NCBI GenBank assembly: GCA_039819225.1
Contig: JBCBSN010000001.1
Location: 1,969 to 65,968 of the forward strand
Direction: 5' to 3'
DNA: 64,000 nucleotides
Source of the DNA: Bacteroidota bacterium
GTDB taxonomy: Bacteria; Bacteroidota; Bacteroidia; Flavobacteriales; Flavobacteriaceae
Positions 1-64,000 of this stretch are shown here, piece by piece; positions within the stretch are counted from its first letter, which is position 1; each line of letters opens with the position of its first letter. The notes beneath the pieces are model-generated. The model was not told the DNA's origin, made no database searches, and was given only the letters and a program-made list of their open reading frames with translations. The position numbers and the translations under genes are program-made.

Positions 1-188
1 TTTGGGTCTAAAGAGGAAAGGATTACCCTAACAGATTTAAAAAGGCACCGTAAGAATGGCCCCAGATGATCCAACGGTAATGTTGATACAGACCATCCTT
101 TCCGGATTTTGCGAGGAGGTGATTTGGGGATGAATGGAAATCATGTTAATTTGGCTTTTCCTGATGTGGCCTATTATGTGCATTGCCA

Positions 189-1289
189 ATGAGAAAAGAT
201 CGCCTTTATTTTTATACTTTTTTGGCCATTATGGCCATATTTCTGGCCATAGCCGGTATTGCCTCGCACTATCTCCTTAAAGCAAGTGCGCAGATTTTGC
301 TTGAGGCCCAGTTGGAGTCTGGCAAACGTGAGGCGAAGACATTGGCCCACGTATTGGAACGCCAATTGGCGAACGGACAACCCCAGGCAACCGTTGTTGA
401 GCAGGTGCAGGAGGGCATTACGGGAACGGAAAGGGAAAATGGATATCTATCGCTTTTCGACTGGTCCGGGAAAGTGATCTGTCATCCGGATATTACCCAG
501 GTAGGGCAACCCGTAAGCCCTGACAAGTCTTTGGCGACCTCGGTCAATAATGTAATCCCCATAGCGGTTTTTCTGGACTTGTTAAAGGGTCACAACAAGC
601 AAGAGAATTCGGGTGGCACCTCGGAGATTATCTGCCTTTTTCCTATCAAGGATTCGGACTGGATTATTGCCGCCCATGCCAATATGGACAAATTGGACTC
701 CGAACTACAACACCTCCGTACATCGTTTTATACCATATTGGGATTCATGGGATTCTTTGTGGTCCTGGCCTCGGTAATCACGGTGCGTTTGATCGGGAGT
801 ACTTACGAAAAACGGTTGGAATCAAAAAACCGACAATTGGAGAGCGAGGTCATCAATTTGGCCAAACTGAACCTGGACCTGGACCGTTACCAGCAAAAAG
901 TCATTGAGGACAAACCCAAGGGGGAAGCCAAGGGTAACGGGGCAGAAAAAGGCAAAAAACGCATTCTTACCTATGTGCGCAATGAACTACTGTCTGTTCC
1001 CACAAAGGATATCGCCTATGTTTTCACGGAGACCAATATTACCTATGTCATCGATTTTGAGGGTAGGCGTTCCACGGCCAACGCCAGCTTGGACGAACTG
1101 CTCTCCGGTCTGGACGAGAGTTGTTTCTACCGGGCCAACCGTCAGTTTATCGTTGCCATCTCGGCTATTAAAAAGATTATCCGATACGGCAATAACCAGT
1201 TAAAGATAGTAGTGCGTCCCGATTCGGAAATGGACATTATTATCAGTAAGAACAAGGCCGCGGAGTTCAAGCAATGGCTTAATCTTTAA
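189..1289 (+). CDS. Membrane-anchored LytTR-family regulator (TM - Cache-like sensor - TM - coiled coil - LytTR DNA-binding domain)
   Basis: ORF track 183..1289 starts at TTG; the ATG at 189 is preferred. Two hydrophobic segments flank a GYLSLFDWSGKVICHPD Cache-type motif. The C-terminus has LytTR motifs (SLDEL, FYRANRQFIV, IIISKNKAAEFKQWL). No receiver or kinase domain. Confidence 0.85.
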   Translation: MRKDRLYFYTFLAIMAIFLAIAGIASHYLLKASAQILLEAQLESGKREAKTLAHVLERQLANGQPQATVVEQVQEGITGTERENGYLSLFDWSGKVICHPDITQVGQPVSPDKSLATSVNNVIPIAVFLDLLKGHNKQENSGGTSEIICLFPIKDSDWIIAAHANMDKLDSELQHLRTSFYTILGFMGFFVVLASVITVRLIGSTYEKRLESKNRQLESEVINLAKLNLDLDRYQQKVIEDKPKGEAKGNGAEKGKKRILTYVRNELLSVPTKDIAYVFTETNITYVIDFEGRRSTANASLDELLSGLDESCFYRANRQFIVAISAIKKIIRYGNNQLKIVVRPDSEMDIIISKNKAAEFKQWLNL

Positions 1290-1323
1290 AAAATCGCTAT
1301 AGCAATATTGCGTAACAAGAGTT

Positions 1324-2988
1324 CTAATTCTTGGGATTTTCGGCAAAAGACTCTAAAACGGGTATTTTCTCCGTAGCTTCCTTTGATTTTTGAAACCTTT
1401 CCAAATAGGTGTCCGAAGAAGTCCTGGATGTTTCTTTTTGCTTAAGATAGGTGCAGATTAGCAATCCAGAAACCCCTATAAAAATCCAAGTAACATCTAC
1501 CCCAAACACATAATACTGTCCGTCGGCCAAGGTTTTCCAGATCCAATCCCCCGTTACCGTTCCATTGACAATGGGGATAAGTAGCCCCAATACACTGCCT
1601 ATTACAATATAATTCCTGTTCAATTGGCGGTAATTGTTCCAAAATAGTCCCATTATCGTCAAGACTAACCAGCCCAAGAAAAATATGGTGTTTACATAGG
1701 ATACCCGGTCCGGCATATCCATGGGCACCAATTTGTTCCCTATAAAAATCAATGCCAACGCTGGGAACATGGATAAACAAATGGCCAAATACACTTTGGT
1801 GACCCGGTGGTGGAACCTTCGTTGCTTGTCCGTATATTTTGGGTTATCCCGTGCAGTTCTCCATATCATTACCCCGCTCAAGATAATGTAACAAGTAATC
1901 ATGGCCAGAATAAAATAAATGATTTTAAGGAATATCCCCCCAAAGGTGGCGTAATGTAGTTTTATAAGCACTCCCAGCGTTCCTTCGGAGTAGGATTTGG
2001 TTTCCGGTTCAATGGCGTTCAAAAGGCTTCCGTCTTTATGGCGGTATACGATGATGCCGTCTCCGCCTATCCCCAGAGCATCATCCAAGCGGGCACCAAT
2101 AGTACCGTCTTCCTTGCCAAAATGGGTACTATACAAATAGGTAACCTTGCTACTAGGGTATGTTTTCCGAAGTTTTGCATAGGTTTGGTTAAATCCCAGG
2201 CCGTTATTTACGGGTTTGGCCTCTTCGTCGTATGTATAAGCGGCATCGGGCCGTATGGTTTTGATGACTTCCGTAGTATCCCCATCGAACAATAAAAAAG
2301 CACTTGGGGCCAATAAGAGTATGGAGAGCCCTAAAAGTGCCCCGGTCACCGCATAGATAATTTGAAAGGGAAGCGTAATGACGCCCAAGGAAATATGGCC
2401 ATTGGTCCAAATCTGCTTCCATTTGCCTTTTGTGGTAAAGGCGTAGAATTTGTTGACAATGTTTTTCCAATGGGTCAATACCCCGGTGAATATGGCAAAT
2501 AAGAAGAAGAAAGCAGCCAAGCCGGAAAGATAGATACCTACTACCGGTATTTGGTGAAAATAGTGTAGCTCATAAATGGTACGGGCCATGTGGGTCTTGG
2601 GTTCCTTTCCGGAATCGATGGCATAGGTGATGGGGTTGATCATCGCTACAAAACGCTCCGTTTCCCCATCCTCCGTTTTTGTACTGCCATAAAATTGGAT
2701 CAAAGGCTTTTTGGCGGTAGGTGGCCGCATACCAAACTGTACCGAAGTGTCAAAATTAGGGAGATGCTCTTGCACCACTTTTACCAAACGATCATAATCC
2801 ACCTGGGCGGCATCTGCGGTTTCAATCCTGGCATCGGGGTTTTCCCATTGGTACAATTCGTTCATGAACAGGGCAACGGCCCCGGCATAAAAACAAATAA
2901 AAAGTGCAAAGCTGATTACGATTCCCGATACCGTATGGGTATGGAACATAATGTTGTGCAACCTTGGTTTTAGGGCCTTTAATTTCAT
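1324..2988 (-). CDS. PepSY-associated TM helix domain protein (iron-regulated membrane protein, FoxB/PiuB-like)
   Basis: Conserved His motifs FHTHTVSG, YELHY, GHISLG and KLHYATFGG; many TM helices with periplasmic PepSY-like loops. Confidence 0.9.
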   Translation of the reverse strand: MKLKALKPRLHNIMFHTHTVSGIVISFALFICFYAGAVALFMNELYQWENPDARIETADAAQVDYDRLVKVVQEHLPNFDTSVQFGMRPPTAKKPLIQFYGSTKTEDGETERFVAMINPITYAIDSGKEPKTHMARTIYELHYFHQIPVVGIYLSGLAAFFFLFAIFTGVLTHWKNIVNKFYAFTTKGKWKQIWTNGHISLGVITLPFQIIYAVTGALLGLSILLLAPSAFLLFDGDTTEVIKTIRPDAAYTYDEEAKPVNNGLGFNQTYAKLRKTYPSSKVTYLYSTHFGKEDGTIGARLDDALGIGGDGIIVYRHKDGSLLNAIEPETKSYSEGTLGVLIKLHYATFGGIFLKIIYFILAMITCYIILSGVMIWRTARDNPKYTDKQRRFHHRVTKVYLAICLSMFPALALIFIGNKLVPMDMPDRVSYVNTIFFLGWLVLTIMGLFWNNYRQLNRNYIVIGSVLGLLIPIVNGTVTGDWIWKTLADGQYYVFGVDVTWIFIGVSGLLICTYLKQKETSRTSSDTYLERFQKSKEATEKIPVLESFAENPKN

Positions 2989-2998
2989 AGTATCTCCC

Positions 2999-3280
2999 TT
3001 ATTTATTAAGAAAAATTACAACCCCAAAGACGACGATAACCAGCAAGTATGCGCCCCATACTTTCCATCCGTTCTTGGCCAGGAAAGCAATTACCATCAA
3101 TGCGCCCCATAGTAAAAAAGACGTATAGGCCGAAGTACTCAGTAGTGCTCCCTTTTCCTCAAGCAAGCTTCCCAAAGCATTGTGAAATAGAATGGTGAGG
3201 GCAAAACCGCCCAGGATACCGGCCGTAATCTTTAAAAGGCGTTGTCCGGGACTTGACAGGTATTTTGGGTTTGCAGGCAT
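2999..3280 (-). CDS. Small 3-TM membrane protein (DUF3649-like partner of PepSY-TM)
   Basis: 93 aa with three hydrophobic helices, 10 nt upstream of the PepSY gene. The family label is inferred from context. Confidence 0.65.
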   Translation of the reverse strand: MPANPKYLSSPGQRLLKITAGILGGFALTILFHNALGSLLEEKGALLSTSAYTSFLLWGALMVIAFLAKNGWKVWGAYLLVIVVFGVVIFLNK

Positions 3281-3282
3281 TT

Positions 3283-3645
3283 TTATAGTATTTGATCAAT
3301 AATGATAAGGCAAACACATATGGCCGTCATGGCATAGACATAATTCTTGTGAAGGGGTAGGACAATCAGTAACAAGCAATAACCCAGGCTAAGGGTAGTA
3401 AAGAATATGATAAACCCTGTTGCCCAACCAAATTGCCATCCGAACATTAGTAATGAGGCGGTCAAAAGAAAATACCCCAATAAATTGGCCATTTTTCTAT
3501 TGTCTTTTATACGTTTTCCTACCGAAGCAAGGTGTTCTGGAAAATATTTTGATTTCCCATAGAGCACAAAACAACCCAAGAAAAGCAGTACAATGGCCAT
3601 GATAATCAATTTAGGAACAGTACTCACCGTTGGAGGCAAAATCAT
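3283..3645 (-). CDS. Small membrane protein (DUF3325-like)
   Basis: The ORF track starts at TTG 3687, which overlaps a -7 promoter element, so ATG 3645 (or a later ATG) is preferred. About 4 TM segments, ending 2 nt before the next gene. Confidence 0.6.
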   Translation of the reverse strand: MILPPTVSTVPKLIIMAIVLLFLGCFVLYGKSKYFPEHLASVGKRIKDNRKMANLLGYFLLTASLLMFGWQFGWATGFIIFFTTLSLGYCLLLIVLPLHKNYVYAMTAICVCLIIIDQIL

Positions 3646-3684
3646 CCTTTTTTGCTTCAATCGGAATGGGAACGAGCCTTTGGA

Positions 3685-3719
3685 CAAATATAGTTTTAAT
3701 TTTTATTAATTCTAAATAA
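3685..3719 (-). promoter_or_regulatory. Bacteroidota -7 element (TATATTTG, 3685-3692) with adjacent Fur-like palindrome (3697-3719)
   Basis: The reverse complement of caaatata matches TAnnTTTG. taatttttattaattctaaataa matches TTATTTAGAATnATTCTAAATAA at 18/22 positions. Confidence 0.65.
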
Positions 3720-3745
3720 GAATTGAATATTTGGAAAAGACCTAT

Positions 3746-3770
3746 TGCCGCAATCCTGTACCGTGCGGCA
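3746..3770 (-). terminator. Possible terminator hairpin downstream of the Cys-rich ORF
   Basis: tgccgca / tgcggca 7-bp stem; weak U-tract on the minus strand. Confidence 0.35.
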
Positions 3771-3918
3771 GGGGTGTGTCCATGGATCATTGATAGAACT
3801 CAAGACGGGTTCATAATCAAACGGCCATTCGTTGTTTTTGACGTAGGGGAAAACAATTGAATTGGCCCAATTCCCAAAGCTACGTCAGCGGATTTGTGAA
3901 TTCAATAGGAATGTTGCT

Positions 3919-4275
3919 TCATTGCCTATGGGAACTTGGCTTAAGGCAATGTTCTTTTAGGGTGGTGTCCATGTTTAGAAGAAAGAGTGTTCCATTGATT
4001 AGGTCTTCCATCAAAAAAAGGATATGTTCGTCTACTTTTAGGCAAATATCCATAAGCGGGTTGGAGCACCATATTTTGTTGCATTGGTTGCCCCCGCATT
4101 CGGCACAGGTGCAGGGTTCATGGGATTTTAGGACTACATCCTTTAGTGACTCCAGATCGGCCTTTGACATAAACAGGCCTACAGAATCAATGACCAATTG
4201 TAGTTCACATACCGGGTTGGGACTGTTGCGGAGCCTGTAGGTAGCTCCGTAATCTTTTTCATAAATCAGTTCCAT
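3919..4275 (-). CDS. Cys-rich hypothetical cytoplasmic protein (possible distant DUF6686-like paralog)
   Basis: 118 aa with 8 Cys including CTCAECGGNQCNKIWC; no signal peptide; ATG start. Confidence 0.7.
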   Translation of the reverse strand: MELIYEKDYGATYRLRNSPNPVCELQLVIDSVGLFMSKADLESLKDVVLKSHEPCTCAECGGNQCNKIWCSNPLMDICLKVDEHILFLMEDLINGTLFLLNMDTTLKEHCLKPSSHRQ

Positions 4276-4315
4276 ACTTCACTAAATTTGGTTTGCGGAT
4301 TTAGGTATTTAAAAA

Positions 4316-4349
4316 GGGCCGGGCACCCTCGGATACGGATTCCCGGCCC
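4316..4349 (-). terminator. Rho-independent terminator of the TBDR-hmuY-doxX operon
   Basis: gggccggg (4316-4323) / cccggccc (4342-4349) stem followed by TTTTT on the minus strand. Confidence 0.75.
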
Positions 4350-4364
4350 CAAACTAACTCAAAC

Positions 4365-4811
4365 TCAAATCGGTTTTATCCAAAGCAAATGTTTCCACTT
4401 ATCCCGCTCTTTGAGTACCAAAGCTATATTAATGGCGAAAAAAGCTCCGGTCTGCAGTAGTTCTGCAGGTTCATCCCCTTCCAGAAAAAGATGGAACAAG
4501 AAGATGTGCAAGGTTATGGGTAGCAGGAAGACAGCCCCTACAAAGCCCGTATACTGTATCACCAATAATAACCCGAACAGCAATTCACAAATGCCCAGGA
4601 CCTGCCAAAAATAGCCGGTCTGTTTAGCACCGCTGATGTACAATATTTTTTGTAGGGTACTTTCTTTTGCGGGATCTGTGAACTTTTTCGCCTTTTCCAC
4701 TACTTCCGAAGGGGTGGGAACCGGTTGGCTAAACTTTTGAATGCCACCGTAGATCATAAACCCCCCAAGGATCAAACGTAGCACTACAAAAAGAATGTTT
4801 ACTGCTTTCAT
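4365..4811 (-). CDS. DoxX family membrane protein
   Basis: LRLILGGFMIYGGIQKF and GICELLFGLLL DoxX-type motifs; 4 TM helices. Confidence 0.8.
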   Translation of the reverse strand: MKAVNILFVVLRLILGGFMIYGGIQKFSQPVPTPSEVVEKAKKFTDPAKESTLQKILYISGAKQTGYFWQVLGICELLFGLLLVIQYTGFVGAVFLLPITLHIFLFHLFLEGDEPAELLQTGAFFAINIALVLKERDKWKHLLWIKPI

Positions 4812-4831
4812 TGCTGCAACTTTATGGTGTG

Positions 4832-6385
4832 TTATAGGCGCTCATACGTAAATTGCGGAAAGCCTCTTTCACCTTCGGAATTGGTAAAAGCGGTGAACAG
4901 TAGCTTGTAGTAGTTGCCATCCATGTCCTTCAAAACAAAGTATCTGTCATCCCTAACGGCGGCTACCCCGAATACACTTCGCCATCCACTGCCGATCACG
5001 GCCCTGTCGTTGTAAATAAAAGCGGATTCCTCCACATCGTCCCTGTTAAAATCGGTATAGCTTGGTACATCAAAGTTGGTGATATTGCCATCGCCATCCC
5101 TTTCATACGTGGTAACTTGGTACAATCCGGTACCACCTAAAGTGTTGTGAAGCACATAATCCGAAAAAGTCAATCCGGCTATAGTCGGGGGGCCTCCGAA
5201 ATTCCCAACACCGTAAAAGGAGAAGACCCCCGTAAAATTAAGGTCCCAGGAACCCTTTTCAGGTTCAACGTTTACACTTTGGCCTTCGGTTAAACTGAAA
5301 GCACTAAGATTAAAGCTGTCATTCTTTTCAATGGTGGCCTCGGAAAAGTTTTCGGTCTCGTTTAGGTCGGCATATTGAACGGTATAACTGTTTCCATCCG
5401 TAAGCACCCTAACTTTTAGGAAGCCCCGCTGATCACCGGTCGTGGAAATTGACCCAAGCTCAGCGGACTCAGTAGGGATTTCGTTCCCTAGGCTAACAAT
5501 ATACACGTTGTTTTGATCGGCGGTGGTAGAGACCGCTGCAAAAGCAGTGCCTTCCAACGTTCCCTCCCTGTTGTCCGTAAATACGAGATTTGTGGCTACG
5601 TTGCCGTACTGCGGATACGCTACGGGTAAACCTGCGACCAACTCACCAACGGTGGTAACAGTTACCGTTGCGGGTTGAAAAGCTTGATCAAAGGTGTTCA
5701 TTTTCAGGGCATTGGCAAGGTCGCTGTCTTCCGTGATGGAAAGTATATCCGTAATCCCCTCCAACTCCGCTGCAGCCACCAACAATGAGGGGTTTAAAAA
5801 TACCCTGTTTTCGGCCCCATTGTAAAAAGCGATTTCCCAGGTGTCTCTGCGAACCGCCGTTTGGGTGTTTGAGCTTAAATCTACATAGACTTGGTTAGGT
5901 TGATTGGAACCACCTTGTTCGGCATCAATGACACCACTAATTGCGGCAATGGGGGTAAAACTTACGGTAGACGACGAGGTAATACCATTGGACCAGTCGG
6001 TTTGATCATACCCGTTTAAGGCCAGCGAAACCGTTTTTGTGGTGCCTTCTATGGGGTCTTGCAATTTGGTAAAGGTAATGGTGGCACCAAGGTCGCCCAC
6101 CGCTACAGGTACGGCAATAGTGCCATTACCTCCCGTAGGAAGGGTAGAAAAGTCGGTGCCGTATTCTGCATTATTCCCGGTATATGCTACGGTTATGGTG
6201 CCGGACTCGGTGGCCGCCCTTGAGAAGGTCAAGCTAATTTCTTTATCGGTATCGGCCTCGGACAAACTTACGGTTTCACTACTGAACGATACGGTAAAAT
6301 CTATGAGATCTTCCCCATCATCATCGCCACAGGAAACCATGACGGAGAGAGACATAATCGCACTTAAAAAAAGGTACTTTTTCAT
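4832..6385 (-). CDS. hmuY: HmuY-family lipoprotein with N-terminal Ig/Calx-beta-like domain
   Basis: Lipobox VMVSC. HmuY-type motifs QVYVDLS..WEIAF, SWDLNF and YYKLLFTAF..GERGFPQFTYE. ATG at 6385 is preferred over TTG 6394. Confidence 0.8.
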   Translation of the reverse strand: MKKYLFLSAIMSLSVMVSCGDDDGEDLIDFTVSFSSETVSLSEADTDKEISLTFSRAATESGTITVAYTGNNAEYGTDFSTLPTGGNGTIAVPVAVGDLGATITFTKLQDPIEGTTKTVSLALNGYDQTDWSNGITSSSTVSFTPIAAISGVIDAEQGGSNQPNQVYVDLSSNTQTAVRRDTWEIAFYNGAENRVFLNPSLLVAAAELEGITDILSITEDSDLANALKMNTFDQAFQPATVTVTTVGELVAGLPVAYPQYGNVATNLVFTDNREGTLEGTAFAAVSTTADQNNVYIVSLGNEIPTESAELGSISTTGDQRGFLKVRVLTDGNSYTVQYADLNETENFSEATIEKNDSFNLSAFSLTEGQSVNVEPEKGSWDLNFTGVFSFYGVGNFGGPPTIAGLTFSDYVLHNTLGGTGLYQVTTYERDGDGNITNFDVPSYTDFNRDDVEESAFIYNDRAVIGSGWRSVFGVAAVRDDRYFVLKDMDGNYYKLLFTAFTNSEGERGFPQFTYERL

Positions 6386-6390
6386 AATGT

Positions 6391-8538
6391 TCAATTAAAA
6401 TTTAAGGTGTATAAGAGTTTTAGAAAATAGGATCTACCATTACCAAATAAACGGGCATCACCACCGGAGGCACCATGTGCACCTGCGGGGATGTCCGTTG
6501 CGTTTACGGTAACAATATCCAAGAGATTCCTGGCGCCCAGGGTAACATCAAAGTTTTTAAAGAAAGTTGTACGGATTGAGGCATCCAACCAAGTAAAGGC
6601 ATCTGTCTCGCCAATTTCGCGGCCATTGTTGCCCTCGAAAACATTGAGTGTCCTTCCCCTATGGTTCAACAAAGCGGACAGGGAGGTGTTTATTCTTGGA
6701 AAGCTATACAAAAGGGTAGACTGCAAATTGAAACTCCATAAATAACCGGAGTCGGCACCGTCTTCCAAGGCCGTATTGGTACTGATAAGGCTTGTGCCGA
6801 TGCCCGCCTGCCAATTATTGAAGTCAATTTTGTTGTTAAGGGTAAAGCCTAGTTTTTCTTCGAAATCAACGTTGTCAAAGGTGAACAGGATGCCATCGTC
6901 ATCTTCACTAACTATGCCCGTAATCTTGTTGTCTATATCGAAGTAGAACGAGCTCAAAGTTGATTTCAAGGGCCACTTGTCCCCAATCTTGAAGATATGG
7001 TCGTAGTTCAGAAAGATGGTTATTCCGTCTTCCGGTTGAAGGTTACGATTGCCCTTTACATTGTGATTGGCATCGACAAATTCTTGGAACAATTGGGAAA
7101 AATTTGGGGCTTTGAACGCAGAGGCCAGCGTAATTTTTAATTTGGAATCCTCCAAAAAATTATAAGTAGAAGAGAGTGACCAGAATAAGGCCTGTCCAAA
7201 CTGGGAATTGTTCACCGAACGAAGCCCTGGGAACAGGGACCATTGGTCGTTAAGGTTTAGATCGGCAGTGGCGAAGAAATCATAGTTTTCCAATGTTTCT
7301 TCCACGACATTGGTAGACTGGGCACCCGCCGCAATAGCATCAAATCCCTTTTGCCGGGTAAGCTCATACCCTAAAAGAAGGCCAAAAAACTCGGACTTGG
7401 GCATAATATTGGACACAAAGCCCCGGGAATACAAAATATCACTGGATTGGTCTATCCTGTCAATATTGAACGATTCGATGCCTTGTTGTAAAATGTTGTA
7501 GGTAAACGTTTGATAATTGCGTTCTTGGGTTTGGTAAGATAGCGATACGTTATACCGCGTTAATCCGCGTATGGGCCCCGAAATGTTAAAATTGTTCACC
7601 AATCGGTTAGTGTTGAACCTTGCGTCAGTCGCAGTAGGATTGGGCGTACCATCGGGATTGAGCCTACCATTTATGATACGATCATAGATGGTAAGTGTTT
7701 CATCAAAGTGTTGCAGTTTATAGAAAAGGCTGTGTTTTCCCATTTTGGCATGGACATTTCCAAAAAAGGTCAATTGTTCCTTGGGGTTCCATTCCGTGCC
7801 CCTTAAGGAATCGTTTATGACGATATTGTCTTGTAAATTGACATAATCCCGGCCCTGAAATTCATTATAAAAACCAGCGAAATCGTTTCTGGAAACACCG
7901 AGGGTATAGGATATGGCCGGACTTACTTGGTTGCTAACGTTAAAATTTTGGATATGCCTTCCCTGGTCGGAAAAAGAGAATTCACTGCCAACGGTCTCCT
8001 CTTGTAAAGCACTTTGTATCTTCCATTTGTAATCGCCCTCGATCCCCCTTTTTGTAATGATGTTGATCACCCCCGCCACTGCATTTTCACCATAAAGGAC
8101 TCCGGCCGCACCTTCTATGATCTCGATCCGCTCCGCATCCTCCAAGTTGATTTGCGTAATGTCAATATTATTGCCTATACCGTTATCACTGGCCACCGGA
8201 ATACCGTCGATCAGCACTTTAACATATTCCCCATCAAATCCGAACATACTTATGGTAGATCGTCCCGTTGCAGCGTCGGGCAGTATGGTAATGTTGAGGT
8301 TTTGGGTAAGTATATCCGCAAGGGTATTACCTGCCAATCGCTTAATTCCCTCCTGGTCGATCACATCTACATTGAACAGTTTTTTACTCAATGACATAAC
8401 CTGGCTTTCGCCTATAAGTATTACCTCCTGTAGTCTTTCCATAGGAATGGAATCATTTTCCATGGGAGTTTCCTGGCTAAGAATACTAGCCCCCAGAAAT
8501 CCGGTAAAAATGATGCCCAAAACCCTATTTAGATTCAT
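6391..8538 (-). CDS. TonB-dependent receptor, heme/iron type (HmuR-like)
   Basis: Plug motifs VLIDGIPV and ERIEIIEGAAGVLYGENAVAGVINIITK; C-terminal GRSYFLKLLYTLNFN; directly upstream of the HmuY-family gene. Confidence 0.9.
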   Translation of the reverse strand: MNLNRVLGIIFTGFLGASILSQETPMENDSIPMERLQEVILIGESQVMSLSKKLFNVDVIDQEGIKRLAGNTLADILTQNLNITILPDAATGRSTISMFGFDGEYVKVLIDGIPVASDNGIGNNIDITQINLEDAERIEIIEGAAGVLYGENAVAGVINIITKRGIEGDYKWKIQSALQEETVGSEFSFSDQGRHIQNFNVSNQVSPAISYTLGVSRNDFAGFYNEFQGRDYVNLQDNIVINDSLRGTEWNPKEQLTFFGNVHAKMGKHSLFYKLQHFDETLTIYDRIINGRLNPDGTPNPTATDARFNTNRLVNNFNISGPIRGLTRYNVSLSYQTQERNYQTFTYNILQQGIESFNIDRIDQSSDILYSRGFVSNIMPKSEFFGLLLGYELTRQKGFDAIAAGAQSTNVVEETLENYDFFATADLNLNDQWSLFPGLRSVNNSQFGQALFWSLSSTYNFLEDSKLKITLASAFKAPNFSQLFQEFVDANHNVKGNRNLQPEDGITIFLNYDHIFKIGDKWPLKSTLSSFYFDIDNKITGIVSEDDDGILFTFDNVDFEEKLGFTLNNKIDFNNWQAGIGTSLISTNTALEDGADSGYLWSFNLQSTLLYSFPRINTSLSALLNHRGRTLNVFEGNNGREIGETDAFTWLDASIRTTFFKNFDVTLGARNLLDIVTVNATDIPAGAHGASGGDARLFGNGRSYFLKLLYTLNFN

Positions 8539-8605
8539 TCTTTATAATTGTTCGGACAAATATATATTTTATTTTTAATGAATCTAAATAAAAATATTAT
8601 TTTTG
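8525..8605. promoter_or_regulatory. Divergent promoter region with two Fur-like palindromes (8525-8547, 8569-8591) and two -7 elements (8557-8564 minus, 8598-8605 plus)
   Basis: ctatttagattcattctttataa (18/22) and ttatttttaatgaatctaaataa (19/22) against TTATTTAGAATnATTCTAAATAA; TATATTTG and TATTTTTG match TAnnTTTG. Confidence 0.7.
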
Positions 8606-8639
8606 GCGAAACAATAGATATCAATTAAAACCCACGATT

Positions 8640-9563
8640 ATGAAAAATGTAATCCCTTTAGTACTCTTCTTCATATTTGCCTTTTCGGTCATGGCCCAGG
8701 AAGGTAAAAAGCAACAGGACATTGCTGCCATAAAGGCAATGTGCGGCTGTTACGAGGTAAAGTTCAAGTACACGGAAACCTTTGCCCCGGAAATCGATTA
8801 TGAAAAGCACCATGACTATACGGCCGCCGCTTTGGAATGGGCCCAACTTGTAGAGGACAAAAACAACAAACTGTCCATACAGCATATTCTGGTGGTCAAT
8901 GATACCATGGTGGTGAAGCATTGGCGACAGGATTGGGAATATGAGAATCAAAACGTTTTTCATTATGATAAGGACAATGCCTGGAACTTTAAAAAACTCC
9001 CGGCGCAAGACGTAAAGGGACAATGGACCCAAAAAGTTTTTCAGGTAGACGATAGCCCGCGCTATTCTGGATCGGCCACGTGGATACATGCAGATGGCAA
9101 GCATTATTGGGAGAATAGGACGAATGCTCCTTTGCCCAGGAGGGAGTACACCAAAAGAAAGGACTACAATGTTATGCTGCGCGGCAACCGCCAGGAAATC
9201 ACCGATTATGGTTGGGTGCACGAACAGGACAACGATAAGATACTTAGGCAAGATGGTGAAGAAGATGTTTTATTGGCCCAGGAAAAAGGCTATAACATCT
9301 ACACGAAGGTGGCCGACCAGAAATGTAAGCTAGCCCAGGATTGGTGGGTAGCCAATCATAAGTTCTGGGGCAAAGTCCGTGACTCTTGGAGCAAAGTCTA
9401 CAGCAGGGAAGGAAAACTTATGCTGAACAAAGTGGTTGATGGCCAACCTTTGTTCATGCATTTTTATCCGTTGGAAAAGGAAAAGGCCAAAACAAAGGAG
9501 ATTGCCCGGATTATTCAAAAATTTGTTGTAGACACACCGGAAAAGGATGCGCAGGGCAAGTAA
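8640..9563 (+). CDS. Secreted/periplasmic protein, DUF6607-like
   Basis: Signal peptide (AFSVMA-Q); DIAAIKAMCGCYEV, HWRQDWEYE and PLPRRE motifs that I recognise from a family of iron-locus proteins. Confidence 0.7.
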   Translation: MKNVIPLVLFFIFAFSVMAQEGKKQQDIAAIKAMCGCYEVKFKYTETFAPEIDYEKHHDYTAAALEWAQLVEDKNNKLSIQHILVVNDTMVVKHWRQDWEYENQNVFHYDKDNAWNFKKLPAQDVKGQWTQKVFQVDDSPRYSGSATWIHADGKHYWENRTNAPLPRREYTKRKDYNVMLRGNRQEITDYGWVHEQDNDKILRQDGEEDVLLAQEKGYNIYTKVADQKCKLAQDWWVANHKFWGKVRDSWSKVYSREGKLMLNKVVDGQPLFMHFYPLEKEKAKTKEIARIIQKFVVDTPEKDAQGK

Positions 9564-10077
9564 GTGTTTTTGTTCCGGGGTATTGTTTTTAACGACCTTT
9601 CATTTTTTGGGGGCACAGATTTCACCTAGGCTCCAAAAGAAGATAAATACCGCCATTACCACAACATACGGGGTGGCGGCCTTTGAGCTAAGGGAAGTGT
9701 CCACAGAGTTGGAAGAACTATCCTTGGACGGGGATTCCCTTTTTGAAATAGTACAGGATACCGAACAATTAGGATACCTATATCTAGGCGAGGCACCTAG
9801 TATGAAACAAGTTTTCGATTACATAGTCATGTTCGATCCCGATATAACGATTAAAAAATCCAAAGTATTGATTTACCGGGAAGATTACGGCCAACAGATC
9901 GGAAGCCAGCGATGGTTAAAGCAGTTTATTGGGCTTTCCGTTACGGATGTACCGATGTACTCGGAGAACATAGATGCCATAGCCGGAGCCACCATTTCCG
10001 CTAAAAACATGACGGATGCGGTGGGCAACGTTCTAAAAAAAATGGGTGTTTTAAAGGAAAAACAAGTACTGCCCTAG
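9547..10077 (+). CDS. FMN-binding domain protein (extracytoplasmic flavinylation target)
   Basis: Signal peptide; YREDYGQQIGSQRWLKQFIG and IDAIAGATIS resemble the FMN_bind [S/T]GA[S/T] motif; overlaps the upstream gene by 17 nt. Confidence 0.8.
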   Translation: MRRASKCFCSGVLFLTTFHFLGAQISPRLQKKINTAITTTYGVAAFELREVSTELEELSLDGDSLFEIVQDTEQLGYLYLGEAPSMKQVFDYIVMFDPDITIKKSKVLIYREDYGQQIGSQRWLKQFIGLSVTDVPMYSENIDAIAGATISAKNMTDAVGNVLKKMGVLKEKQVLP

Positions 10078-10235
10078 TGTAAAGAATGGTAATTTAATGA
10101 ACTAAAATTTTTGATGATATTTTTCTTTTTTTAAGGCGAGTTTTAAAGGCATAGCAGTAGCTACGGCGAAAAAATTCAACGTAAAAAAAAGGAAAATAGG
10201 CCGAAAATTAATTTGGGAAATTATCATTCTTTACA
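10078..10235. repeat. Inverted-repeat-bounded element with a Flavo-1-like structured core
   Basis: 18-bp IR tgtaaagaatggtaattt (10078-10095) / aaattatcattctttaca (10218-10235), 1 mismatch. The core aaggcgagttttaaaggcatagcagtagctacggcgaaaaaattcaacg folds as a long hairpin (about 10118-10198). The Flavo-1 identity is recalled, not searched. Confidence 0.55.
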
Positions 10236-10298
10236 ATAGGCCATATGAGCGATGCCCTTCCTGGTGCATACGCGGTAATTTTTAAACTTTTGAAGACC

Positions 10299-10335
10299 AG
10301 GATCTTTGCCCGGCCTGGCCGTCTGGGCAGATCCT
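10299..10335. repeat. REP-like GC-rich hairpin
   Basis: aggatct..tgcccgg..ctgggca..agatcct imperfect palindrome in intergenic DNA. Confidence 0.45.
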
Positions 10336-10373
10336 ATATCCAATTTTAGGACATGGGTGAAACCAGATAACAA

Positions 10374-10883
10374 ATGCAGCTATACCGTTCCATACAACAT
10401 TTTCCAAAGGAGATAAAGATTCTTATCGGTACTTTTTTGGTAGTGCTGAGCATAGGTTTCTTCTCGGCACTGCAGTTTGTATCCGTTACCACGGAAATGA
10501 CCTCTACGGGAATTCAGGAAAACTATTTGGGCAATGAAGAAGATGAGGAAGCTGAGGAAATGAAATTCAAGAAGGATGAAAAGCGGATGCTGAACATCCT
10601 CCATAGCCATTTAATGTCGCTGAGTCTCATTTTTTTTGTTTTGGCCCTGTTGGTCGCGACCACCCCTGTATCGGGCTTTTTGCGAAAACTTCTTTTGTTT
10701 GAACCCTTGCTTTCCGTACTCGTTACCTTCGGCGGAATATACCTTTTATGGAGCGGAGCGCTATGGATGAAATATGTAGTCCTGGTTTCCGGTATCTTAA
10801 TGACCTTTGCATTTATCCTTTCAGTTTTGGTTATTTTCTATTGGCTCTTTAAAAATGGAAGTACGGCCATAGAAAAAGATTAG
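10374..10883 (+). CDS. 4-TM membrane protein with an intramembrane HSH motif
   Basis: 169 aa, four hydrophobic helices, acidic loop NEEDEEAEE, LNILHSHLMS in TM2. Confidence 0.75.
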   Translation: MQLYRSIQHFPKEIKILIGTFLVVLSIGFFSALQFVSVTTEMTSTGIQENYLGNEEDEEAEEMKFKKDEKRMLNILHSHLMSLSLIFFVLALLVATTPVSGFLRKLLLFEPLLSVLVTFGGIYLLWSGALWMKYVVLVSGILMTFAFILSVLVIFYWLFKNGSTAIEKD

Positions 10884-10885
10884 CT

Positions 10886-10931
10886 TTATTTAGAACGAAT
10901 TAAAATAATTATCTAAATTTGTTCTAAATAA
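10886..10931 (+). promoter_or_regulatory. Two abutting Fur-like palindromes (10886-10908, 10909-10931) containing a -7 element TAAATTTG (10914-10921)
   Basis: ttatttagaacgaattaaaataa and ttatctaaatttgttctaaataa each match the 23-bp consensus at 18/22; 7 nt upstream of ATG 10939. Confidence 0.75.
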
Positions 10932-10938
10932 AAATAGG

Positions 10939-11292
10939 ATGTGTCCGAACATAAGATTGTTAAATGCTACGCCTAACGGAGCCATCTATTGGTTTAAGCA
11001 TAGCGATATGGCCCAGGTCATCTTTAAAAATCTTTGCTTCGATTTTTATCGCTTGGAGTACAATGCCTTTTTAAAGTACATATGCGGTTTGGACGCACTG
11101 CAGATTGAAAAGAAGAATAGGATGTCCCTGCACCACAAAAAGATTTCTATCCCCACGGGAAATGCGAATCTTACTTTGTTATTGGATAGGGAAGAGTTGA
11201 TGGAGTTTCAAAACTTGTTCAAAAAAAGGCCAAAGGACACCGTTCTGGAAAATCCCCTAGAAGAAATCGATTATCCCATGATTTTGAATTAG
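10939..11292 (+). CDS. Small cytoplasmic protein, DUF6686-like
   Basis: 117 aa; KKISIPT..NLTLLLD..EL and C-terminal IDYPMILN resemble a Flavobacteriaceae family found ahead of iron TBDRs (recalled). Confidence 0.65.
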   Translation: MCPNIRLLNATPNGAIYWFKHSDMAQVIFKNLCFDFYRLEYNAFLKYICGLDALQIEKKNRMSLHHKKISIPTGNANLTLLLDREELMEFQNLFKKRPKDTVLENPLEEIDYPMILN

Positions 11293-11343
11293 AGGAATCC
11301 CAAACGCTTACGGACCAATAGCCAACAACCGACCCGACCCCTA

Positions 11344-13734
11344 ATGAAATACGTTCCACTCTTTCTTGCTTTATGTCCCTTTCTTGTAGGGGCACAGTCC
11401 GGCTTCACGATTTCGGGTCTCATTACGGACGCGGACAACAATCCGCTGCCCTATGTAAATATCCGCTTGGACCGGAACAACAAATATGCTGTTTCCGATG
11501 AAAACGGGGTCTATGTCATCAAAAGGATACGGCGGGGAGAATACACCATAACCGTAAGTTCCCTTGGTTTTGTGACCCAGACCCGGAACATCTCTGTAAA
11601 TGGAAATGAAAAGCTCAATTTTTCTCTTAATGAGAATGTTGAGAATCTGGAGGATGTAACGGTTTATGGAAAAAATGAAGCTACCAAAATTAGTCAGAAG
11701 GCCATTACCATTAGTTCATTGGATGTACAACAAGTGGCCAGCCTATCCCTTGGGGCAGAAGAGGTGCTTAAAACGGCTACGGGAGTGGTGGTACGGCAAA
11801 GCGGAGGATTGGGCAGTGACCTGAACATTAACTTAAACGGTCTTTCCGGAAATGCTGTGCGGACGTATTACGATGGGATTCCGTTACAGGTCTATGGCAG
11901 TGGCATTCAGTTGAACAATATTCCCGTGGATGCCTTGGAACGTATAGACGCCTATAAGGGCGTTATGCCCGTAGATATTGGTACGGATGCTTTGGGGGGA
12001 GGCATTAACCTTGTTCCGGTAGAACAATACGGCGATGCACTTAGGGCGTCCTATTCGGTAGGTTCCTTTAATACACATCGTATTACGTTGAACGGCAATA
12101 GAAATTTCAACGACAAAACATCGTTGTCCGTCGTTTCTTTTTTTAACTATTCCGACAATGATTACGAGATGCGAAATATCCCCAACGTTGTGGAAAACAT
12201 TCAGGACGATGGTACAGTTTTGGGTGTTTCGGAGGAGATTATAGACGCCCGGCGTTTTCACAACCGTCACAGATCGGGCTTTGTTGAGGGCACGTTAACA
12301 TTGAAGGACAGGGCGTGGGCGGATAAGTTTAGCTTTTCCGCTTCGTATGCGAACCGATATGATCAGGCACAGCAGGGGCAGTTTATTATAAGCACGGCCA
12401 TAGGGGAGGCCGATCAGACCATAACGGGCTTTAACCAAAGGTTGGACTATCGAAAAAAGCTGTTCAACGACAAATTGAGTTTGCGCTATTTTGGTATTCT
12501 GTCCAATACCACTACAAAAACCAATGACAGTACAACGGCCATATACGATTGGAGGGGTAATAGATTGGTCACGGAAAACAGTTCGGGATCGGAGATCTTT
12601 GCGATTCCCACACTAAGGGAGGGACGAAACCTGGGAACGGCCCATCGTATTATCGCCAATCTAGGACTTGCCCAAAATCTAAATCTTAAGGTATCTAATT
12701 TTTACCGCTATTCCCGGGAAAAGGGAGAGGATCCCGTTGGTGTTCGGATAACCATAAACGGTGAGGCCATAGATCCCAATACCATACCTTCAAAATTGAC
12801 ACGGAACATCTTTGGTGTGCAATTGGAACAAAAATGGTTCAATGGAAAGTTGACCGCCCTGGCCTTTTATAAAAATTACCGCTACAATGCGGAATCCATT
12901 GATATTTTGAGTTCTTCGGCAACCCAATTGCCCGTGCGGGAGGTGAATGCCACTGAGGATGGTTATGGTGTTGCGTTAAAATATCAAGTGTTGGAGTCCC
13001 TTTTTGTGAGAGGAAGTTTTGAACGCGCCATACGCATTCCCACGGAAGGTGAAGTATTCGGGAATTTTGCGGCCATCCTGCCCAATTACGAGTTAAGACC
13101 GGAAAGTAGCAACAACGTCAATGCAGGCGTAACCTTTGACCAACGCTTGGGTAAAGAAGGATTTGTTACCATTTCGTTGGACGGCTTTATCCGGGACCAA
13201 GAAAACTTGATACGTTTGGAACCATTCGGTCCCGAAAACGCCATTTTCCGAAACCAGGCCAAGGTAGATGGTCAGGGGTTTGAGTTTTCCGCCAAGGTTA
13301 CCCCCGTGCGTAATGTAAACCTTTCTGCCAACCTAACCTATCAAAGCAATCAATTTGCGGAGAACAACAATGCCTCATCACAATCTATCATAGGCATTGA
13401 AATACCCAATATTCCCCAATTTTTCTACAATGTGGGGGGCAACTATAAAATAGAGAGGATTTTTCGTTCCCCCAATAGCCTTAGCCTATTTTACACCTAC
13501 TTTTTTCTGGACAGGTTCAGTATCAACTTGGTCTCGGATTTAGATACGGCCAACCCTGATTTTGTAATTCCGGAGCAGCATGTGCACAACACCGGGATTA
13601 CCTATGCTTTGGAAGAAACCGGATGGAGCTTTTCGTTGAATGTACAAAACATGTTCAATGCGGAACTGTTCGATAATTTTAGGATACCCAGGCCCGGGTT
13701 CAATTATGCTTTTAAAATCAATTATTCACTTTAA
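11344..13734 (+). CDS. TonB-dependent receptor with N-terminal carboxypeptidase-regulatory-like domain (siderophore/iron type)
   Basis: N-terminal ISGLITDADNNPLPYVNI; plug ERIDAYKGVMPVDIGTDALGGGINLV; C-terminal RPGFNYAFKINYSL. Confidence 0.9.
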   Translation: MKYVPLFLALCPFLVGAQSGFTISGLITDADNNPLPYVNIRLDRNNKYAVSDENGVYVIKRIRRGEYTITVSSLGFVTQTRNISVNGNEKLNFSLNENVENLEDVTVYGKNEATKISQKAITISSLDVQQVASLSLGAEEVLKTATGVVVRQSGGLGSDLNINLNGLSGNAVRTYYDGIPLQVYGSGIQLNNIPVDALERIDAYKGVMPVDIGTDALGGGINLVPVEQYGDALRASYSVGSFNTHRITLNGNRNFNDKTSLSVVSFFNYSDNDYEMRNIPNVVENIQDDGTVLGVSEEIIDARRFHNRHRSGFVEGTLTLKDRAWADKFSFSASYANRYDQAQQGQFIISTAIGEADQTITGFNQRLDYRKKLFNDKLSLRYFGILSNTTTKTNDSTTAIYDWRGNRLVTENSSGSEIFAIPTLREGRNLGTAHRIIANLGLAQNLNLKVSNFYRYSREKGEDPVGVRITINGEAIDPNTIPSKLTRNIFGVQLEQKWFNGKLTALAFYKNYRYNAESIDILSSSATQLPVREVNATEDGYGVALKYQVLESLFVRGSFERAIRIPTEGEVFGNFAAILPNYELRPESSNNVNAGVTFDQRLGKEGFVTISLDGFIRDQENLIRLEPFGPENAIFRNQAKVDGQGFEFSAKVTPVRNVNLSANLTYQSNQFAENNNASSQSIIGIEIPNIPQFFYNVGGNYKIERIFRSPNSLSLFYTYFFLDRFSINLVSDLDTANPDFVIPEQHVHNTGITYALEETGWSFSLNVQNMFNAELFDNFRIPRPGFNYAFKINYSL

Positions 13735-13739
13735 ATTTT

Positions 13740-15080
13740 ATGGAAATGAAAATTAATAATGTATTTGCATCACCATGGAAGTTAATGGCAATGGTGCTTT
13801 TTACCCTTTGCCTTGCTGCTTGTTCCAGTAGCGATGACACTCCCGATGACCCCACGGATGATATGGGTACCGAGGATCCTATGGATGACCCTGTGGACGA
13901 CCCCGTGGAGGCTCAAAACAAAAGCGAGGGCTTCGTGATAATTGGAACGACCAATAATAACGAATCCACTCTGGTAAAGTACGTGGAAGAGCTCCCTACA
14001 GGATCTATAGACCTTTCCGATGGCACTGATTTTCCGGCTTTTGGCCCCACCTCGATCCATGATCATGCCATGTTCCTGCCACGTCCGGATGGCTCCGCCG
14101 GTTTTTCCAAGTATGTGGTCAATGCCGATGGCGAACTGGAAGAAGAGGCCATATTGCCCACTATTAGTGCAGGTTCTTTCCGGATGGCCGTCCTGGATTC
14201 AGAAAGAGGAGTATTCCATGATCGGGCCACCCCCAATGCCATTTCCATTTTTGACCCTAGGACAATGGAGGTTATCGCCAACATAGACATGAGTAGTGCC
14301 CCGGTACCCGGTGATATAGACCAGCGTTACCAACGCTTTTTCTTTCGGGGGGATGATGTCTTTGCGCCAATTCGGGGCGAGGCCGGGGAATCGTTCACTT
14401 CCTTGATCGTACATCAGGCCAACGTATCCAGCGGAAGCTATGTAGGTTCTACCGAGCGCGTGGGAGACGGGGAAGGTGATCTTCTCTATCTTAATTCGGG
14501 AGGACCCTCCGCAGATGGGCAGGGCAACCTGTATATTTTTGACCAAGGTGTCTTTAGTGTTGGAACAACCGTGCTTCCCCGGATAAACAAAATACCGGCG
14601 GGAAGCGGCGAATTCGATTCCTCTTATGTATTTGAGCCAGGTCCTATCCTAAATCCCATGAATTTGGCCCATACTATCAGTGGTTTCGAAATAATAGAGA
14701 ATAACCAAGCTTTGGCCGTAATTAATGCGGATATTCCTCAGGCAGTGATTGATCTCATTACCGAAATAGGTGGGCTCCAAAATGCCTCTCCAGATCAGAT
14801 CCAACAACTATTGGGGCTTGTGTTTTCATCGCCCTCCGCGCGTTGGTGCATACTGGATATGGAGGCATTGACCGTAACCCCCATAGAGGGGATACCATCT
14901 GTAGGTGTTTTTAATGGTGGCAGTACCTTCAAATACAATGGCAATGTTTATATTCCTGTTAGTACACCAGATGAAAGCGCTTATTATGTATGGGATCCCA
15001 GTACCACGAGCGCTACAAAAGCTTTTGACTTCTTAGGGGCCGATATTGCGGGGGTCTTTAATCTGGCAAACAACCGCTAA
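13740..15080 (+). CDS. Surface lipoprotein partner of the TBDR (DUF4374-like beta-propeller)
   Basis: Lipobox CLAAC; Asp/Pro-rich linker (DDP repeats); beta-strand-rich body; 5 nt after the TBDR. Confidence 0.7.
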   Translation: MEMKINNVFASPWKLMAMVLFTLCLAACSSSDDTPDDPTDDMGTEDPMDDPVDDPVEAQNKSEGFVIIGTTNNNESTLVKYVEELPTGSIDLSDGTDFPAFGPTSIHDHAMFLPRPDGSAGFSKYVVNADGELEEEAILPTISAGSFRMAVLDSERGVFHDRATPNAISIFDPRTMEVIANIDMSSAPVPGDIDQRYQRFFFRGDDVFAPIRGEAGESFTSLIVHQANVSSGSYVGSTERVGDGEGDLLYLNSGGPSADGQGNLYIFDQGVFSVGTTVLPRINKIPAGSGEFDSSYVFEPGPILNPMNLAHTISGFEIIENNQALAVINADIPQAVIDLITEIGGLQNASPDQIQQLLGLVFSSPSARWCILDMEALTVTPIEGIPSVGVFNGGSTFKYNGNVYIPVSTPDESAYYVWDPSTTSATKAFDFLGADIAGVFNLANNR

Positions 15081-15115
15081 AACCTGTTTTCCGAGTACCT
15101 TCAAGGAAAAATTGC

Positions 15116-15150
15116 AAAAGCCCTATGCTTTATTAGAGCATAGGGCTTTT
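15116..15150 (+). terminator. Rho-independent (bidirectional-type) terminator
   Basis: Perfect 14-bp stem aaaagccctatgct / agcatagggctttt with a 7-nt loop. Confidence 0.85.
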
Positions 15151-15386
15151 TATTTGTCCAAGGTATTGCAAGTGGGGATTCTTACGGAAGAGTTGGGTTT
15201 TGGTTGATGTGTTCCAGGTTAAGAATGCATTTCTGGTTTAAGTTTAATTGGGCACTACTGCATAAAGACGTTCCAAATCCCTTTAAAATCCATGTCATTT
15301 TATAAAATGAAGCGAAAAACACTATAAAGTAAACTTCATTTACGACTCCTAACCAATTAAAGGGAACTCAACTTAAACAAGATCCT

Positions 15387-18350
15387 ATGGGGCCAATGAA
15401 ATGGGTGTTGGGCGCAATATGTCTATGTGTGCCAATGTTTGTAATGGCACAGAACACAATAACCGGTGTGGTAAAGGACAAGGCCTTTGACGAGCCCTTG
15501 CCCGGGGCCAGTGTAGTCATCAAGGGAACTGCCACCGGTACCACTACCGATTTTGACGGCAACTATGAGATTCAGGCCGCTCTGGGGGATATTCTTTTGT
15601 TTTCCTATGTGGGCTTTAAGAGCATAGAAATAGAAGTGGACGGCACTGCCATTGATGTGGCCTTGGAAGAGGATACCGCCCAATTGGACGAGGTAGTCCT
15701 TATAGGGTATGGCTCCACCACCAAAAAGGATGCCACTGGCGCCGTAATCGGTGTTACGGAGGAGGAATTGAACAAGGGCTTTATCGCCTCGCCCCAAGAC
15801 CTTTTAATAGGAAAGGCTGCAGGAGTAAACATTACCACCTCTGGGGGTGCCCCGGGAAGTGGGAGCGAGATCCGCATACGTGGAGGTGCCTCCCTGGACG
15901 CGAGCAATGCTCCTCTGATCATTATAGACGATGTTCCCCTGGATAACTCCAACAATCCCGGATCTAGGAATGTTTTTGATTTTATCAATCCTGCGGACAT
16001 CTCCTCGTTTACCGTACTTAAAGATGCTTCCGCTACCGCTATTTATGGTTCCAGGGCCTCCAATGGGGTTATCATCATTACTACAAAAAAGGGGGTCTCG
16101 GGCGATTTAAAGTTCAATTTTGGCACTTCGGCATCGGTAAGTTCGGTAAAGGAGGATTTGGACGTGCTGAGCGCGGGACAGTTTAGGGACATTATCCAAC
16201 AGCGGTATCCCAATAGGGTATCCGAGCTGGGTAATGCCAGTACGGATTGGCAGGACGAAATCTTTAAAAGTGCGGTGGGTACGGATACGAATTTTAGCGT
16301 AAGGGGCGGTATTTGGGGAATACCCTTTAGGGCCTCCGTGGGCCATACGGAACAAGATGGTATTTTACGCACGGAAGCACTGCAACGGACCACTGCCTCG
16401 GTAAACCTTTCCCCCAAATTGTTCGATGACAAACTGCGGATCCAGATCAATGCCAGGGGTTCGTATAGCGAAAACAATTTTGCGGATACCAATGCCATCT
16501 TCAATGCCATACAGTTTGATCCCACAAGGCCCGTTTTTGATGCGGCCCTTCCAGGTGGTTTCTTTGATTATTACGAACCCAACGGAACTCCTACTGCCAA
16601 TACCGTGGCCAACCCCTTGGCCCTTTTGTTGCTCCGGGAGAACAGGTCCAACGTAAGGCGATTGGTGGCCAATGCCAAATTTGATTATCAATTTCATTTT
16701 TTCCCGGACATTACGGCCACCCTGAACCTTGGGATTGATAAGTCCAATGCGGACGGGGTGGACAATCAACCGGAAACCTTGTCCACGCAGCGGATTACCC
16801 AGGGCCTGTTCAGCAATTATGGACAGGACGAGGAGAACAAGCTTTTGGACTTCTACCTAAAATATACCAAGGAACTGGAAAAGTGGAATACACGTTTTGA
16901 CCTAACGGCGGGCTATTCTTACCAGAATTTTTTTGACAATCAGTTCACCAGCTCCGTTAGGGGAGATGGTATAGGAGGTACCACCATAGACGATATTATC
17001 CTTGAGAGCAATCTGCAGTCCTATTTTGGCCGGGCCAATTTGATCTTGGCGGATAAGTACCTCTTCACTTTTACGTATAGGAGGGACGGGTCTTCGCGTT
17101 TCGGAGGGGACAACAGATGGGGCAATTTCCCGGCCGCCGCCTTTGCTTGGAACGTGAGCGACGAGAACTTTCTAAAGGATTCCAAAAGCATATCCAACCT
17201 AAAATTGCGCCTGGGTTGGGGAGTAACCGGGCAACAGGATGTGATACAGGGGAACGATACCCAACCCTATCTGCCCCAATTTGCGCCCAGTCTTAACGGG
17301 GCCTCCGTACAGTTTGGACAGGATGCCAATGGAAATCCCATTTTTGTAAGTTCGTTAAGGGCACAGCCTTTTGATGCCAATATTAAGTGGGAAGAGACCA
17401 CTACCTATAACATAGGACTGGATTTTGGACTTTTTGACAATGTGCTCAGTGGAGCGGTGGAATTGTATTACCGAGAAACCGAAGATCTTTTAAGTACCGT
17501 AAATATCCCTATTGGCAGCAACCTTTCCAACCGTTTGCCTACCAATATCGGGAGTCTTACCAATCAAGGGGTAGAGGTTACCCTGAATGCAAAGATTCTA
17601 GATCGGGAAGATCTCACTTGGGACCTGGGATTCAACTATGCCTATAATGAAAATACGGTAGATCAACTGTTCCTTACCGACAATGCAGGGGGCGCGGGCA
17701 TTCCGGTGGCCGGAACGTTGCTTGTGGGTTTTGGCGGGGATGACGGTGCCCAGTACCATATTATAGACGAACCCACTAGAAGTTACCTGGTCTATGTGCA
17801 GGCCTACAATTCGGACGGGCTTCCTATACCGGGAACGGTAGTGGACCTTAATGGGGACGGGTTTATCAACAGCTTGGATAGGCGACCCTTCCAACAGGCG
17901 GCCCCCCTGGTAAATTTAGGACTTAACAGCAGGGTGAATTGGAAAAACTGGGACATGAGCTTTTCAATGAGGGCCAGTCTGGGCAATTATAATTACAATG
18001 GGATAGAAGTTCAGAACGGGACTTTTGCCAATGTAGATATAGGTCAAGATCTTAGGAATGTTACCAGTGCCACGGTGATAAATGGTTTTGATGATTACAT
18101 AGACGAGGTAACCTTCTCCGATTTTTTCGTACAGGATGCCTCCTTTCTCCGTTTGGACAATATTAATTTGGGATACACTTTTGGAAATGTCTTTAATGAC
18201 AGCTCTCGGTTACGGGTATTTTCCACCTTGCAAAATGTCCTGGTGGTCACCGACTATGAGGGACTAGATCCCGAGGTGCCCAATGGCATTGACAGAAATA
18301 TCTTTCCAAGGCCTTTTATTACCCAACTGGGATTGTCACTTGATTTTTAA
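15387..18350 (+). CDS. susC: SusC/RagA TonB-dependent glycan transporter (alpha-glucan type)
   Basis: NPADISSFTVLKDASATAIYGSRASNGVIIITTKKG; YRRDGSSRFG; KWEETTTYNIGLDFG; C-terminal YEGLDPE..FPRPF..GLSLDF. Confidence 0.95.
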   Translation: MGPMKWVLGAICLCVPMFVMAQNTITGVVKDKAFDEPLPGASVVIKGTATGTTTDFDGNYEIQAALGDILLFSYVGFKSIEIEVDGTAIDVALEEDTAQLDEVVLIGYGSTTKKDATGAVIGVTEEELNKGFIASPQDLLIGKAAGVNITTSGGAPGSGSEIRIRGGASLDASNAPLIIIDDVPLDNSNNPGSRNVFDFINPADISSFTVLKDASATAIYGSRASNGVIIITTKKGVSGDLKFNFGTSASVSSVKEDLDVLSAGQFRDIIQQRYPNRVSELGNASTDWQDEIFKSAVGTDTNFSVRGGIWGIPFRASVGHTEQDGILRTEALQRTTASVNLSPKLFDDKLRIQINARGSYSENNFADTNAIFNAIQFDPTRPVFDAALPGGFFDYYEPNGTPTANTVANPLALLLLRENRSNVRRLVANAKFDYQFHFFPDITATLNLGIDKSNADGVDNQPETLSTQRITQGLFSNYGQDEENKLLDFYLKYTKELEKWNTRFDLTAGYSYQNFFDNQFTSSVRGDGIGGTTIDDIILESNLQSYFGRANLILADKYLFTFTYRRDGSSRFGGDNRWGNFPAAAFAWNVSDENFLKDSKSISNLKLRLGWGVTGQQDVIQGNDTQPYLPQFAPSLNGASVQFGQDANGNPIFVSSLRAQPFDANIKWEETTTYNIGLDFGLFDNVLSGAVELYYRETEDLLSTVNIPIGSNLSNRLPTNIGSLTNQGVEVTLNAKILDREDLTWDLGFNYAYNENTVDQLFLTDNAGGAGIPVAGTLLVGFGGDDGAQYHIIDEPTRSYLVYVQAYNSDGLPIPGTVVDLNGDGFINSLDRRPFQQAAPLVNLGLNSRVNWKNWDMSFSMRASLGNYNYNGIEVQNGTFANVDIGQDLRNVTSATVINGFDDYIDEVTFSDFFVQDASFLRLDNINLGYTFGNVFNDSSRLRVFSTLQNVLVVTDYEGLDPEVPNGIDRNIFPRPFITQLGLSLDF

Positions 18351-18366
18351 CAATTAGCACTAGCGC

Positions 18367-19986
18367 ATGAGGAGCAAACACCACTTTATGATCATACTGG
18401 CATTTTTGTCGATACTGGTATTTTACGGTTGTACGGACGATCTGGACGCTATTGATACCAATAACCTTAACTCGGAAAATGTTTTTGAGGATGAAGAGAG
18501 CTATATTCAATTTCTAGCAAAGTTATACGCCGGGTTGGACCAGACCGGGCAGCAGGCCCCGATAGGCCAACCGGATTTGATCGGATTTACCGAGGGAAGT
18601 TCCAGTTATATACGCCTGTGGTGGGCCTTGAACGAATTTCCCGCCGATGAACTGAAATGGCGTTTTAACGACCCCGGACTGCGGGCCATCGTTTTTCAGT
18701 CATGGACTTCGGGGAACGACTTTTTTAGTGTTATCTACAGTCGCATATTCTTTCAGATTTCCCAGACCAATGAGTTTCTGAGGCAAACGGCACCTGAGGT
18801 TTTGGACGGTAGGGGCGTATCCGAAAACTTGCGATCGCAAATAGACATCTATAGGGCGGAGGCACGGTTTCTAAGGGCCATGGCCTACTATCATACGTTG
18901 GAACTCTTTGGAGGTAACGTTCCCTTTGTCACCGAGGAGGACAGTCCCGGGGCCTTTTTTCCGGAACAGACCACCGGCGCCCAACTCTTTGCCTATGTGG
19001 AATCCGAACTTTTGGAAATTGAGGGCCAACTTGTAGCGGTAGGACAACATGAGTATGGCAGGGTGGACAAAGGTGCCGCGTGGACCCTTTTGGCAAAGCT
19101 TTACCTAAACGCGGAGGTGTTTATTGGGGAAGGCAGATATGGGGACTGCATTACATATTGCAATGAGGTCCTTAACGCCGGGTATGTCCTGGAACCGCAA
19201 TATGCCGATCTCTTTAAGGCGGACAACAACCGCTCCAACGAAATTATTTTTCCGGTAACCTTTGATGGCGTCAACTCAAGATCTTTTGGGGTAATGTATT
19301 CTTTGATAAATGGAACATTGGATAGCAATATCATACAAAGCGATCCGGAGGCCTTTGGGACAAATACGGGAGGTTTTGCCGCCCTTACCGCTAAGGAAAC
19401 CTTTGTAGATCTTTTTGAGTTTATGGGCGACGATCCGTTCAATGATAGTCCGGATGTCAGGGCATCCTTCTTTTTTAAGGACGGGCACTCCGTGGATATC
19501 CCTTCGGAACCCATTGGCAGTTCCTTTCAGGAGGGCTTTGGCTATACCAAATTTAGGAATATAAAACGGGACGGCACCCCTGGACAAAGTAGTGATTTCC
19601 CGGATGTGGATTTTCCCTTGTTCAGGTTGGCGGATGTGCATTTGATGTACGCGGAGGCCTTTTTACGGGGAGGTGGGGGATCCGAGTCCGAAGCCCTGGA
19701 CTTGATAAATGACCTTAGGGAAAGGGCCTATGGCGACACTTCCGGAAATGTGGCTACCTTGGATTTGGATTTTATTATTGACGAACGTGGCAGGGAGCTG
19801 GGTTGGGAAGGACACCGGAGGATGGATTTGGTAAGGTTTGGCCGCTTTACCGGGGGCGATTATCTATGGGATTGGAAAGGCGGTGCCCAGAACGGCACTT
19901 CGATTAGCGGGCATTTGCGAATCTTTCCCCTGCCTTCTTCCGATATTTCCGTAAACCCTAACTTGACCCAAAACCCAGGATATTAA
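18367..19986 (+). CDS. susD: SusD/RagB lipoprotein, starch-SusD-like
   Basis: Lipobox FYGC; EARFLRAMAYY; FRLADVHLMYAE; ERGRELGWEGHRRMDLVRFG; WDWKGG..NPNLTQNPGY, typical of alpha-glucan SusDs. Confidence 0.92.
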   Translation: MRSKHHFMIILAFLSILVFYGCTDDLDAIDTNNLNSENVFEDEESYIQFLAKLYAGLDQTGQQAPIGQPDLIGFTEGSSSYIRLWWALNEFPADELKWRFNDPGLRAIVFQSWTSGNDFFSVIYSRIFFQISQTNEFLRQTAPEVLDGRGVSENLRSQIDIYRAEARFLRAMAYYHTLELFGGNVPFVTEEDSPGAFFPEQTTGAQLFAYVESELLEIEGQLVAVGQHEYGRVDKGAAWTLLAKLYLNAEVFIGEGRYGDCITYCNEVLNAGYVLEPQYADLFKADNNRSNEIIFPVTFDGVNSRSFGVMYSLINGTLDSNIIQSDPEAFGTNTGGFAALTAKETFVDLFEFMGDDPFNDSPDVRASFFFKDGHSVDIPSEPIGSSFQEGFGYTKFRNIKRDGTPGQSSDFPDVDFPLFRLADVHLMYAEAFLRGGGGSESEALDLINDLRERAYGDTSGNVATLDLDFIIDERGRELGWEGHRRMDLVRFGRFTGGDYLWDWKGGAQNGTSISGHLRIFPLPSSDISVNPNLTQNPGY

Positions 19987-20012
19987 AACACGAATTACAT
20001 AGAATTATCATA

Positions 20013-20192
20013 GAACTCATTTAGACTTTTTGGAACAATGCGAAAATTAAGGATTTTGTGCCCTCTAGAAGGCTTTTTTGAGTTGCATTACCTGTCCCGC
20101 TCTGCGGGAGCAGGGCTACGGAAGGAAAAAAAGATAAAAAGCGGGTGCAAAAGAATCATTTTTTAGCTGTTCAAAAAAGTCTAAATGAGTTC
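20013..20192. repeat. MITE-like element: 25-bp inverted repeats around a Flavo-1-like core carrying a REP insertion
   Basis: gaactcatttagactttttggaaca (20013-20037) / tgttcaaaaaagtctaaatgagttc (20168-20192), 1 mismatch. Core aaggc...gcat[tacctgtcccgctctgcgggagcagg]gctacgg...aaaaaaag. Confidence 0.65.
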
Positions 20193-20276
20193 ATAAAACA
20201 AATACAGATGAAACGAGCATTAATAAACCCGCCTGAACCGAACGGGCCGGTTTTAGACATTTTTTCTCAAACTTGT

Positions 20277-20324
20277 GCCGAGCGTAGTCGAGGTAAGGTA
20301 ATGTTTATCCCGAATTCTCGGGAT
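20277..20324. repeat. Two Flavobacterial REP-type motifs
   Basis: gccgagcgtagtcgagg (20277-20293) and the palindrome atcccga-attc-tcgggat (20307-20324). Confidence 0.55.
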
Positions 20325-20404
20325 TAATGCGAGAGCGTAGCGGTTGCATAGGCTCTAAATTTTATAATTAACTTAAAATCAAATAATTATAAAGATTTAA
20401 ACGT

Positions 20405-21511
20405 ATGAAAAGGATATATATGAAAGCATTGGTGCTACTTACTGGATTACTGGCCGTTTCCTGTGACCAAGATGATGGAATAAACATTGTCTTGCAGCCC
20501 GATCCGGAAGGTATTGAGTTTACAAGTTCCTTGTCCTCCAACTACCTTTTGTCCTCCCTGGCCTCATCGAATATAGCGGAACGGTTGGTCTGGAACCCTA
20601 TAGATTTTGGAGCCCCTATAGAGGCTACTTTTAGGCTGGAGGCTTCAACGGACCAAGAATCCTTTTCGGAAATGGGCACAAGTTCCGAGAACAATATCGC
20701 CATTATAGCGGAGGATTTGTTGGAACTTGCCGCTGAGTTGGGCCTGGACGAGGACGCAGGCACAACGGACGGGGAAGGTAATCCCAATAACAAGGGAACG
20801 GTTTATCTCAGGGTAGTGGGCATTTCCGGTAGTAACAATGCCGCCAATGCGGAGCAAGTAGTTTCCGAAGTACTGGCCATGAATATAGAGCTTATTGAGT
20901 CCGGGGACGGTCCTCTGGATCCCATTGTTCTGGCCACTTTCGGCGTGGTTGGGGAACAGGTGAACAATTGGGGCGAAACCGCGGATTTGCCGCTGTACAG
21001 CAGGGATAGCGGAGTGCTTTTTGCAAGTGTGGACGTGCCGCCCAACAGTCCTTTTAATATTAGGGAAAACAACGATTGGGTTACTAGCTACGCTCCGGAC
21101 GGGGATACCGCGTTGCAATTAAATGCGTTCGGGGTCTCCTTTAGTGTTCCGGAAGATGGCCCGCATTTGGTACGGTTCGACTTGAATGACCTCACTTATG
21201 AAATCGAAAAAAGGGACTCCTGGGGCCTGGTGGGCGAAAACATCAACAACTGGGGCGAGGGCTTTGATATTAGATTGACAGAAGACCCCGATCAACCCGG
21301 ACTTTGGATAGCCTTAGGTGTGGAAGTGCCTGCGGGCCCGGCCAATTTTAGATTGAACAATGAATGGACCACCACTTTGGCACCCGTTGAGGGTTCGGAT
21401 TTTCTAGAGTTTAACGTGTTCGGGGCCTATGAACTGGAGGCCGGAATATATAATATTACCTTGGATATAAGGGATGAGGATGCGATAACCGGGGAATTGG
21501 AACTTCAATAA
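20405..21511 (+). CDS. SusE/SusF-like surface lipoprotein with tandem carbohydrate-binding domains
   Basis: Lipobox LAVSC; SusE-type N-domain; two repeats FGVVGEQVNNWG / WGLVGENINNWG, each followed by F.IR.NN.W. Confidence 0.85.
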   Translation: MKRIYMKALVLLTGLLAVSCDQDDGINIVLQPDPEGIEFTSSLSSNYLLSSLASSNIAERLVWNPIDFGAPIEATFRLEASTDQESFSEMGTSSENNIAIIAEDLLELAAELGLDEDAGTTDGEGNPNNKGTVYLRVVGISGSNNAANAEQVVSEVLAMNIELIESGDGPLDPIVLATFGVVGEQVNNWGETADLPLYSRDSGVLFASVDVPPNSPFNIRENNDWVTSYAPDGDTALQLNAFGVSFSVPEDGPHLVRFDLNDLTYEIEKRDSWGLVGENINNWGEGFDIRLTEDPDQPGLWIALGVEVPAGPANFRLNNEWTTTLAPVEGSDFLEFNVFGAYELEAGIYNITLDIRDEDAITGELELQ

Positions 21512-21574
21512 GTAGCCTATTTAGGACAAACAAATGATAGTAACGTTTTGAGTTAGTTAAATAGTTCTTGACCG

Positions 21575-21601
21575 ACCTGGCCTTAAAAAAAATGGCCAGG
21601 T
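21575..21601 (+). terminator. Rho-independent terminator after susCDE
   Basis: acctggcc / ggccaggt stem followed by a long T-tract. Confidence 0.75.
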
Positions 21602-21797
21602 TTTCTTTTTTTCTTTAAATTGAGAGGCCTCTATTATAAGGGCCTGTTTTGGAATGTATGATTTGCCCCCGAAACACCAGGCCATTTTATAGGCTATTTT
21701 CCCTGTTTGCCGGACAGGCGGGAAAAACGGTTCACATATTTAAAAACAGGTGCTAGGTAGGCGACCTGTTTCCAAAGATTTTCGACTAAAACCGTAG

Positions 21798-23663
21798 ATG
21801 CGTACAAGGAGTAATAAACCATTTAAGATAGCTCTAGGACTCCTGGGTGCTCTGGTGATCCTTGTGGGGTGCGCCACGGACCGCCCGGTAACCCTGGTTA
21901 TTGATGAATTACCGAAGTCTACCCCTGTTAATGCCCATCTCTATTGTAGTTCCAGCTTGAATTTCTGGGATCCGGATTCCGAAAAGTTCAAGTTTAAGAA
22001 AGGCGAGAATGGCCACTATTACTTGTCCTTAAAGGATTTTAATCTGGACGTGGTCTCCTATTTGATTACCAGGGGTAACTGGTCAACCGTGGAAAGTACG
22101 GGCAATGGAGCACCCATACACGTGCGCAAATTAACGGCATCCTATAGCAGGGGGGATACGTTATATGTGCAGGTAAGGGGTTGGAGCGACTTGGACTTGG
22201 ATCACACGGAGTTGAAGCATATGACCTTAAAGGTTTTGGAGCTTCCGGAAAATAGCCCACCGGGTTCTTCGCTTTTTGTTTCCGGGGATTTCAACGGATG
22301 GGTTCCCGGGGATGATCGTTACAAACTACGGGAAAAGTTGGATGGTACTTTTGAGGTTAAGATTCCGGTTAGGGGCGATGAGGTCCAGTATAAGTTTACG
22401 CGAGGCAACTGGCTTACATCGGAAAGTATGGCCTTTGGAAGGCCAAGCCCAAATAGAAAATTGGCCTATTCCCGCTTCTCCTCGTATAAAGGGGACAAAA
22501 TTGAGTACTGGTCCGATCAGTCCTTTGGCCTCTTCAATCCGTACGGGCTGTTTCTATTGCTAACGGCATTTTTGGGCATCTTTCTCATTTTGATCATCAT
22601 GTCCTTAAAGAATACTAACAGGAGGGCAAACATTTACCTAAGTGTACTAATAGTACTGATCTCCATTTCATTGGGCGCCAGGATTTTGGTCTATGACCGG
22701 GATATTTTCTATTACTTCCCTAGATTGGAGATTCTTCCGGACATTGTGTACTTCCTCTACGCCCCCATTTTTTTTATTTACATTGGTAAATTGCTGTATA
22801 AGGATTCCCGAACTTATTCCCTTAAAAGGAATTGGTGGTTTTTTGTACCTTTTTTTTTGCAACTAGTACTGTACCTGAAATTTTTTCTGGAGCCCACACA
22901 TACTTTTATAGACCGGGCGGTAATCCAAGTGGTACACCCTACCATTTATGTGGTGGTCGCCGCTTTTGCATTGCTCTTCAACAGTTATTTCTGGGTAAGG
23001 TGCAAGGATATGATAGGCAAATATCTTTTGGCCATAGAGGATTCTTTTTCAGAGGATCAGAACTTGGTCTATCTCAAAAAAGTGATGGCCATAAAGCTTT
23101 TGTGCCTTATATTCTGGGCCCTTGCCTTTTTGGTCGGGGGCATGGGATATTTCTTTGGTTGGGATACCAACCGGATGACGCATACCATAATTGATGTATC
23201 CTGGGCCATATTCTCCTTAAATGTCTTTGTACTGGGTTATTTTTCCATTAGCCAACCGGAAATCTTTAAGGTGGCCGATCGGGAAGAGCCGCCAGAGCCG
23301 TCCAGTTCAAGCATGGACTCCCAGGAGCTTAAGGAGATTTGCGGTACTTTGGAAAAATGCATGAAGGAAGATCGGCTGTATTTGGATCCCCAGTTGAGTC
23401 TTCCCGATCTGTCCGGAAAACTGGGTTTTGGCGTACATGTAATTTCCCGGGCCATCAATGAGGGGTTTCAAAAAAACTTTAGGGACTTTGTAAACTCCTA
23501 TCGGATTGAGGAGTTTATTGTCCGGGCCAAGGACGAAAACTACAAAAACCAAACTTTTTTGGGCATTGCGCTGGATGTAGGCTTCAATTCCAAGTCGTCG
23601 TTTAACCGCTCTTTCCGCAAATATACGGGACAGACCCCTAGGGAGTATTTTAAGAACGACTAA
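21798..23663 (+). CDS. Transmembrane AraC-family regulator with two N-terminal CBM20/CBM48-like domains
   Basis: Two repeats (ELP..P....L..S...N.W.P...Y....RGNW...E); about 6-7 TM helices; C-terminal AraC HTH (LYLDPQLSL, FRDFVNSYRIEE, IALDVGFNSKSSFNRSFRKYTGQTP). Confidence 0.85.
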   Translation: MRTRSNKPFKIALGLLGALVILVGCATDRPVTLVIDELPKSTPVNAHLYCSSSLNFWDPDSEKFKFKKGENGHYYLSLKDFNLDVVSYLITRGNWSTVESTGNGAPIHVRKLTASYSRGDTLYVQVRGWSDLDLDHTELKHMTLKVLELPENSPPGSSLFVSGDFNGWVPGDDRYKLREKLDGTFEVKIPVRGDEVQYKFTRGNWLTSESMAFGRPSPNRKLAYSRFSSYKGDKIEYWSDQSFGLFNPYGLFLLLTAFLGIFLILIIMSLKNTNRRANIYLSVLIVLISISLGARILVYDRDIFYYFPRLEILPDIVYFLYAPIFFIYIGKLLYKDSRTYSLKRNWWFFVPFFLQLVLYLKFFLEPTHTFIDRAVIQVVHPTIYVVVAAFALLFNSYFWVRCKDMIGKYLLAIEDSFSEDQNLVYLKKVMAIKLLCLIFWALAFLVGGMGYFFGWDTNRMTHTIIDVSWAIFSLNVFVLGYFSISQPEIFKVADREEPPEPSSSSMDSQELKEICGTLEKCMKEDRLYLDPQLSLPDLSGKLGFGVHVISRAINEGFQKNFRDFVNSYRIEEFIVRAKDENYKNQTFLGIALDVGFNSKSSFNRSFRKYTGQTPREYFKND

Positions 23664-23835
23664 AAGAAGGTTGCTATCCGGAGCACAAAATGCTCCTTTC
23701 CCTGCAAGGGGAAGGAACAGGTGCCAACGGCATTTGATGTAAAAACTTTGTAAGGCAAAAAAAGGTCATATTATAATCTGAACCGATTGCTCCGGAATAC
23801 TTTGATAGCTTTAGCCATGGATTTTTTAAGCAAAA

Positions 23836-25797
23836 ATGGATTTTGAAATGCCGTATTGCAAAGTAAGACCCGGAAGCACATCTGTAGCATTGCTTCTTGG
23901 GGCCATGTTTTTGGCAATTATGGCATGCAGACCAGAGATTCCAAAGGAAACGCCAATGGATGACTCCGCCAGGTTGGGGCAAGTGCCCCAATGGAGCAAG
24001 GAGACCATTTGGTATCAAATCTATGTGGAACGTTTTCGCAACGGGGACCCGACCAACGATCCAAGACCGGAGGACATCGTGGAGGGATATCCCGGTTTTG
24101 TGCCCAAAAGTTGGGCCATTACCCCTTGGGGGCACGATTGGTATAAGGAGGATCCCTATTTTGAGGAAGCCCGGGGCAAGCTGGACTTGGCCGGGGACAA
24201 GATGGGGCACTTCAATCAAATGTCCCGCTTACGAAGATATGGTGGCGATTTACAGGGAGTGCTGGACAAGGTGGATTATCTGGACTCCCTGGGCATCAAT
24301 GCCGTTTATTTTAATCCCTTGAACGATGCCCCTACGGATCATAAATTCGATGCCCGCAACTGGCGGCACATAGACCGTAACTTTGGGCCGGACCCGGAAG
24401 GGGATATTCGCCTTATGGCAAAGGAAACACCGGATGATCCAACCACTTGGGTTATGACCGGCGCGGACTCCCTGTTCCTAAAAGTGGTGGATAAGTTGCA
24501 TAAAAAGGGCATCAGGGTAATCATGGACTACTCATGGAACCATACCGGCGTAAGTTTCTGGGCCTGGAAGGATCTGGTAAGGAACCAGCAGGAATCCAAA
24601 TACAAGGATTGGTATTGGGTAGAACAGTTTGATGACCCAAATACTACTGAGAACGAGTTTGAATACCACGGATGGTTCGGGGTAAAGGACCTGGTACAGA
24701 TCAAGGAAACGGAATATGTGGAACATAAAGGGGGATCCTACATTTTTGACGGGAATCTGGCCAGCGGAACGGTAAAGCAACACATGTTCAATGTAGCCAA
24801 GAAATGGCTGGATCCCAATGGGGACGGGAACCCTTCGGATGGGATAGATGGGTTTCGGTTGGACGTATGTGCGGAACTGCCCTTGGGCTTTTGGAGGGAG
24901 TTTAGAAAGGCGGTCCGCGGAGTAAACCCTGAGGCCTATCTGGTAGGGGAGACCTGGTTTGAGGTATATCCCAACAGCATGATGGATCCCGAGCCCATGC
25001 TCCGGGGCGATGTTTTTGATGCGGTCATGAACTACCGTTGGTTCAAGGCGGCAAGGGAACTGGTCACCGGGCAGATTGGATCCCGGGCCTTCGCGGATTC
25101 CATAGCGCGTATTACGGATAATTTGGCATTGGATCACAATTTTGCCATGATGAACGTGGCGGCCAGCCATGATACGCCCAGGCTCACGACCTCGTTGTAC
25201 AATAGGGATGCCAGGTACAAATATCAGGTGTCCCCCACGGAGGAAGTAGACTATAAGATAGACAGCCCCGATGCTGAGGCCTTGCAAAGCACAAAATTGT
25301 TTTTGGCCCACCAGTTTACCTATGTGGGCGCACCCCAGATTTGGGCCGGGGACGAAATGGGCATGTGGGGTGCCGATATGGGGGATACGCGCAAACCCCT
25401 CATTTGGCCGGACTATGATTTTGAACCGGAGTCGGTTCATCCCGTTGGGCGAAAAAGAGAACCGGACCCAGTGGTCTTTAACCAAGAGCTGTTCCAATAT
25501 TATCGCAAACTTATCGCTTTGCGAAAAGCGCATCCCGTTTTAAATACCGGAAGAATACAGTTCTTGGAGCTGGATGGGATGCCGGATGTAGTGGCTTACA
25601 AAAGGTTTTTGGACGATGAGGCCATACTGGTTATCCTGAACCTCGCCACGGAACCTAGGAGCGTTCCCATGGAATCCCAATTTAGGGGAAAGGATTATTT
25701 GGGCAACGCCAAGATGGTTAAAAAGGAGGACAGGAAGATAGCCCAACTACCTGCGAGATCTGCGGCCCTGTTCTCAAATCAATATTTAGATAAATGA
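23836..25797 (+). CDS. GH13 alpha-amylase/cyclomaltodextrinase-neopullulanase-type lipoprotein
   Basis: WYQIYVERFRNGD, YGGDLQGV, DYSWNH; catalytic triad DGFRLDV, LVGETW, ASHD; lipobox AIMAC. Confidence 0.92.
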   Translation: MDFEMPYCKVRPGSTSVALLLGAMFLAIMACRPEIPKETPMDDSARLGQVPQWSKETIWYQIYVERFRNGDPTNDPRPEDIVEGYPGFVPKSWAITPWGHDWYKEDPYFEEARGKLDLAGDKMGHFNQMSRLRRYGGDLQGVLDKVDYLDSLGINAVYFNPLNDAPTDHKFDARNWRHIDRNFGPDPEGDIRLMAKETPDDPTTWVMTGADSLFLKVVDKLHKKGIRVIMDYSWNHTGVSFWAWKDLVRNQQESKYKDWYWVEQFDDPNTTENEFEYHGWFGVKDLVQIKETEYVEHKGGSYIFDGNLASGTVKQHMFNVAKKWLDPNGDGNPSDGIDGFRLDVCAELPLGFWREFRKAVRGVNPEAYLVGETWFEVYPNSMMDPEPMLRGDVFDAVMNYRWFKAARELVTGQIGSRAFADSIARITDNLALDHNFAMMNVAASHDTPRLTTSLYNRDARYKYQVSPTEEVDYKIDSPDAEALQSTKLFLAHQFTYVGAPQIWAGDEMGMWGADMGDTRKPLIWPDYDFEPESVHPVGRKREPDPVVFNQELFQYYRKLIALRKAHPVLNTGRIQFLELDGMPDVVAYKRFLDDEAILVILNLATEPRSVPMESQFRGKDYLGNAKMVKKEDRKIAQLPARSAALFSNQYLDK

Positions 25798-26750
25798 TGT
25801 TAAGGAAAATTGCCCCTTTACTTGCCCTGGGCCTATGGTATGCTGGGGCACAAAGTCAGCAAGAGGCTTGGTCGCCAAAGGATCGCAATTGGTATATCGA
25901 GATGCTGTTCCCGGAAGGGAAGACCAAGGCCTTGGTACTCAGTTTTGACGATGGCCCTGTTGAGGATAGGAAAATGGTGGAATTATTGAACAAGTACGAC
26001 CTTAAGGGGACTTTTCATCTAAATTCGGGAAGATTGGGAAAGGAGAGCGTAATCGCCCCGGAAGAGGTAATGACCCTGTACAAAGGGCATGAGGTCTCCG
26101 TGCACAGTTACAATCACCTGGGAATGAACAACGTGCCCAATATTGATATGTTCTATGAAGTAGGGGAGGACCGTAGAACCCTGGAACAGTTATCCGGACA
26201 GTTGGTGCGGGGAATGGCCTATCCGTTCGGCACCCATGATCCAAGAACTTTCACCACCTTACGGGATTTAGGTATAGAATATGCCCGCACTGTTGAAGAT
26301 ACTTTTGGTTTTGGCATCCCCGATGATTTTATGTTGTGGCACCCAACCGTCCATTTGTTTGCAAAGGCGGGATATATGGGAAATCCTCCAGAAAAAGATG
26401 AAGAGGAATTCAAAAGATTTGATGCCCTCACTAAGGATTTTTTACAAAGGCAAGAGGTATCCCTGTATTATGTTTGGGGGCATAGTTGGGAGTACAAGGA
26501 TAAGTGGAGCAGGGTAGAGGCCTTTTTTAAAGAAGTGGCCCGTAAAAAGGATATCTTTTATACCACCCATATTACCTTGGTAGATTATATAAAGGCCTAT
26601 CGGCAGCTTAAAATCTCGGTGGATAAGACTCGCTTCCTGAACAAAAGTGCCACGGAAGTCTTTCTTAGGGCAACCAATTATTCGGATGTAGATCATCCTA
26701 TTGTGAAGAAGATACGGATTCCGGCGGGGGAAAGTGTAGCCTTGGATTGA
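25794..26750 (+). CDS. Polysaccharide deacetylase (CE4/NodB family)
   Basis: LSFDDG, HSYNH metal motif, AYPFG; signal peptide; ATGA overlap with the GH13 stop. Confidence 0.88.
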   Translation: MMLRKIAPLLALGLWYAGAQSQQEAWSPKDRNWYIEMLFPEGKTKALVLSFDDGPVEDRKMVELLNKYDLKGTFHLNSGRLGKESVIAPEEVMTLYKGHEVSVHSYNHLGMNNVPNIDMFYEVGEDRRTLEQLSGQLVRGMAYPFGTHDPRTFTTLRDLGIEYARTVEDTFGFGIPDDFMLWHPTVHLFAKAGYMGNPPEKDEEEFKRFDALTKDFLQRQEVSLYYVWGHSWEYKDKWSRVEAFFKEVARKKDIFYTTHITLVDYIKAYRQLKISVDKTRFLNKSATEVFLRATNYSDVDHPIVKKIRIPAGESVALD

Positions 26751-26843
26751 TGGATATGTCCAGGTTTACGGAGAGAGGATAAACAATAATCATAGTATTC
26801 CGATGGATTATATAGGGTATAATAAAAATTTACAAAGCATTAA

Positions 26844-28934
26844 ATGATAACCACGATAAGGACATGTATATCCGCTTTGGCCCTAATATTGGTCTTTTTG
26901 GCCTGCAAGAACCAGCGGGAAAGTTCACAGGGAAAGGACTTTACGTCCAAGGTGGATGCCAATACGGCGGCCAGACAATCTTTCCAATACGCTTTTTTTG
27001 ATAGGGAAAAGAGCCCCATACCCCATCGTTTTCAGATATTACCTGCGGGTGAAGTGGTTCCCAGGGGCTGGTTGCTAAATCTTATGGAGCAGGACCTAGA
27101 ATCCGGTTTTGTTGGGGAACTGGACAATTTGGCCCCGGACATTATGAAAGGGGACGATCTTTTTAATACCACCCGAAGAAAAGATCCCAAGGCTATTCCG
27201 GATGTGGGCGACCAGGTACTCACCGGTGCGGACTGGGAGATTTCCATGCAGTGGTGGTCCGGGGAGAGCTTGGGCGTATGGTGGGACGGTTATGTGCGTA
27301 CGGCCTATCTCACGGATAACGAAGCGGCCAAAAAAAAGAGCCGGGAAATCGTGGCATATTTAATGACTACCATGGACAGTGACGGCTACTTTGGCATCTA
27401 TGGCCCCAACCTGCGCTATCAACATAGCGGATCCAATGGGGAATTATGGACAAAGACCACAGTGCTTCGGATGCTGATCGGGTATTATGAACATACCAAA
27501 GACCAGAAGGTTCTGGATTTTGTGGAGAAAGTCATGGCCGAGACCATGGATAATTATAATAAGGGCGCAAAGAGTCCTTTTAACGTAAAGGTGGATTATG
27601 GTGGCGTAACGCATGGCCTCATGATGACGGACGTCTGTGAAATGTTATATCGAATAACGGGCCATAAGAAGTACGATGACTATGCCGTATTTCTGTATGA
27701 GGATTTTTCCGAGTACCCCATAAACCGGGCGTTCAATGATGCTTGTTATGGCTATCTTATGGAAAAGGACTCCCTTTTTGAGAGCCACTCTGCCCATACC
27801 TATGAGCATTTACGCTCGGTACTACAGACCTATTATGCCACAGGCTACCCAGAAATGAAGGAGGCCTATGAAAGTGCCATGAACAAACTATCCTATTGTA
27901 TACTGCCCAGTGGCGCTGGCTTTGGCAATGAATGGTTGGACAAACAAAAAGCTAAACCAAGTACCACGGGCGCCGAGGTTTGTGGTATGAACGAGTTGAA
28001 GGATTTTTTCTTGTCCGCCCTTCAAAAAACAGGGGATGCCTCTTTCGGCGATGCCGCCGAGAAAATCACTTTTAACGCCCTCCTGGGCGCAAGGAACAAG
28101 AACGGTTCGGGCATAACGTATTGTAAAACGGACAACTGCCATATCCTGGACCGAAAGGCGCCCCAATACAATTTTGAAGAGGATGACCCGCGTTACAAGT
28201 ACTCGCCCACCCATGCGGATGCCGCCGTTTGTTGCAACCCTAGCTATGCCAGGTATTTTCCGTACTACGTGGGTAGTATGTGGATGAAAACCCAGGACGG
28301 TCTAGCCGCGGTGCTGTATGGGCCGTCGGAAGTGAAGACCTCCATTGGGGAAACGGAGGTCGCCATCCAACAAATTACCGATTATCCCTTAAAGGATGAG
28401 ATCCAATTTAAAATATCCGTTTCCGGGGCAAGGGAGTTCCCGCTCTATTTTAGGAAGCCGCAATGGACCAAGTCCATTAGCTTTCAGGGAGGGGATGCCG
28501 TTTTTGAGGATGGGTACTATAAAATTTCCAGGATATGGGAGGACGGGGATGTTGTAAAGCTTACGTTCAATAACGATATCCAAATAAAGGAGTACCACAA
28601 TGGCGAAGTGTATGCCCAAAAGGGAGCTTTGGTCTATGGATATGATATTCCTCATAAAACGGAATCCGTAAAGGAGTATCCGGTAAATGGATTTCAGGAT
28701 TATTATGTCTTCCCTACTACGGAAAGCCATAAAAACCTGGGCATACCCGTATCCGAACATCGGGAGGCCAATTTTCAGTTCGTTCAAGGCAATGCCGGGT
28801 GGGTTTCCTGGTATGATAACAATATACATCTGGCAGGTGAGATCCAGGACGCCAAGACGGGCCAGAGGAAAAAGGTAAAATTGGTTCCCATGGGCAAGAC
28901 CGTCCTTCGGAGAATCACTTTTCCCGTCAATTAA
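26844..28934 (+). CDS. GH127/GH146-like (beta-L-arabinofuranosidase-domain) cysteine glycosidase #1
   Basis: Lipobox FLAC; Zn/nucleophile motifs GAEVCG and AVCCNPS; TDYPLKDEI and KGALVY C-terminal sandwich motifs. Confidence 0.82.
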   Translation: MITTIRTCISALALILVFLACKNQRESSQGKDFTSKVDANTAARQSFQYAFFDREKSPIPHRFQILPAGEVVPRGWLLNLMEQDLESGFVGELDNLAPDIMKGDDLFNTTRRKDPKAIPDVGDQVLTGADWEISMQWWSGESLGVWWDGYVRTAYLTDNEAAKKKSREIVAYLMTTMDSDGYFGIYGPNLRYQHSGSNGELWTKTTVLRMLIGYYEHTKDQKVLDFVEKVMAETMDNYNKGAKSPFNVKVDYGGVTHGLMMTDVCEMLYRITGHKKYDDYAVFLYEDFSEYPINRAFNDACYGYLMEKDSLFESHSAHTYEHLRSVLQTYYATGYPEMKEAYESAMNKLSYCILPSGAGFGNEWLDKQKAKPSTTGAEVCGMNELKDFFLSALQKTGDASFGDAAEKITFNALLGARNKNGSGITYCKTDNCHILDRKAPQYNFEEDDPRYKYSPTHADAAVCCNPSYARYFPYYVGSMWMKTQDGLAAVLYGPSEVKTSIGETEVAIQQITDYPLKDEIQFKISVSGAREFPLYFRKPQWTKSISFQGGDAVFEDGYYKISRIWEDGDVVKLTFNNDIQIKEYHNGEVYAQKGALVYGYDIPHKTESVKEYPVNGFQDYYVFPTTESHKNLGIPVSEHREANFQFVQGNAGWVSWYDNNIHLAGEIQDAKTGQRKKVKLVPMGKTVLRRITFPVN

Positions 28935-28943
28935 AAAGTAGAA

Positions 28944-30212
28944 ATGGAGCGGTATTTTTTTACAATAGCTTTTCTTTTGGTAGCAACCGGTACTTGGGCA
29001 CAAGCATATACCTGGCCAAAAGCGGCACCGGCAACGGTGGGTATGTCCGAGGCACGCCTATCACGGCTTGACCGAATGTTGGAAAATGCGGTGAAGGAAA
29101 ACCAAATCCCAGGTGCGGTGGCCCTGATCGCCAGAAAGGGAAAACTGGTTTATCTCAAATCCCTTGGGCACTCCAATGATTCAGGGGAACCCTTGAAGAC
29201 CTCGGACATCTTCAGGATGGCTTCACAGACCAAGGCCGTTACGGCTACCGCTGTAATGATGTTATGGGAAGAAGGACATTTTTCCCTCGACGATCCCATT
29301 TCGAAATGGATTCCGGAATTTCAGAATCCAGGGATACTGGACTCGCTTTATGTGGATGGATCCTACACTACCAGCCCCGCCAATAAGGAGATTACCATTA
29401 GGCATTTAATTACACATACTTCGGGAATGGGATACGGGGTTATCGATGCTGATGAACGTTTCGGAAGAATGTATCAGGGTGCCGGGGCAACCGAGCTTTT
29501 TACCACTGAGGATATCACTATAAAAGAGAGTGTTGAAAAAATGGCCTCCTTGCCGTTGCACCACCACCCCGGCGATAAGTTTACCTATAGCGTGGGTCTC
29601 GATGTCTTGGGCTACTTTATTGAAATCATTTCTGGGATGCCCCTTGATGATTTTTTTAGGACCAGAATCTTTGAGCCGTTGGGGATGGAGGATACGCATT
29701 TTTATCTGCCCGAGAATAAAACTTCCAGATTAGTTCAGGTGCAGACCAAGGAAAACGGGCAGTGGAAACCTTTGGATGGCGGGTTTTATGACGTGGATTA
29801 TCCCAAAAAGGGAGCTCAAACTTTCTTTTCAGGGGGTGCGGGCCTGTCGGGAACGGCCGAGGACTATGCGAAATTTCTACAGATGTACCTCAATATGGGC
29901 GAGTTTAATGGAAAAAGGATTTTAAGCCGGAAAACCGTGGAATTGATTATGGCCAACCAGTTCGAGCATTTATGGCCCAACGATGGTAAATTCTATGGAC
30001 TGGCCTTCAGTATTGTCAATGAAGAGGGAAAGTCGATTGGGGGTCTGGGTAGCGAGGGCACTTTTGATTGGGGCGGATATTTCAACACCAAATACTTCGC
30101 CGATCCCAGCGAAGGCCTTATCGGAATTTTGATGAAACAGACATACGATATTGGCCCGGATCCCACGACCGAAAAATTTATGAGACTGGTTTTTCAAGCC
30201 ATTGACGATTAA
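28944..30212 (+). CDS. Serine hydrolase, beta-lactamase/class C esterase fold
   Basis: FRMASQTK (SxxK), LITHTSG, FTYS, FDWGG; signal peptide. Confidence 0.9.
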   Translation: MERYFFTIAFLLVATGTWAQAYTWPKAAPATVGMSEARLSRLDRMLENAVKENQIPGAVALIARKGKLVYLKSLGHSNDSGEPLKTSDIFRMASQTKAVTATAVMMLWEEGHFSLDDPISKWIPEFQNPGILDSLYVDGSYTTSPANKEITIRHLITHTSGMGYGVIDADERFGRMYQGAGATELFTTEDITIKESVEKMASLPLHHHPGDKFTYSVGLDVLGYFIEIISGMPLDDFFRTRIFEPLGMEDTHFYLPENKTSRLVQVQTKENGQWKPLDGGFYDVDYPKKGAQTFFSGGAGLSGTAEDYAKFLQMYLNMGEFNGKRILSRKTVELIMANQFEHLWPNDGKFYGLAFSIVNEEGKSIGGLGSEGTFDWGGYFNTKYFADPSEGLIGILMKQTYDIGPDPTTEKFMRLVFQAIDD

Positions 30213-30225
30213 AACGACATTAATT

Positions 30226-32193
30226 ATGAAAGGAAGTCCAATAGTTTACACGCTTCTGCTGGCCTCAATGGGGGCCTTGGGGTTGCAATGCACCTCGGTA
30301 AAACAGGAGAACGGCATAAAAAATTATGGCAAGTTAGAAAAAGCCAAGATTACGGAGATTGACCCGGAGGGTTGGATAGCGGAATTCCTCACCAGGCAGA
30401 AAAGTGGCCTTAGCGGTAATATAGCCAACTCAGGATATCCCTACAACACCTGTCATTGGGCCTGCCCTAAGATGGAGGGGTCCACTAAAGCCTGGTGGCC
30501 CTATGAGCAAACCTCCTATTATTTGGACGGAATCAATCGATTGGGGCTTTTGCTCGGGGATAGTGAGCTTCTTGGGATTGTGGAAAAAAATACAGAATAC
30601 GTAGAAGCAAATGTAGATTCCACCGGGCGATTTGGAACAAATCTACAGGATAGGTGGTGGCGTTGGCCCTACGCAAGCTTCAACAGAATTTACATGACCA
30701 ACTATGAAACCTCGGGAGATACGGAAATAATCTCCCTTTTGGCCGACCATTACAAAACTTTTGGGCATGAGGACTTCTGTGATGATTTAGAGCTTGCAAA
30801 CGTTGAACAGCTCTGTTGGCTTTATGAAAAGACAGGGGACGAAACGTTTATAAAAATGGGCGAAGATGCCTATGCGCGTTTCAAGTCCGATGTTACATAC
30901 AGAAACAGATTGGACAGTGATATTCAGTTTGCGGCGGATCGGGTACCGGACCACCATGGGGTAGTGTATTTGGAACTGGTGAAAATTCCGGCACTGCTAT
31001 ATAAGTATACCGGGAATGAAAATTACTTGGAAGAGTCCCTAAACGGGATCAAAAAAATGGAGCTACATCATATGCTGGTTTCGGGACTACCAAGCACTAC
31101 CGAGCATTTTGACGGGATTTCCGAGGTGGCTGGCCATGAAACCTGCAATACGGCCGTTTTTCCCCATACCTATGGATACCTGATGCGAATATCCGGGGAA
31201 TCTTGGTTAGGAGATCGAATAGAAAGAGCGGTTTTCAATGCCGGTATGGGTGCTGTGACCAAGGATTTTAAGGCACATCAATATTTTTCGGCACCCAATC
31301 AGGTTTTGGCAACAACAGATTCCAATCCCTTTGGACATCATCCCACAAGAATGGCGTATGCTCCGGGGCATGATGTAGAATGTTGTACGGGCAATGTAAA
31401 CCGGTTTATGCCCTATTATGTGGAACAAATGTGGGCAAAATCCAAGGACAATGGGCTGGTGGCCGCGCTCTATGGACCTTCCGTAATTTCAACCAAAGTG
31501 GGAAAGGACAATAGGGAAGTGACCATTAAGGAGATTACCGGGTATCCATTTTCAGAGCGTATAACATTTGAAATTTCAATGGACCACGATGAGGCAAATT
31601 TTCCGTTTTCCATGAGGATTCCCCAGTGGGCACAGGTCGCTAAAGTAACGATCAATGGGGCAGAAATTGAAGGCGAAGTACCTGCCGGGACTTTTTTTAG
31701 ACTGGAAAGGAGTTTCAAGTCCGGTGACATCATTGAATTGGAGCTTCCCATGGAAATCAGAACCAGCACATGGCCAAATAACGGACTTGCGGTAGAAAGA
31801 GGTCCCCTGGTCTTTAGTCTTACCCTGTCCGCTAAAAAAGATACCATCGCCAACTATGAAAGATCCACAGAGAGCTTTCCGGCTTATACTATGGTACCTA
31901 CCACGGAATGGCGCTATGGGCTTAGGAATGGCAATTTGGATTTTGAATTGGTTCAAAATGAAAATAAAGGATACCCTTGGGATAGGTCCAATTCGCCCCT
32001 AAAGATCAAGGTCAAGGGATTTAAGGCCAAAGGTTGGGACCTTCATACCTATTTTGACGAGCGTGTTGACAAGGAGATCACCACAACGCCAAGCTTTCCG
32101 GATAAAATCGATTTAGAGGATACGCCCAATGAATTGGAATTGGTCCCCTATGGTGCAACCACTTTAAGGCTAACTGTTTTTCCAACAATGTAA
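30226..32193 (+). CDS. GH127-like cysteine glycosidase #2
   Basis: ATG 30226 is preferred over the track start 30202. Lipobox GLQC; WWPYEQT, TTEHF, HETCN, ECCTGN, ERGPLV, ELVPYG. Confidence 0.85.
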   Translation: MKGSPIVYTLLLASMGALGLQCTSVKQENGIKNYGKLEKAKITEIDPEGWIAEFLTRQKSGLSGNIANSGYPYNTCHWACPKMEGSTKAWWPYEQTSYYLDGINRLGLLLGDSELLGIVEKNTEYVEANVDSTGRFGTNLQDRWWRWPYASFNRIYMTNYETSGDTEIISLLADHYKTFGHEDFCDDLELANVEQLCWLYEKTGDETFIKMGEDAYARFKSDVTYRNRLDSDIQFAADRVPDHHGVVYLELVKIPALLYKYTGNENYLEESLNGIKKMELHHMLVSGLPSTTEHFDGISEVAGHETCNTAVFPHTYGYLMRISGESWLGDRIERAVFNAGMGAVTKDFKAHQYFSAPNQVLATTDSNPFGHHPTRMAYAPGHDVECCTGNVNRFMPYYVEQMWAKSKDNGLVAALYGPSVISTKVGKDNREVTIKEITGYPFSERITFEISMDHDEANFPFSMRIPQWAQVAKVTINGAEIEGEVPAGTFFRLERSFKSGDIIELELPMEIRTSTWPNNGLAVERGPLVFSLTLSAKKDTIANYERSTESFPAYTMVPTTEWRYGLRNGNLDFELVQNENKGYPWDRSNSPLKIKVKGFKAKGWDLHTYFDERVDKEITTTPSFPDKIDLEDTPNELELVPYGATTLRLTVFPTM

Positions 32194-32300
32194 TCTCATC
32201 TAAATGGTTTGCTGTCAAAAGGAAATTTTAATATGAATAATATCCACACATTAAAAGAAGGCTTTGAATAACCCAAATGGCAAAGGAGTTCGAGGCCAGA

Positions 32301-32608
32301 GACCGAGCGAAGCGACCGATGAATACCCGGAAAACAAAAAGATCATGAAAAAATTTTCAAGCGCAGTTAACTCAGGGTGTACGACAAATTTCCGGTTTTG
32401 GGCATAAACTCTCTTTTTTTGGACTTCTTTTCCATGAAAAGACCCCACCCAGCCTCCCCGCCTTTGGCGGGAGGAGTTTACCTCCTTCGGAGGGATTAAG
32501 GGAGGTCAAATATCAGGCTACGGAAATTTGTCGTACACCGGTTAACTTGCTGTTAATGAGCATTTAAAATCTCTAATAACGAAGACCGAGCAGAGCGACC
32601 GATGAACA
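32301..32608. repeat. Nested repeat cassette between GH127 paralogs: direct repeat - inverted repeat - REP doublet - inverted repeat - direct repeat
   Basis: DR gaccgagcgaagcgaccgatgaata (32301-32325) / gaccgagcagagcgaccgatgaaca (32584-32608). Perfect 19-bp IR ggtgtacgacaaatttccg (32376-32394) / cggaaatttgtcgtacacc (32521-32539). GC-rich hairpin doublet at 32441-32507. Confidence 0.75.
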
Positions 32609-32711
32609 CTTAAGCAATAAAATTGAGTGAATAAATCCAAAGCCATTTGGAGAAAATGTAGGAAAAATCGAAGTTATTCAAAGCCTTCTAAAATCAAGAA
32701 TTCAATTAGTT

Positions 32712-34760
32712 ATGGAACACAAAATAGGGATGACCGTTAGTGGTGTAATAAAAGGTATTGTGGTACTACTTTCTTTACTCTGTATGAGTTGTGGGGAAAC
32801 TACGGAAGTAGATGTGGTAAAGGCAAACGTAAAGTTCCACTTGGCGGAAAGAATATCCCAAACAAAACCAAAAGGTTGGATAGCGGAATTCTTGGCCATT
32901 CAGAAGCAAGGTTTAACGGGGAATATTGAGGAGGCCGGATATCCATTTGACACAAAAATGTGGATGGAAAGGATCGAATTGGATGAAACCACACAATTGG
33001 AAAGGGATAGGAGCCCGGGATTTAATGAATATGAAGAGGATCCAGGCGTGTTTTGGTGGCCTTATGAACAGACTGGATATTATCTGGATGGGGCTATAAA
33101 AGCGGGGTATTTGATACAGGATGATTTTTTGATTGACCGAGTGAAGGAGCAAATAGCACATTTGATGGCAAACCCCATGGAAAATGGTAGGCTTGCGCCA
33201 GCCAAATTGATCGGTAGATGGAATAAATGGCCTTACACCGGAATGTTCAGGGCATTTGTGACCGAGTATGAAGAATCCAAAGATCCAAGAATAATCGAGG
33301 CCATGCACAAGCATTACTTGAGTTACAGTGCGGAAGATTTTCAAGATGAACTGGACTTGGCGAACGTTGAGCATTTATGCTGGCTTTTTGAAAAAACAAA
33401 GGACAGCACCTTGTTGAACATGGCCGAATTGTCCTATAAACTATTTAAATCCGATATAAAAAATAGGAGAAGAACAGAAAATGATGATATCGTATTTGCA
33501 TCGGACAGAATTCCAGATCAGCATGGTGTAGTGTATTATGAGCTTGTGAAGATACCTGCCATATTGTACGTAGCAACCGGGAAAAAAGAATACCTACAAG
33601 AATCTGAACACGGTATAGAGAAGATACATGACAATTTTATGCTTCCGTCCGGACATCCGAGCACTACGGAACACTTTAAGCCGGTTTCTGAAAGAGCCGG
33701 TCATGAGACGTGTAACTATTCCACCCTACCGTACGCGTATGGGTATATGTTGAGAACTACCGGGGATCCCGTTTGGGCCGATAGAATTGAAAAATCCGCA
33801 TTCAATGCCGCTTTAGGGGCCATAACAAAAGATTTTAAGGCCCATCAGTATTTTTCATCTCCCAATCAAATGATCGCCACGCACGATTCTAGCCATTTTG
33901 GATATTATCCGGAATTTACGGCCTACGACCCGGGAAAACCGGTGGCATGTTGCACAGGGAACATAAACCGTTTTATGCCATACTACGCCATGCAATTGTG
34001 GATGAAAACAAATACGAACGGGGTAGCCCTTGCACTGTATGGGCCTTCGGAATTTGTGACCGCCGTTGGTAGCCAAAAGGTAAATGTCCACTTTAGTGAA
34101 AAAACGGATTATCCGTTTGATGAAAAGATTACAATCGAGGTAAATCCTGATCGGAGGGTTAGGTTTGGACTACGTTTAAGAATCCCCTCTTGGTGTTCCG
34201 ACCCTTCTATTGAAGTTAATGGGGAAGTAGTTGATGGTGTAGTGCCAGGTTCCTTTTTTGAGTTGAACAGAACCTTTGATAAAGGAGATGTGGTGCAACT
34301 TAATTTTCCCATGGAAATTGAAATTAAAAAATGGCCTTTTGGAGCTTTTTCAGTAGAGCGGGGTCCATTGGTCTACAGCTTGCCGATAGCGCATTCGGTT
34401 AAAATCGAAAAGGATTATGACAAAGGATCCGAAGCGTTCCCGGCAATGTCGCTTTCACCTGTTTCGGACTGGCAGTACTTGCCGGATGTTTCTAGATTAG
34501 ATGATATTCAAGTAGTCAAATCGGAGGTTCATGGATATCCTTGGACTTTACAAAATACCCCGATCAAATTGAAGCTTTGGGCGAACAAAATAGAAAACTG
34601 GAATCTGAAAGAAGTGATAACGGAAGACGGGGAAAAGACAGTTTTGCAAACCCCTGAATTTCCGGATAGTTTGATGTTGGCAGAAAAGAGAGAGTTGATC
34701 GAACTTGTACCTTATGGCACTACCCTTCTAAGGGTTACGGCATTCCCTGATAGTAAATAG
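32712..34760 (+). CDS. GH127-like cysteine glycosidase #3 (close paralog of #2)
   Basis: Lipobox CMSC; WWPYEQT, TTEHF, HETCN, ACCTGN, KDFKAHQYFS, ELVPYG shared with #2. Confidence 0.85.
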   Translation: MEHKIGMTVSGVIKGIVVLLSLLCMSCGETTEVDVVKANVKFHLAERISQTKPKGWIAEFLAIQKQGLTGNIEEAGYPFDTKMWMERIELDETTQLERDRSPGFNEYEEDPGVFWWPYEQTGYYLDGAIKAGYLIQDDFLIDRVKEQIAHLMANPMENGRLAPAKLIGRWNKWPYTGMFRAFVTEYEESKDPRIIEAMHKHYLSYSAEDFQDELDLANVEHLCWLFEKTKDSTLLNMAELSYKLFKSDIKNRRRTENDDIVFASDRIPDQHGVVYYELVKIPAILYVATGKKEYLQESEHGIEKIHDNFMLPSGHPSTTEHFKPVSERAGHETCNYSTLPYAYGYMLRTTGDPVWADRIEKSAFNAALGAITKDFKAHQYFSSPNQMIATHDSSHFGYYPEFTAYDPGKPVACCTGNINRFMPYYAMQLWMKTNTNGVALALYGPSEFVTAVGSQKVNVHFSEKTDYPFDEKITIEVNPDRRVRFGLRLRIPSWCSDPSIEVNGEVVDGVVPGSFFELNRTFDKGDVVQLNFPMEIEIKKWPFGAFSVERGPLVYSLPIAHSVKIEKDYDKGSEAFPAMSLSPVSDWQYLPDVSRLDDIQVVKSEVHGYPWTLQNTPIKLKLWANKIENWNLKEVITEDGEKTVLQTPEFPDSLMLAEKRELIELVPYGTTLLRVTAFPDSK

Positions 34761-34853
34761 GGTGTTATGGGCAAATTGGAAAGAACCCGTTCTATGGTCC
34801 CCGCACGTTAAGACTGCCCATTTTTTCGAAGATTTCAAAGAAGTAATCCATTT

Positions 34854-36287
34854 ATGAAAAAGCAAACAGAAAACGGTAAGAAAAATAATTTCACCCTGAT
34901 CTTCGTAAGTGCCATTGCCGCCTTGGGCGGTTTTCTATTTGGTTATGATACAGGTGTTATCAATGGCACCCAATTCTTTTTCAGCAAGTTTTTTGAATTG
35001 AGTCCAGCCACAAAAGGTTGGGTGGTGGGCAGTGCCCTGCTAGGCTGTTTTGCCGGGGCTCTGGTTTCCGGACCTTTGAGCAGGATGTACGGCAGAAAAG
35101 TATCGCTGATCTTGTCCGCGTTACTTTTTACCATTTCCGCGTGGGGCTCGGGGCTTCCCTCATTTTTACCACAGGCGGTGCCAATGCTGGTGGTATTCCG
35201 GATAATCGGTGGCCTTGGGATAGGGATAGCCTCTATGAACGCTCCCATGTACATCGCCGAGCTTTCTCCGGCCAATATCCGTGGTAAAATGGTCACCTTG
35301 TACCAAATGGCCGTTGTTCTCGGATTTTTTATCGTGTTCCTGGTTACCTACCAAATTGGTGCCGACAAAACCGAAGCCCATAATATAGCCCAAGGTTGGC
35401 GGATCATGTTCTGGTCGGAACTGGTGCCCTGCATCCTCTTTTTAATACTGCTTTTCTTTGTTCCTAAGAGCCCTCGATGGCTTTTGATGAAAAAAAAGGA
35501 AGAAGCCTCTATAAAGGTTTTGGCAAAAATACACGGTCTCCAAAATGCCAAGGTTACGGCTGCAGAAATCAAGGAATCCCTAAAGGAGAACAAGGCCCTA
35601 AAATTCCGCCATATTTGGGGCAAGAGTATTCTGCCCATTATTGGTATCGGCGTCGCTTTCTCTTTTTTACAGCAGTTTACGGGAATAAATGCGGTACTCT
35701 ACTATGGGTCGGATATTTTTGAAAAAGCCCTTGGGTTTGGCCAGGAAGATGTATTGGCACAGCAGATATTGTTGGCCGGTGTAAATGTATTGTTCACAGT
35801 TGTGGCCATGGCCACTGTGGATAAATGGGGAAGAAAACCATTAGTCATCTACGGGTCTTTCGGGATGCTTTTGGGATTTGCCCTCTTGGGCATTACCATT
35901 ATGACGGACACCGTAGGGCTTCTTTCATTGATCGGGATATTGTTGTTCGTTGGGGCCTTTGCCATGTCCATGGGGCCCGTGGTATGGGTGATTCTTTCGG
36001 AGATGTTCCCCAATAACATTCGGGCCATAGGCATGTCCATTGCCGTAGCTGCCCAATGGGCCGCCAATTATCTGGTTTCCCAGAGTTTTCCCATAATCGC
36101 GGAGAGCAAATTGAATACGGAGGGGATTTGGAACGGTGCCTTACCTTATTTCCTGTTTATGTTCTTTATTGTTTTGATAATTTGGTTTATGAAAAAGCGG
36201 ATGCCGGAGACCAAGGGAAAGACCTTGGAGGAAATAGAAAGTATTTGGATCGGTCGATATGGAAAATATGACGAGGAGAAAACGTAA
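34854..36287 (+). CDS. MFS sugar porter (XylE/GalP-like)
   Basis: GGFLFGYDTGVING, MYGRK, PMYIAE, PKSPRWL, QQFTGINAVLYY, DKWGRK, PETKGKTLEEIE. Confidence 0.93.
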   Translation: MKKQTENGKKNNFTLIFVSAIAALGGFLFGYDTGVINGTQFFFSKFFELSPATKGWVVGSALLGCFAGALVSGPLSRMYGRKVSLILSALLFTISAWGSGLPSFLPQAVPMLVVFRIIGGLGIGIASMNAPMYIAELSPANIRGKMVTLYQMAVVLGFFIVFLVTYQIGADKTEAHNIAQGWRIMFWSELVPCILFLILLFFVPKSPRWLLMKKKEEASIKVLAKIHGLQNAKVTAAEIKESLKENKALKFRHIWGKSILPIIGIGVAFSFLQQFTGINAVLYYGSDIFEKALGFGQEDVLAQQILLAGVNVLFTVVAMATVDKWGRKPLVIYGSFGMLLGFALLGITIMTDTVGLLSLIGILLFVGAFAMSMGPVVWVILSEMFPNNIRAIGMSIAVAAQWAANYLVSQSFPIIAESKLNTEGIWNGALPYFLFMFFIVLIIWFMKKRMPETKGKTLEEIESIWIGRYGKYDEEKT

Positions 36288-36308
36288 TTTAGCGGTAAAA
36301 TCAGCTCT

Positions 36309-37520
36309 ATGAAAATCGTAAATGCCGAAGTTATTATTTGTTCGCCCGGAAGAAATTTTGTCACCCTTAAAATAGAGACGGATCAGGGTATCTATGGTCT
36401 TGGTGATGCTACTTTGAACGGACGGGAACTTGCGGTGGCCACCTACTTAAAGGAGCATCTGATTCCCTGTATTCTAGATCGAGATCCCTTTGATACCGAG
36501 GATATCTGGCAATACCTCTACCGTGGGGTGTATTGGCGAAGAGGCGCCGTAAATATGACCGCGATTGGGGCAATCGATATGGCTTTGTGGGACATTAAGG
36601 GAAAGGCCCTAGGAGTGCCCGTCCACGCCCTGATCGGGGGCAAAAGCAGGCATAAATTATTGACCTATACCCACGCACAGGGCAAGGATAGAGCCGAGAC
36701 CTTGGAAAAAATATCGGAAACCATAAGCAAGGGATTCAAGGCCGTACGGGTACAGTCCGGCGTACCGGGAATTGAAAAGATGTATGGCATTGCCAAGGGT
36801 GTGGGGTCTTATGAACCGGCTTCCCAGGGAAAAAGGCCCGATGAGGAACAGTGGAGTACCGAAAAATACCTCAATTATCTGCCCGGGCTCTTTAATGAGG
36901 TTCGCAAGGAATTCGGTGAAGAGCTACATCTCCTGCACGATGCCCATCACCGGTTAACGCCCATTGAGGCCGCTAAGTTGGGGAAAAGCCTGGAACCGTA
37001 TCATTTGTTCTGGTTGGAGGATACCGTTCCTGCGGAACACCAACAGAATTTTGAATGGATACGGAAGCATACCACAACGCCATTGGCGGTGGGCGAGGTT
37101 TTTAACACCATTTATGATTGTCAGCATCTGATTACCCAACAGCTTATCGACTATATCCGTATGACGGTGGCCCATGGCGGCGGTCTAACCCCCATGTTAA
37201 AAATTGCCCATCTGGCGGAACTCTACGGTGTGCGTACGGGATGCCATGGCCCCTCGGATCTTTCGCCCGTAAATTTGGCGGCCTGTCTCCATTTTGGGAC
37301 GGCCATCAACAATTTCGGTATCCAGGAATATATGGGCTATGATCCGGTAACTATGGAAGTGTTCCAATTGGAACACCTATTTGAGGACGGATATTTCTAT
37401 CCGAGCGAAACCCCGGGGCTAGGCGTGGATATGGATTTGGAAAAGGCAGGGAAATATCCCTATAAACAGGCATTCCTCCCGGTAAACCGATTGGAGGACG
37501 GAACAATATATCATTGGTGA
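36309..37520 (+). CDS. manD: D-mannonate dehydratase subgroup enolase (ManD/RspA-like)
   Basis: ICSPGRNFVTLKI, GDATLNGRELAV, YWRRG, YEPA loop, HDAHHR, WLED, GCHGPSDLSP, PVNRLEDGT..W. Confidence 0.88.
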   Translation: MKIVNAEVIICSPGRNFVTLKIETDQGIYGLGDATLNGRELAVATYLKEHLIPCILDRDPFDTEDIWQYLYRGVYWRRGAVNMTAIGAIDMALWDIKGKALGVPVHALIGGKSRHKLLTYTHAQGKDRAETLEKISETISKGFKAVRVQSGVPGIEKMYGIAKGVGSYEPASQGKRPDEEQWSTEKYLNYLPGLFNEVRKEFGEELHLLHDAHHRLTPIEAAKLGKSLEPYHLFWLEDTVPAEHQQNFEWIRKHTTTPLAVGEVFNTIYDCQHLITQQLIDYIRMTVAHGGGLTPMLKIAHLAELYGVRTGCHGPSDLSPVNLAACLHFGTAINNFGIQEYMGYDPVTMEVFQLEHLFEDGYFYPSETPGLGVDMDLEKAGKYPYKQAFLPVNRLEDGTIYHW

Positions 37521-37604
37521 TATTTAAAGGTAAAAAGTAGCTACTAATAATTCTTGGTTCATATAGAATAGACGTAATGAATGTACGAAAGTTTGAATTT
37601 TGGG

Positions 37605-37757
37605 ATTGGCGGGGCGCAGAAATAACGAACAAAAGGCCGGAAGTGCGGTGCGCAGCACAACGCATGAAGGCCTGGGAGTGAGAGGTGCGCAGCAATTTCC
37701 TTGGCCCGCCTTGATTTTTTGTTTCGTTTTTCATCAAGGAAAAATGAAAAAGAAACC
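37605..37757. repeat. Structured intergenic repeat-like element
   Basis: ggcggg / cccgcc outer stem, gtgcggtgcgcagcacaacgcat inner hairpin, then a ccttgat..atcaagg hairpin with a ttttgtttcgtttt..aaaaatgaaaa tail. It resembles dispersed Bacteroidota intergenic repeats (recalled). Confidence 0.5.
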
Positions 37758-37910
37758 TCTAAAGAGCACAAATTTTGTCGAGCTATTTAGGGTTTTTCTG
37801 GGGTACATTTATGCCAATTATGAGAAATAAAAAAACTGATTTGGTTTTTCCAAGCCCCTCTAGTTGTTTTAAGGACCATATTATTAATTGTAATAATGAT
37901 TTTTAATTAA

Positions 37911-38693
37911 ATGAAAAGGTTTAAAGATAAATTTCTAGTAGTTACCGGAGCCTCCAAAACAGGAGGTGTTGGGGCCAGTGTGGCCAAACTTTTTGTGGAG
38001 GAAGGGGCAAGGGTCCTTATGTTGGATATGGATGCAGAAAGTGGAGCAGAACTGCAAGAGCAACTGGGGAACGGCACCCTTTTCCTAAAGTGCGATGTAA
38101 GCTCCGAGGAGTCCGTGGCTACCTGTGTGGAAAAAGGGATTCAAAAATTTGGAGGAGTGGACTATTTGGTCAATAATGCGGCTATTTTGGGGTATACCGC
38201 GGTACATGAAACTTCACTGGAAGAATGGAACCGGATTATGAACGTGAATGTCACCGGACAGTTTCTTTGTGCAAAACACGTTATCCCGAGTATGCTAAAA
38301 AGGGGCAAAGGGGCCATTGTGAACGTGGCCAGTGCCCAATCTTTTATGAGCCAAAAAAAAGTAGCGCCCTATGTTACCTCCAAAACCGCCATTTTAGGAT
38401 TGACCCGGAGTATGGCGGTAGATTATACGCCCAAAATTCGATGTAATGCCGTATGCCCCAGTACCATAGATACCCCCATGTTACACTGGGCCCTGGAACA
38501 ATCTCCTGATCCGGATGCGGTCATGCAAGAGTGTTTGGACATGCACCTCCTGAAGCGCATTGCCCGACCCGAGGAGATTGCCTCTTTGATCGCGTTCCTT
38601 TGTAGTGACGATGCCGCCAATATTACGGGACAATCGTTCAGAAGTGATGGGGGCATAGGACTATTGATCGAAGGAAGCAAACAGGACACCTAA
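37911..38693 (+). CDS. SDR family NAD-dependent oxidoreductase
   Basis: VVTGASKTGGVG glycine motif, acidic residue after beta-2 (LMLD), NNAA, YVTSK (YxxxK), IDTP. Confidence 0.9.
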   Translation: MKRFKDKFLVVTGASKTGGVGASVAKLFVEEGARVLMLDMDAESGAELQEQLGNGTLFLKCDVSSEESVATCVEKGIQKFGGVDYLVNNAAILGYTAVHETSLEEWNRIMNVNVTGQFLCAKHVIPSMLKRGKGAIVNVASAQSFMSQKKVAPYVTSKTAILGLTRSMAVDYTPKIRCNAVCPSTIDTPMLHWALEQSPDPDAVMQECLDMHLLKRIARPEEIASLIAFLCSDDAANITGQSFRSDGGIGLLIEGSKQDT

Positions 38694-38727
38694 TGTCAAT
38701 GGATTTGTACAGGGTAAAAATGAAAAC

Positions 38728-39636
38728 ATGCAAATAAGGGAGCATACGGTAAAAGGAATTGATCTTGTTGATGTCCTAGACGCCCAAGACCAACTGTTAT
38801 TACGAGTAGCACCGGGTTTTGGAGCCAAGGTTATGGAACTTAATCTGCCTGTAAAAGGAAATATAGAACCCATTCTTTGGAAGGTCAATTTTGAGGAGCT
38901 CCATACCAATGAATTCGGAAAAAATGATATCCTTTTTCCGTTTCCCAACCGCGTGGAGGATGGCCAGTATGAATATCAGGGAAATCGATATGATTTTCCC
39001 ATCAACGAAAAGGAATACAACAATAGCATTCATGGTTTTGTCCGGGAGAGGGAATTTCACCTAAAGCAGCAAGAAAGCGGGTCGAATGAGGTAAGAATTA
39101 CATTTGAATACCAGTATAAAGGCGAACTGTACTATCCTTTTCCCTTTCACCTTGAAGTAGGTTATACACTGCGGCCCGGGGTTTTTCAAATTTCATTTAC
39201 CATAACCAATATTGGGAATACCACTTTTCCTTACGGATTAGGATGGCACCCCTACTTTGTTCAGGAGGAAAGTGGGGATACCAAGGTACAGCTGCCGGAT
39301 TCTACGGAACATATGGCCGGGGAAAGGTATTTGCCCATTGGAAAAGTCAGTACTTGGAATAAGAGGATGTTTAGACCAGGGGATTCCTTGTATAATGTAA
39401 CCTTGGAATTGGAAGACAGCAGCCCAAGCTACGTATTTTGTTCTGGTCGCAGGGGAGTGAGAATTATCCCCTCCGCCGATTTTGGGTTTTTGCAGATTTA
39501 TACCCCGCCACAAAAAAACGTTATTGCCTTGGAGCCCATGACCTGTGGGATAAACGCCTTTAATACCGGTATTGGGCTAAGGGAGCTCGGAGCAGGGGAT
39601 AGCTTTGATGCGTATGTGGCCATTAACTTGGTTTAG
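38728..39636 (+). CDS. Aldose 1-epimerase (mutarotase) family protein
   Basis: LFPFPNRVEDG, SIHGFV, GLGWHPYF, LQIYTP, IALEPMT. Confidence 0.88.
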   Translation: MQIREHTVKGIDLVDVLDAQDQLLLRVAPGFGAKVMELNLPVKGNIEPILWKVNFEELHTNEFGKNDILFPFPNRVEDGQYEYQGNRYDFPINEKEYNNSIHGFVREREFHLKQQESGSNEVRITFEYQYKGELYYPFPFHLEVGYTLRPGVFQISFTITNIGNTTFPYGLGWHPYFVQEESGDTKVQLPDSTEHMAGERYLPIGKVSTWNKRMFRPGDSLYNVTLELEDSSPSYVFCSGRRGVRIIPSADFGFLQIYTPPQKNVIALEPMTCGINAFNTGIGLRELGAGDSFDAYVAINLV

Positions 39637-39695
39637 CAAGTTGTATGGTGTGGGGTGCCTTGTAGCGATTGATAAAAGTGTACTTTAAAGGGAAA

Positions 39696-39716
39696 ACCGT
39701 ACCGGATAGGTACGGT
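39696..39716. terminator. Hairpin between convergent genes (probable terminator)
   Basis: accgtacc / ggtacggt 8-bp stem with a 5-nt loop. Confidence 0.5.
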
Positions 39717-39788
39717 AACTTGTAGAACTCCTTTTTTGTTCCTACTATAAACAAGGGTCTTGCATCCTACAACTTTATTTTCTTGAAC

Positions 39789-40319
39789 TCAGGACAAGTT
39801 CTTTATCCTATTGGCGAAAAACAAAAAACCTAATCCGCCCAGAACAACAAGGATGCCAGCTACCAGCAAACCTTTGTAAGGATTCTTAAGAAGGGTCATA
39901 AATACGACAAAGGCACCTATGAAATTGATAAGGCCCACGACCAAGCGGGTCGCTAAAATGGATTTGTCGATTTTATATTTGGTGCGCAATACGGAAAAGG
40001 AAAACATGAGTTCAAAAAGGCCGTAGACCATCAGAAAAAAGGTGACAAACTTTAAAAAACCTTCCAGGCTATGGGCCATTGTACCTATGACTACGGCAAA
40101 CGCTATCATACCTAAACCTTGCAATAAATGGAAATTTTTCGCAATGTTATGATGTTTATTGGCCTGGGAAAAAAGGAGGGCGAATATACCTCCGACAAAA
40201 AAACTTAGGGGAACGGCTATTTTTGCGATATGGCCTCCGATGGTTTCTGAAAGGAGCATAATTACTCCTGCTAAGAACATGGATAGTCCGCTAAGGGATA
40301 AATAATTGGTCTTGTTCAT
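39789..40319 (-). CDS. Hypothetical multi-pass membrane protein (HdeD/DUF308-like)
   Basis: 176 aa, about 6 hydrophobic helices; family label tentative. Confidence 0.65.
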   Translation of the reverse strand: MNKTNYLSLSGLSMFLAGVIMLLSETIGGHIAKIAVPLSFFVGGIFALLFSQANKHHNIAKNFHLLQGLGMIAFAVVIGTMAHSLEGFLKFVTFFLMVYGLFELMFSFSVLRTKYKIDKSILATRLVVGLINFIGAFVVFMTLLKNPYKGLLVAGILVVLGGLGFLFFANRIKNLS

Positions 40320-40345
40320 AAGAATGTTTTAAAAGGATTAGTGTT

Positions 40346-41071
40346 TTAAATTTTTTCTCCGTCCACCCAACGCTGCATCATTACCCGTTGTGCGGGTGTT
40401 TGTTGTGTTCCTCCCGCTAGGATGTCCAAGAATTTGTCCCAAAGGGTTTTCTTTTGGGAAGCCTCTTTTTTGAGTTGTTCATAAGCGCGCATGTATTCCT
40501 CCGTGTACCGTTGTGCTTCCTGGTTTGTATAGACCAAAGGGATGTGCTTAAGGATACTATCATTAAGTTGATCCACTTCTTTCGGATCATGATTTTGTAT
40601 CATTTGCAACTGCATGCTACAGGCATACGCTTCGTTTTTAATAGCTTCATGTTTTTCGTCAATTCGCCGCCAAAGATCTTCCCAAGAGGCCGTTTCGTTT
40701 TCTGGCATGGCTTTTAGACCCAAGGATTTCATTTGTTCATATAACTCCTCGACATGCTCCACATATTTGGGATAATGGTTCCAGTCATCCGCAATGTTTC
40801 CGGCCTTTTTCTCCCTTATCTTGGATATGGCCTCGGCCATGATTTGTTTTAGCTTTTGAATAGTTTCAGAATAATCGTTCATTTTTTCCAACCATTCTTT
40901 TCGGGTATCTTCCGATGCGAAATTTGTTATTTGGGAAGTAGCCTTCTCTAAATCTGTGGATAGTTCGGATCCCAAGGTTTTCATGGAGCTCCAGTTTTCG
41001 GAAGTGGCCTTGGCCAAGTGCCGTATGGATACCACGGCCTGTATTACGGGATTGAATTCATGTTCGTTCAT
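40346..41071 (-). CDS. Hypothetical all-helical cytoplasmic protein
   Basis: 241 aa ATG ORF, charged amphipathic helices, no recognisable motif. Confidence 0.7.
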   Translation of the reverse strand: MNEHEFNPVIQAVVSIRHLAKATSENWSSMKTLGSELSTDLEKATSQITNFASEDTRKEWLEKMNDYSETIQKLKQIMAEAISKIREKKAGNIADDWNHYPKYVEHVEELYEQMKSLGLKAMPENETASWEDLWRRIDEKHEAIKNEAYACSMQLQMIQNHDPKEVDQLNDSILKHIPLVYTNQEAQRYTEEYMRAYEQLKKEASQKKTLWDKFLDILAGGTQQTPAQRVMMQRWVDGEKI

Positions 41072-41128
41072 CTAATTTGTGTTTTGGATTCTTAAAATAG
41101 AGCGATTGAAATAATTCTTTTGTAAGGA

Positions 41129-42430
41129 TTACCGGAATGCAAATTCCTCGTCATAGATATTTTCACGGGCAACACCTTCTTGACGGAGTTGTTTTGCGAT
41201 GCTATTTTTTAGGTTTTCCGGGCCGCAGATAAGAAAGGACTTTTGTTCTGGTTGCCGTATACCCATATCGTTAACAGAAAGGTGGCCACGTTCTTTGGAT
41301 TGCCACAGAATAAATTGAAATAATGGGTTCTTTTGGGCCAAGGATGCAAAATGGTTCCTGTAAGGTGCCCCGGAAGCATCTGATACGCACCAAAACAAAG
41401 TGACCTTCTGGGGGTAGTAATCGTGTATCAAAGAAAGGAAAGGGGTTATACCTATACCTCCGGCAATCCAGATCTGTTCCTTCTCCTTGGAATAGGCACT
41501 AGAGAACTTGCCGTACGGCCCTTCTACCTTAACGTTGTCTCCCGTTGAGAGTTTTTCGGAAAGGGAACGGGTATAATCGCCTAAACCTTTTACAGTTACC
41601 TTAAGATTCTCTTCCAACGGATGGCTGCTTATGGTAAAGGGATGTTGCTCCGTTTTGCTCACTGAAGGGAAGGTAAAAAAAGCAAACTGGCCGGCCTTGA
41701 AGGAAAGTTTTATATTTTTTGGGCTTAGCGTTAGTTCCGTTACCCCGTTGCCCAGATCCTTTATTTGGCCTACGGTATAGTCCAGCTTTTTACGGAACAA
41801 TGAAAACAAAAAGGCCCTATACACCCAAGCCGCTATACCTACAAAGGCCATCCCAAAAACATAGACACGGGTAATGGGAAGTTCCTTGATAAGGCTGTCC
41901 ACCAAAATACCATGTGCCACGCCCATCATATAGAAGACGCCCATAAGTTTGTGGAAGTTGATCCATTTGTGATAGGGAATCTTTCTTTTAAAAATGGGAG
42001 CTGCGGAAAGAATCACCCCAATAATGATCAAAATAAAGGCATAAAACCCAAGGGGTTTGCCCACATTGAACTCCACCAGGTCCCGGGGAACAATTAAAAA
42101 ATGGGCCAACAACAGGAACACGGCAATGACCCCTGATCGGCGATGGATAAGGTACATTTTGTCCAGCCCTCCAAAAAGGCTTTCCACCCATTTGGCGCGT
42201 GTGGCCATTAAGAAGTTAAAAGCAAAAACGGTTACCACCCAGGAGGAGAAAACCTCCCCCAGGATACGATGCGGGTTTTTCCAGGATACCTCCCTGAGTT
42301 CTCCAAATAGCAAAGTATCGGAAGAAACCTCTTTAAAACTACCTTCGTAGAAATAGAGGTCAATGATCCAAAAAATAAAATGGATTCCAACAATTATGGG
42401 AAAATATACTTCCTGTTTAAGATGCCTCAT
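41129..42430 (-). CDS. Ferric-reductase-like TM domain fused to an FAD/NAD(P)H ferredoxin-reductase domain
   Basis: TM His pairs HRRSG/AHFL and FHKLMG/AHG; HPFTISS, EGPYGKF, AGGIGITPF, CGP, EEFAFR. Confidence 0.88.
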   Translation of the reverse strand: MRHLKQEVYFPIIVGIHFIFWIIDLYFYEGSFKEVSSDTLLFGELREVSWKNPHRILGEVFSSWVVTVFAFNFLMATRAKWVESLFGGLDKMYLIHRRSGVIAVFLLLAHFLIVPRDLVEFNVGKPLGFYAFILIIIGVILSAAPIFKRKIPYHKWINFHKLMGVFYMMGVAHGILVDSLIKELPITRVYVFGMAFVGIAAWVYRAFLFSLFRKKLDYTVGQIKDLGNGVTELTLSPKNIKLSFKAGQFAFFTFPSVSKTEQHPFTISSHPLEENLKVTVKGLGDYTRSLSEKLSTGDNVKVEGPYGKFSSAYSKEKEQIWIAGGIGITPFLSLIHDYYPQKVTLFWCVSDASGAPYRNHFASLAQKNPLFQFILWQSKERGHLSVNDMGIRQPEQKSFLICGPENLKNSIAKQLRQEGVARENIYDEEFAFR

Positions 42431-42449
42431 GCCTAAGTTTTGGACAAAC

Positions 42450-43217
42450 CTAGAGCTTCTTAATATTCTTCAATTGTATAAATTGGTCATTTTGCCTTTT
42501 GTGCAATATGGAAGGGGTATGGCCTGTATGTTTTTTGACTTCGCGAATAAAATGGGCCTGGTCATAAAAGCCTTTTTCAGGAAAAAATTCCCCTTCCCTA
42601 ATGTGTAGATAGGCCCGGTAGCACTTTTGGACATTGAGGTATTTTTTCAAGGAAATACCCATATAGGTATTGAGGTACCGGTTTATTTCGCGCTGGGACC
42701 AATAAATTTGATCGGCTACTTCGGAGGCTTGAAGGTCTCCGTAGGTGCCATAGAGCAATTGGCTTAGTCGGAGTCTATTTGCCCTTATTTCGTTAGGAGG
42801 CGGCAATTGTTTCAAGAAAACGGCTTCCAGTTGTTTCGCCAATTCCATAAATGAATCAAAATGAAGTCCTTTAATGCCAAGATAGTCAACATCCAATTGT
42901 TCCACGGAATTAAGAATGGACCGGATTTCCCTTTTTAAGATATACTCCGGCGCGAGGATCCTGAATTTCACCCCATAGGTGATTACCCCTGGGGGGATTA
43001 CGATTTCAACTTCCTTCATCCATAGACCCGTTAAGAAGTAGGCCGAAATTTCCCCTTCCTTAAGCTGAATGATAAGTTTAAAATACCCATCCGGACAAAT
43101 GGTCATCGTATTCGGGGTATCTGAGGTGTTTTGTGAGGAAAAATAGAGGGAGATAAAATCTTCCAGTTCAGGGGAAGGATAAATCTCCGAATAGATATGG
43201 TTGGTTTTAGGGGGCAT
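42450..43217 (-). CDS. AraC-like transcriptional regulator (DUF6597-type N-domain)
   Basis: ICPDGYFKLII; R.INRYLNTYMGISLKKY; GFYDQAHFIREVKKHTGHTP. Confidence 0.85.
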   Translation of the reverse strand: MPPKTNHIYSEIYPSPELEDFISLYFSSQNTSDTPNTMTICPDGYFKLIIQLKEGEISAYFLTGLWMKEVEIVIPPGVITYGVKFRILAPEYILKREIRSILNSVEQLDVDYLGIKGLHFDSFMELAKQLEAVFLKQLPPPNEIRANRLRLSQLLYGTYGDLQASEVADQIYWSQREINRYLNTYMGISLKKYLNVQKCYRAYLHIREGEFFPEKGFYDQAHFIREVKKHTGHTPSILHKRQNDQFIQLKNIKKL

Positions 43218-43252
43218 TATCCAAGGTTGTCAGGCTAATAGTGGCATGGACG

Positions 43253-43481
43253 TCATAAGCTCCGTAAGATAATTATTCTACAACTAATGAACCACAAGGC
43301 CAAGGCATAAAACAAAAGGAAAGCAATGATTTGGGGGAGTGCAACCTTTGGTCTAAAAGAAACCAAAGGCCGCAAGGATCAGGCCTACCACCACAGCCAA
43401 AAGTATGCCTATTAGGACCAATACCATGACGCTAAGGAAGGCGTTCAGGACCTTGGTCCCGAAAGAAATGTGATGTTCCAT
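43253..43481 (-). pseudogene. Frameshifted small membrane-protein gene not in the ORF track
   Basis: Manual translation: ATG 43481 gives MEHHISFGTKVLNAFLSVMVLVLIGILLAVVVGLILAAFGFF* (TAG 43353-43355). The +1 frame continues RPKVALPQIIAFLLFYALALWFISCRIIILRSL* (TGA 43253-43255). Confidence 0.5.
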
Positions 43482-43683
43482 AGTGTGTTTATTTACTGTA
43501 ATATAGGGAATTAAGACCTAAAATCCTCGGATTTAGGTATTTATTTCGACTAAGTGCCCTGGATTTAGTATGTATGACCGGTATATGGTCAATCTTTTCG
43601 ATATACGGTCAAGCGTGGCAATAGGACATCAAAACAACCCAAGGCATACAATCGAAACAACCGGTTAAGGAGAAATTGCCCTA

Positions 43684-45036
43684 TTACCCCTTTTGGCCTC
43701 CACTCAGTTTTTTGCTCAATTCTTCCAGCGAAACCCCTTTGGTCTCCGGCATCATAAAGAGTACAAATAGTAACTGCAGTACCATCATGCCCGCAAAGAA
43801 GATAAATATAGGCCAAGGATTGTCCTTAAAGATGCCTTTTTCGGCATCCAGGAAAATAGGGGTGACCAAGGTAATAAGTGCGGCAAACACCCAATGGGTT
43901 CCTGTGCCCCACGACTGCCCGAAAGCACGGATTTTGTTAGGAAATATTTCCGAGATAAATACCCAGATGACCGCGCCCTGTCCTACGGCATGCGAGGCAA
44001 TAAAGACAAGCACAAAGGTGAGGAGTAGGGATGGCCCCGCCCCACTGTAAAAACACCAGCCTACCATGGCCAGACTAACAATATAGCCCACGGAGCCTAT
44101 TTTCATCAATTGTTTCCTTCCCAGCCGATCGATAAGCCAAACCCCCACAAAGGTGAAAATAAGGTTTACCAGGCCTATTGAAATGGAGCTAAACAGGGAT
44201 TCCTGAGAGGCAAGACCGGCCCTTTCCAGAATCTCCGGGGCGTAGTATAGCACAAAGTTAATACCCGAAAGCTGATTAAAAAACGCGATCAAAAATGCCA
44301 GTATCAAAGGTGTTTTATATCTGCCTGAAAAAAGATTTTCCTTGGGTTGGTCCCCTGGGTTGAATTTTTCGATTTCGGCAAGCTTTTCCTGGGCCTCATT
44401 TTCAGGAAAGAGCATCCGTAAGGTGCTCAGGGCCCCTTCCTTGTCGTTTTTGGTAATGGCCAGCCATCTGGGGCTTTTGGGTATTTGGAGCACCATAACC
44501 GTATATAGGATTGCGGGGATGGCCTCAACGCCCAACATCCAACGCCAGTCATTGGATCCCCCGAAACCTTGTAGCAAATAATTGGATATAAAGGCGATCA
44601 AGATGCCCAAGACCAGATTAAATTGATACAAGGCACCGAGCTTTCCCCGATTTTCTGGGGAAGAGATTTCCGAAATATAAATAGGGGCGGCCACGGAAGA
44701 GGCTCCAACACCGAGTCCCCCGATAAACCTGAAAAAGGAAAAGGTGTACGGGTCTCCTGCCAATGCAGAACCCAGTGCGGAGGCCGCATAGAGAATACCG
44801 ATCCAAAAAAGCGTTTTCTTTCTGCCCAGACGGTCACAGGGAATACCGCCAAAAAGAGATCCGATGACCGTTCCCCAGAGCGCCATGGACATGATAAAAA
44901 TACCATGAAATACCGGTGAGGTATTCCAAAGTTCCTTGATAGGGAGGTTGGCCCCACTGATAACTACGGTATCAAAGCCAAAAAGAAAGCCGGACAAGGC
45001 GGCGGTAAGGGAAATTCTAAAAAGTCTGGATTGCAT
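43684..45036 (-). CDS. MFS sugar porter
   Basis: SGFLFGFDTVVISGA, DRLGRK, PIYISE, PKSPRWL, NQLSGINFVLYY, PETKGVSLEE. Confidence 0.93.
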   Translation of the reverse strand: MQSRLFRISLTAALSGFLFGFDTVVISGANLPIKELWNTSPVFHGIFIMSMALWGTVIGSLFGGIPCDRLGRKKTLFWIGILYAASALGSALAGDPYTFSFFRFIGGLGVGASSVAAPIYISEISSPENRGKLGALYQFNLVLGILIAFISNYLLQGFGGSNDWRWMLGVEAIPAILYTVMVLQIPKSPRWLAITKNDKEGALSTLRMLFPENEAQEKLAEIEKFNPGDQPKENLFSGRYKTPLILAFLIAFFNQLSGINFVLYYAPEILERAGLASQESLFSSISIGLVNLIFTFVGVWLIDRLGRKQLMKIGSVGYIVSLAMVGWCFYSGAGPSLLLTFVLVFIASHAVGQGAVIWVFISEIFPNKIRAFGQSWGTGTHWVFAALITLVTPIFLDAEKGIFKDNPWPIFIFFAGMMVLQLLFVLFMMPETKGVSLEELSKKLSGGQKG

Positions 45037-45655
45037 TGGTTTTTGGATTTCGGTAAAACTAACGAAAAATTACAAAAAGATTCCAGGGAACACCACAACT
45101 TGGTGTACTGTCAATTTCACTTTTTTTGAAATTTTCCAACGTTATGATGGTACCTGAGTAGGCCTGGTTTCTTACTGAAAGGACGGGATACTATTTTTGA
45201 GGATCCGGGCGGTTCCTCTCTTCGGACAAGGTAAGGAACCGTTCCAAGTCCCGTTCAAATTTTGAGGTTGTCCGGACGGTTTTCCAAATGGTCCGTTCGT
45301 TCTATTTTATGGATTAGGGTGGTCGGTCGTGTGTTCCTTCTCTTGGCCAAGGGAAGGTGGGGCCACCTTTTGGCGGACTCGGAAGGGATTGAGGTCCAGA
45401 TCCATGATCTTATACCAATTCGATATACAAAACCGGTCAAAGAAAATGGGTTATTTTTTTGTAGGGCGAAAAAGAAAATCCAAGCATAGCAAGAGCTACG
45501 TTTGTATTTTATTTTGAAGCACAACGGAAAAAGAGACGTTTTATAGATCGATTTTGTATGTTGAATTAGTATTATAGGTGCGGTCTCCTCCTTTTCCCTA
45601 AGGATGTAAGCCTAAAGCCACTGTTGCTTACAAAAAAGAGGGACATGAGGTACTC

Positions 45656-45889
45656 TTATAGGAGTGCCATCTTGGGTTTTAAACTGTCCATGGGATGGCT
45701 CTTTCTCTTTTTCTGAAAAGTGCTGTCCGGTATTTGTAAAGGTTTGTTCCGTAAGGAATCATATTTTTTGGGGGAGCTTGGGGAGGGTTCCTGTGGATTG
45801 GATTTACGGCTTTCCCCTAAATTCTCACCACAAGAAAACGGCAAAACCCAGAAGCAGCTAATAAGGATAAGGGAAAGGGCAATTCTCAT
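45656..45889 (-). CDS. Small putative lipoprotein
   Basis: 77 aa; hydrophobic leader ending LPFSC, then a low-complexity polar tail; 24 nt downstream of waaA. Confidence 0.5.
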   Translation of the reverse strand: MRIALSLILISCFWVLPFSCGENLGESRKSNPQEPSPSSPKKYDSLRNKPLQIPDSTFQKKRKSHPMDSLKPKMALL

Positions 45890-45913
45890 AAATGGATGGA
45901 ACTTTGCGAACTC

Positions 45914-47149
45914 CTATAACAATGTACGGAGATACTGCATAATTTGGACGCTGGCCCCTAGCTTTTCGGCCACATAGGAACCATTGATTTGGCCTATTTC
46001 CTTGCGATAGTCCCTATGGCTAACCAAACGGTTCATCAGTTGAGCGTACGCCTTTTTGGTATCCACGACGAGTATACCGCCCCGTTGTACCAAATCTTCA
46101 ACCTCCTTGAACCCCTCATATTTGGGGCCAACGAGTACGGGAATCCCAAAAACGGCAGGCTCAAGGGTATTGTGAAGTCCGGTAGCAAAGCCTCCGCCCA
46201 CATAAGCCGTATGGGCATAGCGATATATTTTGGTCAATAACCCAATGGTATCTACAATAAGCACGTCATAATCGGAAAGCGAATTGTTTTCGATCTCGGA
46301 GTGGCGTATCGCCTTTTTTTGTATCGTACTTTTCAGCGTGAGGATGTGTTCCGGCTTTATGTTATGGGGTGCCAGCACATATTTTATTTTTAGATTGCTG
46401 GAATTGATGTGCGCCACCAGGATTTTTTCGTCCTCGGGCCAGGTACTGCCGGCCACTAGGCAAAAATGGTCTTTGGCAAAGGTTTCCATGAAATCTAAAA
46501 GATTTTGCTGCTCCAAGATTTGCGATACCCTATCAAACCGGGTATCCCCACTAATCCTAACATTTTGTATACCAATGGATTCCAGCAGTTTCATGGATAT
46601 TTGATCCTGGACGAAAATAGCCTCGAAATTCCGGAGTGCCCCTCTCATAAATCCACCATAAGGCTTAAAATAGATTTTCTTTCTATGGAAAATCGCAGAA
46701 ATCAGCAGTGTGGGTATTTGTCTTTCCGAAAGTTGCCGTAAATAGTTGGGCCACACCTCGTATTTCACGAATAGGGCCAATACCGGATTAACTATATTCA
46801 AAAATTGTACAGCGTTCTGGTGAGTATCCATGGGAAGATAGGCCACAATATCGGCTGAGGGCGTATTCTTTTTCACCTCAAATCCGGAAGGGGAGAAAAA
46901 AGTGACCAGGAGTTTATGAAAAGGGTAGGCCGCTCGCATTTTCTCCAATACGGGGAGTCCCTGTTCAAACTCTCCCAGGGAGGCTACGTGCATCCAAATG
47001 ATTTTGTCTTCAGGGGAAATGGCATTTTGCAAATCTTCAAAGACGGTGTCCCTACCCCTGACAAAACGTTTGATCTTCGGGTTAAAAATTGCAATAACCT
47101 TGAGCAGGCCCCAAGATATCGTAACTGCTATGGAATAGATAAGGTACAC
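45914..47149 (-). CDS. waaA: 3-deoxy-D-manno-octulosonic acid (Kdo) transferase
   Basis: IWMHVASLGEF, LLVTFFSPSG, FVKYEVWPN, GDTRFDRV, AGSTWPEDE, HNTLEPAVFG. Confidence 0.95.
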   Translation of the reverse strand: MYLIYSIAVTISWGLLKVIAIFNPKIKRFVRGRDTVFEDLQNAISPEDKIIWMHVASLGEFEQGLPVLEKMRAAYPFHKLLVTFFSPSGFEVKKNTPSADIVAYLPMDTHQNAVQFLNIVNPVLALFVKYEVWPNYLRQLSERQIPTLLISAIFHRKKIYFKPYGGFMRGALRNFEAIFVQDQISMKLLESIGIQNVRISGDTRFDRVSQILEQQNLLDFMETFAKDHFCLVAGSTWPEDEKILVAHINSSNLKIKYVLAPHNIKPEHILTLKSTIQKKAIRHSEIENNSLSDYDVLIVDTIGLLTKIYRYAHTAYVGGGFATGLHNTLEPAVFGIPVLVGPKYEGFKEVEDLVQRGGILVVDTKKAYAQLMNRLVSHRDYRKEIGQINGSYVAEKLGASVQIMQYLRTLL

Positions 47150-47166
47150 CCAAAAATCCTTTACGA

Positions 47167-47224
47167 CAAAATTACGGTTCTTTGGTCAAATGGATATTTA
47201 GGCTGGGCTTATTTTGTAACTTTG
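47167..47224. promoter_or_regulatory. Divergent -7 promoter elements for waaA (47167-47174, minus) and the DegT gene (47217-47224, plus)
   Basis: TAATTTTG and TAACTTTG both match TAnnTTTG, 17 and 19 nt from the respective start codons. Confidence 0.5.
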
Positions 47225-47243
47225 CGCCCTGAATACATGAGTT

Positions 47244-48398
47244 ATGAGAAAAATTCAAATGGTAGATCTAGGAGGGCAATACCAACCTATAAAAGAGCAG
47301 ATAAACCAGTCCATTTCGGCTATTTTGGAAAGTTCGGCCTTTATTAATGGGCCAGAGGTACATGCTTTTCAAAAGGACTTGGAAGACTATCTTGGGATAA
47401 AACATGTAATACCGTGTGGCAATGGTACAGATGCCCTACAGATCGCCATGATGGGACTCGGGCTTCGACCCGGCGATGAGGTCATTACGGCGGATTTTAC
47501 CTTTGCGGCCACAGTGGAGGTCATTGCCCTATTGCAATTGACCCCGGTGTTGGTAGATGTAGATCCGGTTACCTTTAATATTGATGTGGAGGCCATAAAG
47601 AGGGCCATTACGCCAAGGACCAAGGCCATAGTTCCGGTACATCTTTTTGGGCAATGTGCCCCTATGGATGCGATTATGGCCTTGGCAAAGGAGCACGGGT
47701 TATATGTTATAGAGGATAATGCCCAGGCCATTGGTGCGGACTATAGTTCTGCCGATGGTATCAAAAAGAAAGCCGGCACCATAGGACATTTGGGCTGTAC
47801 GTCTTTTTTCCCGTCTAAAAACTTAGGTGCCTATGGCGATGGTGGTGCCATTTTTACCAATGATGATGATTTGGCCCATACCATTAGGGGCATGGTAAAT
47901 CATGGGATGTACAAACGCTATCATCACGATGTTATTGGGGTGAATTCCCGTTTGGATTCCATCCAGGCTGCTGTTTTACGGGCCAAATTGCCCAAACTGG
48001 ACGCGTACTGCACCGCACGAAGGATCGCGGCCCAAAAATACGGTGAGGCCTTTAACAAGCAGGAACATATCCTAACACCGGTAATCGTGAACAATTGCCA
48101 GGGAAGCTGTGAGAACTGTACCTGCCATGTGTTCCATCAATACACCTTACGGATAACCAACGGGAAAAGGGATGGCCTGGCGAAGCATTTGGCCGATAAA
48201 GGCATTCCTTTTGGTATTTATTATCCCATTCCTTTACACAGACAAAAGGCCTACACCGATGAACGTTATAATGAGTTGGATTTCCCGGTGACCAATCAAC
48301 TCGTAGAGGAAGTAATCTCGCTGCCCATGCATACGGAATTGGATGATGAGCAAATCAATTTTATAACCGATACCGTTATCCAATTTGTAGAGGATTGA
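47244..48398 (+). CDS. DegT/DnrJ/EryC1/StrS family PLP aminotransferase
   Basis: NGTDALQIA, VPVHLFGQ, IEDNAQA, SFFPSKNLGAYGDGGA, NSRLDSIQAA. Confidence 0.93.
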   Translation: MRKIQMVDLGGQYQPIKEQINQSISAILESSAFINGPEVHAFQKDLEDYLGIKHVIPCGNGTDALQIAMMGLGLRPGDEVITADFTFAATVEVIALLQLTPVLVDVDPVTFNIDVEAIKRAITPRTKAIVPVHLFGQCAPMDAIMALAKEHGLYVIEDNAQAIGADYSSADGIKKKAGTIGHLGCTSFFPSKNLGAYGDGGAIFTNDDDLAHTIRGMVNHGMYKRYHHDVIGVNSRLDSIQAAVLRAKLPKLDAYCTARRIAAQKYGEAFNKQEHILTPVIVNNCQGSCENCTCHVFHQYTLRITNGKRDGLAKHLADKGIPFGIYYPIPLHRQKAYTDERYNELDFPVTNQLVEEVISLPMHTELDDEQINFITDTVIQFVED

Positions 48399-48544
48399 TT
48401 TCTTGTCTATTTGGAAATGTATCGATTTTGAAGAATTGAAAATGGATTCGTTAAAATTAGAACTCACAATTTCTTTTTGAGTTCATAAACAACAAACAAT
48501 AGGCTTGAATTTGATGTTTGAGCTTGTATTTGAATTTGAATAGC

Positions 48545-49561
48545 ATGAAAATACTCGTAACCGGAGGATTGGGATTTATAGGATCCCATACCGTCGTAGA
48601 ATTACAGAACGAAGGCTTTGAAGTGGTCATCATTGATGATTGCTCCAATGCAGATGAGTCCGTTTTGGAGGGCATTGCGGCCATTACGGGGCAGCTTCCC
48701 ATTTTTGAAAAATTGGATCTCCGCGAAAAAGCGGCTATTCGGGACTTCTTTAATCGTCATGAGGATATTGCAGGTGTCATCCATTTTGCCGCCTCCAAGG
48801 CAGTAGGCGAAAGTGTGCAAAAACCCTTGTTGTACTATGAGAACAATCTGGGGACTTTGGTTTATCTACTTCAAGAGTTATCCAAAAAGAGCAAGGCCAG
48901 TTTTATCTTTAGTTCTTCCTGCACGGTTTATGGACAGGCCGATAAGATGCCCATAACGGAGGATGCCCCGGTAAAGCCGGCAGAGTCCCCGTATGGCAAT
49001 ACCAAGCAGATCGGGGAGGAGATTATCCGGGATACCTGTAAGGTTACCCCAAGTCTGCAGGCCATATCCCTGCGTTATTTTAATCCAATGGGAGCCCATC
49101 CCAGTGCGGAGATAGGGGAGCTGCCTAGAGGCGTGCCTCAAAACTTGGTGCCCTTTATAACCCAGACCGGTATGGGCCTCAGGGAACAACTTTCCGTTTT
49201 TGGGGACGACTATCCCACGGAGGACGGTACCTGTATCCGGGACTATATTTACGTAGTGGATCTGGCCAAGGCCCACGTAGTGGCCCTCAAACGATTATTG
49301 GAAAGGAAAAACACACAGAATTACGAAGTCTTTAACGTTGGAACTGGAAAAGGAAGCTCGGTTTTGGAGGTAATCCAGAGCTTTGAAAGGGTCTCTGGAC
49401 AAAAATTGAACTACAAGATTGTAAATCGTAGACCTGGGGATATTACCGCCGCCTATGCGGATACGACAAAGGCCAATTCGGTGTTGGGATGGCAATCCGA
49501 ATACAGTCTTGATCAGGCCATGAAGACCGCTTGGGATTGGGAGCAAAAGATTCGGGGTTAA
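48545..49561 (+). CDS. galE: UDP-glucose 4-epimerase
   Basis: ATG 48545 (338 aa) preferred; ILVTGGLGFIGSH, HFAASKAVGES, SSSCTVYG, YGNTK, LRYFNP, GTCIRDYI. Confidence 0.95.
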   Translation: MKILVTGGLGFIGSHTVVELQNEGFEVVIIDDCSNADESVLEGIAAITGQLPIFEKLDLREKAAIRDFFNRHEDIAGVIHFAASKAVGESVQKPLLYYENNLGTLVYLLQELSKKSKASFIFSSSCTVYGQADKMPITEDAPVKPAESPYGNTKQIGEEIIRDTCKVTPSLQAISLRYFNPMGAHPSAEIGELPRGVPQNLVPFITQTGMGLREQLSVFGDDYPTEDGTCIRDYIYVVDLAKAHVVALKRLLERKNTQNYEVFNVGTGKGSSVLEVIQSFERVSGQKLNYKIVNRRPGDITAAYADTTKANSVLGWQSEYSLDQAMKTAWDWEQKIRG

Positions 49562-49699
49562 ATTCCCGATTGGACATTACCAAAATTCTTTTCTCTGCTA
49601 TTTGGAATTTGAAATTTATTGCCGGCCGGGCAACCGGTTTGGAATGTACTTTTTTAGGCCATAGGGCCAATAGGACCAAAAGGATTCTAGATTATTATC

Positions 49700-50074
49700 A
49701 TGGATTTTACGGACAGTGGGGCACTTTTAGACGAGGCCAAGCGTCTTGATCTTTACGATGCACTGGTAGTACAATTAGAAAAAGATTTTGGATTGGCCAA
49801 TATCCCTACGAGTTTCACCGTGGAGGGTGGGCGAGAATCTTTGTTGCCCAAAGCATTGCGAGCCGCTCTACATGAAAAGCTCTATGTATTGATCCTGGAA
49901 AAGTTTGATAGATACCTAAATCTTTTATATATCATAGATGTTCCGGAAAAAGCCTTTAAGGGAATTCAAATTACAGATGCGGTAGAGGTCGCCGAGCAAG
50001 TGTGTTTTCTGGTCTTAAAAAGGGAATTTCAAAAGGTATGGTACAGGGAAAATCCGTCTTCGGGGATAGCTTAG
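49700..50074 (+). CDS. Hypothetical protein
   Basis: 124 aa ATG ORF with LYIIDVPE..KREFQKVWYR, of the kind commonly seen after galE in Flavobacteriaceae (recalled). Confidence 0.7.
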   Translation: MDFTDSGALLDEAKRLDLYDALVVQLEKDFGLANIPTSFTVEGGRESLLPKALRAALHEKLYVLILEKFDRYLNLLYIIDVPEKAFKGIQITDAVEVAEQVCFLVLKREFQKVWYRENPSSGIA

Positions 50075-50311
50075 ACGGCCAGAAGTATTCTCCTTTTTTA
50101 TTATTCATACATGAAGAAAACCTAACTAGTTATAGGGCAATGCTTGGCAAAATGAATCCTAATAAGTAAAACGTGATGTACATAAATCGGGGAGCGTGCC
50201 CTTTGAGGGTGTTTTTTAAGAATGGATTTTAAGGACATCCGAAATTCTTAAACATAACTTAATCCCAAGGTAGCCAAAAAATAGTAGTATTGTTCTAAAT
50301 AGTTACGGACA

Positions 50312-50854
50312 ATGCCCGATTTGGGAAACACGGATTTTGCACTTCTGAAAAAGGACAACGCCTTGGCCTTTAGAAGAATCTATGAAGAATTCTGGGAAGG
50401 TCTTTTTAGGGTTTCGTTCGGTATTTTACAAGATGAAGCCTTGGCCAAGGATATTGTGCAAGAGGTTTTTGTAACTATCTGGACAAAGCGGAAGACCCTG
50501 GATATTTCTCATGGCAAAGCCTACCTCTACAGGGCCGTTAAACTTCGCTGTTTTGAATACCTCAGAAAGGGAAGGATACCCCGGATCGTTTTGGATAGGG
50601 CATCGCAAATTGCCCAGGAGCATACGTTTGAGGATAACTTGGACCTAATGGATACCCAACAACGATTAGAAAAAGGAATGGCCAATATACCTAAAAAGAG
50701 TTTGCAGGTATTTAAGATGAGTCGTTTCCAAAAACTGTCCAACCAAGAAATTGCTGAAGAATTACAGGTCTCCCCTAAAACGGTGGAATATCATATTACG
50801 AAATCCCTTCGGCATTTAAGACAAGTACTTACTAGTATATACTTCTTTTTTTAG
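50312..50854 (+). CDS. ECF RNA polymerase sigma-70 factor (FecI-like)
   Basis: AKDIVQEVFVTIW, YLYRAVKLRC, VFKMSRFQKLSNQEIAEELQVSPKTVEYHITKSL. Confidence 0.93.
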   Translation: MPDLGNTDFALLKKDNALAFRRIYEEFWEGLFRVSFGILQDEALAKDIVQEVFVTIWTKRKTLDISHGKAYLYRAVKLRCFEYLRKGRIPRIVLDRASQIAQEHTFEDNLDLMDTQQRLEKGMANIPKKSLQVFKMSRFQKLSNQEIAEELQVSPKTVEYHITKSLRHLRQVLTSIYFFF

Positions 50855-50995
50855 GGTAGGTTTCCCTGTGAAGGCCCTTTGTGTTCTATGGCTTTGACCC
50901 GGATTTGGCCATTTCTATGAAAAATCTCTTTTTTTCATCTTTTTGTTTAGGGTACCTCCCCTTTTTTGCATCTACAGGGTAAAGACCCTACGGTT

Positions 50996-52000
50996 ATGGA
51001 TGAAAATAGGTTAAAGGAACTGTTGGATAACTATCTAAGCGGCAAGGGTTCCCCAGAGGAACGGCGACTTCTTGATTCCCTTTTCGAAAGCTATAAGGGC
51101 TATGCCCCTAAAGGGGAAATCTCTCCTTTGGAGATGGAGACCATGGATAGGGAACTGCTCTTTAAGGAAATTAAAGAGAGGATTCACAAGGTGGAAAACG
51201 CAACACACGGAAAAACGATACGCCCCTATTTGAGGTGGTGGGCCGTGGCGGCATCCATTTTACTTTTGGTGGGCATGGGATGGGGACTTTTATCAAACGA
51301 GAAGGATTTGAATCCTTTAGACACCGTTGTCATGCAATCCAAAAGCACCGATTGGGGGCAAAAATCCAATATCGTTTTGGCTGATGGTACAAAGGTGCGC
51401 CTTAACTCGGGTAGTACATTGGATTTTCCCCAAGACTTTAAGGGAAAAACGGAGCGGAAGGTACGTTTGCAAGGAGAGGCCTTTTTTGAGGTAACCCCAA
51501 ATCCGGACAAACCTTTTTTGATTGAGACAGATCAACTGACTACCAAAGTCCTTGGGACTTCCTTTAACATAAGGGCCTATGCCGAAGAAGACCAAGCGCT
51601 GGTGACCGTGGCGACCGGAAAGGTACAGGTGTTCAAGGAGAAATCGATAAAAGAAACGGCTAGGGTAGACTTGACCCCAAATGAGCAGGCCCTATTCCGC
51701 AAAACCCAGGATACGCTTGAAAAAAAGACCGTAGCGATCGGGCCGCATATCGATTGGAAAAACGGCATTATCCATATTACCGACCATACCTTGGGCGAAG
51801 CAGCTATGATTTTAGAAAACTGGTACGGTATAGAGATTCACTTTTCAAATGAGGAAATAGCGGGCTGCCACCTTACCGCCGCCTATGATAACCAAAGCCT
51901 AGCGGTAGTTATGGAAAGTATTGCTCGGGTAAAAGGACTGGAATACCATATGGAAGATGGGGGCAAACGTGTGGTATTTAGCGGTAAATGCAAGGATTAA
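50996..52000 (+). CDS. FecR-family anti-sigma factor
   Basis: ATG 50996 preferred; single TM; LADGTKVRLNSGS, LQGEAFFEV, VLGTSFNI, DWKNG. Confidence 0.92.
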   Translation: MDENRLKELLDNYLSGKGSPEERRLLDSLFESYKGYAPKGEISPLEMETMDRELLFKEIKERIHKVENATHGKTIRPYLRWWAVAASILLLVGMGWGLLSNEKDLNPLDTVVMQSKSTDWGQKSNIVLADGTKVRLNSGSTLDFPQDFKGKTERKVRLQGEAFFEVTPNPDKPFLIETDQLTTKVLGTSFNIRAYAEEDQALVTVATGKVQVFKEKSIKETARVDLTPNEQALFRKTQDTLEKKTVAIGPHIDWKNGIIHITDHTLGEAAMILENWYGIEIHFSNEEIAGCHLTAAYDNQSLAVVMESIARVKGLEYHMEDGGKRVVFSGKCKD

Positions 52001-52076
52001 GAACTCAAGACGAATTCAAATTACATATAACTAAAAAACGAAGCCTATGGGATAATATGAAAATGAGAAAAAAGAA

Positions 52077-52115
52077 GGCAGCCTGTACAACTTTGGCGAG
52101 TGCGGACAGACTGCC
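52077..52115 (+). promoter_or_regulatory. Structured leader hairpin (CTTTGGCGAG apex) upstream of the transducer susC
   Basis: ggcagcctgt / acagactgcc stem (1 mismatch) with an inner ac-tttggcga-gt hairpin, preceded by an A-tract and 50 nt before the ATG. Confidence 0.55.
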
Positions 52116-52165
52116 GGTAGTTCAATAATTAAGGATATCATAACCATTAAACATTTTGTGAAAGT

Positions 52166-55100
52166 ATGAATTCACTAACAATTAAACAATTTATCAAGTT
52201 GGCATTCCATTCCTTCTGTTTGCTTCTGGTAGTGGCACTTTTGAATCCTGTATTTGGTTCGGAGGCAAGGGGGCAACGTTTGGAGAACATAACCGTGAAT
52301 CTCAATTCCAGAAATGCCTCGGTCATCGAGGTATTAGAGGATATAGAGAATCAGACAGCTTTCAGCTTTGTATATGACAGAAAGGTAAACCGCCTAAGGA
52401 ATACTTACGATTTGGACTACCGTAACGTTTCGTTGCGATCGGTTTTGGAGGTATTGGCGAAGGATGCAAAACTCATTTTTAGACGGCTGAACGAAACCAT
52501 TGCCATCGAAGTCACACCGACCGCACAAGATCGTGTAGTGGAATTGCAGGCTATTACCATTAGCGGATTGGTCCTGGACGCGGAGGGGAACCCCTTGCCC
52601 GGGGCAAGTGTAGTGGAGGCAGGCACTACTAATGGTACCACAACGGATTTTGATGGCATGTTTATGATAGAGGTACAAAGTGGTATTGCTTTCCTGGAGA
52701 TATCCTATGTAGGGTTTATTCCGCAGCAGATAAAGGTAGGTAACCAAGAGTATCTGGAAATAACCTTGATCGAGGACGATTTTCAATTAAGTGAAGTGGT
52801 TGTGGTGGGCTACGGTTCTATAAACAGGGCCAATGTCACCAGTGCTATATCCTCAATTGCGTCGAACGATTTTGAGGATCTTCCGGTGACCAGTATTGAG
52901 CAGGCCATTGCCGGCCAACTTGCAGGTGTAGAGATAACCCAAAACTCGGGGCAGCCCGGTGCCGCGAATGGGATAACCATACGAGGAGTAAGTACTATTA
53001 CTGCAGGGGCCCAACCCCTGGTCGTCGTAGATGGGTTGGCTTTGGCCGAAACCACATCTTTGAATACCATCAATCCAAATGATATCGAATCGGTGGAAGT
53101 GCTAAAGGATGCCGCTTCCGCAGCCATTTATGGTTCAAGGGGGGCCAATGGCGTTATCCTCATTACCACCAAGAAGGGTCGTAAAGGCAAACCCCAATTC
53201 AGCTTTAATTCCTTCGTAGGGTTCCAGGAGGTAGCCGAAAAATTGGATCTGCTCAACGCCTATCAACATGCGGAGTTCAGTAGGGATGCTAGGAACAATT
53301 ACTATTTGCAGTTTGATGATGGTACGTTTTCAACAAACGATGACACCGCTACCAGGGAGGCCAATGCGGCAGCACTGGGCTTTAATCCCAGGAAAGCGAT
53401 TATACCCAGTTTCATGCAACCCTACCTGGATGGGGTGCAAGGTCTTACGGATACGGATTGGCAAGACGAACTGTTCCGAACGGCCTTGATCCAAAATTAT
53501 CAGCTTGGGGTAACCGGTGGGAGCGAAAATTCTTCCTATTTCATTTCCGGGGATTATTTTGACCAAGAGGGTATTGTTGAGGGTACGGATTTTGAACGTT
53601 TTAGTTTCCGCGCCAATTTTGAGACCCGATTTTCCGATAAATTCAAATTTGGGATCAATTTGGCACCCTCGCTGCAACAGGAGAATGTAGTTGAGACCGG
53701 GTTTAGCAATGGCCCCATAAATACCTTATATACGGCACTTCCCTATTTCCCTGTCCGAAACGAAGATGGTTCCTTGGCCATAAGCGATCAGACCATAGCG
53801 GCCACGGAAGGGGATCAGGCGCGAACCGAAAATCCGGTAGCTTTGGCTACATTGAACAAAGATTTTCGAAGAACCTTCGTTTTCCAAGGGGGTACTTTTT
53901 TGGAATATGAGGTAATCCCCGGTCTTAAGGCCAAAACATATTGGGGGATAGATATAACCAGTAGGAGAAGGGACGTGTTCCGACCTTCTTCCGTGGGGAG
54001 AAGAAATAATCCCGCCCCAGTAGATGCATTCGGGCTAAATTCATCCTTGGACAGGATAAACTGGTTAATAGAGAATACGGTTGATTACACAAAGATTTTT
54101 GGGGAGAAGCATAATTTCAATGCCCTTTTCGGGCTTACGTATCAAGAACAGACCGAGGATTTCAATGAAACTCGGGCTATTGGTTTTCCAAATGATTTGG
54201 TCGAAACCCTAAATGCCGGTATTGTAGATAGAGAAGCCGCATTTAGTCGTAAAAACACCTTGGTTTCCTATTTGGCCAGGGTCCAATATGATTATGATGG
54301 AAAGTATTTGTTGGCCGCGGCGATACGTCGGGATGGTTCCTCACGCTTTGGGGCGAACAACAGATTTGGAACATTTCCGTCGCTCTCTGCGGGTTATAGA
54401 ATAAGCGATGAATCCTTTTTCCCCAAGTCGGATTTTTTGAGCAACCTAAAAATTAGGGCCAGTTGGGGTTTGGCCGGGAACAATCAAATAGGGGATTTCG
54501 CCGCCCAAGCCCTGCTGGAAGAATCCAACGCCATTATCAATGGCGGTATTGCCAATGGACTTTCTACATCCACTGCGCCAAATGCAAATTTGGGCTGGGA
54601 ACAGACCAGTACCTTGGATTTTGGTTTGGATTTTGGATTTTTCAAAAATCGGTTGTCCGCCAGTTTCGATTATTATGTAGCCACCACGGATGACCTTTTA
54701 TTGGAAGTACCGGTTCCCGCCCATAGCGGATTTACCACTTCATTGCAAAATATTGGGAAGGTCGAAAATCGGGGTTTTGAAGCTACCATCAGGGCCAATT
54801 ATGAGCTGGGGCAATTAAGGGCGGTCACAAACCTAAATTTTTCCACCAACCAAAACGAAGTATTGGAATTGGGGCCGGGCCAAGAGGAAATAATCGTAGG
54901 GGGACGTTCAATTACCAGGCTAGGAGGGGAACTAGGAGCCAATTACGGATATGCGACAGATGGGATTTTTACCTCCCAGCAGGAAATTGATAGTAGGCCA
55001 AGCCTGCCCAATGCCCAAGTTGGGGAATACATATATGTAGATGCCAATGGGGATGGTGAAATAAATGCGGACGATAGGGTAGAACAAGGGTCGGTTTTTC

Positions 55101-55609
55101 CGGATTACTCCATCGGATTGAACCAAAGCTTCAGGTATAAAAATTTTGACCTCGGAATAGTAGTCCAAAGCGTGCAAGGAGTCACTATCCATAACCGATC
55201 CTCCAGCGTTCAGTTGTTTAATCCGGAAGGATGGAGCAACCAATCCCTGGAATACTTTAACAACTATTACACCCCGGAACGAGGGGAAAACGCCATCTAT
55301 GCGCGACCCAATTCCATTCCTAGGGACAATGGTTTTTATAGGGAGACGGATTTGTTGAAGGATGATGGGTCTTTTACACGGATCAGGAACATCACCCTGG
55401 GCTATACCTTGCCCAATTCCGTTGCCAAAGCATTGGATATTGTATCACTTCGGGTATATCTAAGTTCCAAGAACCCCTTCACATTTACGGATTTTAGGGG
55501 ATTCAACCCAGAGCAAAGATCGGGGGGAGCCTTAAGCCCGGTGGTCAATGATTGGGCCAACTATCCCCTGGAGCGGTCATTTGTGCTTGGTTTTAATTTG
55601 ACATTTTAA
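52166..55609 (+). CDS. susC: SusC-like TonB-dependent transducer with N-terminal STN signalling domain
   Basis: IENQTAFSFVY STN-type region; NPNDIESVEVLKDAASAAIYGSRGANGVILITTKKG; IRRDGSSRFG; YPLERSFVLGFNLTF. Confidence 0.95.
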   Translation: MNSLTIKQFIKLAFHSFCLLLVVALLNPVFGSEARGQRLENITVNLNSRNASVIEVLEDIENQTAFSFVYDRKVNRLRNTYDLDYRNVSLRSVLEVLAKDAKLIFRRLNETIAIEVTPTAQDRVVELQAITISGLVLDAEGNPLPGASVVEAGTTNGTTTDFDGMFMIEVQSGIAFLEISYVGFIPQQIKVGNQEYLEITLIEDDFQLSEVVVVGYGSINRANVTSAISSIASNDFEDLPVTSIEQAIAGQLAGVEITQNSGQPGAANGITIRGVSTITAGAQPLVVVDGLALAETTSLNTINPNDIESVEVLKDAASAAIYGSRGANGVILITTKKGRKGKPQFSFNSFVGFQEVAEKLDLLNAYQHAEFSRDARNNYYLQFDDGTFSTNDDTATREANAAALGFNPRKAIIPSFMQPYLDGVQGLTDTDWQDELFRTALIQNYQLGVTGGSENSSYFISGDYFDQEGIVEGTDFERFSFRANFETRFSDKFKFGINLAPSLQQENVVETGFSNGPINTLYTALPYFPVRNEDGSLAISDQTIAATEGDQARTENPVALATLNKDFRRTFVFQGGTFLEYEVIPGLKAKTYWGIDITSRRRDVFRPSSVGRRNNPAPVDAFGLNSSLDRINWLIENTVDYTKIFGEKHNFNALFGLTYQEQTEDFNETRAIGFPNDLVETLNAGIVDREAAFSRKNTLVSYLARVQYDYDGKYLLAAAIRRDGSSRFGANNRFGTFPSLSAGYRISDESFFPKSDFLSNLKIRASWGLAGNNQIGDFAAQALLEESNAIINGGIANGLSTSTAPNANLGWEQTSTLDFGLDFGFFKNRLSASFDYYVATTDDLLLEVPVPAHSGFTTSLQNIGKVENRGFEATIRANYELGQLRAVTNLNFSTNQNEVLELGPGQEEIIVGGRSITRLGGELGANYGYATDGIFTSQQEIDSRPSLPNAQVGEYIYVDANGDGEINADDRVEQGSVFPDYSIGLNQSFRYKNFDLGIVVQSVQGVTIHNRSSSVQLFNPEGWSNQSLEYFNNYYTPERGENAIYARPNSIPRDNGFYRETDLLKDDGSFTRIRNITLGYTLPNSVAKALDIVSLRVYLSSKNPFTFTDFRGFNPEQRSGGALSPVVNDWANYPLERSFVLGFNLTF

Positions 55610-55637
55610 TATTGACGATTCAAAGATTTTTAAAGAA

Positions 55638-57059
55638 ATGAAAAAGCTTTTACATACATATATTTCAATGCTGATGCTGACCGCGATCTTCGTAGGTTGC
55701 GAAGATCGGTTGGAGGTAAATCCAATTTCGGAAGCCAGTGCGGCCGGTTTTTTTGAGACCGAGGCCGATATTGAGCAAGGCGTGGTTTCTGCCTATGACG
55801 CCTTGCAGGAACAAGGCCAATACGGTTTTAACTTCATGTTCCTTATGGAGATAAGGGCAGATGACGCTTTTGTTGAGAGCCCTACAAACAGCAACGGGGC
55901 CCAAGGGGATATGGACTTGTTCCAAGTTTCCCCGGATAACTTTCGGATTCGGGATTCCTGGAACGGTTGTTATAATGGGATTCAAAGGTGCAATGTGGTT
56001 CTGAATAGGATCGATGCGGTTGAGATGGAAGCTACCTTAAAAAATACCCGGATAAGCGAAGTCAAGTTTGTTAGGGCATTAACCTATTTCAATTTGGTTC
56101 GCTTGTGGGGTAACGTGCCCTTAGTTTTGGATGAGACTGAAGATCCCTTTGATGCGTTTACCATTGGAAGGGCACCGGTGGCGGAAGTATATGGTCAGAT
56201 TATTGCGGATCTAAACGATGCCGTTTCCAATCTGCCCCAAGCCAACGATATTGGAAGGGCCAACAGAGGTGCAGCACAAACGCTATTGGGCAAGGTACAT
56301 CTTACCCTCGGTAATTGGGAGGAGGTCAGTACTGTTTTACAACAGGTTTCCGGATTCAGTTTACAGCCCAACTTTGCGGACAATTTTGGGATAGCCAATG
56401 AAAATGGAATTGAATCCATTTTTGAAGTTCAGTTCAGGGCAGGAAATGGTGAGGGGAGTTTATACCCCAACCAAGTAGCTCCCGTCGGTTCTGGGGAAGA
56501 GCTTTTGAACGGTATCGGTAATCAGAGAGGGGAGAATATTCCTTCCAATGCGTTATTCGATTCTTTTGAGCCAGGGGATTTAAGACGTGATGTGTCCATA
56601 GGGGTGTTATCGGATGGTACTACGAAATATGCAAATAAGTTGATCGATATACCTATACTTGACAATGACTCCGACCTTAATATCATTGTATTTAGATATG
56701 CGGATGTATTGCTCATGTTGGCCGAAGCTCTTAATGAACAGGCCTATACTCCGGACGGGGAAGCGTTCAATTTGCTGAACCAGATACGAAATAGGGCGGG
56801 GCTGCCCTCCTTGACTTCCGCCAATTTGCCCGATCAAGCTTCGTTTAGGGATGCTGTGTTGGAAGAAAGGCGACATGAGTTTGTATCCGAAAACCAGCGT
56901 TGGTTTGATCTGGTAAGAACAGGAAGGGCTATTGAGGTGATGAATTCCAGTACGGATATATTTACGGTAAGCGAGTTCCAGTTGATCTATCCCATTCCCC
57001 TGGAAGCCATTGATGCCATCAATAATCCGGACATTTTTCCACAGAATCCCGGATATTAA
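55638..57059 (+). CDS. susD: SusD/RagB lipoprotein
   Basis: Lipobox FVGC; EVKFVRALTYFNLVRLWG; RYADVLLMLAEA; ERRHEFVSENQRWFDLVR; QNPGY. Confidence 0.93.
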   Translation: MKKLLHTYISMLMLTAIFVGCEDRLEVNPISEASAAGFFETEADIEQGVVSAYDALQEQGQYGFNFMFLMEIRADDAFVESPTNSNGAQGDMDLFQVSPDNFRIRDSWNGCYNGIQRCNVVLNRIDAVEMEATLKNTRISEVKFVRALTYFNLVRLWGNVPLVLDETEDPFDAFTIGRAPVAEVYGQIIADLNDAVSNLPQANDIGRANRGAAQTLLGKVHLTLGNWEEVSTVLQQVSGFSLQPNFADNFGIANENGIESIFEVQFRAGNGEGSLYPNQVAPVGSGEELLNGIGNQRGENIPSNALFDSFEPGDLRRDVSIGVLSDGTTKYANKLIDIPILDNDSDLNIIVFRYADVLLMLAEALNEQAYTPDGEAFNLLNQIRNRAGLPSLTSANLPDQASFRDAVLEERRHEFVSENQRWFDLVRTGRAIEVMNSSTDIFTVSEFQLIYPIPLEAIDAINNPDIFPQNPGY

Positions 57060-57177
57060 GATGAGAAGAATATATAGTTTTTGAAAACCCCGGAACCCGG
57101 GTTCAACTTGGGAAATTTAATTGAAGAATCTTGTTTTCATAATTGGAAGTTTGTTTGAGTTAGTTGAGTAGGCAATG

Positions 57178-57201
57178 GGGCCTGTTTATGCAAATAGGCC
57201 C
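57178..57201 (+). terminator. Rho-independent terminator after susCD
   Basis: gggcctgttt / aaataggccc stem followed by ttttgtttt. Confidence 0.75.
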
Positions 57202-57238
57202 TTTTGTTTTAAATAAGAAAAGCTAAAAATGTAAAAAA

Positions 57239-58210
57239 ATGAAGAATATAGGTAGCGTAAGTGCAATGATTATTTTACCAACACTTTTTTTGTTGGCATC
57301 CTGTGCGGACAAAAGAGAAGAGATAAAAAAACCCATGCAGCAATCGACCGACTCGGTTAAAATGGTAAGAACTGCTTCGGGCATTCTCGAGGGATTAAAA
57401 AAGAATGACCAAAAAACTATCCAAGTAGTATCCCATAGGGCAGATTGGCGATATGCCCCTGAAAACTCCATTATGGCCATCCAACGATGTATCGATCTGG
57501 GTGTGGATGTCATAGAACTGGATTTTCGCCTTACCAAGGATGGCCATTTGATCGCGATGCATGACGAGACCGTGGACAGAACTACAAACGGATCGGGCCG
57601 CATAGGTGAAATGTCCTTGACCGAAATTAAGGCATTGCGGTTAAAAAATGGATGTGGGGCGCCCCATACCAGACAGCAGGTTCCTACTTTGGAGGAGATT
57701 ATGCAGCTCGTAAAAGGAAAAATCATGGTCAATCTGGACAAAACAGAAAGTAAATGGGTCAGGGAGGCTTATGAGGTGCTAAAAAAAACCAATACCGTGG
57801 ATCATGCCATTTTTAAGGGAAACGATGACCTGGAAACCATGCGAAAAAAATACGGTAGCCTAATGGACAGTATAATTTACATGCCCAAACTTTGGTACAA
57901 GTATGAAAATGCACGGGAATTTAGAAGGGCCTTTGAAAATGATATAGACCCCTTTATGTATGAAACCCTCTTTGATACCGAAGAGGCGGAAACCTTTACC
58001 ATGATACCCCAAATGAAACGCGAAGGGGATTCCTTTTTGGCCATTGCCCTTTGGGATGAACTTTGCGCAGGTCGTACGGATGAAGTCGCTCTATTGGATG
58101 GCCCCGAAGAATCCTGGGGGTGGCTCATTGCAAATGGTGCCGACGCCATAATGACCGATAGACCGGAAGAGTTGTTGGCCTATTTAAGAAAAAAGGGCTT
58201 GCATGATTAA
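57239..58210 (+). CDS. Glycerophosphodiester phosphodiesterase (GDPD) family lipoprotein
   Basis: Lipobox LASC; VSHRADW..PENS, DVIELD, LIAMHDETVDRTTNG, IMTDRP. Confidence 0.9.
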   Translation: MKNIGSVSAMIILPTLFLLASCADKREEIKKPMQQSTDSVKMVRTASGILEGLKKNDQKTIQVVSHRADWRYAPENSIMAIQRCIDLGVDVIELDFRLTKDGHLIAMHDETVDRTTNGSGRIGEMSLTEIKALRLKNGCGAPHTRQQVPTLEEIMQLVKGKIMVNLDKTESKWVREAYEVLKKTNTVDHAIFKGNDDLETMRKKYGSLMDSIIYMPKLWYKYENAREFRRAFENDIDPFMYETLFDTEEAETFTMIPQMKREGDSFLAIALWDELCAGRTDEVALLDGPEESWGWLIANGADAIMTDRPEELLAYLRKKGLHD

Positions 58211-58227
58211 TGAACCCAACCTTTGAT

Positions 58228-58683
58228 CTAAGCCCCTTTAAGGGACAATACCGTTATGGACCAGATGATCAAGGAAGATAAAAACAAACCTATGGTATTG
58301 GCCACAAAGGCATTGGAACGGTCTATGCCAAAAAGGTAGGTGGCTATACTACCTGCATAAACCCCTGTGCCCGGTAATGGGATCATCACAAAAAAGATGA
58401 GACCCCAGAAGCCATATTTATGGATTTTTTTGGCTGAAGCCAATTTCGCCCTTCGGGCCACAAAAATGGCCGCTTTTTTATAGGAATACCATCTCAGCAT
58501 ATATCCATTGATACGCTCAAGAAAAAAGAGCATTAGGGGAAACACTAGCGCATTGGCCAAAAAGCAGGTGATAAAAACCACATATTTGTCGATCCCGTTA
58601 AGGATCCCGTAGGGAATACCCACTTTGGCCTCCCCAAGTGGTGATAGGCTCCATAAAATGGTGATGATGAGATCCGCTAGCAA
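58228..58683 (-). CDS. COG2426 / small multi-drug export family membrane protein
   Basis: SPLGEAKVGIPYG and FVMIPLPGTGVYAG motifs. Confidence 0.8.
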   Translation of the reverse strand: MLADLIITILWSLSPLGEAKVGIPYGILNGIDKYVVFITCFLANALVFPLMLFFLERINGYMLRWYSYKKAAIFVARRAKLASAKKIHKYGFWGLIFFVMIPLPGTGVYAGSIATYLFGIDRSNAFVANTIGLFLSSLIIWSITVLSLKGA

Positions 58684-58844
58684 GAAGGTTCTTTTTTTTG
58701 GCGAAGCTACGTTTCAAACGCAAGGTATGCATCATAGAAAATCATAAAAAAAGCCAAAATTCGACACCCCGTGCAAAATATCGGGTAAGATTAAACTTAC
58801 TTTTTCAAAGTACCAAAAACAAAGGCGGTATTTTGGCGATGAAA

Positions 58845-59375
58845 TTAAAAGAAAACCCGCACAAAAGGCATCCAGGCATCGGCATAAATACTGTCCTCTT
58901 CGTCAAAAAGAACATCGTACCGTATGCCCACGGTTACATTCCTCTGGGTGTATCCTATTCCGAGGAAAAGGGCAGGTGACCAATAATTGTCTTCCAACTG
59001 TATCAAGCCGTTATCAAATTCCCGATTAATGCGCAATTGCTCAAATTCTGCGGAAAGTTGAATGGCAGGGATGGGGTTATAAAGTGAGATCAAGCTGCCC
59101 CCATAGGCCAATAATTTATCGTCATTAAACTTAGCGTAGTTAAAGATAAGGCTAGTGCCCAGGGCAAATTCGCGGTTAAACTGATAGATGGCCGAGGGGG
59201 ATAGGGATCCATTGAATCCACCATTGGTAAATCCGAGCCCTATACCGCCGCCAAACCGGACATTCTCCCAAAATGCCGATTTAGGTTTGCCCACGGGGTT
59301 TTGGGAAAAAACTAGGGAACAGATAAAAAAACAAAAAAGCAGCACAACTAACTTTAGGGGCATTCTGGGTTTCAT
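58845..59375 (-). CDS. Small outer-membrane beta-barrel-like protein
   Basis: ATG 59375 preferred over the track start 59471; signal peptide, alternating aromatic/Gly strands, C-terminal PFVRVFF. Confidence 0.7.
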   Translation of the reverse strand: MKPRMPLKLVVLLFCFFICSLVFSQNPVGKPKSAFWENVRFGGGIGLGFTNGGFNGSLSPSAIYQFNREFALGTSLIFNYAKFNDDKLLAYGGSLISLYNPIPAIQLSAEFEQLRINREFDNGLIQLEDNYWSPALFLGIGYTQRNVTVGIRYDVLFDEEDSIYADAWMPFVRVFF

Positions 59376-59504
59376 TGTTTGAAATTTTTCGGAATACGCC
59401 GCCAAGATACATCGAGATAGGGTAAATGTTGTATTTTTGGATAATCTTTTAACAATATGCCCTTTGGCCAAATCCTCTGATTCTTAAACGATCTGGTTTA
59501 TTTT

Positions 59505-62309
59505 ATGGATAAGTATTCCTTCTTGAACACCGCCCACACTTCTTTTTTTTCCGAGCTTTATGACAAGTACCTACAGCATCCGGATAGTGTGGAACCCAGT
59601 TGGCGGGCTTTCTTCCAAGGTTTCGATTTTGGAATGGAGAGTGCATTGGATGAACTGGACATTGATGTTTCCAACGGTTCCGTTGCCTCGAGCAACGGCC
59701 AGCATGTACAAGTCCCGGAGTCCATGCAGAAGGAGTTTCAGGTGGTAAAGCTGATCAATGGTTACCGGAGTCGCGGGCATTTATTTACAAGGACCAACCC
59801 CGTGAGGGAACGTCGAAAATATGAGCCTACCCTGGATATAGAGAATTTTGGACTTTCCCAAGCGGATATGGATATTGAGTTCAATGCCGGGGAGATCATA
59901 GGTATTGGTAGAAGAACGCTACGGGAAATCCTGGAACACCTGCAACGGATCTATTGTGATGCCATTGGGGTGGAATATATGTATATCCGAAAACCGGATC
60001 GTGTAGAATGGATACAGAATTGGATCAATGTAAACGCCAACCACCCCCAATTTTCGTCGGACCAAAAGAAACACATTCTAAAGAAATTGAATCAGGCGGT
60101 AGCCTTTGAATCCTTTTTGCATACCAAATACGTAGGCCAAAAGCGTTTTTCGCTAGAGGGCAACGAAACGCTTATTCCCGCCCTGGATGCCATTGTGGAG
60201 CGTGCTGCAGGTCTTGGCGTGGAGCAATTTGTAATGGGGATGGCCCACAGGGGTCGTCTCAATGTGCTGACCAATATTTTTGGAAAATCGGCAAAGGATA
60301 TTTTTAGTGAGTTCGATGGTAAGGATTACGAACAGGAAATCTTTGACGGCGATGTAAAGTACCATCTGGGGTGGACCTCTGAGCGCAAGACGGACAACGG
60401 CAACCGCATAAAGATGAACATAGCTCCCAACCCCTCCCATTTGGAGACCGTAGGTTCCGTGGTACAGGGAATCACTCGTGCCAAACAGGACAGTGACCAT
60501 CCGGATGATTTCTCCAAAGTATTGTCCATCATTGTCCATGGCGATGCCGCTATAGCGGGCCAGGGAATCGCCTATGAGGTGGTACAAATGGCACAACTGG
60601 ACGGCTATAAGACCCATGGGACCATTCATATTGTGGTGAACAATCAAATTGGGTTTACCACGAACTATCTGGACGGTAGATCATCCACCTACTGTACAGA
60701 TGTGGGAAAGGTTACTTTGAGTCCTATACTCCACGTTAATGCGGATGATGCGGAAGCCGTGGTACATGCGGCCCTGTTCGCCCTGGAATATCGCAACCAT
60801 TTTAAACGCGATGTTTTTCTGGATCTATTGGGCTATCGAAAATACGGGCATAATGAGGGGGATGAACCACGATTTACCCAGCCCAAATTGTACAAAATTA
60901 TCGCGAAGCATAAAAACCCAAGGGATATCTATGCGGAACGCTTAAGGGACGAGGGTGTTATCGGCGAAGGTCATGTAAAACAATTGGAAGCGGAGTATAA
61001 ATCTTCCCTGGAAGAGGAACTGGAAGATTCCCGAAAAGAGAACAAGACGGTGATTACTCCCTTTATGGCCGATAGATGGAAAGGCTTTGCCAACGTTAGG
61101 GAATGGGAGATGATGGATCCGGTGGATACTACTTTTGACCTTAAAAAACTGGATCAAGTGGCCAAGGTCATTACGGAATTACCGGAGGGCAAGAAATTTT
61201 TGCGCAAGGTGGAGCGTCTGGTCGGAGATCATAAGAAAATGTTCTTTGAGACCAATAAACTGGATTGGGCCATGGGGGAACTTTTGGCCTATGGGACCTT
61301 GCTGCAGGAAGGTTTTGACGTTCGGATGTCCGGCCAAGACGTGGAAAGAGGTACCTTTTCCCATCGCCACGCCGTGATGAAGGTAGAGGAGAGCGAGGAA
61401 GAAGTATTGTTGCTGAACCATATCTCCAAAGACCAGGGCAGGTTTCAAATCTACAATTCGCTCTTATCCGAATACGGGGTAGTGGGTTTTGATTACGGTT
61501 ATGCCATGGCCAGTCCCAATACTTTGACCATTTGGGAGGCGCAGTTCGGCGATTTCAGCAATGGGGCGCAGATTATGATCGATCAATACATTTCCGCTGC
61601 GGAGGACAAATGGAAATTACAGAACGGCCTGGTCATGTTGTTGCCGCACGGATACGAAGGACAGGGTGCGGAACATTCTTCCGCGCGTATGGAGCGATAT
61701 CTACAGCTTTGTGCACGGGACAATATGTATGTGGCGGACGTGACCACCCCGGCCCAAATGTTCCACATACTACGGCGACAGTTGAAGTCCGGATTTAGAA
61801 AGCCATTGATCATCTTCACCCCTAAAAGCCTTTTACGTCATCCCAAGGCCGTATCCACGAAGGAAGAGTTGGCCCAAGGTGGTTTCAAGGAAGTTTTGGA
61901 TGATGGGACCGCCGACGTCACAAAGGTAAAAAGCCTGGTATTCTGTACGGGAAAGTTCTATTACGATCTTTTGGCCGAAAAGGAAGATAAAAAAAGGGAT
62001 GATGTGGCCCTGGTGCGTTTGGAACAATTGTTTCCTTTACCAGTGGAACAAATGAAGGAGGTGATGAAGAAGTATAAAAATGCGGACGATGTGGTCTGGG
62101 CGCAGGAAGAACCCAGGAATATGGGGGCCTGGAGCCATATGATGATGCATTTCCCCTTGGCCAAGGAGCTACGGGTAGCGTCCAGGCGTTTTTATGCCTC
62201 CCCTGCCGCGGGGAGTGCCGTGCGTTCCAAGATGCGCCACCAACAGGTTATAGACTTTGTTTTTGACCAGGCCCGGGATAATATGACCCGCCCAAAAAGT
62301 AAGGCCTAG
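59505..62309 (+). CDS. sucA: 2-oxoglutarate dehydrogenase E1 component
   Basis: YRSRGHL, KRFSLEG, GMAHRGRLNVL, NPSHLE, HGDAA, GHNEGDEP, WEAQFGDF, LLPHGYEGQGAEHSSAR. Confidence 0.98.
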   Translation: MDKYSFLNTAHTSFFSELYDKYLQHPDSVEPSWRAFFQGFDFGMESALDELDIDVSNGSVASSNGQHVQVPESMQKEFQVVKLINGYRSRGHLFTRTNPVRERRKYEPTLDIENFGLSQADMDIEFNAGEIIGIGRRTLREILEHLQRIYCDAIGVEYMYIRKPDRVEWIQNWINVNANHPQFSSDQKKHILKKLNQAVAFESFLHTKYVGQKRFSLEGNETLIPALDAIVERAAGLGVEQFVMGMAHRGRLNVLTNIFGKSAKDIFSEFDGKDYEQEIFDGDVKYHLGWTSERKTDNGNRIKMNIAPNPSHLETVGSVVQGITRAKQDSDHPDDFSKVLSIIVHGDAAIAGQGIAYEVVQMAQLDGYKTHGTIHIVVNNQIGFTTNYLDGRSSTYCTDVGKVTLSPILHVNADDAEAVVHAALFALEYRNHFKRDVFLDLLGYRKYGHNEGDEPRFTQPKLYKIIAKHKNPRDIYAERLRDEGVIGEGHVKQLEAEYKSSLEEELEDSRKENKTVITPFMADRWKGFANVREWEMMDPVDTTFDLKKLDQVAKVITELPEGKKFLRKVERLVGDHKKMFFETNKLDWAMGELLAYGTLLQEGFDVRMSGQDVERGTFSHRHAVMKVEESEEEVLLLNHISKDQGRFQIYNSLLSEYGVVGFDYGYAMASPNTLTIWEAQFGDFSNGAQIMIDQYISAAEDKWKLQNGLVMLLPHGYEGQGAEHSSARMERYLQLCARDNMYVADVTTPAQMFHILRRQLKSGFRKPLIIFTPKSLLRHPKAVSTKEELAQGGFKEVLDDGTADVTKVKSLVFCTGKFYYDLLAEKEDKKRDDVALVRLEQLFPLPVEQMKEVMKKYKNADDVVWAQEEPRNMGAWSHMMMHFPLAKELRVASRRFYASPAAGSAVRSKMRHQQVIDFVFDQARDNMTRPKSKA

Positions 62310-62377
62310 TCGAAAGGTTTCGGACCATTTTTCAAAACATTTTTTAAGTTAATTTAGTATATCAAAAACCAAGGATA

Positions 62378-63613
62378 ATGATTCTAGAAATGAAAGTTCC
62401 CTCCCCTGGGGAGTCCATCACCGAAGTGGAAATTGCGGAATGGCTTGTATCGGACGGCGACTATGTGGAAAAAGACCAAGCTATTGCGGAAGTTGATTCG
62501 GACAAGGCCACTTTGGAGCTGCCCGCGGAGGAAAGTGGCACCATCACCTTAAAGGCCGAGGAAGGAGATGCCGTTGCTGTTGGAGAAGTGGTCTGCCTTA
62601 TAGATACGGATGCCCCAAAGCCGGAAGGAGGCACGGAAACACCTGCTGTTTCCGACAGGGAAGAAGGGCCCAAAAAGGTAGAATCCGCCCCAAAAGAATC
62701 TACCACCGCAAAGGAATCGGGGGATATCAAGACCTATGCCTCCGGTACGCCCAGCCCGGCGGCGAAGAAGATCTTGGACGAAAAGGGAATTGCGCCCTCG
62801 GCCGTAAAAGGAACGGGAAGGGACGGTCGTATTACCAAGGATGATGCTGCAAACGCGGTACCTTCCATGGGGACGCCTACCGGGGGAAACCGGGGCGAGA
62901 GCCGTTCCAAACTTTCCATGTTGCGGCGAAAGGTTGCGGAGCGGCTGGTATCCGCAAAGAACGAAACGGCCATGCTTACCACCTTTAACGAAGTGGACAT
63001 GACCGCTATTTTTGAATTGCGTAAAACGTACAAAGAGAAGTTTAAGGAGAAACACGGGGTGAGCCTTGGGTTTATGTCCTTTTTTACCAAGGCCTGTGTC
63101 AGGGCCTTGGAAATGTTCCCTGCGGTGAACTCCATGATCGATGGCAAGGAAATGATCTCCTATGATTTCTGTGATATCAGCATCGCCGTTTCCGGACCAA
63201 AGGGTCTTATGGTCCCCGTAATACGCAATGCGGAGAATCTTACCTTTAGAGGCATTGAGTCCGAGGTGAAACGGTTGGCCATTCGGGCCCGGGAAGGGGA
63301 GATAACGGTAGACGAGATGACGGGCGGTACCTTTACCATAACCAATGGAGGTGTATTCGGATCCATGTTGTCCACACCAATTATTAATCCGCCCCAGAGT
63401 GCTATTCTTGGCATGCACAATATTGTGGAGCGGCCCATTGCCAGGGATGGGGCCATTGCCATTGCACCCATTATGTACGTAGCACTCTCCTATGACCATC
63501 GTATTATAGACGGCAAGGAGTCTGTAAGTTTTTTAGTCGCCGTTAAGGAAGCCTTGGAAAGCCCCGAGGAATTTTTAATGGGCAATGATGTTCAGCGTGC
63601 ATTGGAAATGTAG
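62378..63613 (+). CDS. sucB: Dihydrolipoamide succinyltransferase (E2)
   Basis: Lipoyl motif EVDSDKAT; SPAAKK and GTGRDGRITKDD binding domain; TTFNEVDM; HRIIDGKE. Confidence 0.97.
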   Translation: MILEMKVPSPGESITEVEIAEWLVSDGDYVEKDQAIAEVDSDKATLELPAEESGTITLKAEEGDAVAVGEVVCLIDTDAPKPEGGTETPAVSDREEGPKKVESAPKESTTAKESGDIKTYASGTPSPAAKKILDEKGIAPSAVKGTGRDGRITKDDAANAVPSMGTPTGGNRGESRSKLSMLRRKVAERLVSAKNETAMLTTFNEVDMTAIFELRKTYKEKFKEKHGVSLGFMSFFTKACVRALEMFPAVNSMIDGKEMISYDFCDISIAVSGPKGLMVPVIRNAENLTFRGIESEVKRLAIRAREGEITVDEMTGGTFTITNGGVFGSMLSTPIINPPQSAILGMHNIVERPIARDGAIAIAPIMYVALSYDHRIIDGKESVSFLVAVKEALESPEEFLMGNDVQRALEM

Positions 63614-63705
63614 GACTATTTATACCGCCAAACACCATCAAACGATAGCTTCAGTATGTGGATCAAGGGCAAATCGTCGTTGAATTCGTGTACCCGGATC
63701 GTGAA

Positions 63706-64000
63706 TCAGTCGCAACCAAGCTCTTGTTTGGACAGGTAATCCGCTACAGGAAAGCAATTTCCGGAAGGAAGGCTTTCCGGAACAAAACGTTGCAGGTCGT
63801 TGTCGTAAAGGCTGTTGGCAACAAAGAGGGTGAGTTGATGTATCTCTTGATCGTCCAGTCCAAGTGGCCTAAACAAAGAGGACAGTTTGTTCCGGGGGAC
63901 ATCCGGGTTTTCAGGAATAGCGATGTTCTTATACCTTATAATTTCTTCGACGGTGCTGAAACTGCCGCCATGGCCTAAAAAGGAAACATCCCTAAGATTG
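63706..64000 (-). CDS. C-terminal fragment of a di-heme cytochrome c peroxidase/MauG-family protein (truncated by the window edge)
   Basis: Manual translation from 63999: NLRDVSFLGHGGSFSTVEEIIRYKN...LYDNDLQRFVPESLPSGNCFP...LGCD* (TGA 63706-63708). The L..(F/Y).H.G motif and SGNCFP tail are recalled from Flavobacterial CcP. Absent from the ORF track. Confidence 0.7.
   Translation of the reverse strand, partial: NLRDVSFLGHGGSFSTVEEIIRYKNIAIPENPDVPRNKLSSLFRPLGLDDQEIHQLTLFVANSLYDNDLQRFVPESLPSGNCFPVADYLSKQELGCD

What the first reader, a model, noticed from the sequence alone, without database searches (positions are those of the whole stretch)
36309..39636. Pro-type (low-efficiency) ManD/RspA dehydratase in a context that could reveal its true substrate
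Seen: GCHGPSDLSP, with Pro at the specificity position after beta-strand 7, next to an NAD-type SDR and a mutarotase. No lactonase, KDG kinase or aldolase is in the window. Established (recalled from work on the ManD subgroup): Ala-type members are efficient D-mannonate dehydratases, while Pro-type members such as RspA are weak or promiscuous on mannonate/gluconate and often lack a known physiological role. Inference: the real substrate is the aldonate made by the adjacent SDR from the sugar that the GH127s release.
Basis: partly seen in the sequence, partly recalled or inferred. Interest (0 to 1): 0.55.

Follow-up and report, generated by a model that had tools for sequence, protein, structure and literature searches.

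The report
Oxidative sugar pathway using ManD dehydratase
At the end of a glycan-degrading gene cluster, a marine flavobacterium carries a sugar importer, a ManD-type sugar-acid dehydratase, a sugar 1-dehydrogenase and a mutarotase that most likely break down a neutral hexose (probably mannose) by oxidation instead of phosphorylation, which gives a believable natural role to a supposedly weak class of ManD enzymes, though similar routes have already been proposed elsewhere.

Summary
ORF 36309-37520 is a full ManD-subgroup enolase-superfamily dehydratase with every catalytic residue. It carries GCHGPSDLSP (37239-37268), with Pro315 at the position of P317 in C. salexigens ManD and A314 in N. 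aromaticivorans ManD. An SDR and an aldose 1-epimerase follow, and a sugar-porter MFS precedes.

The SDR is not a fructuronate reductase. Its closest solved relatives are the D-mannose-preferring Thermoplasma aldohexose dehydrogenases (AldT). The genome has a separate canonical UxuB-UxuA pair.

A species of the same genus keeps the whole cluster and adds an SMP-30 lactonase between the SDR and the mutarotase. That completes a mutarotase, dehydrogenase, lactonase, dehydratase route. KdgK and Eda lie elsewhere in the genome.

The MFS-ManD-SDR core recurs in a Flammeovirgaceae MAG, and ManD-SDR in a Eudoraea MAG, both without GH127 genes. These four ManDs form one Pro-type clade that arose independently of the RspA and Halomonadaceae Pro clades. 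"Low efficiency" therefore cannot simply be carried over.

Best reading: an oxidative, non-phosphorylative aldohexose route to KDG, most likely from D-mannose. The sugar and its link to the GH127-like enzymes remain unproven. Other agents of this scan read similar cassettes in other genomes. I score it as a new member of a known kind, of moderate interest.

The parts
34854..36287 (+). Sugar-porter family MFS transporter (XylE/GlcP-like), the importer of the neutral sugar
   Evidence: Pfam Sugar_tr 399 bits. NCBIfam sugar porter TIGR00879 at 388.7 bits against a 237.8 cut-off. 87% identical in G004 and 70% in L015, in the same position upstream of ManD.
36309..37520 (+). ManD-subgroup enolase-superfamily aldonate dehydratase, Pro type (Pro315)
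   Evidence: R147, Y159, D211, H213, E237, E263, R284 and H313 are all present.
37239..37268 (+). Motif GCHGPSDLSP; the Pro315 codon is at 37251-37253
   Evidence: Alignment to 3ow1, 4il2, 3vcn, 4gme and 4fi4.
37611..37750 (.). Dispersed repeat of about 140 nt, inserted in the 390-nt ManD-SDR spacer
   Evidence: Eight other near-full-length copies at 83-89% identity (137-174 nt) on other contigs, plus fragments on a ninth (C3). Internal GGTGCGCAGCA x3 and flanking inverted repeat. In G004, ManD and SDR are 1 nt apart.
37911..38693 (+). NAD-type classical SDR, AldT-like aldohexose 1-dehydrogenase candidate
   Evidence: Best solved relatives are 3vtz (212.6 bits) and 2dtd/2dtx AldT (181 bits). 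NCBIfam 'aldose dehydrogenase' 272.9 bits (below the 341 cut-off) and glucose 1-dehydrogenase subfamily 220 bits (above 215). 85% identical in G004, 71% in L015, 51% in L016, always next to ManD.
38728..39636 (+). Aldose 1-epimerase (mutarotase)
   Evidence: Pfam PF01263 127.7 bits. B. subtilis aldose 1-epimerase structures are the best PDB hits. 52% identical in G004.
26844..34760 (+). Upstream secreted enzymes: GH127-like a (26844-28934), beta-lactamase-fold esterase-like (28944-30212), GH127-like b (30202-32193), GH127-like c (32712-34760). These are possible but unproven suppliers of the sugar.
   Evidence: Pfam. Signal or lipoprotein N-termini. E-x-C and C-C zinc/nucleophile motifs kept in all three. 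Syntenic in G004.
15387..26750 (+). SusC/SusD/SusE-like genes, membrane AraC regulator, GH13 and CE4: an alpha-glucan-type PUL on the same strand (all co-directional)
   Evidence: Pfam. The GH13 stop overlaps the CE4 start. 71-86% identical and collinear in G004.

Best explanation
Genes 34854-39636 encode a cytoplasmic, oxidative (non-phosphorylative) route for a neutral aldohexose, most likely D-mannose.

The proposed steps are these. The sugar-porter MFS imports the free sugar. The mutarotase supplies the anomer the dehydrogenase uses. The AldT-like NAD-dependent SDR oxidises C1 to the aldonolactone. The lactone opens spontaneously here, whereas the sister species has an SMP-30 lactonase for this step. 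The ManD-subgroup dehydratase removes water from D-mannonate to give 2-keto-3-deoxy-D-gluconate (KDG). KdgK and Eda, encoded on another contig, then yield pyruvate and glyceraldehyde 3-phosphate.

Shown: gene identities, catalytic residues, synteny, the lactonase in the sister genome, purifying selection, and a separate canonical UxuB-UxuA pair. Inferred: the reaction order, the identity of the sugar, and the catalytic efficiency.
For: ManD membership and an intact active site. The SDR's nearest solved relatives are the Thermoplasma aldohexose dehydrogenases; 2dtx is, by recall, the AldT-D-mannose complex. The SDR does not rank as D-mannonate oxidoreductase: PRK08277 is absent from its 25 best families, while the genome's own UxuB on C131 scores 419 bits on that model.

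G004, of the same genus, has MFS-ManD-SDR-SGL lactonase-mutarotase at 52-87% identity. L015 has MFS(70%)-ManD(74%)-SDR(71%). L016 has a 6PGL-like gene divergently upstream of ManD(69%)-SDR(51%). Six of 13 phylum homologues of the SDR at about 50% identity sit next to an SGL lactonase, which marks the subfamily as lactone-forming sugar 1-dehydrogenases.

For MFS, ManD and SDR against G004, pN is 0.08-0.09 and pS is 0.72-0.78. A KdgK-Eda pair lies on C14. In the EFI survey, as I recall it (papers not held), ManD-subgroup enzymes dehydrated only D-mannonate and/or D-gluconate. An AldT-plus-mannonate-dehydratase route works in vitro with Thermoplasma enzymes (PMC6901390). The same kind of route is predicted for Coxiellaceae (PMC13252051) and for haloarchaea (PMC10963439).
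Against: No enzyme was assayed. The SDR has Leu where AldT has Glu84, the residue that contacts the mannose C2-OH by recall of Yasutake 2007 (PMC3891874 mentions only 'a glutamate'). Mannose specificity is therefore not carried over by residues. The three closest SDRs also have a 2-residue insertion in the Gly-rich loop.

No known mannose-releasing hydrolase is in the cluster. The adjacent PUL looks alpha-glucan-directed (GH13), which would give glucose. The lactonase is missing in this genome. A repeat element separates ManD from the SDR. If Pro-type really means low efficiency, flux through ManD would be poor and UxuA could do the work. Most SDR homologues at about 50% identity are not next to any mannonate dehydratase.
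Confidence: 0.6

Rival explanations
1. The same oxidative module acts on D-glucose released from the alpha-glucan that the adjacent Sus-like/GH13 PUL degrades. The SDR would be a glucose 1-dehydrogenase and ManD would act as a D-gluconate dehydratase. The result would be a semi-phosphorylative Entner-Doudoroff-like branch.
For: The GH13, SusCDE-like genes and a regulator with starch-binding-like modules lie on the same strand and are syntenic in G004. The SDR passes the NCBIfam glucose 1-dehydrogenase subfamily cut-off, 220 bits against 215. By recall, several Pro-type ManD-subgroup enzymes dehydrate D-gluconate.
Against: L015 and L016 carry the ManD-SDR pair without any GH13. The closest solved SDRs prefer mannose. 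Flavobacteria normally phosphorylate glucose. The PRK07231 model is very broad; unrelated SDRs also pass it.
Confidence: 0.17
2. The module handles an unusual aldose released by the rare GH127-like enzymes. The Pro-type ManD then dehydrates an aldonate that is neither mannonate nor gluconate, which would be a new specificity in the ManD subgroup.
For: Tight co-directional synteny with three GH127-like genes in two species. The GH127b/c subtype is rare, found in 1 other of 400 phylum genomes. The ManD clade differs from the family consensus at G57D, A74V, P80A, T82N and A326C. The SDR lacks the AldT Glu and has a loop insertion.
Against: All catalytic residues are canonical; substrate-contacting residues could not be mapped. 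The module exists without GH127 in L015 and L016. By recall, no ManD-subgroup member is known to use any other acid sugar. Known GH127 products (L-arabinose, aceric acid, 3,6-anhydro-D-galactose) do not give mannonate-like aldonates, and the genome has a separate dauABCD-like set for anhydrogalactose.
Confidence: 0.17
3. This is the ordinary hexuronate route: the SDR is a fructuronate reductase (UxuB-type) feeding D-mannonate to ManD.
For: SDR-ManD pairs of that kind are common beside Ala-type ManDs (L019, L032, L045, L067).
Against: Those SDRs are only 30-33% identical to this one and belong to another subfamily. The true UxuB of this genome sits next to UxuA on C131. The transporter is a neutral-sugar porter. 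The mutarotase, and the lactonase in G004, have no role in that route. No uronate isomerase is in the window.
Confidence: 0.03

Closest known systems
Thermoplasma acidophilum AldT (Ta0754) plus mannonate dehydratase: the proposed oxidative D-mannose route (PMC6901390; Kopp et al. 2019, cited there)
   Same: An NAD-dependent SDR aldohexose 1-dehydrogenase is followed by dehydration of mannonate to KDG. The window's SDR has AldT and its T. volcanium relative as its best solved matches.
   Different: The archaeal dehydratase is not a ManD-subgroup enolase-superfamily enzyme (by recall it is UxuA-like). There is no transporter, mutarotase or lactonase operon there. The window's SDR has Leu at the AldT Glu84 position. 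Here the module sits at the end of a Bacteroidota PUL.
Low-efficiency ManD-subgroup enzymes RspA (E. coli, 4il2) and CsManD (C. salexigens, 3ow1), with L-gulonate and L-idonate pathways (Wichelecki et al. 2014, recalled; not held)
   Same: Same subgroup, 58-62% identity to their close genomic relatives (E. coli and Halomonadaceae loci). Pro at the same position. A UxuA coexists in the genome.
   Different: Pro originated independently. The neighbours here are an aldose dehydrogenase, a mutarotase and a sugar porter. By recall, the gulonate and idonate routes instead have Zn-ADH or mannitol-dehydrogenase-family enzymes and acid-sugar transporters.
Predicted Coxiellaceae mannose cluster CBU_1275-1277 (PMC13252051)
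   Same: The Coxiellaceae MAG locus L030 has sugar porter - SDR - Pro-type ManD in one run. The reading there is also mannose to mannonate to KDG.
   Different: That SDR is only 25% identical and belongs to another subfamily, PRK06198. The ManD clade is separate. There is no mutarotase or PUL. It is also untested.
Canonical UxuB-UxuA hexuronate branch
   Same: It ends in D-mannonate to KDG, then KdgK and Eda.
   Different: It uses non-homologous enzymes. It is present separately in this genome on C131.

Membership tests
ManD subgroup of the enolase superfamily | MR_MLE N- and C-terminal domains, and a family-level profile match above the curated cut-off | tested here: met
   Pfam PF02746 and PF13378. 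NCBIfam NF043051 ManD at 674.9 bits against a 550 cut-off. Best PDB hits are all ManD-subgroup entries.
ManD subgroup of the enolase superfamily | Arg147-Tyr159 base dyad, His212 acid, Mg ligands Asp210/Glu236/Glu262, and Arg283 (2QJJ numbering; PMC4570537) | tested here: met
   R147, Y159, D211, H213, E237, E263 and R284 are present. Numbering is offset by +1 after the 160s loop.
ManD subgroup of the enolase superfamily | Dehydration of D-mannonate and/or D-gluconate to KDG | not testable with these tools
   Needs an enzyme assay.
Low-efficiency (Pro-type) ManDs such as RspA and CsManD | Pro at the position of CsManD P317 / NaManD A314 | tested here: met
   Pro315 aligns with the Pro of 3ow1 and 4il2, and with the Ala of 3vcn, 4gme and 4fi4.
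Low-efficiency (Pro-type) ManDs such as RspA and CsManD | Common descent with the characterised low-efficiency clades | tested here: not met
   A separate Bacteroidota Pro clade (SH-aLRT 97) lies among Ala-type sequences. At least 5-7 Ala/Pro changes are needed on the tree (quick tree).
Low-efficiency (Pro-type) ManDs such as RspA and CsManD | kcat/KM of about 10-100 per M per s; a UxuA coexists in the genome | tested here: inconclusive
   UxuA is present on C131 at 442 bits. Kinetics are not testable here.
AldT-type SDR aldohexose 1-dehydrogenase | Classical SDR fold with the Ser-Tyr-Lys triad, NNAG motif and an acidic residue at the beta-2 end (NAD preference) | tested here: met
   S141, Y154, K158, NNAA and Asp39.
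AldT-type SDR aldohexose 1-dehydrogenase | Closest characterised relatives are AldT enzymes | tested here: met
   3vtz at 212.6 bits and 2dtd at 181.1 bits; the next hit is 165 bits.
AldT-type SDR aldohexose 1-dehydrogenase | Glu84 contacting the axial C2-OH of D-mannose (Yasutake 2007; residue number by recall, PMC3891874 mentions only 'a glutamate') | tested here: not met
   NNAGIE in AldT and 3vtz aligns with NNAAIL here. The position is N, L, Q or M across the bacterial subfamily.
UxuB-type (SDR) D-mannonate oxidoreductase / fructuronate reductase | Match to NCBIfam PRK08277 above its 281-bit cut-off | tested here: not met
   PRK08277 is not among the 25 best families of the window's SDR, where the lowest listed score is 163 bits. 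The genome's C131 SDR scores 419 bits.
Oxidative non-phosphorylative aldose pathway (dehydrogenase, lactonase, dehydratase, then KDG kinase/aldolase) | All steps encoded together | tested here: inconclusive
   The dehydrogenase, dehydratase, mutarotase and transporter are in the window. The lactonase is present only in the syntenic G004 cluster, with only distant SGL genes in this genome. KdgK and Eda are on contig C14.

The most novel reading that the evidence does not exclude
This independently arisen Pro-type ManD clade, together with its unusual AldT-like SDR (Leu in place of the sugar-C2-binding Glu, and a 2-residue insertion in the NAD loop), catabolises a so far unrecognised aldose. That sugar would be released by a rare GH127-like subtype from an acylated alpha-glucan-associated marine glycan. 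The ManD subgroup would then gain a third, new aldonate specificity, and the GH127-like enzymes a new glycosidase activity.
Probability: 0.15. Interest if true: 0.75.

Novelty: new member of a known kind. Interest (0 to 1): 0.4.

Why it matters
The physiological role of many ManD-subgroup enzymes, especially the Pro-type ones, is still uncertain. Here a Pro-type ManD sits in a conserved module under purifying selection, with an aldose dehydrogenase, a mutarotase, a sugar porter and (in the sister species) a lactonase. That gives a concrete, easily assayed hypothesis: oxidative mannose catabolism in Bacteroidota.

It also shows that the Ala/Pro switch has flipped several times, so the switch cannot be used as a clade marker. 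If confirmed, this would be bacterial evidence for a route so far demonstrated only with purified archaeal enzymes. It would also tie that route to a polysaccharide utilisation locus.

Tried and rejected
1. The Wichelecki et al. 2014 ManD papers could not be read by DOI or PMC id. The Ala/Pro efficiency rule therefore rests on recall plus residues in named PDB entries.

3. A metagenome scan with the SDR found no close relatives; the best was 38% identical.

4. I tested whether phylum homologues of the SDR at about 50% identity sit beside UxuA or ManD, which would have fixed mannose. Only one of 13 has a UxuA-like gene within 8 kb and one has a distant enolase-superfamily gene. Six have an SGL lactonase. 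This supports a sugar 1-dehydrogenase but does not identify the sugar.

5. The 3,6-anhydro-D-galactose idea (GH127 plus an enolase-superfamily cycloisomerase) was rejected. The genome has a separate dauABCD-like set with a sulfatase and a true GH127 on C118. ManD is only distantly related to the anhydrogalactonate cycloisomerases. A mutarotase and a lactonase do not fit an open-chain sugar.

6. The L015 neighbour that Pfam calls GH130 is a generic five-bladed propeller by PDB search, so I do not use it as evidence for mannosides.

7. The sigma-70 promoter and terminator scan gave no more sites than shuffled sequence.

8. A literature search on GH127 from 2022 onward found no new specificity that links to mannose.

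9. The careful tree did not finish in time, so the quick IQ-TREE result was used.
Full report
**What is there.**
- ORF 36309-37520 (403 aa) carries MR_MLE_N and MR_MLE_C. It passes the NCBIfam ManD equivalog model at 674.9 bits against a 550 cut-off. Its best solved relatives are all ManD-subgroup structures, with E values from 1.9e-174 down to about 1e-158.
- The catalytic set given for N. aromaticivorans ManD in PMC4570537 is complete: the Arg147-Tyr159 dyad, Glu262 and Arg283, plus Asp210, His212 and Glu236. Here these are R147, Y159, D211, H213, E237, E263 and R284.
- GCHGPSDLSP is residues 311-320, nt 37239-37268.
- Aligning the C-terminal third to PDB chains puts Pro315 on P317 of C. salexigens ManD (3ow1) and on the Pro of E. 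coli RspA (4il2). The Caulobacter enzymes 3vcn, 4gme and 4fi4 have Ala there.
- Among the 80 closest genomic homologues the first motif search gave 39 Pro and 38 Ala. The count is 44 to 38 once the three unmatched rows, the window and G004 are included.
- The EFI papers that tie Ala or Pro to efficiency are not held. That link remains recall.

**The neighbours.**
- The gene upstream (34854-36287) is a sugar-porter MFS, a neutral-sugar/H+ symporter type.
- ORF 37911-38693 is a classical SDR with S141, Y154 and K158, and with Asp39 at the end of beta-2, so it is NAD-type.
- Its best solved relatives are the Thermoplasma aldohexose dehydrogenases: 3vtz at 212.6 bits and AldT 2dtd/2dtx at 181 bits. 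The next hit scores 165 bits. AldT prefers D-mannose (PMC6901390, PMC3891874).
- NCBIfam ranks "aldose dehydrogenase" first at 272.9 bits, below its 341 cut-off. D-mannonate oxidoreductase (PRK08277) is not among the 25 best families.
- ORF 38728-39636 is an aldose 1-epimerase.
- None of the three cytoplasmic enzymes has a signal peptide. The upstream GH13, CE4, three GH127-like proteins and the beta-lactamase-fold protein all do.
- None of the window ORFs of 150 aa or more that were scanned is a lactonase, PfkB kinase or KDPG aldolase.

**Comparative evidence.**
- A species of the same genus (G004) has the whole cluster in the same order: SusC, SusD, SusE, AraC, GH13, CE4, GH127a, beta-lactamase-fold, one GH127b/c, MFS, ManD, SDR, mutarotase. 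Identities are 45-87%.
- In G004, ManD and the SDR are 1 nt apart. A 301-aa SMP-30/gluconolactonase gene (SGL, 229.8 bits) lies between the SDR and the mutarotase.
- That completes the standard layout of an oxidative aldose pathway: mutarotase, 1-dehydrogenase, lactonase, aldonate dehydratase.
- In the window's genome that lactonase is missing. Only distant SGL genes exist on two short contigs.
- Mannonolactone is reported to open spontaneously at neutral pH (PMC6901390), so the loss need not break the route.
- Between the two species, MFS, ManD and SDR have pN of 0.08-0.09 against saturated synonymous sites (pS 0.72-0.78). They are under purifying selection.
- Outside the genus, a Flammeovirgaceae MAG (L015) has MFS(70%)-ManD(74%)-SDR(71%). 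A Eudoraea MAG (L016) has ManD(69%)-SDR(51%) next to a 6-phosphogluconolactonase-like gene. Neither has GH127 genes.
- In a sample of 400 genomes of the phylum, 11 have an SDR about 50% identical. Six of the 13 loci carry an SGL lactonase next to it. This marks the subfamily as lactone-forming sugar dehydrogenases.
- Only one of those loci has a UxuA-like gene within 8 kb, so they do not identify the sugar.

**The ordinary hexuronate route is excluded for this locus.**
- The genome has a canonical UxuA (442 bits) on contig C131. It is preceded by an SDR that scores 419 bits on the D-mannonate oxidoreductase model, and followed by KduI and KduD.
- SDRs next to Ala-type ManDs in Acidobacteria and Bacteroidales are only 30-33% identical to the window's SDR. 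They belong to the gluconate-5-dehydrogenase/KduD/UxuB-like group.
- A KdgK-Eda pair on C14 can take KDG onwards.

**Phylogeny of the Pro residue.** A quick IQ-TREE of 82 ManDs was used because the careful search did not finish.
- It puts the window, G004, L015 and L016 in one Bacteroidota clade with SH-aLRT 97. All four are Pro-type.
- That clade is nested in a strongly supported (99) group that is mostly Ala-type.
- The enterobacterial RspA clade, the Halomonadaceae clade, an actinobacterial clade and a Coxiellaceae clade are separate Pro groups.
- At least 5-7 Ala/Pro changes are needed on the tree.
- "Pro-type" is therefore a recurrent state, not a lineage. Low efficiency measured for RspA or CsManD cannot simply be transferred.
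- The Coxiellaceae MAG locus (L030) also reads sugar porter - SDR - ManD. A 2026 preprint predicts mannose oxidation for the C. burnetii cluster CBU_1275-1277 (PMC13252051). The SDR at L030 is a different subfamily, at 25% identity.

**Which sugar.**
- In favour of D-mannose: the nearest characterised SDRs prefer mannose. By recall, ManD-subgroup enzymes are known to act only on D-mannonate and D-gluconate. Mannose is mostly the alpha anomer, which gives the mutarotase a role.
- Against certainty: the AldT glutamate that contacts the mannose C2-OH is Leu here, and N, L, Q or M in the bacterial subfamily.
- The three closest SDRs share a 2-residue insertion in the Gly-rich loop.
- The ManD clade departs from the family consensus at five otherwise conserved positions: G57D, A74V, P80A, T82N and A326C.
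- The adjacent PUL looks alpha-glucan-directed. D-glucose, then gluconate, then KDG is therefore a live rival.
- The three GH127-like proteins keep the E-x-C and C-C zinc/nucleophile motifs. They are remote from characterised GH127 enzymes, at 50-61 bits on the Pfam catalytic model, whereas the true GH127 on C118 scores 304 bits.
- The b/c subtype was found in only one other of 400 phylum genomes (G148, 38% identity). There it again lies beside two GH13 genes, two GH31 genes and an esterase, with an Eda-UxuB-UxuA run 18 nt upstream of the first GH31.
- That second association of this GH127-like subtype with a mannonate dehydratase is suggestive. But it is a single case and may be chance.

**Verdict.** Attribution of the sugar to the GH127-like enzymes is unproven. 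The expectation of an exotic substrate is less likely than plain D-mannonate.

Other agents of this scan read comparable cassettes in other genomes, namely an acidobacterial SDR-ManD-SMP30 operon and a decayed UxuA/epimerase/lactonase/AldT-like cassette. Oxidative mannose routes are proposed in the literature for Thermoplasma, haloarchaea and Coxiellaceae. I therefore class this as a new member of a known, still untested kind, of moderate interest.

Noticed in passing
window 37521-37910 (core about 37611-37750): The 390-nt ManD-SDR spacer holds a dispersed repeat of about 140 nt. It has GGTGCGCAGCA three times between inverted arms. Eight other near-full-length copies at 83-89% identity lie on other contigs, plus fragments on C3. 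In the sister species the two genes are 1 nt apart, so this is an insertion that may uncouple transcription.
   Followed up: partly
window 32194-32711: The 518-nt gap between GH127b and GH127c is also built of dispersed repeats. Two different elements are present, each with many copies across the genome.
   Followed up: partly
L165/L166 (G148:C1:1160000-1192000): The only other phylum genome found with the GH127b/c subtype (38% identity) has it beside two GH13 genes, two GH31 genes, an alpha/beta-hydrolase and several T9SS-tailed proteins. An Eda-UxuB-UxuA run lies 18 nt upstream of the first GH31. This is a second, independent association of this GH127-like subtype with alpha-glucan enzymes and a mannonate dehydratase.
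   Followed up: partly
own genome contig C118 (L136:2014-11519): A complete dauABCD-like 3,6-anhydro-D-galactose set: RhaT-like transporter, enolase-superfamily cycloisomerase-like gene, aldehyde dehydrogenase, KDPG-type aldolase and PfkB kinase. A sulfatase and a high-scoring true GH127 follow. This points to a carrageenan-using marine flavobacterium.
   Followed up: partly
own genome contig C7, about 12680-15750: A UxuA-like paralogue (32% to UxuA), a sugar-porter MFS (40% to the window's MFS) and an SDR (30%) lie in one minus-strand run. This may be another sugar or sugar-acid module.
   Followed up: no
window 37944-37973 (SDR residues 12-21): The Gly-rich NAD loop reads TGASKTGGVG, a 2-residue insertion relative to TGxxxGxG. 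Only the SDRs of G004 and L015, which are the ManD-linked ones, share it.
   Followed up: no
window 43684-45036 (minus strand) and L015:3535-4881: A second sugar-porter MFS lies 4 kb downstream of the mutarotase. It is 45% identical to the first of two tandem MFS genes that precede ManD in L015. It may be a displaced member of an ancestral two-transporter module.
   Followed up: no
L108:6088-6993 (G004) compared with window 38694-38727: The SMP-30 lactonase gene present between the SDR and the mutarotase in the sister species is absent here. Only 34 nt separate the two genes, and no close copy exists elsewhere in the assembly.
   Followed up: yes
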